A DNA stretch of 62,226 bases, counting the filler, from Rhabdomonas costata (taxonomy: Eukaryota): assembly GCA_019059605.1 (NCBI GenBank). It is 17 parts of 17 records of this genome, joined end to end, with 100 filler letters (N's around TTAATTAATTAA, not from the genome) between each part and the next. Parts side by side here need not be neighbours in the genome. Positions count along the whole stretch, not along the records: positions 36,616 to 40,198 come from JAHMHO010000728.1; 16 more parts are not named here. The stretch is one strand, 5' to 3'. Shown in pieces: positions 1 to 62,226 of this stretch (within the stretch, counting starts at the first letter, position 1; each line of letters begins with the position of its first letter). A program made the translations under genes and the position numbers. The notes under the pieces were generated by a model, which saw only the letters and a program-made list of their open reading frames with translations, was not told the DNA's origin and made no database searches.

Positions 1-1813
1 GTGGTGGGTGTGTTTGGGTGGGTGTTTCCCCACCTTTTACAGCTTCCGCTTTTTATTTGCCCATATTTGTTGATTGCGCGCCACTCCGCGCAAGCACTTC
101 CCGGTGGACTGATGTAATTCTCGTTATTCTGCCGTCTCAAGTTTGAAAAAACATCACCCGGTGAAAGTCACCGACTGGAAATCGAACCGACAAAACTGGC
201 TGCTTGCTCTTGTTTAGATGTAGAGCAATGTGAACATGAACACAAAACCTAAACGCAAATTGGATTGGAACCCGCGGCAATATTTGTCGGAAGCACTGAG
301 AATTTTCGCAATCGGACTCAGGTTTAGGGAGGGGAGCGAAAAGGCAGCAAGCGACCAAAAACCGTAGGACAACAAAAAGAAGCGGTGCGTCCATGCAACG
401 TCAATTCTAAGAGCACATCAACATTGCGCACTGCACATCTTACTTCGAAAAATGCACAAAGGTCAACTTCAAACACGCAAGCGCTTGGACACACACCTTC
501 GTTGTCCGCACGCTGTTGGAGCAAAAGTGCCCGCCATCCTTAGGGAGGTCGGAAAAGCACCTCGCGGTGACCTTTCGGGGAAACTCAGTGGACACTTTGC
601 AGAAGCTTGCCCTCGGAAGATACTTTCCCGTCATTGCACAGCAACACAACCCAAAAAATAAAACAGCAGCGAGCTGAGACAAGCAGCAGACTCGTGATCA
701 GAGAGGATTGCCTCATTGCGGCAAACGTAGGGAAGGGGGACTGCTCGAAAGAACCCCCAAGGCGTGTAGTGATGACGCAACACACAATACTCGCCTTTAT
801 CAGTACATCGCCCCCCAACGCAACTGCGCGAGCTGTGCCGTCTCACAGCGACAACATATCGCTTACTCCCCTACGAACGCAAGATCTCAACCTCTTCACA
901 CAGGCCTCCATAATCAGCTCAGTAAATCTGATCATATGACTCTCAGAACTTCACAACATGCTACATCTTGTTGTCTGCTGTCAGCTGCTGCCTCGTCCCG
1001 ATCCCCAACCCCGAGGGGTCTATAGCAATTTCTACCGTCGTCCAAAGGTGACTGGTGGCAAATCTTGCCGAGTCCGAATTTTGACATCAGTAACATTTGC
1101 TATTGGGAGGTCGAGGGAACCAACTCGGAGTCAATTTCCCGTCAGCCTTTACCCTTTCAACTCGCAAGTAAATCATTGCACTACTGACCCCACCCGTACA
1201 ACTCTGGATCGCAGCTCTCACCAAAATTTACGAATACTGAGCCATTACTGCAAACGGTTACGGACATTCCCAAACGAGTGAGCAAGCACTACATTGAGCT
1301 GCATCGCAGCGTCAGTATCCGGACAAAGTTTGCCGCCTTTCAGAAAGTGTAACCAAACAAACCGCCGAAACCCCAATATCGCGCTGAGCAAGCCGAGGCA
1401 TGGGGGGAACGACACCAGCGAACAACTGTACAAAACAACCCTGTGACACGGCGCAAGCACGAGAAAAAAGCCAAAATCTAAACTACACAGTGCCTGAGAC
1501 CTCTAACACTGGGGCGGTGGAGAAGAAGCTGTGGGTTGCTCCAAAACCGACCGTCCACAAACGCTCAGCTAAGCAATCGTAAATTCCAAAACGCAGCTGT
1601 GTTGAGAACACAAATGCAAAAAGACAAAGCTTCCCGTGTGAGCAAGGAAGCTCGAAGGCAACTGTTCGTGTTTCGCTTATGTGGTGTTCATTGAAGGCCT
1701 GAATGGAAAGAGGCTGGTGGGAGGCTTCCGCTCAAGACGCCAATCCTTCTGATGTTCAACCACTTTCCCCCGGAGAGCGAAGATCCAACCGCAGATTGCT
1801 TGCAACCCACCAC

Positions 1814-3211
1814 TCAAGTAGGGGTCTCCAGGCCAGTCAGCACCCCTGTCTTGTCCACAGTAACATTGGTGCATACAGTGACCTCAGTCCCAGGTCGGGC
1901 CTGGGCGATGCATTGGCGGATCCCCCCGTAGTGCACCGTCATGGGCATTCCGCCGTGGGTCATTCCTCCACCCAGCGTGGTATTTGACAAGTGATGCATC
2001 AGGAAAAGATGGAACTGGCCCCAGTCGTGGGCCGGTACAAGTTTGGTCAGGCGGCATCCGCTGCAGTTCCGGCCGAAGTTCCCGAACAGCATAAGGCTGC
2101 TCATGTACTCACGGTACTCGTGGCAGTGGATGTCCTTGTCGGTGACGGAGAGAAAGTGGCATCGCTGCTCAAGCGCCGAAAGTTGCTGCTGGGTTAGCAT
2201 GAAGTGGGACTGAGCGAGCGAGCGAGCGAGTAAGCGAAAAACAAAAAAGAAACAGAGAGGAGGAAAAATGAAGGTGGTGAGTTGAAGTGTTAAAGTTAGC
2301 GCCGAAAGCCTTTATTTGGGTTGGGTCTCAGAGCATGGGCTGTGGTCGATTGTCGAATATTTATCATGTGCTTGCCACACATCAGGGTCGTGAGGTGTTT
2401 TACTTTTCTGTTGGCTTGGACAAGATGATCGGTGTTGGCGCACCACTGCACTCTGCTCATGTGCACAAGACCTTTGACTGCTTGCATTATTTCTTCTTCA
2501 CATGTGGTCGGAAGCCAGCTCACAGTGGATCACAAAAACCACCACCGTCTACTGCATAACACCGGATGGGGAGGGTGGGGGCAAACCTGATGCGGGTTTA
2601 TGGGTTGAAAGTACCACCGCTCTCGTAGGCGCACCACCGTCACGGGCTGTCCCAGGAACGTCACGTACTCCACAATTGGGGCGGTCAGCACCCCTTTAAA
2701 GTACACATATCTTTGCATCCCAGGGAGGTAATCCCCGGGGAGAATTGCGGTCTCCCACAGAAACAGCAGGACGTGGGCCAAAGTCACCAGCTGACGAAAA
2801 ACATGGGCGAGGGGTGGCCCTTCACGCAAGAAGGAAGAACCGACCCGTTCGTAAGAGCACATTTGAACTTTCGGCAAAAGCAATTCACACATCCTTTCTG
2901 AAAATGGCAACAACACAGCACACAACTCATTCCACAGTCCTTCTTCCCGTCATTGGTTAGTTGAAGAAATCAGGTTTTGGTCGAGCCCTCAACCGTAAAC
3001 ATACCATGTCGTTCTCAGCGTAGATGAAGAAGTCAAACTTCCGCAGACTGTCCGCCATCATTTTGCGGGGAGCCCGCGAAAGCCCATATCCAATGGCCTT
3101 GGGAAACCGCTGCACCACGAAGTCCACCGAGCCGCCGCGGCCGCCCTCACCAACCCGCCGGCAGTGCAGCGCAGTGCGGATCTGGTGGGTCAGCGCGTGG
3201 TCAATCTCAAC
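1814..3211 (-). CDS. Orphan glycosyltransferase-like protein, 5'-partial; exons 3211-3005, 2790-2587, 2209-1814
   Basis: Three phase-0 GT-AG-joined exons give ...KFDFFIYAENDM|LVTLAHV...YLPGMQRY...YFQPINPHQ|SHFMLTQQQLSALEQRCHFL...CHEYREYMSSL...MHHLS. The FIYxExD motif recalls GT-A-like algal/protist proteins; function is inferred. Confidence 0.65.
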
Positions 3212-3566
3212 CTGACCCCCACCGCACCCCACACTCGGGAAGAAAGCACGGCAGCATCGAGCACACAGCTTTCATGCAGGAAACTCTCGTGGCCCGCGTA
3301 GGTGTACTAATGAACAACGTATGTCAGCATGTCAGACAACAAAGATAAAAAAAGATAAAAAAGCGACCCGGAGAGAGACGCCACCCCTATGATGGGTTCG
3401 CCATTTTGAAAAAAAAATTATTTCAGTCGTGTGTCCAATTTTTCAAGAAAACAATAATGAGCAGTTAGCGTTGCACAGTTGTTTAAAATCGCTACTTGAA
3501 AAAATTGAAAAATGTGGGAAATATTTGTTGTGATGACCACAAACAACACCAATCACACCTAACACA

Positions 3567-3666
3567 NNNNNNNNNNNNNNNNNNNNNNNNNNNNNNNNNN
3601 NNNNNNNNNNTTAATTAATTAANNNNNNNNNNNNNNNNNNNNNNNNNNNNNNNNNNNNNNNNNNNN
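3567..3666. other. Artificial contig-joining spacer (first of 16; others start at 7230, 10895, 14560, 18212, 21876, 25536, 29199, 32857, 36516, 40199, 43857, 47505, 51161, 54817, 58473)
   Basis: Identical N44-TTAATTAATTAA-N44 at every junction; flanking genes are unrelated and truncated. Confidence 0.99.
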
Positions 3667-4296
3667 TGTGTGGGTGTGCTGGCGACTTGCTGTCGACTTC
3701 ATTCTTCAATCTTTATTGGAGTTACGGTAAATGAAGTTGAGAAAAGATGTAGATCCTCACCCCTTGTTCCCTTTGTTTTAGAGTTTGAGTAAATTTTGTT
3801 GCTGCTTTGTTGCTGTCATTTGTTGTTGTGAGCGAACTTTGAATTTTTTGAGGTAATTTTGGTGGCTGCTTGAGTGGATGGACGTGAGCCGAAAATGGCA
3901 CACAAAAAGAAATTGGAAGGGTGGTGGTACCCGATGTGGTGGAGTTTGTGGAAGTGACTGGTGCCAGGACAAATCAGCAACCGAGCAGCCTGCACTCATG
4001 CTCATTCGCCTTGCCCAGAGCTTCAAAAAGGGGTCGATAAAGGAATTATGGCCTCCGGTGGTTTCGTAAACAACAATTCCCAGAATTGTTTAAAAGAAAA
4101 GCTTGACCTGCGTCACGGTTTTACAAGCTTGTGAAAAGTTCCAAGGGCCTGAAAGGCACTTTAGACGTTTTCAAGCAACACGGACAATGGTTTTAAAACT
4201 GGAAACTTGTTCCAAAAAAATGAGAAACATTGAGAATTGAGGATGAAGGTGAATTTTTTTGAAAAGGCGTCAAAAAACAGTCCGTCCTCAAGGTTA

Positions 4297-5422
4297 CCTG
4301 GACTGGGCTGCGGGACGAACCGAATCCAGGCTGCGGGAAGGCCTCACAGCGTTAGCTGACGTATCCGACGCGAACTCCGCCACAACTGAGGCAGAAGGAG
4401 CCTCATCCCGCGTGAGAGGCACGCCGCGAGGGATTTCAGGGAAGCTGCCTTTTTTTTGTAACGCCAAGAAGCGAAGAAGTGTCTCCCTTTAAGTGAAACC
4501 CGATAAACCCCAGCGGGCTAACATTTGGGAAATCTTTTGATGGAATTCCATTCTAAGTGACACGACCGCGTCACGACAGGGAAAAATATTGAAAGAAAAT
4601 TGCAAGGAGCGAAAAGCATTTCAGTTACATCTCTCTTAAACTGACCCTACCGGGAGCCGAAGGCACTCCAGAACTGGGGACCCCTGTAAGATAGGGCTTG
4701 CCCCGCACCACCGCCAATCTGTGTTGTAACCTCACTTGAAAAGCCTCCTCCAGCGCAGACACGGCCCCGCCCAGCAAATTCAGAGTCCCGGGCACGAGCA
4801 AGAGAAGTCCACGGCAGACATTTATGTTGCGTAGCTGCAGTTTTGCGCCAACTCGCAACCCACGCAGAGCCTCGCACGGGCGAAATTCCATGGCAAAGAG
4901 CCGCTGTCGGCCGTCAGTACAAGCCAATTTCAGGCACCGCTTGGGTGCTCCACCAAAACAGCCCTCAATTGCAATCCTCGAGGCACCATCTGAAACAAGC
5001 ACGCGTCGGAAACCCCCCGCCAAAAGATACCGCAATGAGTGCGACTCGGCAAGATTCAGACGGGATGGCGCCCATTAGGGTCCGAAATACCAGTTACGCC
5101 ATTTAACTCCGAAAGGAAACCGCCCGCAGGAGACAAGAAGCAAGGGGGTACCTAATGTGCTCTCACTGATGTCTGCAAAATCGTCAACTTGAAGTACAAT
5201 GGGGCCGTCGACAACGCCGTCCTGCATTTCCCCAACGGGCGTGTGAAGGACACCGAGACCAATAATGTTCAGGTCAGAATGGAGGAAATATTGCAAAACG
5301 TGACTCAAGACGGACTCGGGTGTGTTGCAGGGGGCTGCGGTGACCGCGTCACGGATCCACTCAGGTAACACTTTGATTCCCTGAGCTTGAAACTGGACAT
5401 TCACAAAAGCTTCCATGGACAT
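4297..5422 (-). CDS. RMI1: RecQ-mediated genome instability protein 1 (N-terminal helical + OB fold), 3'-partial; exons 5422-5152, 4989-~4651, ~4448-4297
   Basis: MSMEAF...LPEWI...QYFLHSDL...GPIVLQVDDFADISES, then KRCLKLACTDGRQRLFAMEFRPCEAL...GAKLQLRNINVCRGLLLLVPGTLNLLGGAVSALEE, the RMI1_N signature. Phase-consistent GT-AG introns; third exon tentative. Confidence 0.88.
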
Positions 5423-5779
5423 AGGGAAAACAAGGGGAAAGGAAAACAAGGAGGGGAAAAATGAAAATGCAGCAGGAAATATTCCTGCTGCAAATGTGAA
5501 AGCAAGTAATCCTGAGGTGTGGATGGAAACAGTTTGCGTCAAAAGTACGAGGGCCCACATTCAAGGAGCGATTAACTGAAGAAACAGAAGAGCACAGTCG
5601 AGTTCACCCTTCTCAGCTTCATTGGAGGTGGCAGTGATTGACCGTGCCCCAGTTCTTGTGAGTTTAAAAGTCTGTGTGTTAAGCCCTGTCCTATTTGAAA
5701 AAACAAAACCATGCACCCTTCCTGCCCCTGCTCGTGCAAAACAAAAACCCAGTGAACGCCTTTCGGCTGTGCGCTGCAC

Positions 5780-6480
5780 ATGTGTGTGCGTGCTCGCGTG
5801 CACGCCTAGGCGCCATGTGTGTGGATGGGCACGGCTCACACCCTCACCCCAATGCCCGTCGTGTCGTCCAGCACGAACACCAGCATCGTGAACGCGCCAA
5901 CACCAACAAGTGTGCAGAACAAGCAGCACAAGGACACCACAGCATACTGCGCGCCCTGTGTGTGACGGCGGCCCCCGTCGGTCGCCTCCCCGTGCACACG
6001 GGGAAACTCACCACACCCGGCCCGCTGAGGTCGTTCTCACCCAGGGGCCATCACCACAAAACGACCCGCAGTGGTCGTCGCCCGCCCGTCGCCATCGTTT
6101 CCAGAGGACTGGCCTGGCACCCACGCCCAAGTCCTCGGAGGGTTCTGCAACAAATAAAGGGGAGGACCATGGGAATGCCCGCTGCCCACTGGTTGCCAAC
6201 CTGGCATGCTACCCTGTCGAGAAGGCGCAGGCCTACGACATGAAGCACAAGACCACAGCGAAGGGGAACTCGACTTTAGTCATCTTCAGGCAACTTATGT
6301 CCCCAACCAGGTACCTGCTGGTCCCCATGTTCCACAGGGGAAGACCTGGTGTGGGGTGGGGCCAGACTTGCCTTCACCCTAACACCTAATCGAGACCAGC
6401 TGGTAGATCATGATATGGATTCGAGCCGATTTTGGCGCTTGACCGTATCCGTACCAGTGTTTTCCCTTCACACCCAGCTC
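5780..6480 (-). mobile_element. Dispersed non-autonomous retro-like repeat, copy 1
   Basis: Blocks ~5817-5950 and ~6283-6480 align with ~58674-58810 and ~58911-59089 on a different contig; on the minus strand it ends in an AC-rich tail. Confidence 0.7.
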
Positions 6481-8529
6481 AGTGTTTGAGTAAGTGTCCA
6501 ATTGCCTCTACTGGCAGATAGGAGGCTAGCGCTTCGCCCGCTCTTGTAATCCCCATTCAGGATTTTAGCAAGCTGGAGGCGGACCGGCTGGAGCTGGAGA
6601 TTGCACCGTCAGCCTTAGGGAAGGCGTCGAGCGGGCCGCCAGTGTGGTGCAGGTCAAGGCCACATTCCTGCAACCATTCCCGTCACGCCAACGAGATTTG
6701 ATGTCAGGTCGGAAGGATCATGGGTGCCAGCGACCGCCTGCACTGGCACAGAAAATCTGAACTGCCTCGTTTGGACCCTGCGCACTTCTCCCTGTTCGCC
6801 GTGACCCCTTTTCCGCGCCCTTGTAGGCATACAGTTTTTGTTGGTGTAGTGTTGATCCCTTGAGACCCAGGTGCATTCTTCTTTTTGCTCCCACGTCACT
6901 CGCTAGCAACGTGCAGTTGAGCGTCAATGATCAACCCATCAAACATCGGCAATCGCCACTGGGAGTGTGAAAATAGCGAGGTGCCCCGTCTCGGGCCTTG
7001 TCTTCAGCTCTTCGTGCTCAACCGCAGAAATCCCCTCCGTCCGTCAGTCACATGCCAAGAGACCTGCAGCCATCCGAAACATGAGTACAAACTTCTATTT
7101 TCCCCACCCGGGAAGGGGTGTGTGAATTTTTCCACTTGGAGAAGATTACCACCTTGGATTCTAAGTGACCCCCCCCCATTGAACCCGGTGCAAAATCTCT
7201 ATTGGAATCATGGAACGCGAAACCACACCNNNNNNNNNNNNNNNNNNNNNNNNNNNNNNNNNNNNNNNNNNNNTTAATTAATTAANNNNNNNNNNNNNNN
7301 NNNNNNNNNNNNNNNNNNNNNNNNNNNNNGGTGTTTGGTGCATCCACAACTGCTTCCATCTTCCATTCCACCGCTGAATTCAAATAAAAATTGTGCAGAG
7401 GGTAGAGGAAGATCTGTTTCCGGCAGATTGGACTGAAAATTTTTCGAGAAGACAGTGACAACGTGGAATGGAAGATGGAAGCAGTTGTGGATGCATGTAA
7501 CGCCCCCACCTCAGCTACCTCCCACGGCCGCTACTGCCGCAGACGGGCCCAGCAGACAAGTCTTTCTCACTTGGAGCAGCTCCTCCCCCCCTCAAAAAAA
7601 TGCAAATTCCCTTCACTTCGGGCAGCTACTAGTTATACGGATTTTGCCCGCCGTGCTGCAGTAATTTGTGCTAGGCACCCTCTCGAACACCGACGCACGC
7701 CCTCCTACATCTTGGATCAGTGCCTGCCAGCTGTGTTGGTTGTTTATCTCCTCTTGGAGAGCCGGTGGTATTGGAGCCCTCGTTTTGCGTGCCCTTCGGT
7801 GGGGGCCTCTCTGTTTCTTCTTATCCCTTGTCCCGATGACGATTGGGTTTGCGTGCGGCGTGCGTGAGTGAGTGTGTGTGAACTTGGACGTGGACGTGAC
7901 TTCGAAGTCGCTCTTGGTGCGTTCTTAACATTGGGGGTGGAAAGCAAAAAGGGACCGTGAAGTTTCCTGCCCGCTGGAGCAGTCCCCCTGCACAGCCATT
8001 TTCTTGGAGCCATCTGCTCAGCCCATTCAGATGCCAAAATCTGCCCACAAGGAGTTGTCATTCGAATTGACGGCGCTCTCTCAGTGCCGACTATTTTCTT
8101 GTGCACGGCCGCGAATCGTACCGGGGCCACTGTTTTGGCGTTCGACTTTGGGTCACTTTATCTGCGGTTGTTTGCGGGTGTTTGCGGTTGGAATGGGCCG
8201 CACCTTGCATTATGGGTGTAATCCATAGTAATGCGTGGGCACGATGGTAACCACTGGTTATCGTGATTCCTACCGCCCCGTCCATCAACAAGAGAGCATC
8301 GGATCTTTAGTACTCAACGCTATCTGGTGAGTTTTATTTCGTAGCATTTCAGTGCCTCTTTTTCTTCTCCGTGCAGTGCTTGGCCCGTTTGCTGGTAGCG
8401 TTTCTGCCGGTCTCACTCCATTCGCTTGAAAGGCGACGAGTGAAGTTGGACGTAGTGATAGAGAGACCGACTGTGTAGCACCACCAGGGAAAGGGGTGTG
8501 TCGCCGCAAACAGGGAGTGAGTTGCCGGT

Positions 8530-10334
8530 ATGGCGTCGAAGGCTGCGCAGAAAAAGGATTTGAACCGAATGGGGCACACCGAGGACGACTCGGCCGCGGG
8601 TGCCGGGGACAGCACCAAAGTGCAAGCGGTACGCGAGCAATGCCCTACCCTCACGCCCACCAACACCCAATCACATAGAGAAAGAAAAGTTGGGTGAATT
8701 ACATCCCGAAATCAGAATCAAGTATGTTACGAGTTACCCAATGAATCCTGGGAACTCTCCAAAATGCCGATGGGCTTGCATACGCGCCTGAGCCGTTTTT
8801 CCATTCTCTCTGTTCTCTCTGGCGTGGCCAGGGCTGAAAAGCATCGTCATCATCCTTGGTTCGAACTCCGCCTATGCGAGTATTTAGAAATGGCAACGAA
8901 TGAACCTTACCTGTAAAATGGCATACCCATGGCGGTAACTGGATCGTTTCATTTTATCCTGAGAAAGACTATAACCCGAGTCTCAAACTCGGAACGGATT
9001 CTAGGGTGAACTAATGCCTTCAGTGCAACCCAGGTGCCCTTAAGGCTTAATTCGAAAGCCCTACAAAAAAGCTATTTGATTACTCGCCTGGTGCTGGGGG
9101 GACAAGTGGTGTTAATTTTAGGTGTAGATCGGCTGGCGGAGCGGGCGACTGAGGCTGGCGAAAGTGCGGATGATGATTACAATTGCATATGGGATGCGCA
9201 TAATCGGATAATTGTTTCCACATAAGCCCTCTCGAACCACTGACACGTATGGTGGTGACTGCAGCTGCCCCGCTGCACGATTCGAATACTCTGGTTTGCT
9301 GTAGTACCAAATTGTCCGCGTCCCTGCATTCCGTGTTGCGTGGATCGGTGCCGCGGGCCATCACCGGATGTTCTTGCTGTGGCTCATAAAAGCTCCGTCT
9401 CCGTCTCCTCTCTTTTGCATGTTTCTTTTGCAGAATGTCGCACCATAAAAAAGATCTCTCGTAAACATGATCCAAGCTCCACGCGGCACCCCCACCCCCA
9501 CCACCACCCCACCTATTTCCCTTTTTTAGGCCTTCGGGGTCGCCGTGTTGGACGACGAGGTGGACGCCTCCAAATCCAAGTGTGTGTGTGGGGGGGGGGC
9601 AGTCGGAAGTGATAAACGAGAGGCCGCCAGCACGTTTTCTTGAGTTTTATCAAAACAGATGAGAGCTGCGAGGGGGTAAGTGATTGAATATTAACTGAAT
9701 GCCTACCTCCCGTTCCGAGCCAATGTGATGATCTGATGATCTGATATGTTTTCAAGTCTTCGGCTCATTTTTGGCCTCTCACGTATACTGTCGAATAAAG
9801 CGAAGTTTTATTTGGAGCGGGGAGATGGCTTTGGGTAGGAATGGTATGGTTGCCACTGTCGACCACTGAGGAAAACAATGTCTCATCCAGGTAATGGAAA
9901 GGTATTGGGGTGCACTTTGCTTCTCCGTTCTCGTCGCTTCACCGCCTCACCTGAACTGTACATTGCAAGAAATGTGCAAAAAAAATCGCGGCATATCTGA
10001 ATGCGGGTGCGAGGGGTGTCGCTAAAAAAAGAAGTCACGGAAACGCTTGTCCGTCTTGGTTTGCATGGCGGGATGGCGGAAGGAATTACATGTCGGATGG
10101 CATTCCGTCATGTATGAATGGATAAACACCAAAGTATTGCCTCCGCTTGTGTCCGTTGGTGTACTCTCTTTTATCCCTAGGGAGAAGGACCTCTCTCAGG
10201 TTAAGGTCAGCAAGGAGGACATCAAGCTGGTTTCGGAGCAGCTCGAGATCGAGCCCCGCGCCGCGGAGCGCGCCCTGAAGGAGCACAAGGGCGACATCAC
10301 CACCCCCCTCGTCGCCCTCGCCACCGCGCCGTGA
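8530..10334 (+). CDS. HYPK: Huntingtin-interacting protein K (NAC-alpha-like UBA domain), complete, 100 aa; exons 8530-8628, 9530-9579, 10181-10334
   Basis: Spliced product MASKAAQKKDLNRMG...KVQA|AFGVAVLDDEVDASKSK|EKDLSQVKVSKEDIKLVSEQLEIEPRAAERALKEHKGDITTPLVAL; phases 0 and 2 match; 303 nt including stop. Confidence 0.85.
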
Positions 10335-10994
10335 GAGTGGGGCGCACCTCAGCCTCTTCCTCCCTTGCCTGGCGGTGGAACCGGACTGTGCCATACCGCT
10401 GCCCCAGGCCTTTTCCACCGTGCGCTCTGTGGAACAGCATTATTCTGGGTTACGGGTGCCATTGACACAGCGCGTGTGAGTTTTCTGTGCAAAGTTGCTT
10501 CTTCGCTGTTCGCTGCGTGGGGTGGCATGGCCCCCCGCGCCGATACACCTCCACTCCACAATCCGAGTAGTGCTGCACGCCCGTCCCCCGCGTGAACGTG
10601 ACATACAGGCATGGATACTTCCCCAGACATCAGGACCTCTCTTGGTTTGTGTTCCTGATGGCCTTTCCCAATCCAGTCAATCGTTTGTTTACACACATTG
10701 CATATTTTTACTGATATCAACTTTCGAAACTTGTGTCATGTAGACTGTCTGCCTTCGGAGGTTGGTTCCTGTCCCTTGCTCCCCAAGATTGCCTTCCACC
10801 CCAAGATGGCAGACCAGGCCAAAGACCAATTTCCACCGCTCCGCTTCACTTCCTTCACTTCCTTCACTTCTCCCTCCTCTTCTCCCAACCCCCCNNNNNN
10901 NNNNNNNNNNNNNNNNNNNNNNNNNNNNNNNNNNNNNNTTAATTAATTAANNNNNNNNNNNNNNNNNNNNNNNNNNNNNNNNNNNNNNNNNNNN

Positions 10995-11200
10995 CTCTTC
11001 TTGACGTTCAGCTGCTGGCCGGTGAGCGAGACGTAGTCCATGGTGACCCGCCCAGCGTCCCGAACAGCTTCCCGGGTCCCCAGGGCGCTGGTGTCGTCGG
11101 CGTAGGCAGAGGGGATGGCCTTGGTCTCGGCGGAGATGGCCCGGGCCCACACCGACACCAGCAGGTTCAGCAGCACCACGCTGAGCGGGCAGCCCTGGAG
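10995..11200 (-). mobile_element. Non-LTR retrotransposon reverse transcriptase fragment (5'-truncated, runs off contig)
   Basis: LQGCPLSVVLLNLLVSVW...PSAYADDT...TGQQLNVKK matches the RT QGxPLS and YADD motifs; no stops; abrupt rise in GC-ending codons. Confidence 0.88.
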
Positions 11201-12630
11201 GAAGAAAGAAGACGGAGCCAGCGCCTGCACCCCTTCACCAATACAATTACCACGCACGCTTAAAGACACGAGGTTTGGGAAAGTAGACGAAGCTGCAAGT
11301 GCTTCCAGCCCTGCATCTCCAATCCTGTTTCCAGAAAAATCCAAAGACGTGAGGTTAGGGAAGAAAGTTGATGAGGCAAAAGCTTGCACTCCCTCAGCAT
11401 GGATCATGTTGCACCCAACATCCAGCAGTGTGAGTTTGGGAATAAAGCGAGATGTAGCAAAGCTCTGCATCCCAGGAGCCCCTATCCTGTTCCCACGAGC
11501 GACCAACGCAGTGAGGTTGGTGAAGAAGCGCGACTCCCCAAGCAAGCGCAGTCCTCCTGACGGGATAAGATTATTGCTGACATCCAGCGACACGAGGCTG
11601 GAGAAGAAGCGTGACGATGCCAACGCGTCCATACTCGTAAACGTAATCAGATTAGCCCTAACATCCAACGAAGTGAGGTTGCCAACGAAACTGAAGCCGC
11701 GAGCGCCCGCATCCCCTCCTCACGGATGTTGTCCCGCAGATTCAGGGACGTAACGTTGGCGAGGATAGGCAGCGTGGCAAGCGCTTGCATTCCCATGGCT
11801 TGGATATCGCAGTTAGGCACATTCAAAGCCGTGAAGCTGGGAAGCAAACAAGACCTAAGCAGCGCTTGAACCCCTCTGCCACCAATCGGGTTACGGAACA
11901 CCTCCAAGGACTGAAGGTTGGGGAAGGCAGACGAAGCCACGAGCGCCTGGATTCCCACAGTTCCGAACGAGTTGTCGCTCAGATTCAAGGAGGTGAGGTT
12001 GGGGAAGGCATGTGAAGTCGCAAGAGCTTGAAGACCCACGTCCCCAATTCGGTTCCAAATCCAAATTCAAATCCAACAAATCCAAGCTCTTGAGTTGGTG
12101 AAGAAAGCACTTGCAGCAAATGCTTGCACTCCCGCCGGCCCGATTTGGTTGTCCGCGGCACCCAAGCACGTGAGGTTGGAGAAGGAAGGGGAGCCCGCCA
12201 GCGCTTCCAATACTGCATCCCCACTTCGGTTGTGCGACACTTCCAAGGAAGTAAGGTTGGAAAAAGAGGCCTCGCAGAGTGTGCCCCAGCTTCTGGAACA
12301 TCGATGCAAAGCAAATTTTCCAGGAGGTTAATTCCTATAATTGAGACTTCCGCAGCCGAGCAACCCAGCCAGGTGTCATGCAAACGCACTTCCAAACCAT
12401 TTGTGAGGGTTTCTGGGATGCTGAGGATAACCTTCCACCCCGGGACGAAGAATGCGTCAATCAATGTTTGAAACTTGAGACACACCACTCGCAAGCTCAG
12501 ATGTTGTCTGAAGCCCAGATATCGAAAGGTGCACCCCAGGACATTCTCGGCGGAGAGGGCACTCTAGGGGCTTCCGCTCAGCTTATTTGAGTGTGAGCTT
12601 CCGCTCAGCTATTTCAGTGTGAGAAGCCAT
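11201..12630 (-). pseudogene. Frameshifted F-box/LRR paralogue of 37096-38886
   Basis: F-box-like LSAENVLGCTFRYLGFRQHLSLRVVCLKFQTLID...PGWKVILSIP, then 27-aa repeats (FPNLTSLD.S.N.IG..G.QALA.S) spread over several frames, with breaks near 12310, 12050-12085 (TTGGATT micro-duplications) and ~11700. Confidence 0.82.
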
Positions 12631-14282
12631 CTGAGAGGAAAAGCAGGTTTAGCATCAATGCACTATATTCTCTGCAATTCTGTAACTACGACACGAACGA
12701 GCAACACAGAGACGCGACCCAGATAATAGCATTTGTCCCCGTGCCAAAACTTAACGTCGAGGACTCGCCTTTTTGGATAACGCGTGTACCTAGAAGTACC
12801 TGAAAAGCAAAGGACCACTGAAAAAGCACCAAACGGGAAGACCTGCCATCGTAGAAGAAGTAACAGTAGGAGCCCACGGCAAGTGCGTTAAAACGCAGAG
12901 GGATAGCGTCACGTTATCTTTTGAAACCTCCACCTTCATGGCATACCTCCCCTCGGGGGTATTTGATGAGCCATACATGCCTGTCAGTTTTGTTCCTGAA
13001 GGGCAAAGGTGCTCCCGTAATTATTCCACTAAATGGGGGAAAGGGATAAATAAGATATCATTGACCCCCTCCCTCAATTCCGCAACTTTGTCACAACAAC
13101 GTTTTCGTCTCTTCACGGGCACGAGGCTAAGTCTCACCTGCATCATTGATGAGTTTCCAAGGAAAACCAGCATATGGAAGTTTCGCCTTCTTTTGCAGTA
13201 TTGTGTTCGCTCTTTTCAGAGTAGTTCTTTCCCCCCACTGGTGACAACCAGATGCATACATCGTTTCGAAGGTCAACAAGGACGACTCACAATGCACGGG
13301 CGACAAACCCGCAGTGGGTGTACAAAAAGGTCAGAATGTCCATTCCTCAAAATCCGCCAGAGCTCAAGACTCGCGCGTCTTCCGCACTGGGCAGGCCCAC
13401 AGAAGGGAGGGAGAAGCCTTCGGCCTGATATCCAAGCGGAAGGCCACCAATATCGGAATAGCGTCAAACAGCAACATGACCGGACGGCCAGCTCCACGGA
13501 CCACCCTTGGAAAACCTCGAAATGACATGAAAAATCATCAGCAGGTGTCGTGCCAAAGTGCAACTCGTCATCCCGTGCAGCCAAGCAACTGAACCAGCAG
13601 CATTGCGAATACTATAATCACGTCACGTTTTGATACCTGTCAAAAGTCAGGCAGCCAGCATCAGCGGCTGGAACTACGATGGCCCTCAGAAATCCTTAAT
13701 CGCAGCATCTGCAACCATCCGCAACCAGGGAGATGCTATGCTCACGATCCATCAGAGTCCATTTCTTGGCATGAAAAAGTCGAGGTTGCCCACCGTGAAG
13801 CCCATCACGAACCTACAGAGATCACCGCATGTTGTCATCCCATTTCGAGGCAGTATGAAGTCACCGGGAGTGTGCTCTTCATTCTGGAAAGAAACCTCAT
13901 TGAAGCCTGAAGCAACCCTCTTTCAGGCAAACGTACTCGGAACAAGCTGTACCCCGGCAGATCCCATTTCGCCCTCAATGTGAGTCGGGGGAGTGGTTTC
14001 ACTGAACCAACCATCCTCATAACCCCCGGGTTTGGGGTCAAGCCGACTTCGGGAGCCTGCGGACATGTTTGCTTGCTTTGCTTTGTTATGCTTTGATTGC
14101 TCCATGCGAGAATCCAAGCCTCCACGCTCCCCATTCCGAGGCATCGAATCTTCTTCCGCTGCCCGACCGTTTATCGGGAGCAGATCACCCCTCTGCTTCC
14201 AGGAAGAGAGGTTCTTGCAAAACATTACTGGCACATAACAGCGCATAAGCAAGCAAGCAAGCAAGCAAGCAAACACACGCAC

Positions 14283-14559
14283 TTGGGTGCACCACGACGC
14301 GGTCGTCGACGCAGACTCGAATGGGGCGGCCCTCGTAGTTGAACTTCACCTCGTACACCCCGTACCTTTCATCCATCCTCTCCACCACGCGCCTCACCCC
14401 CACCGACTCCAGCCGCACCGCCGTGGCCAGGGCGGCCAGGAACCAGCAGTCCCCCAGGGTGCCCTGCTGCACGTCGCTGATCCGGTTGCTGTCCGAGCAG
14501 AAGAACTGCTTCCCTTTGTACAGCTTGTGCGCGGGCATCCACATGCTTGGGCTCCAGTT
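14283..14559 (-). CDS. Calpain-like cysteine protease (CysPc) exon
   Basis: DVQQGTLGDCWFLAALA (catalytic Cys)...YGVYEVKF...VCVDD; GT donor at 14282; rest of the gene not traced. Confidence 0.85.
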
Positions 14560-15149
14560 NNNNNNNNNNNNNNNNNNNNNNNNNNNNNNNNNNNNNNNNN
14601 NNNTTAATTAATTAANNNNNNNNNNNNNNNNNNNNNNNNNNNNNNNNNNNNNNNNNNNNTGTGGGGGGTGGAGGCGTGGCCCCCGTGACCGCAACTCCTT
14701 TGGGGCCCTGTACAGTGCTGTGCTTAGAGCTGCGCTGCGATCCTCATGTTCCTGTCTTGAAGCTTATCTGGGTTGATTGTGTCTCAGTAGCTGTGTCCAC
14801 GAGAAGGAGGCTCTGTTGTACTTTGTTAATGACTTGCCTCCGCACTTGGCTGGTAGACCTCCCGCAATTTCTTCCCAAGGAAAAGGGATTTTGTGGGTTC
14901 AGCAACCTGCAGTGGGTATGGCGCCGCGTCGGTTTGGACTCGTCTGAGAGCACATACGATGAGTTTTTTTTTCCAAATCATCTCTGGTGGTGGAGCTTTG
15001 TTGCCACAGTCCCAGCCGACTTGTTATGTCACACCTAGGGACTGTTCAGATGCTTGAAATGACGTTCGAGCGCTCCCTCAGAAGTGCTTTCAGCCGATCT
15101 CTTCACGGCTCTACTTGTTGTTGCTGTATCTGTCGTTAGGGGGTACTAG

Positions 15150-17284
<2,135 letters not shown>

Positions 17285-17755
17285 GTATTGCCGTTTCTCT
17301 CTGCTGGAGGGAAAGAAAAAAGACATTTTTGGTTGGTTCGGCTTAGCCCTCTTTCGCATTTTTGTTTAGACGCACGAACAGAGAATGTGCTTGGTACAAT
17401 CCGGGGGTTTTGATGGTTTCCCAGGCGCCGTCACTCGAAGGGAGGACGCCTTTCTTTTCATAATTTTCGAGACAAAACGTTGTGTTATAAAGCGACTATG
17501 CATGGGATGGCGCCACGTTCGGTGCGGTCGTTTTGTCCTTTTGAAAAATGACCTTTTCTTATTTTTGGAACAGAAAACCCACAGCAGCAACATGGCTTGC
17601 CCGCACAAGCGGGGAGCCCGTGGGCGACCACGATTCAGAGCAGGCAAGTCTTATGCCGTCATTGAGGGCAAATAGACAACACAGGCGCCAAAAGAAAAGC
17701 ATACCCACTCTCCGCACAGCCACACCCACACCGCGTAGAGACCCGTTTCTAACTT

Positions 17756-17831
17756 CTTCCGCTGTGATGACAAGTCTTGGGATGTTGAGTCTTCAATGAT
17801 CGATATTCGATGAGCCTTTCTGACGCGGGAG
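17756..17831 (+). ncRNA. Candidate box C/D snoRNA, copy 1
   Basis: Box C GTGATGA 17764-17770, box D CTGA 17820-17823, terminal stem CTTCCGC/GCGGGAG, internal C'-like CGATGA; sense strand, downstream of the epimerase donor. Confidence 0.4.
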
Positions 17832-17900
17832 TCACAGCATTCATCCCTCATTGCTGATTCGCTCCTTTTTGTCCTTTTGAAAAATGACCTTTTCTTACTT

Positions 17901-17976
17901 CTTCCGCTGTGATGACAAGTCTTGGGATATTGAGTCTTCAATGATCGATATTCGATGAGCCTTTCTGACGCGGGAG
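17901..17976 (+). ncRNA. Candidate box C/D snoRNA, copy 2
   Basis: Copy of 17756-17831 offset by 145 nt with one substitution; box C 17909-17915, box D 17965-17968. Confidence 0.4.
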
Positions 17977-18943
17977 TCACAGCATTCATCCCTTATCACT
18001 GACTCGCCTTTTTTAACGCCTTTTTCTTATCATTCCTGCGCTTTTCACTTTTTTCATTCTGAGCAGTGACCACTCTTGCTGTGCTTTTTGTTTCGTTCTC
18101 TCTGCGAAGCACTTCGTAATCATGTGGCCAAGGCGGCGATGCCAACCCATAGAAAGTTGAGACCAACTCAGTCATTCAAGAATTAAGGGAAACAAGGGAA
18201 TCCCAAACAAANNNNNNNNNNNNNNNNNNNNNNNNNNNNNNNNNNNNNNNNNNNNTTAATTAATTAANNNNNNNNNNNNNNNNNNNNNNNNNNNNNNNNN
18301 NNNNNNNNNNNGGGGTGTGGGACACAGAGTGCAGGCAGGACTAAGACCGCCGTTGACTTCGTTGGAGTTGCCCATTTCTCCACCTTGGGAACGTGCGACT
18401 TGGGCGGAAGTGGAAGTGAATGCCACACGGTTCCCAGATTCAGTTAGTCATGACGTGCCTGTGGATAACACGGTGCAGATGTAACAAATCCATGGAATCT
18501 CCGATGGTTGCGTGACCAATGGAATCCCTGCTTCAGCCTGCACACCCGCAATCACCTCTCACGAACTCCCAGAACGTTTGGTTTGACCAGAAATAACGTT
18601 CCTTGGTTCGGATGAGCACCCTGATAATTCCGGCTATAACCGTACCAGCACCGTACCAGCAAACGCGCAAAGAGAGACATATGCTTCACATAAGCCCATC
18701 GCTCCTCCTTGCAAGTCGGTCGGATGGCTCATGGAGCATCTCCTCTTCTTCTAAGGGGATTTGCCCCTCTTTTCCTCACTGAGACCCAAGTTCCCAGAGG
18801 ATGAACGCAGTTTTGGGCTGAGTGAGAGGGGCGGTGGGCTGCCCCTGGGCTTCGTTGAGGAGCGTATGGCCTCCTCTGAGAGGCCGAGCGGAAACTCGGC
18901 GAGGAGGTGAGTTTCCCTTGTCCCCACCCCCCCTCCAGTGCCA

Positions 18944-20698
18944 ATGCGCAGACCGGCCCTCCAGCTGCGGGTGCTGGCTGTGGTGCTGGCCGCGGTGGTT
19001 CTCACGGTGCTCAACGGCGCCGCTGTGGTACGGATGGCCGCGGGGCAGAGGACCGGGCGAAGTGTTGGCATCCCAGCGGCGGCTGGTGGAAGAGTCAGAG
19101 GAGGTACCCTGTCACTGTGGATGGGTGTGCCCACCCCCGCAAACCCGGACACCTTGCAGGGGTTCAGAGATGGGCAAGGCCCTCACGGTGCCCAGCCCAG
19201 ACCACAGACACCGATGACGGAGCCTGCTCCTGCAGGCATGCCCCCGCCCTCATTCCCACGATTGTTCATTCTTGTTCATTGTTCATGTTTGTGCATTCCG
19301 TTCGGGTGCATGGTTGGGGGTGCACGTGCACAGCGAAAATATTCCCTTCCTTTTTGTTTGTTTGGTGTTGCCCGAAAAGACGGGCTTCTGGTCCGTGCTG
19401 TTTTTATATCTCCTTCAGCGCGATGTGTTTGCATCGGTTGAAGAAAGTTTCCCCCACCAACAGTTTTCTGCGGATGTGCAGGACCCTCTATGGACCCGGT
19501 TCCCTTTCCTCGAACGTCATCAGCCAAATGATCACCCCGCTTCCGGCGTGGAACTGTAACAAAACTTTTGTATCTCTCATGTTGGGTCTGCCTCTCACGG
19601 CCCTTGGTCTTTGTTTATGCTTAAAATCCGCCCCCTTAAAATGCGCCCCTGGAAAAGCGTTTGAGCTGGAAAAGTTCTCCCTTCTGTGTCTCCCGCGCCA
19701 CCTTAGCTCGAGTTACTGCACCTTCACCTTCGCCTGCTTCTCCTCCGGTGGTTGTGCCTGAGACTTCTGTGACATCATTGCCGGGCCTTGGACTTGGTGA
19801 CACCGCGCCAAAGCCTGCTGAGGCTTCTTCTGCTTCTTCTTCGGCTGCTGAGGATCCCCTGCCGCTGTGTTGGCCCACTGCTCAGCCTGCGGGACGGAGT
19901 GATGGACACTCGCGGCGCGTTTCAGGGCTGGGGGGCACCCCTGGTGACCCTGCAGACGTGGGGCTTCCCCGCGGGCCCTTCGATGAGGGTGACCCGTGGA
20001 TCGGCGGGGCGGCCCTGCCGTACACCACCCTGCGATGGTTCTTGTTTTCTATCCTTGGTTCTCTGGAAGCGTGTGGAGCTTCCTTCGTGGTGGGCTCGCT
20101 TGAAGCGCGTGGGAGATGGGCACATGTATTGTATTGGTTTGAATGTGAATGCGTTTCTGGTCTCCGTGTCGGCAGGGCCGGTTGCTTGAGTGTCCACGCT
20201 TGTATCACGCGCTGTTGGTGCTGTTCTCAATTGGATTATCTTGCTGACTAGGTATCTGTGAACCTGTCTGATGTGCAATCCCCTTCATGCACCGTCGAGC
20301 TCCAAAAGGATTCTTGGAGATGGGATGTCGTCTCCCATCTAAACAGTTTGTTTCTCCTCTGTCTGTGTCGCTCTGGTTTACCCAACGTGCTACCTGTAGC
20401 AATATACACAACAAGAGGTGGTTTGGGTCATTCTCCGGACATACGGGAATCGCGCAGGCACCGAGCCCATAAGCCCATCGTGCCCCCTGTTCTGCTGGCC
20501 GTGCAGCGCCATGTGAACTTCTCCGAGATGAGTCCGCGGACCCGGGACAGCGGAACCCCCGATGCGATTTCCTCCGTGGTAACCGGACTTCGGAAGTGCG
20601 CCAACGGCGGAGGGAAAGAGGTTGACCCCCGGATGCTCGACCTGTCATGCTTCATCGAGCAGTTCGAGCAGCCTGCCCCCACGGCCTTCTGTGATAAG
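18944..20698 (+). CDS. Hypothetical type II membrane protein with Pro/Ala/Ser-rich stalk, 3'-partial; exons 18944-19235, 19707-20037, 20458-20698
   Basis: MRRPALQLRVLAVVLAAVVLTVL (signal anchor); phase-consistent joins (GC-AG phase 1, GT-AG phase 2); no family recognised. Confidence 0.5.
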
Positions 20699-22002
20699 GT
20701 GAGCACGCACAGTCAGCAGAATCACCAGCGTCAACGCGCTAATCACAGGGCAGATAGCCCTAAGGCAAGCGCGGATGTGTCCCTCGAAAGCCTGACAACG
20801 TTGACGATGGAAGACCAAGGGGGGCGCATGTAGATTGGACGCAGTATGTTAGTCCAATGAGGTTCCCCAGCAGCAGGAGCAGCAGGAGTTTTCAACCAGT
20901 TTCTTCCGATTTCACTCAAATGAAGCTCATAGCAAACGCGTGCACGGGCGCAAGGGGGGGCTGGACGGGAGGCAGGTCTTTGGGGTCGGATTGCTGAGGC
21001 AGCTGCAAGCAAGCCCGCTTGCGCTTTGCCGCCCCTTCCCTGCTGCGAAGCCCTGTGGGTCGGAGCTCAGCTGCCACACCGTGCGCATTCCCGGACACTC
21101 CACGGACACCTCCGTGTGCACGGGGTACGCTGCCTGAGTTGCATCCACGCATCTCAATGGCTGGGTTGTGTGGGCGTATGGGTCGTCGCAAATTAGCAGA
21201 AGGGATAAAGGCCAGGCGTGAAGCGCCACCACGAGGAGAGAGGTCGTCGTTCATGTTCTGTGCATGTTTGAACAAAATTGCTTGCTGATGCAAATGCAAA
21301 GATGCTGGAATACTCAATCCAGTGAAAGTCCCAGAACCAGGTTTAAATGCGTGGTTGATTTTTTCCAGCTCCTCCGCCCAGCTGCAGCAGAGGAGGGATC
21401 CGCAGCCCAAGTAGAGGCCAGGCAAAGCGGGAGAAGATTTCGACAGACCCGCCGGAGGGCCGGAGGTAGAAAAGACCTCCATCAGAACAGTTCCCAAGCA
21501 CTTACTATGTGTGGGTGTTCCTCTCGACTATCATCCCGACAAAAAAATAACCAGAACAGGAAAACAGGCACACAATGCTCTTCACGATTCTCGCGGACAG
21601 GGTGGCTGGCAGTGACAAACAACCGACACGGTTGGACGGCGAAGATTTGCGGATACCAGGGAGGAAAACGACAAGGAGGGCTACAAAGTGAAGTAACAAG
21701 TGAGACCGAGTGAGTTGGTGGGACATGCACACGTTGCACATAAGACAGGTGGTGCGTAGACGCCACACATCGCAGGGTAACAAAGGTTCTGTGTGTACAC
21801 GTGCAGGCGGCAGGTTCTGGTGCGGTACTCCGCGATGCGGGGTAGCGGCGCGGCGCCGTACCCAACCCCCACAACNNNNNNNNNNNNNNNNNNNNNNNNN
21901 NNNNNNNNNNNNNNNNNNNTTAATTAATTAANNNNNNNNNNNNNNNNNNNNNNNNNNNNNNNNNNNNNNNNNNNNTGTGTGGTTTGGACCACGCCACTTT
22001 AA

Positions 22003-22129
22003 TGGCATCCAATACATCTTAGCGTCTGCCGATTCCTCAATTCAGTAAGCCATTAAAGTGGCGTGGTCCAAACCGCCTATCGGCAGCAATATCCATACTT
22101 CCTCGACGTCGTCTCGGAGTTCGGTTTAG
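22003..22129 (+). repeat. 127-bp direct repeat identical to 25409-25535
   Basis: TGGCATCCAATACATC...CGGAGTTCGGTTTAG occurs at both ends of the contig. Confidence 0.95.
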
Positions 22130-24759
22130 CTCCGGATATGTCGGGCCATTTTAATTGCCAAGAGGGAACAATCCGAGAGATGGAGACATAACTGTACAGA
22201 GTTGGGGTTTGGGCACTAAGCCCGGGTATAGCCTCGGCCACGGCCTGGGCCCCTATTGATCAGCCCTGATATGTCGGTGTGGATCGGTTGAGCGGGCGAC
22301 TGGTGAGGTTGTCGCAGAGGTCTGAGCTGAGCGGTTAGCCCACCGGGTGTAATTTGCTCGCTGTACCGGTTGACACTCATGGCAAAGAAGCTCGAGGTCT
22401 CGTGGTATGGGATGATTTTTGACAGCAGCTCTACAGAGATACGCTTTGACTTGTTGTTGTTCAGCCTCCGAGTTGGTGCTTCGGTGGTGTTAGATCGTCT
22501 ATCGTCAAGATACTGATCCTCAGAGGTGGCAGGTCTCTCATTTGTGGCGTATTTGAGTTGTCAGATGGAGTGGTTGTGGTAGGTAGTGTTAATTGGGTGT
22601 GACACAGGTAAGGAAATAAAAATAGTTCAGTTCGCTGACGGCAACCGGCGAAACAGATGCTGAGATGAGCGGACAATACGTCGCATGAACTGGGGCCTCC
22701 GTTCCCTTCTGGTGGAGCGCCACCTTGGTATCCAGGAATTCATATGCTCTGGTGGTGGCTGCTTTTTTGGCAACTGCCATTAACTTCTGGAAAGCTGTTC
22801 TTTCCGTTCCCCGCGCCAGTTGTTCGTCCAATTGACCTTCGTTGGGCTTGGCCTTGGCCAAAGTCTCCGAAATTCCCATCCAAGCGCATTTCCACGCCGT
22901 GGGCAACAACAACACATGGCATGCACAGAGCCCGCGGGGTAAGCCGAGTGGTCCCACGGATCGCTCATTTGCCCCGCTGCATGAAATTTCTTTTCAACCT
23001 GCCTGCCGGCAGTCTTATGCTTAATTTTACGGCGGGTCGCTTGGTTTGAACAACATCGTCAAGCTCCAATGCAGAAACAGAGACCTGGTTGGAACTTTGA
23101 ATTTGTTTCCGCTTCCTGCGGATTGGCATACTACAAAACTTTAACACTCCGTACGGCTAGACTGATCGGTGCTTGGCTATCGTGGGTTCTGGGGGAACGA
23201 CCTCTGAAAATTCTGCGGTGTGGCAAACTTTGGGTTCAACTTACCAGTAATCTTCTTCCATCGTTCCTGTGATTGGGCACGTGATTCAAAATGAGTCCAC
23301 CCCCGAATGCTCCTGGACGTCCCATATTCTTCCTCCTATCCAAGCATTGGCCTTTTTGGGTATCCAATTAACCTGAGATTGTAGCGTCGTAAAAAAGCAA
23401 TAGCCCAGCACGTCTTGATCACTCTGAAAGCAATTTGATCAACATGGTGCCAAAATTCCGACAGCTCGGACAAAGTGCATCACGGAAAGTCCTTCGTTTG
23501 CAACCTCACCGTGTGCCACATCTGCCACGGTACCTCAGCAAACGCACTGCCACATGTGATTTGCCGAAGTTCCTTTCCAAAGTGAAGACATACAAAATAT
23601 TCATCCACATTGACGCTGAACATTATCAAGGTTTGGACCCTATTTCAGCGGAAAGCGATAAAACACCCAAGTCAAACACACTCGACGAAGAAGTTGAGCG
23701 CGCGTGGGAAGCTTTCCGCACCACGCATCCCCCTCTGCCACAACATACGGCTGCTCCGCAGGCGTCTTAAGAGCCGTTAGCGTTGCAACAAGTGGCTCAA
23801 TTGCCGCAAACAATGCCGCTCGAGTCCACACCCATGTCATCCAATGTGCCGACGAGGTTGCAATACAACGTTTATTTAGGAATACAGGTCGGCTAACCTT
23901 CGAAAGGAGCTCCACTACTAATGGTTGCGCAAGCCTTCAGCGTGCAGTGAGAATGCAAATCTCGACGCGGAGATTGGCAGAGATACACGAAGAGAGAAGA
24001 GCGTAGGTATCTTGGCCGCTATACATCCCACTCTCCTGCATCCTCCAAGAAGTCTCGGAAATCCTCAGCTTCTTCCAGCTCCAGTAGAAGACACAGACCA
24101 GGGTCCAGAGATAGCTTCCGCCTCTTGAAGAAAAAGAGCATCGCAGGAACAAGGAGCGCTGAGACCGCAGAGACAGCAACAGACAGCGAAGTGAGAGCGC
24201 AGTGACAAAGTCAAATGCTTCTAGTTGCCCCATTCCTTCCACAAGATTCCACGAGACTAGGGAGCTGGACACCGCTGTCAATCTTCCCAGCACAAGCAGG
24301 CTGATGACCCGTTATTCAATTGGAAGAACAACTGGAAAAAATGAGATTTCAATGCCACGGATCACTAACAGCAAACATTAGATCAGGACTTCCAATATCA
24401 CGATGCGCCTGCTTAACTGGATGTGAACCAGATTTTTGATGAAAGAAACCAACAATTGGACGTCAATGCTGTTTTTGGGGATAATAAATTTGTGATGTAT
24501 GCATTTGCAGTGCGTCCACACTTAGAGGAAAAGGAAGCAATAGAACATTCCAACAAAGTGGTTAGATTCAAACTGGAGGTAATTTTGCTTCAGCCCCAAC
24601 ACTACCAACCGGAAGAGGCTTCTGCACTTCCATTGGTGGAACAATGCATGGTATTGGTACTATCCAGCGACTTTCCTGCACAGCGGTTTAGTCCACTTTC
24701 AGTTGTACAGAACGATTCCAAGTTCATGAAGATTTCATGTGAACCGCATCAAAGCTTTT

Positions 24760-25000
24760 GAAGTGACACACTGTTCCAAGCAATCTACCAGAACTTATTG
24801 GATCTTTTTGCAAGCCGAAAACATCATCAATTGCGCAGGTACTTTATGCTGATCCGGAGGGCCTGGTAGACGAGGGCTACGACGCCTTCAACTACCACTT
24901 GGGACCTGACCAGATCATAGAGGTACTTGACAAAATACTCGCTGACAGGAGCGTGGTACTGTTGGCTGCACCGTACTGGCCGGATGCCCCGTGGTACACC
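24760..25000 (+). pseudogene. Retroelement-type (DIRS-like) N6-adenine DNA methyltransferase domain relic
   Basis: LFQAIYQNLLDLFASRKHHQLRRYF / frameshift ~24845 / ADPEG...YDAFNYH...IIEVLDKILADRSVVLLAAPYWPDAPWY matches the DLFAS...DAF...(xPP)..I..VL.KI...P.WP...W pattern; the xPP motif segment is missing. Confidence 0.7.
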
Positions 25001-25408
25001 GGAGTCTCGGTCCAAAACACCGTCTCTTGATGATGAATCTGTTGGTGTTCTCACACTGCGATCGCTGGATGAACCGGAAAAACCCAAACCAAAAACGTCT
25101 GCCTTCAGTCGTTGGAGTGTGCATCTATTTGAGATTGTGCTGAACCTCTTTGAGGAAGACTTCGGGATCAGGGTAGTTCGACTGTCGGTGTCCGAGTCTT
25201 CGGGGGTGGCATTCCCGATGCCTTCGAAATTCCGACGCCTTTGCATTCCATTTGCGCTGGCATTAGCGATGTTTTGTTTTTGCATTCCAAAACGTTCTGA
25301 AATATGGGCAGCGGCACAATATAATTCCGAAGGCTTCAGGTACCCTGTCGGTAAGACTTGGTCGCTTTCGGCCCTTTGGCTCACTACTTCGGCGTCCGAC
25401 TTGTACTT

Positions 25409-25535
25409 TGGCATCCAATACATCTTAGCGTCTGCCGATTCCTCAATTCAGTAAGCCATTAAAGTGGCGTGGTCCAAACCGCCTATCGGCAGCAATATCC
25501 ATACTTCCTCGACGTCGTCTCGGAGTTCGGTTTAG
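25409..25535 (+). repeat. 127-bp direct repeat identical to 22003-22129
   Basis: Exact match at the contig end. Confidence 0.95.
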
Positions 25536-26804
25536 NNNNNNNNNNNNNNNNNNNNNNNNNNNNNNNNNNNNNNNNNNNNTTAATTAATTAANNNNNNNNN
25601 NNNNNNNNNNNNNNNNNNNNNNNNNNNNNNNNNNNAAGCGGGGGGGGGGGAGCAATGCCTGAAAGGGCCATGAGCCATTTCACACCCCCCGGCAAGGTTG
25701 CTATGGTTACGGTTTTATGGTGCTTCTAGGCGTTGTGGCCCTGCCATGCCAGACCTCCAAGTTCTCTTAAGTGTTCTGCCTGTCATACTGGCCGTCAAAG
25801 TGTTGCATGCGGGTGGCAGGAAGTCAAGTAATTTGGTTTGCGTGCACTTGCCTCGCCACTCGCTGAGAAAAATGGTGCTGTTTGCTTTTGCCCGTCGTGC
25901 CGTTAGCTTTGAGCCTAGGGCACGTTCGACTTCAGTCAGATTTGTCGTCTCCATCTTTCGGACGACAGAAAAACGACAAAATGACGATACAACATTCCTC
26001 TGGGCCGCAGCAGACTATTGATATCTCCAAGGCCCTGGAACGGGATCCAAGTGGACCTCGAAGTGAGGCAGCCTCCGGGCAATGTGGGTTGGGGTCGGTT
26101 TTTGGGGTTTGATCCCCACCTGTGGGTCTCTTTGTATTGTTTCTCAAGCCGCTGTACTCCAGCCCACCTCGGTGTCGGATGAACTTTCACTGGACCGGGC
26201 AGCACAGTGGGGGCGAGCGGAGAACTACGCTACGGTGTCCCGGTTTGAAGTGTCGCTGCTCACCGTTTCCTGTTTCCCTGCTACTTGCGAGAACGTGCGA
26301 GAGTGTCATTCAACATAAAAGAAGTGGATTTCGAAATGTTATGATGCCGTTATGGTGCCTTTAATTCATTGTGTACTGTGTTAGGGAGAAACGCAACTCA
26401 TCGTCGAAGCCAACTCTTCACTTGCAATTGTGGGGAAAGTGGAAAATTAAAGTCAGTACAAAAAAGAACTGCACTTTGAGCAGCCGCAAAGAAGTCGAGC
26501 GTGGTGAGGGTGCAGACCTGTTGGCTCGCGTTGCGTGGGAACGCGAATTGGTCAGAGAGAGGAAAAGAGAGAGGGAAAGAAGCAGCATGAAGCGATGGGA
26601 CGCACTGCGTTTGCAAACCAAAACGAATCCGGATCGAGAACTGAGAACAAGTAAGAAAGAGTGCAAAAGAGGCTTGCGGCCTCTCTGTGTTTGAAGGGAG
26701 GTCGGATTCATGCCCGCCACTTCTGCTGGCATAAATCTTTTCGGCTTGAAATCCCAGCCTCGATCTTTGCGCACAGGGGACCTGCTCAGTCCTGGGAAGC
26801 GCGC

Positions 26805-29188
26805 ATGAGTACCTCCGCAATGCCTTTCTCCGGCCCCGAAGAACAGAATGCAGGCATGCTCTTGGATAGCATGTTTGACTGCCATAACTCTGAGATTTTG
26901 CACAAAACAGGCAGATCACCTCAAAGCCTCGGGATGAAACATAACCACTCAGTCTCTTCTGTGGTCAGATGTATGAAAGCAAAACTCCGTCCACCTCCAA
27001 AGGTTCTGCTGACCTCCGTTTCTGCCGTGCCTCGACCTCGACCTCGGCTTCGCTTTCTGCTTGCTCTGTATCCCTGTTCTAGTCACCGGATTGCACTTTG
27101 CGATAAATTTCAGGCAAAGACGACACGACTGGCGAGAGGCAGCGCTTTCTCCAAGAGTACCCAAATTACGACGCGGCCAAGATTGATGCCCTGCGAAAGA
27201 AGGAGTATGGGCGGCTGGACGAGCCGGATTACTCCACCGTGTACCTGGACTACACCGGGGGCAGCCTGTATGCGGAGCACGCTCAACTGGAGGCCTTCAC
27301 GGACCTCCTGAAGGCCTCCGTGCTGGGCAACCCGCACTCCATCAACCCCACCTCGCAGGCCTCGGACGCCCTGGTGGAGGCCGCGCGGGAGGCCGTGGCG
27401 GAGCACTTCCACGCCTCCGGGGAGTACGAGGTATGACAGACACCTGTGGGGTGTGGGGTTTAGCGTGTCTTGCCGAAAAAGGCTGCTGCCACTGCTCTTT
27501 CGCCGAAGACGTGGAAATGTTGAGTGTTTTCTTTATATCAGGTGACTTTCTCCTCGAGGTTGGCACGCACGTGAAAACGTGTGCTAGAGGTAAGACGCCA
27601 CTGTTTGTGGTGCCTCCGACAACGTGGAATGTCGACTGATTCTGGTCGCGTGTTACTCTTATTCAGGTGATTTTCACCTTGAATGCCTCGAATGCGGTGA
27701 AGACAGTGGGGCAGTGCTACCCTTTTGAGAATGGGCAGCTGCTGATGCTGACGGACAACCACAACCCCATCAATGGGCTGCGAGAGTACGCCAAGGCGGC
27801 GGGGGCGGCGGTGAGCTACGTCCCTGTTCGGAAGCCGGAGCTGCGTGCGTCGGAGCAGGACGTGCAGCGCCACCTGGGCACCCCGAGCACGGGAGGGCGA
27901 AGGCTCTTCGCGTACCCCGCCCAGTCCAACTTCTCCGGAGTGCAACATCCTTTGGGTATGGCTGTCACTTCAATGCTTCGCCGCTTTTTGACTTTTTTCT
28001 TTCGACAATCCCGTCGATGAACTTGCATTTGTGGTCATAGAGTGGATCGCGCAGGCGCACGCCCGTGGCTGGGACGTGCTTCTGGACGCCGCTGCGTTTG
28101 TGCCGACCAACGCGCTGGACCTTAGCCTGTGGAAGCCCGACTTCGTGGACGTCTCGTTCTACAAGATGTTTGGGCTTCCGACGGGGGTGGGGGCGCTTCT
28201 TGTGCGGAAGGAGAAGCTGTCTGTGCTGCGCCGGAAGGCCTTCTTCGGGGGCACCGTGGAGTACGTCGGCGTTGGGATGCAGACTTACATCCTGAAGAAG
28301 GGTCATGGCGGATTTGAGGACGGTACGGTGGACTACCTCAACATTCCTGCTGTGGAGATCGGCCTGCGGTTCTTGCGAGAGGTATTGCACTTCTATCGGG
28401 GGGGGGCTAGCTTATTTCTATGGTTTCAGTGGTTAATACGGACGGTTCTGCGCGGCACATACTCTATGGTGCCATATCGGACGTTGCCGCAGAACTCGGT
28501 GGAGCCCACTGCCTGAAGTGCGACCGGCCTTTATGGTACGCACTTTAGAGGAATGGTCGTGTGTGTTCGGCTCGACAAGGATAGTCCCGTTCTTCCAGCC
28601 GTCCGTGAGGGGTGGCGCTTGCTGTCCCTTCAAGTGGAAGTCTGTGAAGAATGGACGGTGAATTGACAGTTGGCAGCCAGCACTCCTCAAGGGTTCAAGT
28701 CACCATTGAGCTTCTTGCTCGATGGGGTTTGTGCAGAGGCACTTCGGTGGACCTGCCGCCATAGTCAGTCGTTATTCTGTGAGGTGGCAGCTACAATCTG
28801 GCCCTCCCACCAGTGTTTGTCGGAGGCTGAACGTCGTTGAGAAATTGTTGTCATCACCGGCTCGCGTCTCTGTCGATCCTATGGTGGGCACCATTTCAAT
28901 AGGGTTTGACCGCTTAATCTCCATCTAAACATTGCACAACTTTACAGCACCTGTTGAATCACATGTGGATAGTGCTCCATGCGCTCGCCGCTTCACATAA
29001 CCAGCGAGCGCTGCACAGCTTAGAATGACAAAGGGATTGTTTCACAAGTCCTTCGGTCTGCTCTTCTTTCTTTGCACTTGCCGCTTTCATTTGAATGTAT
29101 GGCAAAGCGCTGCCCTTCGGACCTTAGGTGGGCATCAACTCCATCCACGACCGAGTGCAGGCCCTGACGGGGTGGATGGAGTTGATGC
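26805..29188 (+). CDS. Molybdenum cofactor sulfurase-like PLP enzyme (class V aminotransferase), 3'-partial; exons 26805-26853, 27114-27430, 27667-27955, 28041-28381, 29128-contig end
   Basis: VYLDYTGGSLY, LGNPHS, VIFTLNAS, DNHN, YPAQSNFSG, VLLDAAAF, SFYKMFGLPTGVG (PLP Lys), FEDGT; phases consistent; first exon tentative (GC donor). Confidence 0.9.
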
Positions 29189-29463
29189 CCACCAACCCNN
29201 NNNNNNNNNNNNNNNNNNNNNNNNNNNNNNNNNNNNNNNNNNTTAATTAATTAANNNNNNNNNNNNNNNNNNNNNNNNNNNNNNNNNNNNNNNNNNNNTT
29301 TTGTGGGTCTCTTTGTGCTCTGGACGTTGGGGGTGGGGTAAACTGTTATCAGAGGTAGCAGTTACGTCTTCCCCTGTTGTTGCTCAGGCCTAGGTTCTTG
29401 ATATTTGTTTGCGAATGGGCGCGAAGTGATGTATTTGCTTTTTTTGGTTCCTGTGTATGACAG

Positions 29464-32400
29464 AATAGCCCTGCGGAGCGAGAGACCCTGTTTGCCAAGG
29501 CCTGTGACCTCGTGGAGCGCGATTTGCTTCCACTGGGAGTCACTGGAATTGAGGTTGGTTCCTGCTTCGGTTCCATCCTCATTCATTTGCTGCTACTGTG
29601 GGTTGGTGCATCTATGGCTCGAAACAAAGCACTTTGGGCCGCGGAGTGCGGAGTGCACTGGAGCGGTGACATCCTGGAAACATCTCACCAGGACATGTGC
29701 CTGCCGCTACCTGACTCCCCGAGACCAATGAGTTTACCTTGCATGCAACGCCAGCTAACCCCTTGCAAGCCTCTTTGCCGATTAGAAAGCACTCGATCCG
29801 GCCTTTGAGTGTGCTTCTGCTCATTTAGCTTCGTTTCATATGTTTCTGGTGTATCACAGGATAAACTACAAGGTGGGGTTCCCGAAGCTATTGCGCTCCT
29901 GCGGGGTTGTGGAATTCGGATCTGGCTGCTCACAGGGGACATGCAGGTGCCCCCCCCCCCATCTCGTTGTGCTTATTGTCAAAAGGAGTGTTGCTTTTGT
30001 GGGTAGCGTTCTAGACCCCTGTGGTGAACAGCGTGCGTGTCCGAACGCCTTGGTGTCTGATCTTTCAGCAAACGGCGGTGAACATCGCCTTCTCCTGTAA
30101 GCTGATCACTTCGGTACTGCTCTTCCCCCTCCCTTCCCTCACCTTCACCTTTCACTGCCTGCATTACGGCTCCAGGAGACTGCAGTGTTTGCTCTTTTCT
30201 GGGTCGTTGCCAGTCTTCCCATACCTTTTTTTTACGCTTGTTTTTATGTTAAATTACAAAACTCAAACGACACTATGGATGATCTTTGGGTGGGGGTGGT
30301 CGTGAAGGCTGACCCATGTAAATCTTTATCTTCAGTCAATGACGCAGCTGTTCATGGCGAGCACGTGTGAGGCGGCGGTGCTGGGAGAAATCGCCCAGAT
30401 CGGGCAGCTGGGGTGCGACCCGGCGAAGGTCGCCCTGATAACCACAGGTCATGTTGCTGCTGTTTTCTGTTTGCTGCCCATCGTCCGCCTGTCGCCTCAC
30501 CGTCACGTCATTGCTTTATCGTCTTTGCAAACATTCCCTGATTGCCTTTGGAGGGCATGCCTCTGCATTAGATTCATTCACAGGAAATTCTTATTGCAAA
30601 CCGCTGCCGAGGTTTCTTTGCCTCCCACTGAGATGCTCCAGGCTGATTTATTGGACTTTTTGTGCTCGGAGCCATACTACTAGTCCTATGTCTTGTCCTA
30701 GGTTTTGTGGCATAGATTCTCTGTACTGCCCCTGTTCATTTGCCCTGTGCATGCTTTGTGACCATTGTTTTGCCAACCTCTTAAAAGGGTACACGCTGGC
30801 GGTGGCTATGTCAGACTCTGTTCGCGAATCTTTCGCCGCGCTGGTGGTTCCCGTAGCCGTGGTGCTGTGCTGCCGGGTCAGCCCAGACCAGAAGGCCCAG
30901 GTGGTGCAGCTGATCCAAGGAAAGTCTTCGGTGGTCACCCTGGCCATCGGTATGTGATGGCCCTTGTTTGAAGCACCTCGATCTTTGCGCGTGTGCTCGT
31001 TTTCGACTGCTGGGACTTGTTGCCACAAAAACATGACAAACCAGCTTTTGCGGTTTCTCTGTTGCGAAAAAAGTTCGCTGGTGTGTTGCTTCCGTCCTTG
31101 AGTGTGCTTGATGATTTCTGTATTCCATGTCGGTATGACTTTGTGTCTGGGGTAACTTATGTAATTGGCTGGGTGGTCTTACGGCCTTCATGTGCTGCGG
31201 TCGTCACGCAAGTGCGGGGCTGTTGTTGGGGAGGCTGGGATTGGATTATTGTCGCAGTCTTGTTTGTGGTTCCTCTCATTTGAACCTCCCCCGTTTCTCT
31301 GGTAAGCGGTTTCGCCCCTTAGGCATCGTGCCTAGTCCTTGCCCTTCATTTTTTTTTGGCTTTTTGCAGAAAAGCAGCGGTGTGGTCCGTTGTTTGCTGA
31401 ATAGAGGGAGGGGGCACCATTTTGCACCCTTGAAAATGGAAATTCACTCTTTCGGGATTTTCGAGATGCAGCTGAATCATGGATGAGAACTGTCTCGTTC
31501 CGTTCAGGGGACGGCGCGAACGACGTCGCGATGCTGAAGGCTGCCCACGTCGGTGTGGGGATTTCAGGTAGGGAGGGGCACCAAGCGGTGATGGCCAGTG
31601 ACTTTGCAATCGCCCGGTTTCGGTTTCTGGCTCCACTGCTGATGGTGCATGGGCATTGGAGCTACCACAGGTGAGAGGCGTCGTCTTTATGTGCTAGCTT
31701 TTTGTGTCCGCCTGACACACTCAGAAGCACCCATCTCCTCCTGCATTGTCGCTGTCGTCGCTTTTTTGAAACACTCTTGAGATGTGACGTTTTCTTCACA
31801 TTTCTTCACATTTCTTCACATTTTGTGGGAAAGGCCAGGTATCCTGTGGTGTTTGGGCTTTGCTAATGGGCTGAAAGTGGTGGAAAGCAAAAAAAAACGT
31901 GTGCGGTTTCGGAATGCACCACTACCACCACCGCTGCCACTGCGCCACGACTACACTACTACTTCAACCACCACTACCACTCAGCAATGTTCATCTTACG
32001 TTTACATCCTCCAAGTTCCCTGCCGTGGAGCATGTAAAGAGTAAGAAAGGTGAGAGCCCTGCAAATGGTGGGGACGGGTGATCATCAGGTTGGCCCGCGT
32101 CGCCTTGTACACGATGTACAAGAACTTCCTGTTCGTGATGATTATCTTCATGTTCCAGTTTTTTGCGGGATTCTCTGACGAGACGACGATGGATGAAGTC
32201 GCACTGATGCTGTACAACATCATTTATACCACCCTTCCACCCCTGGTTATGGGAATACTCGACCAGGTAGGAGAGGAGGAGTGGGTTTTTCCTTTAGAAG
32301 CTTTTATTTTCTTCCGCGGCCCGGATGCCATCACGGGTCGGAGCAGCGTTGCCCGGAGGCCGGAGGGAAGCTCGGGGGGTGGAGGGATTAATTGGTGGCA

Positions 32401-32785
32401 GATGAGTCTCCGGATGACCAGCAACAAACAAACAGAAAAAATATTGCGCTGCAAATAGCTCGAAAACATCAGTCGCTGATCGGGGTCAGCTGATGTTCCC
32501 GACCGCTTGTGGCACGTTAAGTTATGGGGATGATGTGGGGGCGATCAGTTCTCTTTGTAGCATTGCTCCTTTGATGTGCGTTTATCTTCCAAGTTCTCTG
32601 CGAGGTGTAATATTTGAGTATGGCTGACATGACTTGCCACATTTCGTAATGCCTTGCTACGCCTCGTTTTCCTGTTTTCCTGCTCCACCATTTGGTTGAC
32701 CACACTCCCCAACACTTTGCAGGATGTGAGCCGAGAGCAGTTGAAGAGCATTCCCCGCTTGTACGCCTATGGGCGCTGCGACATG
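29464..32785 (+). CDS. P4-type ATPase (phospholipid flippase), internal fragment; exons 29464-29553, 29860-29946, 30069-30113, 30336-30447, 30788-30949, 31508-31670, 32089-32266, 32723-32785
   Basis: [89 protein letters not shown]; all GT-AG and phase-consistent. Confidence 0.95.
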
Positions 32786-33745
32786 GTTTGTGTGCGAGCA
32801 CGAATTGTTTTCCTTGTTTCCTTTCCACATTTCCATGTCCTTTTTGCCCCCCAAAANNNNNNNNNNNNNNNNNNNNNNNNNNNNNNNNNNNNNNNNNNNN
32901 TTAATTAATTAANNNNNNNNNNNNNNNNNNNNNNNNNNNNNNNNNNNNNNNNNNNNGGGGGGAGGTGTAATGTGAAATTCTTTGCCGATGGCGGGCGCCG
33001 GTTGTCAGCTTCTCTGGCGGGGCGCCGGTAGTTAACGGAGCTAGAAACCGCAGGAAGCACGATCGGCTACAAATATAACCGCGTTTCCATGCACGCATGA
33101 AGCGGCTGTGAGACTGAGGTGGGAGCACAGCTGCTGCTGTTCTTATGGAACTTTGAGTTGTTCTGGGACTCGTTGGGAAAACAAGGTCGAGGCACTTGAC
33201 GTTTACATGATGCTTGGTCCACCGTGAGTACCGAATAACAGGCGAAAGGTATTGTTACTCTTCATACCTACTAAATATTTTTCTCATTTGCGTGTGCCGT
33301 CAACTGCAGTGGTGCGTTTGAGTGGGGTAGTAAGTGTTGACGTCACATTTTCATTTTCCACCGTATATTATGTCGTCGTCTTACTACAGTTCAAGCCCCC
33401 ATCCGCACCCCGAAAAAACCCATTAGATATTGGTTTTGGTTGGAGGAAAGCAGTGAGCATCCTTCGCCTCCCAATTCATACAGGCATGACACAGTACGCT
33501 GACTGCTTGTCAGCAGTGCCGAGCAGGAGCAAAGCGTTCTGCTGAGCATGAATAGTCAAGAAATTGGAACCACTCTAGTGAGGTTTTGGCATGTGTCTAG
33601 CTCCCTCTCTCCCTCACTCTCTCCATCCTTCTCTCACCCTGCGTTCAGGATTCTCCTTTCCTTTGTGCTTTTTGGGTACCTCGACGTGTGTCTGTTTGCT
33701 CTCTTTCTTTCACCGATCCTTTCCTCTTCCAAACCAACCCCGAAA

Positions 33746-36267
33746 ATGGACCCCGAGTGCGCCCCAGCCCCGGCGGAGGTGAAGCAGAAGAAGAAGAAGT
33801 CCGAGGTGTATCCCTGAAATGTTTCGACATACTTCTTGTTGTAAGTTATGCACAGACAACGACGACCTTTAATCCCTAGACCAACGCTGCGCAGTGCAGC
33901 CGTTTAGTCTGCATCGTGGGTCGCATTGAGAAAGAGTAATATGTACTACCTTCTCAGTGAAAAGACAGAACGAACAACCTTTGCAACGCAGGTTTATGGG
34001 CGATAAAAATACTAGTGATTTAGCTTGTCGGTTGCGGTCTTGAGCACATGAAACAAACTTGAGAGTGATGATTGAAAGATGCACATGTGTTCCTTGCGGA
34101 CGGAAAAACGGCACTTGAGAAAGGCTCTTCCCTCGACACAGGACGACGACGTTCCCGCGGACAAACGCGTGCGGGTGGCGGTGCGAATCCGGCCCTTCAA
34201 CAAGGCCGACCACGGCGACACCGCTGTGTGCATCAACGTGGAGAACAACAAGATCACAGTGGCTAACGAGGAGCGCAGCAGCAACTTCACATACGACCAC
34301 GTCTTCCAGGGCACCCAGGCAGAGGTGTACGCCTCCGTTGGGGAGCAGATGTTGCAGGATGCCTTCTCGGGCTACAACACCACGATCTTTGCGTACGGGC
34401 AAACGGGCAGTGGCAAGGCAATACTTCAATCTCGTCCTCGTCTATGCCCTGTGCCCTAGTTTTTTTCCTTGTATGGTCCCTTTTTCTTTCGGTTTTTTCA
34501 CAGTTACAATTCTGTCTCTTTTCGCTGTTCTGGGGGTTCTACCAGGTGGGCCTATCTAGCCTCTTCAGCCGACCTCCGGAACCTCATCATTCATCGGGGG
34601 CCTCATCGGAAATGGGGTGGCAGGACCACTTATTTCGGCCCAAAACCTCGTCCTCTTCGCTGGGCGACAATCGCCATGGTCACTCCACCACACCGGGAGG
34701 GCCCTTTTTGGGCCTCTGCAGGCCTGCATACTGAGCCTAAGCTTTCGGCTGGGCCTGCTCAGCAGACTTAAGGGCTGAGCCCAGGAATACCTTATGCGCT
34801 AGAGGCCCTTTTGGGGTGTTTTGGGGCCCTTTCGCATTAACACAGGCTTGGAAGGACCTTTTGTTTTGTCAAGCAAGCGCTTGCTTTACATCGGGCTTGG
34901 GTTTTGACAATAGAAAGAAATGTAGGCTGGCACACCGTCCGCCCACCTGCACGCGGGTGTGCCAGCAACGATTTTTTAATTGTTTTGTATTGGTAGTCCC
35001 ATCCGCTCCCTGGGCTTTCTGTAGCATTCCTTGAGGATCACCCCCTCTCTCTTTCTTGCTTTCCCCACTTATCTATCCATTCGCGAATGTCCCGCGGCCA
35101 CATCCTGGCTTTGGTGACTGCTTCTCCCTTTTGGATTGCTTCGCCAGATCATTCGTGGCTTTTACGGTATGAAACCTTGCTTCATGTTTTCAGCGGATTT
35201 CTGATTGGAGCCACTTGGACTATTTGCCATCGAGTGCTGAGAACCTTGGGTTGATCAGTGGCGGTTGTTGTGAGAAGTGGTGCCAGGCTTGCTGCACACA
35301 ATTGGGAGGAAACCGGGAGGGTGGAAGCCTAAATAAACTCATTCTTCGATGTGGCCACTGGTTATTTTTCCGCAGACCTACAGTATGCTGGGGGTGCAGG
35401 ACGACCCCGATCACATGGGCTTGCTCCCCCGTATCTGTCAGGAGCTGTTTGAGCTCTCTCAGGAGCTCATGGTGATGAACCCACCCTCTATGAGCCTCCG
35501 TCCTTTTTTCTGCCCCTCTGAGGGCGCCCTTGATGAGATACCCCTTCAGTCCAACCCAGCTTTTGCAAAGTCAAGGTGGCGCAGCGAACCCTTCCATATA
35601 TAGTACCCAACCCAACCACCGTAAACTGAGACTTTTGTCAGAGCCGGTGAAAGCACACGTCGCGGTACATGATCAGGTCAGTCAGTATGTTGCCTGATGG
35701 ATGGGTTGAAGGTGCACGCCAAACATTGAAAACATCCTTCATTGTTGTTCTCCAACATTGTCACCGTCAGAAAAATTTTCTTTACGCCGAAATTTCGGAG
35801 AATTACTCCAAAAAATCCCCGCGCTTTCGGCGCGCAAAGCTCACTTCCATACCGTATTTCGCCCCCAAAGTCAAAAGAGGCGAAATACGGTATGGAAATG
35901 AGCTTTGCGTGCCAAGTCAAATCCGCAATAATAGGTTGCTCATCTCCACGTACATTTTGGAGCAAAGCGGCATAACGACTTCTTCAGGATGAATAATCTC
36001 TGGTTTCGGGTGGAGCTAGCCTTACAATTGTGATGCTGCTGTCTGTGGCAATCCCTGAGAAGCAGTTACCGTTATTCCTCTGGAACGTGTCCTGGTTATT
36101 TTATTGGCATTTGTGCAATTGCTCGCTGCGCCTTCCTTATCGATCGCGAGGTGGAGTCTTGGTTTGGGCACTGGGCTTAGTCCGAAGACCCCTCGCTGAT
36201 CATCAAGATCCAGGTCTCCTTTGTGGAGATTTACAACGAGAAGATCCGGGACTTGCTCGAGTTCGAG
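33746..36267 (+). CDS. Kinesin motor protein (kinesin-3-like), 3'-partial; exons 33746-33805, 34142-34417, 35376-35471, 36181-36267
   Basis: VRVAVRIRP, FTYDHVF, GYNTTIFAYGQTGSGK|TYSMLG (P-loop split by an intron), GLLPRICQELF, VSFVEIYNEKIRDLL. Confidence 0.95.
35829..35913. repeat. Intronic inverted repeat, 35-bp arms
   Basis: GGCGCGCAAAGCTCACTTCCATACCGTATTTCGCC...GGCGAAATACGGTATGGAAATGAGCTTTGCGTGCC, 2 mismatches, 15-nt loop. Confidence 0.85.
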
Positions 36268-37095
36268 GTGAGGGCATTTGCCTGTGCACGTTGAAATTCC
36301 CTCCCAAATCAACCATACTTCCGCACCATCGCGCTGTACCTTTTCATCGCTTCCCATCTCACCACATGTGACTAACACTGACGGATCGCCTTTCTTCATT
36401 CTGTATAGTGCCTTTTTCCGCCCTCTTTTTTCTCGGCCCCGTCACCTCGGCATCAGAGGGTAGGTCAACAGGTGCATCTCAGCTTCCAGAGTCCACCACC
36501 ACCCCTCTCAAGCGGNNNNNNNNNNNNNNNNNNNNNNNNNNNNNNNNNNNNNNNNNNNNTTAATTAATTAANNNNNNNNNNNNNNNNNNNNNNNNNNNNN
36601 NNNNNNNNNNNNNNNTGTGGGGTGGTGGTTAGGGTTCACTGGCGCCGGTCCATCGCGGAGCTGTTCTGTAGTTTTCGCCCCCATCTCCCAGTTTCGCCGC
36701 GGCTTTTTCTTTTTGCTTTTTTTTGTTTTTGTCGAACTTGGAGCAGCCTTCTTTCTTGAGGATCTTAAGCGGCAGCTGTTATCTGCCCGTCCCTTTACCT
36801 TTTCGAAACGATGAGAAGCGAAGAACTATGCTCTCGCTACTCCTTCTTTTTCGCACTTCATTTCGGGTGCCCGTTTCGAAAGTCACGTCCCGAAATAACT
36901 CAGCACCTGAACAGGCAAACACCTTCGGTTCATTGGCTTGACTCCAAGCCGCCATTTTTGCCTATGGCATGTTACCTTTGGATCTCTTGGGGATGTATCA
37001 CCCTGCCTTCCTTGTTCAGGTGTTCAGCAAGGGTCAGGGGCTCCAAAATTGTGCTTCTTCAAATGTGAACGCTCAGCTTAACCTCTAGTTGTTGT

Positions 37096-38886
37096 ATGTG
37101 GTCTCTACCGATCTCCTTCGGCGATTCTCCTTCTCCTTTCCTTTCTGTTGTCAACAGTCTTCTTTCGCGCGAAAGAGAGATGATGTCGTGTTTTCCCCTT
37201 TCCGAGGACACATTGGTTTGCACGTTTCGGTTTCTAGGATTAAATTCGCATCTCAGCGTGCGGCTGGTTTGCAAGCCGTTTCAAAAGCTGATTGATCAGA
37301 ATCTTGCCCCGGAGTGGGCGGTTGTGCTCCGCATCCCAAAGACCCTAAAGGACCTCAGGAATGGGCAAAGTGTTGCTCCTGGCGTGCGTGTGGCTTGCTC
37401 CGCAGCCGTGATTTCAGTGAAAAGCAAGAAGCTGTTGGAACGCTTGCTTGGCGTCGGAACGGAAATGGCTGCGTGTTCCACCTCCTTATTCCCCAACCTT
37501 AATTCCTTGAACGTGAGCAGCACTGAAATCAGCGATCGGGAAATGGAAGCGTTTACAACCTCCTCTTTCTTCCCAAAGCTGACCTCCTTGAACTTGAGCA
37601 ACAATCAGATCGAGGCTGCAGGAATGCTAGCATTTGCCGTCTCCGCATCATTTCCCAATCTGGTCTCCTTGAACGTGAGCCACAATCTGATTAGCGATGC
37701 GGGAATGCAAGCTTTTGCAGCCTCCACTTTCTTCCCAAAGCTTACCTTCTTGAACGTGAGCTACGATCACATCGGCGAAGCGGGAATGCAAGCGTTTGCG
37801 GCCTCCTCGTTCTTCCCCAGCCTTACCTCATTGGCCTTGAGCTACAATTGGATCAGTGATGCGGGAATGCAAGTACTTGCAGCTTGCTCTTTCTTCCCCA
37901 ACCTCACCTTCCTGGATGCGAGCTGCAATCAGACCGGCGATGTGGGAATGCAAGCCCTAGCATCCTCCGCTTTCTTCTCCAACCTTACATCATTGGATGT
38001 GAGCCATAATCGGATCAATGATGCGGGAATTCAAGCGCTTGCAGCTTCCCCTTTCTTCCCCAAGCTTACCTTGTTGAACGTGAGCTTTAATCGGATCGAG
38101 GACGCGGGAATGCAAGCACTTGCATCTTCCGCTTTCTTCTCCAACCTTACCTCAGTGGAGGTGACGCGCAATCAAATTGGCGATGCGGGAATTCAAGCCC
38201 TTGCGGCGTCCTCTTTGTTTTCCAACCTCACGTCCTTGGCTGTGACCTTTTATCATATCGATGATGCGGGAACGCGCGCTCTTTTCACTTCCCCTTTCTT
38301 TCCAGAGCTTACCTCTTTGAATGTCCAAAGCAGTCAGATCGGCGATGCGGGAATGCAGGCACTTGCAGCTTCCCGTTTCTTCCCCAAGCTTACCTCCTTG
38401 ACTTTTGATTATGATCACTTCAGCTGTGCAGGAATGGAAGCACTTGCAGCTTCCCCTTTCTTTGAAAAGCTTACCCGTTTGGATGTGAGGCACAGTCGCA
38501 TCGAAGATGCGGGAATGCAAGCACTGTCAGCTTCCCATTTCTTCCCCAACCTTACCTCCTTGGATGCGAGCTACAATTGGATCGGCGACGCGGGAGTGCA
38601 ATCACTTGCAGCTTCCCATTTCTTCCCCAGCCTTTCCACCTTGTCTTTGAGCTTTAATGACATCAGTGATGCGGGGATGCAATCGCTTGCAGCCTCGACT
38701 TTCTTTCCCAACCTTCCCTCCTTGGATGTAAGCTTTAATCGGATCGGGGATGCGGGAATGGAATCACTTGCAGCATCGTCTTTTTTCCCCAAGCTTACCT
38801 CTCTGAATGTGGAGGAGAATCGGGTCGGCAGTGCGGGAATGCAAGCAGTTGCAGATTCTCCTTTCCTGCCCAAGCTTGCCTTCTGA
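37096..38886 (+). CDS. Intronless F-box + 17 x 27-aa leucine-rich-repeat protein (start probably the ATGATG at ~37180)
   Basis: F-box-like FPLSEDTLVCTFRFLGLNSHLSVRLVCKPFQKLID, then 17 tandem FFPxLTSLxVSxNxIxDAGMQALAAS units of 81 nt in a 596-codon ORF. Confidence 0.9.
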   Translation: MWSLPISFGDSPSPFLSVVNSLLSREREMMSCFPLSEDTLVCTFRFLGLNSHLSVRLVCKPFQKLIDQNLAPEWAVVLRIPKTLKDLRNGQSVAPGVRVACSAAVISVKSKKLLERLLGVGTEMAACSTSLFPNLNSLNVSSTEISDREMEAFTTSSFFPKLTSLNLSNNQIEAAGMLAFAVSASFPNLVSLNVSHNLISDAGMQAFAASTFFPKLTFLNVSYDHIGEAGMQAFAASSFFPSLTSLALSYNWISDAGMQVLAACSFFPNLTFLDASCNQTGDVGMQALASSAFFSNLTSLDVSHNRINDAGIQALAASPFFPKLTLLNVSFNRIEDAGMQALASSAFFSNLTSVEVTRNQIGDAGIQALAASSLFSNLTSLAVTFYHIDDAGTRALFTSPFFPELTSLNVQSSQIGDAGMQALAASRFFPKLTSLTFDYDHFSCAGMEALAASPFFEKLTRLDVRHSRIEDAGMQALSASHFFPNLTSLDASYNWIGDAGVQSLAASHFFPSLSTLSLSFNDISDAGMQSLAASTFFPNLPSLDVSFNRIGDAGMESLAASSFFPKLTSLNVEENRVGSAGMQAVADSPFLPKLAF

Positions 38887-39599
38887 ATGAGCGTCAATGA
38901 AGCATGTGCATACTTTGCTGTCTCACATCGTGAATGTGATGTTTTTAGCCACCGATGGAGTGAGTTTAGTTTCGAGGAGTGATACTTTTTCTGCCATCGA
39001 ATCGTTCGGTTAGGGGATTTTTTACTCCTGTGTGATCGAGTGTTGGTTGGGGGCCTTTGAGCGGAAACCAAAGATCAGCTCAGTGATTCGTCTGAAATGA
39101 GGTGTGGTGGGAAACGTGGTTGTGTTATATTCATGGGGAGTGAAAATATTTCGATTTTAAGGGAAGCAGCCGGCCACTGGGTGGTGGAGCCGCTATATGA
39201 GCTGCTGGGCTGTGATGGGTGCGGTTCGTCAAAAGCCTTGATTTGGTTTAGGAAAATGTTTGGATGTAAATTGAGTGGTGCGCGTGTAGTCCCTCAACTT
39301 GTCCTGAAACTTTCTCGTCGAAATTGCTATGCCAGAGGGAAACAACCGCATTTAATGCAAGGGGGTGTTGACCCCCCCTGGATTGCCGTGGATACGAGGC
39401 GTGTGGTTCATGCTATTCTAGATTTCGTTTAGATTGTGCCGCAGCACTTTCCAGGGAATCAAAGGAGCATCAAGAAGTTTTGTTACATTCTTCTTGTACA
39501 GCAAACTCCCAATTTCTCTCACTGTCAGGGTTTTTTGTGCTCTCCCTCACTCCCACACTCTGAGGTGTACGTCTCTGCGCGCTTTGGACCTGGACTTTC

Positions 39600-39922
39600 T
39601 GTACCTACGTTGTTTGATGGTGATGGTGAAGGCTTTGTTTTTGTGACCAGTGATGAGAGCAAATATTATATCGGAAAAGCTTTGTATCGTTCGAATAGCG
39701 ACGCAGGTGGCGGGAGGCATTATTTTCAAGATGGGCGATCCTTTTCGATATTACACCTGTATGGGTTGCCAGCCAAATATGTGTATGGACGATTGTGCTT
39801 CCTGGGAGCCCGGACAAGCTCGTGCCCCCTCTTCCCGCTCTGTTGTTGTCAGCAATGGAGTTGCACATGTTTCCTCCGTTGCAGAAGCAATCCATATCAT
39901 ATCCGCCGAAGTCACAGATTAG
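39600..39922 (+). pseudogene. Possible GIY-YIG endonuclease relic (Penelope-like?)
   Basis: EGFVFVTSDESKYYIGKALYR...KYVYGRLCFLG...P, then after a frameshift VAEAIHI; motif resemblance only. Confidence 0.35.
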
Positions 39923-40081
39923 ATAGTATGTAATTGTACCCACTCACACATCTGGCCAACAACCGACAAGCGGTGAACTACGCCTATGAAATTCTACAAC
40001 CAGGGGACTCGAGACTTGCCGCGACGCCAGTTGGTCCCATGGAGGAAGGAGGTCCCCGTATTAGCCGGCTCGCTATGCAAT

Positions 40082-40121
40082 CACACACACAGACACACAC
40101 ACACACACACACACACACACA
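40082..40121. repeat. (CA)n microsatellite; other dinucleotide runs at ~42710-42748 (CA), 53539-53581 (CT), 58642-58671 (GT), 60138-60167 (GA), 62145-62175 (GT)
   Basis: Direct inspection. Confidence 0.9.
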
Positions 40122-40760
40122 GCAAGCAGCCCCCAGTGCCCTGAATCAGTCCTTTCAGTTCAGTCGATTGCGTCGATTATGAAAAAGCACACAAAAACNN
40201 NNNNNNNNNNNNNNNNNNNNNNNNNNNNNNNNNNNNNNNNNNTTAATTAATTAANNNNNNNNNNNNNNNNNNNNNNNNNNNNNNNNNNNNNNNNNNNNGG
40301 GGGGGTGGGTCCTTTCTTTTTTCGTTGTTGTTTAACGGTAAGTCTTTCAGAAGCATGTCGTTGCTTCGGCGATGCTGTGAACTGTTGCATCGAGTTAATT
40401 TTGCTTATTCGGGATGTCTTGGGCCGCTAGGCGCAGCGGAACGGCCCAAGATCCCAGGTGCTAGTGCACTGCAGTCTCTGAAAAGGGTCCCCGAAGTGTG
40501 TTTGTTTGGTCTCGCCGGGGGTTGGGTTTCAATTTTGCAATTCTGTGAAGTTTTCATCAAAATTTTTACAGCGTCGTTTTTGTAAGTTCCAAAATTTTCA
40601 TCGGTGCAATCAAATTTTTTTATAGCGATCACAAAAGAATATTGAATTTTTATAGCACCGCTGTGTAGAAATTTTATGGCGATTGTTGTCCCACCTTCCC
40701 AGAGACCTTTTTCCTGGAGCATCGGTTTCGCCTGCTCGCACTCGTGTGCTTTGGGCGCAG

Positions 40761-42706
40761 AGTGACTCTTTTCGAAGCGAGCAGCTTTCGCCGCACTTCG
40801 TCGAGGCACGTGAGCTTCACCGTGGTCTTGACGAGGATGGCAACAAGACCGTCAACGAGTACGTTGTCGTGGGGCATCTGGGGTCGGGCGCCTATGGCAA
40901 GGTCTCCCCTTCCATTTTCTCCTCTCGACTCCCTACCAAAAGCAGAGTTCCTCCGATATGTCAGGCAACTCTTCCGGTCAAAGCAACTTTAGAAAGTTTC
41001 ACCCAAACCCAAATAACAAGAGCGTGCACCACTTCCAAACCGCCGTGGAAATTGACATCTCACCTCCCACTCCCGCCCCTTCCATGTGGAAGTTCGACTG
41101 TGACACTCCACGGGGCCTCTCAACCCGCATTGATCCACGTGGCCGAGATTCAGATTTCTGCCCTAAAGCTTCAGCCGGTAACATGAAAGCCCTAATGTGA
41201 AATGGCATTCCTGTGTGGTTTCCCTGTTCGCGTTTCAGGTCAAGCTTGCCGTACATCGGGAAACCGAGCAACCTGTCGCGATCAAGGTGGTGAACAAATC
41301 CCTCCTGGCCCGCCTGGACAAGAAGATGGACGGCCGCAGTGCTCTGGATAAAGTTCTTGTGGAGGTTGCCATTATGAAGAAGGTATTCGGGTTTCCACGG
41401 CGGGTCACTTTGATGAGAGGATGCGCTCTGCATGCTATTGTCTGAAAAATGGCTTCACCTGTAAAAACCTACAAATTCAAAGGTCTGACGCTGATTTGAA
41501 CGGATTTGAATTTGGAATTGAGTGTAATTTTGAACTGGTCGCATTAAACAATTTGGAGATTTGTTTCGCCAAGTATTGAGACATCCTCGATTTCCTTGCG
41601 GAAACCTCCGTTTTTCCAGCAACTCGGAAGGCAAGACAGAGCACAACAATGCCATGGGCCTAGTCCTTGAGTCCATGAGCGTAGTCACGGGCGTCTCTAA
41701 AAGTGGGGCGGGCGGGAGTGCAGTGACACGTGTCAACAAAAAGAACAGGAAAGAGAGAGTGGAAAAACATCAGTATTTGGACTTCGAACCGAACGTTTGT
41801 CACCTCCGAGGAACTCGAGCGTTGCTGAATGTGATCATTTTCACTATGTTTGCACTGATGAAAACCTACTGTGGTTTTGTTTTGATCACGCGTTCATGCT
41901 TTGCGCCCCAGTTGGACCACCCCAACGTGGTGAAGCTCTTTCAGCTCATCGATGATCCCTCTAAGAACAAGATGTACCTTGGTGTGCAAGCGCGTGTGTT
42001 GGGCGGAGTGGCAAATTGTCGATGGATTCAATGTTTCCTCAACTTGGATTTGAACCACCTTGGCAAATGTCGCCTGCAATTGCCAGCTTTTCCAGCACGA
42101 TCAGGAGTAATCCAAGCGCAGCGTCAAGAAAGTTCTGTACTGGGTGCGACGAAAAGGATGTGAATCTCAATTGAGTGCTGAGAGTTTGGGGGTCTTTCGT
42201 TTCTGAATGAAAGAGTGCTTTTGCTTGGTACTTTTCTGCCCTGCTTGTGCACTGTGTACTGGCTCGCGGGGTGTGCCTTCCCGATGCCAATTCCTATGTA
42301 GTCGTGACCTTCCGAAACCATAGAGCGCTTCTCTGGCTGTCTCTCAGTTTTGGAGTATGTGGAGAACGGCCCAATCTTCAACACGAAGGGGCAGAAAGAG
42401 GGGCTACCCGTGCCCAGGCTGCGCAAGTACACCTTCGAGATCGCTCGGGGGCTGCACTATTGTATCTCTGTCTATCTTATCCTTTCGTTCATAACCCCCA
42501 CCTCAACCACAGCTCCGTTGCATCCATCATCCGTCCGCATCTCGCACATGCAGACCGACCCATCCTCCGATTTCAGCATCCCACAAAACCCGATCTCCAC
42601 CCCACAGTTACAAAGAACACACCGAACAGGCGGATGTGGTGCCAGGTACCTCAGTAACGCATGAGATCTTTTAGCTTCAGTGGTCGCCTTTCACCCTCAC
42701 TTGCAG

Positions 42707-42750
<44 letters not shown>

Positions 42751-43544
42751 TCTCACTCTCTATTGCTGTTTCCAAAAAAGTTGTGCACCATCATTCAGAA
42801 TTTAGATGCAAAGTAAAAAAATTTATAGAGAGAAACAACCCGGCACTGCGGCAATAGTGGTTGCTAACACAGGGTCGGGAGCCTCCGCTATTACGCTTGA
42901 CACCAAGAAAGCACGGCCTTCACAGACAAAGAGAAAGGTAAGGGAGAAGAGGACGAGTGGAAGGAAGATAAGGGGAAAAAATCGGATGTTTCCTATTCAC
43001 GCCTGCCTCCCGCTTGCCTCCCCTCAAATTGTACGGTTCGCCCTACACCTCTCCACTTTGTAATGTGCGGCTGTTGTGTTTTTTTCTCATGTTTTTCTTG
43101 ACCAAAATTGGTGTCCTTTCCGTTTTTCCCGAGAACAGGGATGAAATGCGACGTGAGTGTACAGGGAGTAGCGCCAGAAGACCCTGCTAACAGAAACGGT
43201 AGGGGTAGGGGAATCTCTGAGGGTCAAAGCGTGTTGGGTGAAAAAAAAAAGTCAAGAGTTTCTCCAACGGCTTTGATTTGCATGTGCGCTTCCTTAAAGA
43301 TGACCTGGACTTACCGTCAAATGTATCATCTTCCAACTCTGTGCGAGAACTAAACATTTCATCGCCCTCTAACCACCTGCAAAAGTTTTACTGTGATGCT
43401 CAACGAATCGTCTAACACCCGTTAATGGTTCTCGGCTAACACCCATTCCCGCCCGGTTGACAGTGCACGAGCACCATATCGTTCACCGCGACATCAAGCC
43501 AGAGAACATCCTGCTTTCCAAGGACGATGTGGTGAAGCTCACGG
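40761..43544 (+). CDS. CaMKK/GRIK/SAK1-family Ser/Thr kinase, partial; exons 40761-40901, 41239-41382, 41912-41981, 42348-42461, 43464-43544
   Basis: DEDGNKTVNEY...LGSGAYGK|VKL...VAIK...EVAIMKK|LDHPNVVKL...DDP...MYL|VLEYVENG...GLHY|LHEHHIVHRDIKPENILL; all GT-AG and phase-consistent. Confidence 0.93.
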
Positions 43545-46500
43545 GTTGACCGCCCCTCCTTCTCCACTCCCATACCCAGCCGCATGCAGTCCCTAATTAG
43601 CTCTGCTTTTCTGAGCCGTATGTGAAACGCAAAACGAGCCGAGGTCTCCGGAATGACTTTGTACATCTATCAAAGTTCAAAAACTCAAAATCAAGGGCTG
43701 CACACATATGTCTCGGTTCCCCCTAGGTTTTTCTGGAAAGCGTGCAAACGCAACTGAACCACAGGCACGCATGAACAAATAAGAGGAAGGAAATCAGATG
43801 AGGTTAGGCTGTTGCAGCAAACCACGAAAAGTGACTCCCCCCCCCCCTGAATAATGNNNNNNNNNNNNNNNNNNNNNNNNNNNNNNNNNNNNNNNNNNNN
43901 TTAATTAATTAANNNNNNNNNNNNNNNNNNNNNNNNNNNNNNNNNNNNNNNNNNNNTAATATGGCATATCATTATCAGTGAAAAGCATTTTAATTAGTTA
44001 GGCACTTAAAAACTCAAACTATCATTGGCCGTTGGCACAAACAGAACCAGAGCCCGTTACGAATATGTAAGGCTCGATAAAGCCTCTGGAATTGCTGGTC
44101 TAATTTTTGCGGGTCAACACGTTTTCAACCACCTTTCCACGTTTTCAGCTTCCATTATACCATTCGTAGGACCGTTGATCGTATGAACAATTTTTTAGAC
44201 TTTTTGTGATTGCCATGCCCCTCTAACCTGGCTGTTGGGGGCTCCATTGGCATGCGGTTTTTCTGATATGTCCTCCCGGGCGGCTCGTGCAGGACAAGGC
44301 CGGCGTGGCAACCAGCGGCACGCAAAGTCTTTGTCGGGCAAAATTTCCATGAATGATCCCCCCGCGCATATAGGCGGTTAAGCGCGGAGGATCCTCCTCA
44401 GATGTTTTGTGTGGGTAGATGTCTTAAGGTGGATGTGCGTTGGTTTGCGCCGGCCCCTTGACCTCAAAATGATCCGGATCCTTTTCTGGAGGGCATTTTT
44501 GCGCCGCGGAACCTGGGTAAAAGCAAAAAAGCTGCGGACCCAAAAATCGAAGTGAAACGATACCAATGTGCCGCCGGGTAGTTGCTTAAGGGCTCTTTCC
44601 CCCGCAAGAATCAAAATGACACCTCTTTTTCGGGCTGTTTCGCGGCAAAGCGGTTCATACCGAATTTTAATGCAATAACCAGCACCGATAGAACCAATCA
44701 ATTAAAAAGACTTTGAAATCAGGTTTGGCGGACCCGAAAAATTTTGGAATCCCGGGGCCACATTCCAAAAAGGCCCCTATATCATTCAAAAAAACGGACA
44801 GGGTCAAAACGAAGACCGACACCTGAAAAAGAGACATGGGTAGAGAAAGTACGATCCCATACTCAACTACCCTCAAAGTGTAAAGGGGGGCAAAAAGGTT
44901 CGAGAAAAAGAAAACGGGAGGAACCGAGCGGACAACACAGCGGCGAAGATATCGAGAAAAGACGTTCTTCGCGGGCCCCTTGGCACGAAGAGGCCAAGGA
45001 AGGGGGAAGGAAAGGGAAAAAAACCAACTCAAGCGCCTGAGTTAAAGAGGTCAGAAACCGCGCTGAATTCATCACAAGAACTGTACCGCCTGGTATAAAC
45101 GCCTCTATCTGCGAAACGGGCGTGCTTCAGCCAAGCCAGTTTCCCATGTTCTCTTGGTTCCACGTTCTCCTTTCTCTGCTACTGCCGTCTATTTTGCTTT
45201 CTACCCACCCTAACCCCCTTCCCGGGGGAAACCGTGCTTGCGGGGGTGGGGGGTCCTTCTAATGGGATATTTTAGCCATTACTGTAGCGTATAAGTGCCA
45301 TTATAATACCATTATAATGGCTGCAAAATAACACAAAAGGATAACGTTCACTGGCACCCAACCAAGTAACCTCTACACCCCTTCCCGTTTTCCGTCTCCG
45401 TTATCCAGGAGGTTTTCCAGGATTAAAGGAGCTGATGTTGGGGCGCGAGGGACGTGCACCTTCCTTCCCTTCAGCAAGAAGAAGGAAAGCGAGCAAAAGG
45501 CCAACACGCAGACGGCTGAGTGTTGCAAAGTGCAAGGCCACAGCCCAAAACCAACAACAAAACCGTCACAATGGAAATCGGCGGCGGCGGATCGCCCGGA
45601 GAGGGATCGCCGTGGGCAAATGCAGAAGAGAAGCAGACACACACAAGGGCAAGAACACACAGACAAAGGATGACATCCGCACATACAAATACAAGGCACA
45701 AGGCACAAAGCGAGCAAAAGGATTTTATGGAAATGCCACCGCATTCTGAGAGTAAGAAGGAAAGCGGGTGGAAGCATCGCCCTCCTACCCCGACACAGGG
45801 CAAAGTCCATAGCACTCAAAACTTCAACGCGAGGCAGCACGAACACCGTCGCCTTTACAGGGTGTCCGCGAGATCTTGGAAACCCCACCACAAAACCATG
45901 GATTGCTGGCCTTTCGAGGGTGGCCTTCGACCTGCCGAGCTGGGCTTGGAGCATGCCGAGTCACGGTGGGCCTAAACAAGCACAGATTATACCAAGGGTA
46001 ATACAAAGGGTAATGTCCCATTCCCACAGTCTTGTACATGCGGGATGCTATATGGTATTTGCATGGCTTCATATCCAGCTCAGTACTTTCACATCTAGGA
46101 GGAGGGACACGAACGCAGTGAGTGTCACGACGACATCAACAGCAGGAGCGAAGGCGTAGCCATAGCGACCCTTCATCTTCTCTCTTACCGGGATGCCACT
46201 CCTCACGTCGGACCTCCCTCTCTCTTACTGGTTGGAGGAACATGAGAACATTGCCACGACAGGGGCTAGGACGAATGTGACGACTGGCCGCAAGGAACAT
46301 GAGCATCACGACCGCAGGGAGTGATTGCGAATGTGACCCAGTGAGCGTAAGCGCGTAGCGGGGGAGCGAACCATGGCATCATCAACCATCATCAGCATCC
46401 CTTACGCATCCCTCCATCACCCTTGCGTCAGGATACGCATCAACCCATGACAACCTTGCATCTGGGAGGGTAGAGGCGTATTGTCACTCCTTGCATGCTG

Positions 46501-47829
46501 AGAGGGTGAGGGTGTCAGCGTCACTCCTTCACCGGTTCATGCAGCAGGTACCTGGGTGGATGTGATTTGTGTCCCTCTTGCTACCATCAGCCCTCAGTGT
46601 GGGTGTGACGGTAAGCAGTGGTCAGCAGGGTACGCGTAGTCACCCTCTAACTCACGACTACCAGCAGGTCTCAAGCACCAGCATCGCACAGCCATCATGT
46701 CAACATCACCCTTTCACCTTCTACGCTCTCACCACTGGAGGGAGGAAGGAGGATGGATGTTGCATGTCGCCCTCGGCGGGCTCCACTCGGAGTTTGTCAC
46801 CAAGGGGCTATGCTGACATCTGGTGCTTGGAGCGGCCTACGGGTGCAGCATCGATCCTCATGTACCTCTTGCACCAACTCTAGGACCAGGTGTGTAGCGT
46901 CAACCACCATGGTAGAGGGTGTAGGGAGTGGGTCGTGTGCATCCATGCCACCTGTGGTGCGGTTCCAACATCAGTGATAGTGCAACCAACAGTGGGTAGG
47001 ACTGCTGTGACCAACATCACCATCGCTAGTACTACTGCACGTGGGTTCCTCAAGGTGTGTTGTACCGTATGCCCTTACGCATGGTTCTACTCCATCCATG
47101 AGTCCTGCACCCAGCCTCCTACGGGATGTGATGCAGCGCCAGACTCCCCTGGGGCTCACAGGCATTGCCACTTGTCGTGGTTACCCAGCAAGCTCACCCC
47201 AGGCACCATCATCGGGCTAAGTAACATGGGTTGAGTGGCTCCTCCCACACCCACACGTTGACCCTGACACCCTACGCACCCTCCGTCACGACCCTCCTCT
47301 CCCTCTCCCTCTCAACCCACGCACCCTCCATCCTCCACGAAATCCACGCACCCACCGTCACCGTCACCCTCACCATCATCACGAACCCCAGACCCTCCGT
47401 GGGTCTGGGGTCACGAACCGCAGACCCTCCGACACCGAACCCTCATGCTGACCTCTGACACCGAACCCTCCTGTCAATCCCACACCACCCTCCAACCCAC
47501 CATGNNNNNNNNNNNNNNNNNNNNNNNNNNNNNNNNNNNNNNNNNNNNTTAATTAATTAANNNNNNNNNNNNNNNNNNNNNNNNNNNNNNNNNNNNNNNN
47601 NNNNTGGTGTTTGTTCGTCTTTTTTTTCACTCCGCCCTGCCCCAAGGGCAATGGAAATCATCGTTGTGGTGGGGGTGGGGCAACACGCAAGGGTCCATTT
47701 CCATTGCCCTTGGGGCAGGGCGGAGTGAAAAAAAAGACGAACAAACGAAAAAAAAAAAAGACGCACAAAAGCGATGGGGAAAGCAAAAGCGTAACAAGGG
47801 TGGGCCTTGCAGACACGTGCACGCGCAAC

Positions 47830-50828
47830 AGCGACCGTGTCGGGGTGTCATGAGGCTGGCCTTGGCAGCGCAGCAACAGCCCTGCATACGCAGCCATCGC
47901 CTGTCCCAATCAAAAAGAAATAAAGAACAACCCCCGAGACCCCTCGCCACCTGTGACAAATAAAAAGAGAGAAAAACAGGTCCCCAATAAAATGCAGGCG
48001 AGCTTGAGCAGCCCGCCAACCTGGTAGAAGCCATACTGGTTGTGCACGTACTTGTGCTTCAAGCCGCCGAAGTGTTCTGCATTCTTGTCCATAGTGAGCT
48101 CAGTCCCACTGAATACAGATGGCTGTGAGAGTGAAAGTGCTGGGAAAGAAAGTGAAGAGACACTAAAAAGAAAAGCGCGGGCAAAAAAACACCCTTCAAC
48201 CTCATTCATATCAATCCACGTGTACAGAATCGGAGTCGATCCCTGAAGCAAAGTTACACCATCATCAGTGATCGGCTCATCTTTGCCAAAATTCAAGTGT
48301 GGGGAGACAAGCCGCGGGGAAACCTTGTAACGATCGTACTTGAACAGTGTGGCGTACCAATCACGCACCTCGGGGTTCACAAAGTCAAGCCAAGACGAAG
48401 AACCTGAACAAAGCAAGGAGATAAAACACGATATTACAGAGTTTGCCAAAAACTGTCTCATCTCAGAAAAAACGGAAAAATGCGAAAAACAGCTTTTCTA
48501 TAACTCCGATAGCAAATCGCAGAAAAAAAGCTAAAAACGGCTTCGAGACGCAGAGGGTTCACCAAGTCCGGAGAGGGTTCACAAAGTCCGGAGGTGCTGT
48601 TTTCTAACCACTTGGCCACTGGACTTGTTCCCGCAGCTTTTACCCTGCCTCTAAGGCATGGTATTCGACGTCATGCTGAACGTTACAGATTCAAAAAAAG
48701 AACTCGAATGTATCAGCGATTGTGTCCCAAGTCAACCATGAAGCAAACTACACAAGAAACTATCAAACATTATACGCCGTTATGTGACGAAAAAAAAATG
48801 CAAATCAACCTGGCCAGCAATGCCCTTCGAAGTCGGAGGCCCCACCAGCGTTCTTGATAAAGTAGCCTTTGGCCGTGGCTTCATCAAACACATAGTATCC
48901 CTGCGCCCGCTTGATGTGGGGGTCCGTAATTGTAACGAGCTTTTGAAGGAGAGCGATGGGAACATAAAAAGGCAACCTCAATTACAAAAACCCAGCTGTG
49001 ATAGCCTTACGCACCTTTCTGCCTTTCAACGCAATCTTCTCCTGCATTTGCTCTGGGTTCGGGAAGTTTTGTGGGTCCCAGGTGAAGTACCGCTTCCCAT
49101 CGGTGTGCTCAATATCCAGCCAAATGACGTCGTAGGGAATGTCGTGGGTATCAAAGCCCTCGTCCACCTGTAGAGTGTCCTCCTCGCTGCGATAATTCCA
49201 CCGGCACTGGTGGTATCCAAGCGCGAAGAGCGGAGGTAGGTGAGGCTTTCCTGGAATCCAGACAAGCAGCTCTCCAGCCATCCTAATACCGCTAAGGATA
49301 TATTGCTGAAAGCTCGCGAGTCAGCACACCAGTGAGGTACGACATCTGCTTGAGTACGTCCAGTGGCGTTGGCCCAGGAAGAAGGAAAACGTCCGCGATG
49401 CCACCTTCACTCTGCCATTTGGCGACTCTCCCATCAGAAACAGTCTGCAAAGAAAAGAAAATCAAAACCACACGCGGAAGAAAAATTATTGGTCCGTTGA
49501 ATCTTGCCAGAAAGAACGAAGAAACAGGAAGCAGGGACCAAAAGCAAGTCCTTGAAGTGAAAACTATTTGGGAGGGGACACGAAATGTAAAACAAATGGC
49601 TCAACGTCCAAGTCCACCCAACCCCCCCAGAACAAACACTGCAATCCCAGAGGAGACCTATTGCGAACTCTACACGTGGAAATCCCTGTTTGAGGTTTAC
49701 AGGAAGCAACTCATTAGTACAGTGCCCAAGCAAGCATCACACCTCCATCGTGCAAGATGTGTCCGCGGCATTCAGCCATACAAAACCGACCGTACGCGTG
49801 GTCGAATGCGCCATCAAATACGGCACGGCACCGTAAAGGCCTTGATCATTGTCGAGGGCATATTTAAAAATGTCCAAGTTCCACAGCCGGTACCTGAGAA
49901 GAACCAACGAAAGTCCCAAAAGCCCAAGATGATTTCCTCCTTCCTGAGGTTTGCTCGATATACGCCCTCACACACAAACAAACAAACCTATGTCCATCTT
50001 TGAGGCACAACACAACTGCACGTTCCGGGATGCCGTAAACCGTAACTGCTCCGTGAAAAGTCACAGAAGCTCCAACCTTCTCGGGTGAATCTAAAGGAAA
50101 CCAATGTAAAGACGTATAAAGAAACGGCAGCACGGTTGACCTGAGGTCGTTTAATGGAGATCCGAAAACAAACCAGCAGACCTTCCGATTTTTGATCCAA
50201 AGCAACGGAAATGGCGAGAACATCGTTGAGAAGGAAGTTCAGTGTTGAAGCAGTTTTGCTCGCGGTCAACAGAGACCTTTCCACCAGACCGTGCAACGAC
50301 CCTGAAGGAAAGAACACGCGTAAAATAAAACTGAAGAAGAAATGAGTGAAAGAAAATCCAAAGATGCTCATTTCCTTGAAGTACACATGCCGTGGGTGAA
50401 AGTGCGGTCTTCGCTGCTCTCTGAAAGAGAGTGCTTGTCCAAGGGGGAAGGCACAATGACATCTTTGACTTCGTATCCACCGTCGGATCTACGTATTCTC
50501 CAGATGCCATAATCATAGCTGTTGACCTGCCAAACAGAAGGAAGAACTAACCACCCAAACAAAAATCACATCGTGGTGTGCAGCAGGACCGCTTGGCTGC
50601 TTTCACAGGAAAACAGGATGCTGGGAAAAGAGGTAAATTGGCGAGCAAAATTGCTTTGCAAAAAAGTGATGCAAAAAATATGCAAAAATGTGCAAAAGCC
50701 CAAAGCCTTATTACAAGGGCAAGCATCAGAAGGGTTTGCGTCTGCTTCAGCAGGCACCAAGTGTGGGGGGTATGCAACTCCGTAACCTCCCACGGTGAAA
50801 TGCAGCACATCATAACTTCCCGCCTCTA
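47830..50828 (-). CDS. GANAB: GH31 neutral alpha-glucosidase (glucosidase II alpha-like), internal fragment, ~11 exons
   Basis: [102 protein letters not shown] (catalytic nucleophile), HNQYG. Confidence 0.9.
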
Positions 50829-51260
50829 CTGCAGCCCTCCCACCTCATTTTATTCTATGGATAAAATCAGGATTATGCTGCTTAAGGATTTCAGTCAGTT
50901 ATTACTCGGCGAAATTTGGTCCGCGACACACCCCCATGAGCTCTCAGCGACCACAAGCATTGACCTTTAAATAAATACATTACATTACAGTACCGAAAAT
51001 GCTTCACTTTGCAGCAGTGACACAGTGAGGATGAGCTCCAAAAAAAGCAACTTCATTGTTGTCTAACTCTGGAAACAACCCAACGGTAAAGTTACATTCC
51101 TACCCAAAATCCAAGGTTGCCCACCTACACACTATTTAACTGTTGTGTGTCAACCACACANNNNNNNNNNNNNNNNNNNNNNNNNNNNNNNNNNNNNNNN
51201 NNNNTTAATTAATTAANNNNNNNNNNNNNNNNNNNNNNNNNNNNNNNNNNNNNNNNNNNN

Positions 51261-53400
51261 GAGAACTTCCATGGCCATTCTGACATTTTGACAAAGTCAA
51301 TTGAGATGAACTACAACTTGTTAACTGGCACCTGCAGCACTTGGGTGTGACATCTCAGCAGATGATGATCCGCCTTGCAACTGTGACGTTATACATGTCA
51401 CTTGATGTTATTAAACACAAACGTTCGCTTTATTATCGATGAAGTTCTGGCCAATCCCAAATGTCCTGAGGCTTTGGAATTATGATATACCTTCTCGCTG
51501 CATCTGGTATGGCACCACAATAGCACATAATGCCACTTCTTTGGGTCCAAAAGATCTGCTTCGTCATCTCTCAGTATACCTGTGTCGATCCAGTAGTCAG
51601 TCCACAAATTTTCTTGATCTTCTGCTGGTCAAACGCGCATGGGCTCACACAGCGGTCCGTAGACATTTACACAAAACATTTACCTTCATCTGCAACATTT
51701 AGAATTCCATGAAAATGAGAAATATTTAGCATATACAACTGTCCTTAGCCAAATAACTTGTATTGGAGACGGTCAGTGGTTCCTCTGCATGTAACTCAAC
51801 GCAGGTATCCGTGTGCACTTCAACTTCTGCCACCAACAATTAATGCTTTCACTCCTCTAATGTATCCGCCAACGCTAGCATCTACTTTTCGTGCACAGGT
51901 TTATTCTTTTCTGCCTCAGACAGCTTTCTCGACCTGAACGCCACGATATGTAACTTCAAGTTGTAACATTCCTGATGCAGTGTGGCTCCAATCCCACTTC
52001 CATAAATTTTGTATTACAAGATCAGGATGAGTTAGCAGTATAGCCTATGAAACGCAGTATCATGCGATTCACTCAAAACCCATTCTATCTTCTTTTTCAT
52101 CAGGTCCGTCATGGTGGATGCCACTGTGGAGTGCTCACCCACAAACATCTGATAAAAGACACACAGTAATAAGAAGCTTTTCATATCCGTCGGGTTCTTT
52201 AGCTGCGGCCACTTATATACCTCCACTATATTTCTAGGCTGTGGCCTGATTCCATTTCTTCCAAAATGAAACCACATTACTCTACCTATGACTGAGAAAA
52301 CACGCATTTATACGGATATGCATGCAGCGTTTCTTTATCCAATCTTTTTTAAAGCACTCACAACTCCGTGTTCACTAATATATCATCCAAGTACGCCAAC
52401 GTTGTATCACTAAGGTCTTCCAGAATGAAATACGTCGTCATCTGAAATGTAAATGGGGCGTCATCGCATTTGTCTTAAATGAAGTCAGCTTCATATGGTC
52501 TTGATGTACTCTAATCTGGTGAAATACTGCGTGCAAGTTTAACTTCAAAAACCACTTAGCTTTGAATGCGTGATCAATTATCTCGTCTACCAGTGGTGTG
52601 GGGTACAAATCAGTGACATTAATGCATTTTTTTGCGCGTTCACCAAAGGAAACTTGGGATGCTCGGTGGTCCTGTTGCTGGCCTGTCTGCTGTCTCACTC
52701 AGCCTTCAACATGCCCGTAGTTGGAAAAGTGATAAGTAAAGAATATACTGCTGGTAACTCCTGAATTTCGTATACCCGCCCGCTGCTCCACACTTTAATA
52801 AAACGGCGTTTCCAATTAATCTGGGATTGTGGCCGAGTCAAAAACGTGTATCCCAGTACAAACTGGACCTCCGTCTTTATCACTCTCAAGTATAGTTTAC
52901 CGTCATTCCACCAAACCTTACAACTATTCACACAAAATGAATCATCACTGTGAGCTTCTGCTGAAGCAGGTACAGCTGTAGCCTCAAACGCTGCACCACC
53001 TCTTCACTTATAAAAGAGCCCGACTCTACTCAGTCCAACAGAGCTCTCGCTTGGATCGTCCCAATCCACAACGGCAGAAACAGGGTATGGTGGAGTACCA
53101 AAGAACCCATCCATTGCAAACTTTTTGGAAGGGCAGCACAAAAAACGGTACCTGGCAGCTTCCATTTTCACAGATGCTGCTGACGGTTATCTCCTGCCGT
53201 TATTATAACCAATCCTTAAATAAAGCGCCGATTCTGCATCTGCCGATGGACCGAGCTGCCTGCGAATGCCTTTATCCTCAACAGGGAGCCAATGTATATC
53301 ATTTCTCCAACTTCAATTTAATCTCTTGACCTTTAGCTCCACTTTTTGACGTCTTTAGGCTGATTTGCATAACTGCGAACAATGTCTATACATTTCTAAC
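51261..53400 (-). mobile_element. Decayed Ty3/Gypsy LTR retrotransposon pol (protease end, RT, RNase H, integrase Zn-binding region)
   Basis: VLGYTFL...INWK; DLYPTPLVDEIID...LNLHAVFHQIRV...KLTSFKT; LAYLDDI at ~52381-52400; WPQLKNPTDMKSFL...FY; HNSKASGHLG..RT. Order PR-RT-RH-IN; many stops. Confidence 0.88.
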
Positions 53401-53536
53401 GGAGAAACCACAGCTCCTTGCACATTCACTGAGTCACTTTTTTTTATCTCCATTAGTCAGTCGCTCTTTTGGCTGGTCTTTTCTATTGTGCGTTTCGCTT
53501 GCCGTGCCTTCCTGCTTTCTAGCGCGGGGTCTTACG

Positions 53537-53582
<46 letters not shown>

Positions 53583-53899
53583 GTTTGGCCTTCTTTCCAC
53601 TTTCCATCTCTAGCTTTGCTTTTCTACAGGAAGGGGTGCCATATATTCGGGCGTTGCTTTTTCCCGACTTGCCTCTGTCAGGTGTGCTATCCATTCATGT
53701 ACCGCAACTTTGTCACCCTCAGGCTTTCCCGAAGGCCCTTCTAATCAACTGACGTGCTAAACTTGCAATCTTTGGCTGGTCAACCATTCCGCCCCAGACG
53801 ACTGAAAATACCAACGTGTTCAGAGGGAAGGACCACCTCCTGAGGCGGGTCTTCCTGGATTTTTGAATTGGTTGGGTCAGGTCTCAGGCTTAAAATATC

Positions 53900-54700
53900 A
53901 TCAACGGGGTGTCGGGGTAAGAGTTCTGAAAACCGAGCTTGCGTTGAAAACGATTTCGGAAATAGTTGCGACCACCATACGGCAACGTGGGCCCGACGAG
54001 CCGGCGAGGGGAGAAGACCGAAAAGCGGAGGCACATTTTGGTGAACGGCATTCCGCTCAAACGCGCGACCGGGGAGAACGGCGACAAGGAATCCAACAAG
54101 AACGCACGAGGGTGGGCGTCGTCCGGACGACGATCAGCTCGCAATGGCAGCGGGTGCCAAGGGATGATGACCGAACCTACCGATTGGCTTTGGTAGGCGC
54201 CCTGTCTGGTGCCGGTTTGCTGCGAAAACGTGGTTGGCGACCCGCCCGCCAACAAACTCGGAGGGACAGTTGTGGTCGAGAGTTTCGTTCGTACCAACCT
54301 TCGGATCGTGGGACTTAGGATTTGACTCGTCCTGAATATCTTCACACCGTTTCAGGAGATTATCGTTTATCCCTTTCGACGCTCATGATCAGTTGTTCAC
54401 GATGCACAACCTCACTCCGCAAAGCCTTACCAAGAGATTAGGGAACTATGAGAGCCCTTTTTTTAATCAAATGGGCCAAGCCAATGGGAACCGACAACGA
54501 GCCGAATGAAACAGCATGTAATTTTCCGCAGGATTTCCTCAGTTGCTACAAACAGAGAACAAGAAGCAACGAGACAAACTACAACAGGGCACGTGTTCAA
54601 AAGTGTGGGTATCTTTCGCCAATTCACTGAAAAGACAATGACCAAGAGCGATAGATTTCACATTCGGAAGCTGTGGAACGAACTGTGGAACGAGGAGTTT
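53900..54700 (-). mobile_element. Heavily decayed non-LTR (L1/Tx1-like) RT relic
   Basis: Ordered remnants NVKSIALGHCLFSELAK (~YRPIALLN..YK.LAK), LGKAL..V.H (~D..KAFD.V.H), FSQQTGTRQG, PDD. Confidence 0.45.
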
Positions 54701-55115
54701 CCAACAAAGCGCTGGTTTGGAAGAACAAAAGCATTTAACCCATTCAGAGAGAGAGAGAGAAGGACACAGAAGAGAAGGATTAAGACAAGCCAAAAACTGC
54801 AAGCGCGCTCCAAAACNNNNNNNNNNNNNNNNNNNNNNNNNNNNNNNNNNNNNNNNNNNNTTAATTAATTAANNNNNNNNNNNNNNNNNNNNNNNNNNNN
54901 NNNNNNNNNNNNNNNNTTGTTGGTGTCGCACCAGCAGCAGAACTGAAGGCCGATAGTTCCCATTTGTTTTCTTGTCTCCGCGCACGTATGTGTGTGCGGA
55001 AACACGAAAAACAGTCACTCACACACGCATATCAGAAAGTCACTCTTTTTGACCTGCAGATCACACTTGCGATCTCGTCCATCGGGGGAGGGGCGTTACA
55101 GGGTATAAGCCGTCA

Positions 55116-55461
55116 TATACGGTACAACGCCGTTATGCAGCACAACGCCGTTGAACTGAAGAACACCATGCACTAAAACGGCGTCATACGGTCATGGAGC
55201 GGTGTGTGAAAAACCCGATTTTTTTTTTTGCTATTCTGTTGGTCAGAGGAACTTATTTCTTGCTGGGGCTTGGTCAACAAGTAGCCAACAGTATTATTTC
55301 AGGGGCGAAGGCCAGCCGCCGGCGGGGACGTTGCCTGGGGGTAGATTTCAATACAACGTGGCGATGCACGTCAAACTGAAGCATGTTCACTACTGCCTAT
55401 GTGGGCCTGGCCACCGTGGTTTAGTTTCGTCCTTCGTCGTATAACGCCGTTATACCGTATA
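55116..55461. mobile_element. Candidate MITE (~346 bp)
   Basis: Inverted termini TATACGGTACAACGCCGTTAT / ATAACGCCGTTATACCGTATA (19/21), TA at both outer ends, recurring AACG(C/G)CGT motif. Confidence 0.5.
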
Positions 55462-55554
55462 CCACCGGTAGGTCCCCACACCCCAAGAGACCGGACCCCA
55501 CCTTTGTGCGACACACAGACACACTCATTTCATAAAGATCCACACCCATGAAAC

Positions 55555-57933
55555 CGCAGAGGGCCTCAGGAAGCGCATGAAGTTCCCAAGCAGCTCGAAC
55601 TGCGAGAACCCCCCGGTGTGCGCGATGTCGCACTTGCGGCGGAAGTCCTCCATCACCGCCACGGGGAGCTCTCTCCCAAGTGTCTTCTTCACAGCACCTC
55701 TCACATCCGCTGCAGACCCGACCCATCACAAACCTCGTCCTTTTCTTCGACTGCTTTCAATTGCTTTGATAATAAGTCGGCGAAAGATTCTGGATCACAA
55801 GGGATGAGGGATTCTTCAGACTGACCGAAAATTTCCAGGAAGGAAGAGACTGATAGTGAGAAGTACCACCGACAGCCAGCGCCACGAATTTGCAAAACCA
55901 TCCCCAGGATGCCTCCGTCACAGCGCAGACAAAAGCTCACTGGTTGTCTGCAACTGAAGCCAGGCGTAGGTTCGATTGCTCGGCTTTATCATCCGACCTG
56001 TTAGTTCTTGAGCGGATAGCGTGAACTTGACCCAATGCGTGGGAGCTCTGCACGAAACACGAGTGAGATTGGCCCAGGCAAGGTCATGTTACGTTGCTTT
56101 CCAAGGGCACAGTTCCCGGAGATGATGCTGGGCCACAGCCGAGAACAGAACGGATGGTGGATTTCATAAATTTGTTCCGCACCTCCGAGCACCGTGGAAG
56201 CGAGAAATAGGATCAGAGAGGGGTGAAGACCGAGGATGGAGGTGGGCAGCACCACCGGCAGCTGCAGCATGCAGTCCAGGGTTTCGGAAATCCCCACCAG
56301 ATGCCGCACTGCCGCGCCGTAGGGGTTGTCGAGAGGCTGGCATGCCCACTGCGGGCGCCACCCAGTGTCCTGGGGTGTGTACAGGAGCAAGCGCTTGCTT
56401 GTTTTGCATTGGTGATCCATTGGCGGGGATCCATTGGGGTTTCAAGCTGTATGCAGGAGTGGGAAACGTACAATGACATGCCGCGGAACTCTCCGTAAAC
56501 ACTTGACGCGGCAGAAACAATACAACAAAGCACAAAGAAAAAAGGCCAGAGAACAGGAACAAAGCTGAATGGCGATTTCGCACCAAACCAAGCGACCTCC
56601 TGATGAAGTAAGGAAGTCCGAAAAAAGACGAAAAGGAAAAATAAGAAAAGGAAAAAAAAAAGGTGAGAAAAGGAAACGGGAAAGGTAAGTCTGTCGAATG
56701 AAGCAAGTTTCCCTCTGCCACGGAACCATGTGAAACGAAGCGATCTCCCCCCACACACAAGCAGCGCATTCCAAAGTTGCTGACCAAAACCAGTGGTAGA
56801 GGAGCTTTGGGGCCCTGGACATGTTGTGAACTAGGGATAGGGGGAGGGGAGGGGAAGGAGAGAGGGAGGAGCATTCTGCATTCCTTCGGAAAGACAGTGG
56901 AGGGCACCACGGGACGGTCAAACATGTTGTCCACATCAGTGAACATCACCCACTCCGCGTCGGTGAACTCGTCAGCATAGATGTTGGCCAGCTGCTGGTG
57001 AAGGTAGCCGTAGCCAAAGTGGTGCTGGGTGAAAACACGAAGAAAAAACGCAACCCTCCTAGTCCTGGGGAAAAAGAACCTACTAAGGACAGATAAGAAA
57101 CAGGAACTGATGCGGTGGGAGGGGGGGCAGAGAGAACAGCGGGCCATGGAATGGGAATGGTGACACTGACACCAAGGCCGCACGTGACGCTTAATTCCAT
57201 TAATTCACTTCAAAACTGAGAACAGAATATTTTCGCCCCAAAAGCGACCTTTTCGGACTTCATAGCAAAAAAAAATAAAGAAAAATGAAAACTTCTACCC
57301 GTTCCCCACTTTGCTTTAAATGTGTAATTGTCTAGCATGCTTCCCGATCGGAGGTAAACAACAACAACAACAACAACAACACTTTTGATGTGAAGCGGAC
57401 CACATTATTACATATTGCCCCTTCGCTCATTTCGCCTCGCTTGCGCACTGCAGTGAGACATAAGCAACCCAACCCGAGAAAAAGGCCGCCAGCATAGCGC
57501 CGACAAGTTCGGTACATTACGCCGCAGTACCAACAAACAACTGACAACTAACGGAGTGGTTGACATGTCTCGGAGCTATTGCACTTCAGCCTTTCTTTCA
57601 AAAGAGGAGAGGTGGCACACAGCACCCACACAAGCCCACACGTGCGCTGCACACTGTGACTCACCGTTCCGCAAAAAGGGGGCCGGTCCGGAGGCATCAG
57701 GTGGAAGCCCCGCACCTTAGCCTGAGGAAGCACCTCACGGGCGCCCCTCGCCACCGCAAACCGGTGCTCCTTCTCCGTCAGCAGCAATACCTCCCGCAGA
57801 CCGTCCATCCAAACTCGCCGCCGCAGCGAGGCCGCCCACACCCGCAGCCACGGCAGGTCCGAGGGCAGAGTGACCACCACAAGGGCGGTGCTGCGGAATC
57901 TCCGGAGGCTCTCTGGGTCCTCTTTCCCGGAAG
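55555..57933 (-). CDS. Orphan GT-A-like protein (DUF6492-like), partial; exons 57933-57665, 57024-56884, 56393-56231, 55709-55555 (a further upstream exon likely at ~58352-58450)
   Basis: TALVVVTLPSDLPWL..AASL; GYLHQQLANIYADEFTDAEWVMFTDVDNMFDRPV (DxD); LLLYTP; DCMLQLPVVLP; FSQFELLGNF. One intron lacks a good GT donor. Confidence 0.65.
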
Positions 57934-58641
57934 CTGGCCAAGAAAAGCATTGCCGCGGTGTGTGTGTGTGTGAGGGAGGGAGGGAGAGAAGGGGCAGCAG
58001 GACAGACCAGTGGACAACGAAAAGGGCTAAGCCGAAGCAAGCCTGGAGTCTATTTAATAGCGGGTTTCATCTCAAAAGGGAGAGTTTTTCCAGCAAGCAA
58101 ACAAAACTTCGAGGAAAGACATTAGAATGGAGAGTTTCCTTCAATTGCCATCAACAGCCACTCTCAGCAAAATGTGGGAATTCTCCGAAGAGATGTTTTT
58201 GGGAAAAAATACGGTACCCAATTCACCCACGCAGATTCGTAAAAAAAAGAAGCCACATGTGCATGGCTCCAAGTCCAGGCTTGGGTGTCATAGGCCATTC
58301 CGCGTTCCAGCATGTGGAGTACAAATGTAAGGCGTAGAAGAAAAAACCTCCGCGCCGGCGAGCAGACTCTGGCAGGAGTGCGCTCAAGCATGGAGTCAGC
58401 GGCGGCGGGGGGCGCTCAAGGCGATCACGCGGAAGGTGCGGTGCGACCTCTGCAGAGGTCGCACCACACCACNNNNNNNNNNNNNNNNNNNNNNNNNNNN
58501 NNNNNNNNNNNNNNNNTTAATTAATTAANNNNNNNNNNNNNNNNNNNNNNNNNNNNNNNNNNNNNNNNNNNNCCCATCGAGGGTGGGGAGCCCGGGGGAA
58601 GAGAAACGCGAGTCTTCCCCAGAAAAAAGCCGTCCCGGCCA

Positions 58642-59089
58642 AGTGCACAAAGTGTGTGTGTGTGTGTGTGTGGGTGTGGATGGGCACGGCCACCCTCACC
58701 CCAATGCCCGTCGTGTCATCCAGCGCGAACAGCAGCACCGTGAACGCGCCAAAATACCAATAGGTGTGCAGAACAAGCAGCACAAGGATACGCCACAGCA
58801 TACCACGCCGTATGCGTGTGTGTGGTGTATGTGTGGTGTTTGTGGGAGAGAGATATAGACCTTTCTCAGCCCTTATCCTTAGTCTCTCGACTGTTTGACA
58901 CTCCGGCCACCTTCAGGCAACTTATGTTACCAACCAATCACCTGCTAGCCCCCATGTTGCACAGGGTAAGACCTGGTTGGGGAGGGGCCAGAGTTGCCTT
59001 CAGCCCAATGCCTAATCGAGACCAGCGAGTTAGAGCCGACTTCGGTGCATGACAGTATCCGTACAGTGTTTACCCTTCACAACCAGCTC
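58642..59089 (-). mobile_element. Dispersed non-autonomous retro-like repeat, copy 2
   Basis: Homologous to 5780-6480 in two blocks with a shorter spacer; ends in (AC)n on the minus strand. Confidence 0.7.
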
Positions 59090-59579
59090 TGTGTGTGGGG
59101 TGTATTTCTTTTCCCTTTCACTCCTGTTGTTCCCTCCGATCCGTGCCCCCCCCCGTCTTATCCGTTGCGGCGTTGCTCTAATTGACAGCAAAGGACAAGA
59201 ATCTGCACATGTGACATCAAGAAGTGCTTCATTCAGACGGTTTCTCTGTCTTTTCAAAAAATTCAAAGCGAAGGATCGATTGACAAAGTTGGGGTTACAC
59301 AATCGTTCACTGTCACGTGTTCCCGAGGACGAGCTCAAAGAGGGACTTTCCTTCCATTCTGTTTCGATCCCTTGCCACACAGGAATCCCCCGAGGTTCGT
59401 GTATGGAGAGGGGGGGGACCTAACTTCGGGACCTGACCTGGTTTGGAAGTAGCCTGCAGTGGTGGCCCATTTTTTCCGGGATAATGTCCTTGAGGAAGAC
59501 AGACACACAACAATGGTGCAGATGGGCCATCCCATTCCTAACAAACCTCAGGCTCCGACAGCTGAAAAACATCTTGCAG

Positions 59580-60134
59580 ACATCCCCTCTGGGGCAGAGC
59601 CAGGGCTTGAGGATCGTCTGGAGCGCCCCTGGCGTTCCGGAAGTCTTTCACGGTGCAGTTCCACCCCGCCCCACTGGACCCTCCCGGAGGCCCACCGCGG
59701 CAGGGCCGCACTGTGGCAGGGCAGGGGCTTCTGGATGCAGGTCTGCGCTGCCGGGAAGGGAGAGGGAGAGTGGATGACAGGGTGTCGAAGTGTGCGGAAG
59801 ATGGAAAGGTGAAGGAAATGTGTAACGATTTCCTTTCACTTTAGTATACATGTTTGCTTTTCTCTGCTTCGGCAAGGACGCCTCCTTCACCGAGGTCGAC
59901 AAATGATGCAGCCTTGTTGGCACACTGGCCCTGGTCTGTCGGCGATTCCGTGCGTATCAGATGCAGTTACTCGGTTTACGCGCCCAGTGTCTGATACTGG
60001 GGTAGGTGGATTGTGCCAGCATCCCGGGCACATGCGCAGCTCACAATCACAGAAGGAACGTTGCAGGTGGTCATCAGCCAGCGCGCTAACCGCTCAAAAC
60101 GCACGCCCTGACACACGCAGTCACGCACGCGCAC

Positions 60135-60174
<40 letters not shown>

Positions 60175-61945
60175 AAACTCTGCCTGTTGTCGGCAGGTGG
60201 CTGTGGGGTTCCGCGGAGGGCAGGCAGTGGTCCGCCACGCCGACGGTCTGGGCAACGTGAGATGCGCACTGGCACTGCCACGGGTCTGGGCGGATCGCCC
60301 TGTGCTGGGGCTGTTCACGCTGAGCTCCACTGAACTGTTGCTGGTGACTCGGGCCCAGGCCAAGCTGTTTGTTCTGCGGTGAACCCCGCTCTCCTCTCTG
60401 TTGTGTGTGGGTAGGAGGGAGGGGGTGGGGTTCCCCCTCCAGTAGTCGTAGTTCGCTTTTGAGTCAGCTGTATGTACTGTGTGTGGCTACCCCGAGATTC
60501 GCGCACGCTCTGCGCGTGTGTGTGGTGTTCCAGATCTGCAGCAGGCGTGCAGAGCCTAACGCATGGTGCACTTCTTACATGTGCCTCGGGTTTCCCGACG
60601 CACTCTCACTCGTTGCACATGATGTCAACCTCACCGCAATGCATGCTCGCGCCGAGTCGTGCATTCTCACCCACCCACCCCAAGAGGGTTCAGTACGTCC
60701 CCTCACAAACCTCGAACGGGGTGTGGCAGGGTTTCGGGGTGTGTACCAATGACACAGCAAAAACTAGAAAGGTCTCCAGAGAACGAGGAAGCTGGTTTGA
60801 ACGATTGTGAAAGACCAGTGCAGTGCAAGACACGAGCAGAGCAACGACCAACGCGTTTTAGATGCCCCATCTTGCCCCTCTCTTCCCAGTTCCAGTGTTC
60901 TGCCCGTACGCTTTGTTTGCTCGCGAGGTTTGCTGGCATTTTTGCACGCCTTCTAGGCTGGACATGGTCCAGTACGAGCTGAAGCCCCTGCTCACTCTTG
61001 CCGTTGCACACCTTTGGCAGGCCGCTGCAGTGGCCGCAGGGGTGGAGGCAAATCATGCCGCCACCGCTACCCTCACTGGGGATAGCCTCTCCGTGGAGTT
61101 AGTGGATCACGCCGTGGAGGTGGTTGCCGGCACAACCCTGGTGCTTCTTCTGCGGAGCACTCACAGTGACAGGAGCTGCGGGGATGAAGCTCCTTATTCA
61201 CTTATTTTGCCTCCTTCCTTATGAATATATAGGATATATGCTTGGTTTGGGGGGGAGGGGGGTACGGACTTGATGTTTCTCCTCCCGGTTGTATAACTAC
61301 ATGGGTAGCTGTAGTGGTTACTTTTACCTAACACGTGTCTTTTCGCGCACTGAAGGTATAATATGGTTTTTAATTGAGGTCAAGGCCAACATCACAATTG
61401 AAGGGGGGCATCCATCTAACATTGTTACACTCAGAAAACTGCAACTCGTCACGTAGATGTGCTCAATTTATGTCATCATTCCGGGAACTCTTTTAAGTTA
61501 ACACCCACCGCTCGTGTGGCCGGAGACACCACCCGTGACAGGCTGGTATGCCGAAGTTGAGCACCAGACATTTTTTCCCTGCCCTTCCCAGTAAAAGGAC
61601 AGGTTTTCCAGACAACGGCATTCAAACATTTGGAAAAGTTTGAATGGAAAAGAGCTCAAATTCCAAACGTTTGGGCATAGCTTTAATTACAAACTCCGTT
61701 AGGAGGGCAGCGGACAGCGAGCCAGGCCCCGCTCTCAGTAGGGCAGTGGGAAGTGGGGAGCCAGCGCAGACTCGGAACAGCACTCGGTATGTCATTCTCA
61801 CGGTGTCTGACTGGGCAGCGGCGGGGCTGTCGAGGCCGCGGGTTGAGGTGCTGGGCGTGCTGCAGGAGAGGCACTCTGTGGGTGCCTTCCGCATTGGTCG
61901 TGGCCAGCGGCTTCGTGGCAGGGTCGCTTGGAGTGCAGAGCAAGG
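59580..61945 (+). CDS. Hypothetical protein, putative exons ~59580-59740, 60197-60378, 60957-61140, ~61703-61945
   Basis: GC-rich open segments bounded by AG/GT (VAVGFRGGQAVVRH...ELLLVTRAQAKLFVLR; LDMVQYELKPLL...); last join not resolved; no family recognised. Confidence 0.35.
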
Positions 61946-62121
61946 TCGCCGTCGGTGGGGGGGGAGTTCTGCCACCAACCAATTTCAGTCATTCAACTTT
62001 TGCTCGGCATTTTGTGCCGCATCTGCTCCCTTTTGGATTAGCTTTCCTGTTTGTGGGGAAACCCTGGAAAATAGCACAGCGGTTTTCGTTTTTAAAGGTC
62101 CTACGCATGCGTATGCGAGCG

Positions 62122-62157
<36 letters not shown>

Positions 62158-62226
62158 GCAGCCCAAAACCCGTTTCCAAATATTCTTAATCTGATTTCAC
62201 ACACACCCCCCAACCACACCCAACAC

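Follow-up and report, generated by a model that had tools for sequence, protein, structure and literature searches.

F-box/LRR adaptors are among the commonest routes by which eukaryotes select the proteins they ubiquitinate, and there is ample documentation of lineage-specific expansions of such genes, which often lack introns. The FBXL/CC-LRR receptors of SCF ligases (Skp2, FBXL2, TIR1, COI1 and D3) combine an F-box with an LRR horseshoe, and their presumed common mode of action is docking on Skp1 with the substrate held on the LRR. In bacteria, the GALA/RipG proteins of Ralstonia are secreted type III effectors, and the family has been catalogued (Peeters et al. 2013, PMC3878972). The 24-residue GALA-LRR and the related GL- and CC-LRRs were defined by Kajava et al. 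(2008, PMC2244805); the sections of that article used here place F-box proteins with repeats of these types in plants, animals and protists, report related repeats in Gemmata and Parachlamydia, and describe an updated CC-LRR subfamily in which the ladder residue (C/N/T) is followed by I-T/G-D, helix contacts are made by small residues and a unit spans 24-26 residues. Families of the NEX1a type in amoeba symbionts comprise up to 138 members with dN/dS values of 0.29-0.63, and no positive selection is reported in the parts of that study drawn on here (Domman et al. 2014, PMC4209131). For intronless FBX genes, the portion of a further survey consulted gives 44% in Arabidopsis lyrata and 39.5% in rice (PMC6651606). 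For Naegleria and other protists, the open-access literature yielded no specific description of F-box/LRR families.

We report the analysis of one F-box/LRR gene within a 62,226-nt stretch of DNA (hereafter the window). With a probability of roughly two thirds, we take it to be a native single-exon gene of the FBXL type, composed of a divergent F-box, a family-specific linker of ≈50 amino acids and ≈17.7 LRRs of 27 residues, that acts as an ordinary SCF adaptor. Under this reading the F-box would attach the protein, via Skp1, to a ubiquitin ligase of the SCF type (Skp1-Cullin-F-box), and the LRRs would hold a substrate protein on their concave side for ubiquitination. The features of the gene are:

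37096..38886, plus strand: F-box/LRR open reading frame, 596 codons and a stop codon, uninterrupted, no intron
37180..37185, plus strand: Met29-Met30, the likelier start, directly before the F-box-like motif
37195..37299, plus strand: divergent F-box (PLSEDTLVCTFRFLGLNSHLSVRLVCKPFQKLIDQ), below the cutoff of Pfam PF00646, with family-level and hhalign support
37300..37452, plus strand: family-specific linker (P-x-W-x-VVLR ... CSAA-x-IS ... LL-x-x-LL), ≈50 aa, without a Pfam match
37453..38829, plus strand: 17 in-phase LRR units of 27 aa (81 nt), consensus LTSLNVSxNxIGDAGMQALAASxFFPx
38830..38886, plus strand: partial 18th unit (SAGMQAVADSPFLPKLAF) and stop codon

The window is made up of 17 pieces, each 3548-3654 nt long (≈3.56 kb), joined by spacers of the form N44-TTAATTAATTAA-N44, and the gene lies on piece 11 (36616-40198). 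The preliminary description of this DNA had spoken of "only 17 contigs", which is a misreading of these joined pieces, and the copy number of the family is for this reason not derivable from the window. The uninterrupted, intronless frame that had been described within an intron-rich genome was recovered at the same coordinates (596 aa); its open frame, at 605 codons, is the longest in the window and the next two have 346 and 293 codons. With respect to the start codon, a Met is located 4-12 residues before the same motif in six of seven database relatives (P0121-P0125 and P0127), and on sequence comparison the true start is probably Met29/30 (37180) and not Met1.

In the other pieces, and with the LRR copies set aside, Pfam matches were obtained for 8 of 122 open frames of at least 118 aa, and the matched, exon-sized fragments correspond to RMI1, calpain, NAD-dependent epimerase, class-V aminotransferase, P4-ATPase, kinesin and GH31. 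In a finer scan of three pieces the P4-ATPase C-domain was found to be split into profile positions 1-28 and 27-92 with ≈410 nt between them, and the kinesin motor into positions 1-89 and 123-145 with ≈1.8 kb between them. The boundaries of the P4-ATPase intron are canonical (CAG|GTGAGA ... ATCAG|G). The source genome is thus characterized by GT-AG introns of ≈0.4-1.8 kb and a GC content of ≈51%, and the split genes together with the canonical intron indicate that it is that of an intron-rich eukaryote; the earlier remark that the other genes in this DNA are broken agrees with these exon-sized fragments. No Rfam family was predicted anywhere in the window. A (CA)20 microsatellite is present on piece 11, 1.2 kb downstream of the gene.

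The GC content of piece 11 is 0.498 (rounded, 0.50), as compared to 0.46-0.57 for the other pieces. The GC3 of the open reading frame (0.58) is lower than that of the pooled conserved exons (0.73), yet within the range of individual exons (0.52-0.92), and the frame shows less codon bias than these exons do.

The repeat array is highly regular in length. TRF assigned it a period of 81, 16.7 copies, 71% matches and 1% indels, and when the protein was divided into 27-residue segments starting at residue 120, 17 in-phase units with zero indels and the partial 18th resulted. The units had been described as 17 exact 81-nt units on an invariant DNA scaffold. The first statement holds for length and phase only, since at the DNA level the units are 57-83% identical to one another (mean 70%, without any higher-order lag structure) and few columns are invariant. 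The second is overstated: 10 of the 81 nucleotide columns are invariant, and the blocks that had been named as scaffold, GATGCGGGAATGCAAGC and TTCTTCCCCAA[C/G]CTTACCTC, are each exact in two units (with at most one mismatch, the former occurs at nine sites within the gene and the latter at six). Even the helix 7-mer of the supposed scaffold (DAGMQAL) is distinct in 14 of 17 units. Conservation at the three codon positions is 0.815, 0.863 and 0.756, which shows that the third positions are the freest; the constraint acts on the protein and not on a DNA scaffold. The array would stem from an old tandem duplication of the 81-nt unit, after which the units would have drifted under purifying selection on the fold. 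No recent unit duplication was detected among the units, the highest unit-to-unit DNA identity being 83%.

Pfam LRR_6 matched the protein over 12 stretches at 2.7e-82 (264.8 bits, cutoff 23.4), and the only NCBIfam match was a sub-threshold one to the STM4015 LRR. By sequence the best solved relative is the LRR domain of Ralstonia GALA/RipG4 (9j7j, 1.3e-31); ribonuclease inhibitors and NLRP LRRs come next. A single-sequence AlphaFold model (mean pLDDT 64.6, ≈70 for the LRR part) predicts a solenoid of alternating strands and helices in the LRR part that matches those of ribonuclease inhibitor and RipG4, and Foldseek ordered the relatives as RipG4, ribonuclease inhibitor and then the F-box receptors TIR1, COI1, D3, FBXL2 and FBXL17. 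The resemblance to GALA- and RI-type repeats that had been pointed out previously is thus borne out by both the sequence and the fold matches. With respect to repeat class, the protein shares the core N-x-I-G-D-x-G-x-x-A-L-A with the GALA/RipG effectors, as well as the F-box plus LRR architecture, but the GALA repeat (period 24 in P0003 and P0120) is shorter by the three residues that the present protein has in the S-x-FFP loop, and the HMMER alignment with 9j7j required three-residue gaps in every unit. The period of 27 departs from the 24-residue GALA-LRR definition; N-x-I-G-D-A-G is present in most units, and the length lies just outside the 24-26 residues of CC-LRRs. Compared to the FBXL/CC-LRR receptors, which occupy ranks 5-46 among the fold matches and share the F-box and the horseshoe, the protein has Asn for Cys at the ladder position and far more regular units; no sequence orthology to any named FBXL was detectable.

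A period of 27 is also found in two other groups. The planctomycete TIGR02996 LRR proteins (for example P0019 and P0052) likewise have a 27-residue repeat, with the consensus IGD-x-GA-x-ALA-x-SP-x-L-x-x-LT-x-L and at most 47% identity over the LRRs; they are, however, bacterial and carry an N-terminal TIGR02996 domain instead of an F-box. The F-box LRR proteins of Naegleria (P0008, P0009, P0035) are built like the present protein: the F-box is N-terminal, and behind it come RI-like/LRR_6 repeats in which a period of 27 residues dominates and the strand is of the NLTSLNL type, but the identity is 27-29% only, the linker is unrelated and the repeats are less regular.

The N-terminus of the protein carries PLSEDTLVCTFRFLGLNSHLSVRLVCKPFQKLID. 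PF00646 scored 16.5 bits on the full open reading frame and 19.7 bits on the trimmed N-terminus, both lower than the gathering cutoff of 20.5, and the F-box-like PF12937 scored 11.7 and 15.0 bits, respectively, against a cutoff of 24.3. Across the family, PF00646 matched seven of eight N-termini at E≤1 (best 2.9e-6) and PF12937 matched six of the eight, and a profile-profile comparison (hhalign) of the family with the F-boxes of five annotated F-box/LRR proteins gave 88% with an E-value of 2.9e-6 over 35 columns. Searching PDB profiles with the N-terminal module retrieved the F-box of cyclin-F at E 0.19 only. An AF2 prediction from the eight-sequence alignment gave three consecutive helices over the F-box motif (pLDDT 63-69, overall 50); as a single sequence the N-terminus reached pLDDT 38-41, and the N-terminal models were, due to their low confidence, left out of the fold search. 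In a comparison with a protein atlas, residues 1-110 gave leads, at scores of at most 0.90, to F-box and F-box/LRR clusters, some of them giant-viral. Judged from these sequence profiles, the motif is homologous to the F-box at the profile, or family, level, and the putative F-box may dock on Skp1 within an SCF ligase. The family-wide PF00646 matches together with the profile-profile comparison give an architecture of F-box, ≈50-aa family-specific linker and LRRs, in keeping with the F-box/LRR architecture proposed earlier.

The linker matched no known domain in Pfam. It is kept in a second copy on piece 4 (46% identity over the N-terminal module) and in P0121-P0126. The NEX1a expansions of the Parachlamydiaceae likewise combine an F-box, a conserved linker of ≈50 aa of unknown function and a variable number of LRRs, as far as the portion of their description used here goes (PMC4209131); they form a multi-copy family found in bacterial symbionts, and the likeness noted here is one of architecture and of the generic LRR.

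To identify relatives, a profile of the N-terminal modules of both copies in the window was searched exhaustively with HMMER against 1.84 billion representatives. Seven proteins only were retrieved (E 2e-28 to 8e-4), all short (61-222 aa). Six of them start with a Met shortly before the F-box motif and, where long enough, continue into FFPNLTSL repeats, while the seventh begins inside the linker. That only seven short matches were found in a set of this size suggests a small, lineage-restricted known family. The Naegleria F-box proteins were not retrieved by the N-terminal module, nor did word-indexed searches with it give any match among proteins of 327-1043 aa or 30-326 aa. One metagenome locus (L002) was rejected as a false positive: its match lies antisense to a glycosyltransferase-like ORF, the contig is of prokaryote type and the locus has no LRRs. 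On viral contigs nine pattern matches and one locus at 24% identity (E 9e-4) were obtained, which we do not consider meaningful.

The second copy, a diverged paralogue already noticed in the preliminary description, was the only other one found in the window by tblastn; it shares 36-50% amino acid identity with the main gene and is spread over three frames. Its features are:

11201..12563, minus strand: diverged second copy (F-box-like module, linker and LRRs) on piece 4, with four frame changes
10997..11200, minus strand: reverse-transcriptase-like fragment (YADD, GC3 0.93) that directly adjoins the second copy at its truncated 3' end and runs off the piece

The second copy has a stop codon where the main gene has Met-Met and lacks an in-frame ATG. 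Its frame changes are located at approximately 12290, 12095, 12050 and 11715, one pair of which flanks a slippage insert (TTGGATTTG), and its LRR array ends in the middle of a unit at ≈11200, from where the frame runs on into the GC3-rich (0.93) YADD stretch. RVT_1 matched this fragment over profile positions 121-188 of 205 (E 0.0019, 18.4 bits, cutoff 29.6). The four frame changes, the absence of an ATG and the run into the reverse-transcriptase fragment suggest that the copy is probably a pseudogene, and most simply the sequence reads as a copy interrupted by a retroelement that lacks its 5' part, although errors in the assembly, or an exon further upstream, could also explain these features. 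A calpain exon lies ≈1.6 kb upstream of the second copy on the same strand, and the family hence sits in eukaryotic DNA.

These data bear on where the gene came from. That it derives from bacteria, either as symbiont or pathogen contamination with a GALA-like effector or by recent horizontal transfer into a eukaryote, would be in line with its intronless structure, with GALA RipG4 as the best solved relative, with best matches that include Ralstonia GALA and planctomycete TIGR02996 proteins (31-47% identity; P0003, P0019, P0052, P0120) and with a GC3 below that of the conserved exons. The similarity to bacterial proteins is, however, restricted to the LRR consensus, the GALA period is 24 and not 27, and the searches with the N-terminal module retrieved no bacterial-type protein. 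Moreover, the GC content matches that of the other pieces, the second copy shares its fragment with a calpain exon and a reverse-transcriptase fragment, piece 11 has the downstream microsatellite, and the same F-box plus 27-aa LRR architecture exists in Naegleria. The horizontal transfer suggested earlier thus finds no counterpart in the composition of the gene or in the setting of its paralogue, and we consider a bacterial origin very improbable; unlike the secreted bacterial effectors, the gene stands in a eukaryotic context.

Retroposition had also been suggested. The main gene is intronless, but no poly(A) remnant or target-site duplication accompanies it as would be expected of a processed retrocopy: downstream there are no A or T runs of 7 or more (the only such run is a T8 ≈380 nt upstream), within 700 nt there is no AATAAA or ATTAAA, and there are no flanking direct repeats of at least 12 nt. 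Spliced-leader relics were sought with one dinoflagellate and one euglenid motif, with 0 matches at up to three mismatches. The same observations speak against the main gene being a non-functional or decaying copy, i.e. a silent retrocopy or young pseudogene that is still open by chance. Although the window's one other copy is probably a pseudogene and codon bias in the main gene falls short of that in conserved exons, the main gene has kept 596 codons open where the second-longest open frame of the window has 346; conservation in it is lowest at third codon positions, and its pN/pS stays under 1 (see below). We find such decay unlikely, and the native single-exon gene is presumably expressed.

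The units differ most in the strand. Per-column entropy peaks at positions 8 (2.75 bits), 10 (2.54) and 5 (2.13), followed by loop position 23 (2.42) and position 12 (1.97). All nine strand motifs quoted previously were found, and the strand 7-mers (unit columns 3-9) are distinct in 17 of 17 units. Positions 5, 8 and 10 are the solvent-exposed 'x' of LxxLxLxxNxL and are variable in every LRR family. Selection on the units was estimated by a Nei-Gojobori-style count of pN/pS over all unit pairs with bootstrapping over units. The value is 0.61 for the whole unit, 0.55 for helix and loop, 0.65 (bootstrap 0.49-0.90) for the concave positions 2, 3, 5, 7 and 8, and 0.63 for positions 5, 7, 8 and 10. 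The comparison is a weak one, since it sets paralogous repeats against each other at synonymous sites close to saturation (pS up to 0.76). The single columns with pN/pS >1 (16, 23 and 27) include none on the concave strand. There is accordingly no hint of diversifying selection, with concave positions (0.65) similar to the rest of the unit (0.55), and the unit-to-unit differences are those of ordinary exposed LRR positions and not the mark of a dedicated diversity-generating system.

Exchange of units between loci, the "cassette shuffling" put forward earlier, was assessed for the two loci in the window. Over 81 nt without gaps they reach 72% identity at best, the long blastn alignments lie at ≈66%, and no exact word of more than 19 nt is shared; this low identity and short word mean that the two loci give no sign of unit exchange. 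The idea behind it was a large, fast-diversifying, immune-like repertoire of SCF receptors that exchange repeat cassettes between loci and act against viruses or symbionts. It could draw on the presence of copies in 2 of the 17 pieces, on at least nine mutually divergent members (counting the seven database representatives, clustered at 50% identity), on the entropy maxima of 2.1-2.75 bits in the strand (positions 5, 8 and 10) and on the uniqueness of all 17 strand 7-mers. Yet concave pN/pS does not exceed that of the rest of the unit, no two units are more than 83% identical as recent duplicates would be, per-unit identity between the loci is at most 72%, the second copy is broken and the N-terminal relatives number seven among 1.84 billion representatives. 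The 2 of 17 count, furthermore, is no measure of family size, and repeated sequence is overrepresented among short contigs. We regard such a repertoire as improbable, and an anti-viral or anti-symbiont role of the family is pure speculation. Slightly less probable still, in our estimation, is a lineage-restricted family that is very abundant in the genome (from two matches in ≈60 kb of sampled sequence), forms a diversified SCF "immune" repertoire for intracellular recognition in an under-sampled lineage of protists and has the linker as a new adaptor element.

We thus favour an ordinary FBXL-type adaptor, in which the putative F-box would bind Skp1 and the LRRs would serve as the substrate receptor. 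The gene would be of wider importance only if a genome-wide census revealed a very large, positively selected family, and the present evidence points otherwise. What it adds is a tidy example of an F-box/LRR protein with 27-residue repeats from a poorly sampled eukaryote, unusual in the high regularity of its repeat and in an N-terminal linker that has almost no relatives in public data.

The window (1-62226) consists of 17 pieces, each approximately 3.56 kb, separated by spacers of the form N44-TTAATTAATTAA-N44, and because it is a concatenation of separate pieces, distances and synteny across the spacers are meaningless. Exon fragments of seven other genes were identified, and in these the GC content at third codon positions (GC3) is mostly 0.7-0.9:

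4628-5074, minus strand, RMI1 exon fragment
14188-14559, minus strand, calpain exon fragment
15150-15677, plus strand, NAD-dependent epimerase exon fragment
27992-28513, plus strand, class-V aminotransferase exon fragment
31405-32455, plus strand, P4-ATPase exon fragments
34076-36291, plus strand, kinesin exon fragments
47913-48497, minus strand, GH31 glycosidase exon fragment

The P4-ATPase gene is split by a GT-AG intron of ~417 nt, which contains the mini-repeat TTCTTCACAT in three copies (31790-31825). The second-longest open frame in the window (56167-57204, minus strand, 346 codons) gave no Pfam match at E≤0.001. A (CA)20 microsatellite (40082-40121) is present on the same piece as the F-box/LRR ORF, 1.2 kb downstream of it.

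Two further features concern the second, diverged F-box/LRR copy on piece 4:

12050-12095, minus strand, short TTGGATTTG-type slippage insert within one LRR unit
10997-11200, minus strand, fragment resembling a reverse transcriptase and carrying a YADD motif (match to RVT_1 at profile positions 121-188, E 0.0019)

The slippage insert is flanked by two frame changes, one on each side. The reverse-transcriptase-like fragment, with a very high GC3 (0.93), is fused in frame with the truncated LRR pseudogene and extends past the end of piece 4; it appears to be a non-LTR element truncated at the 5' end.
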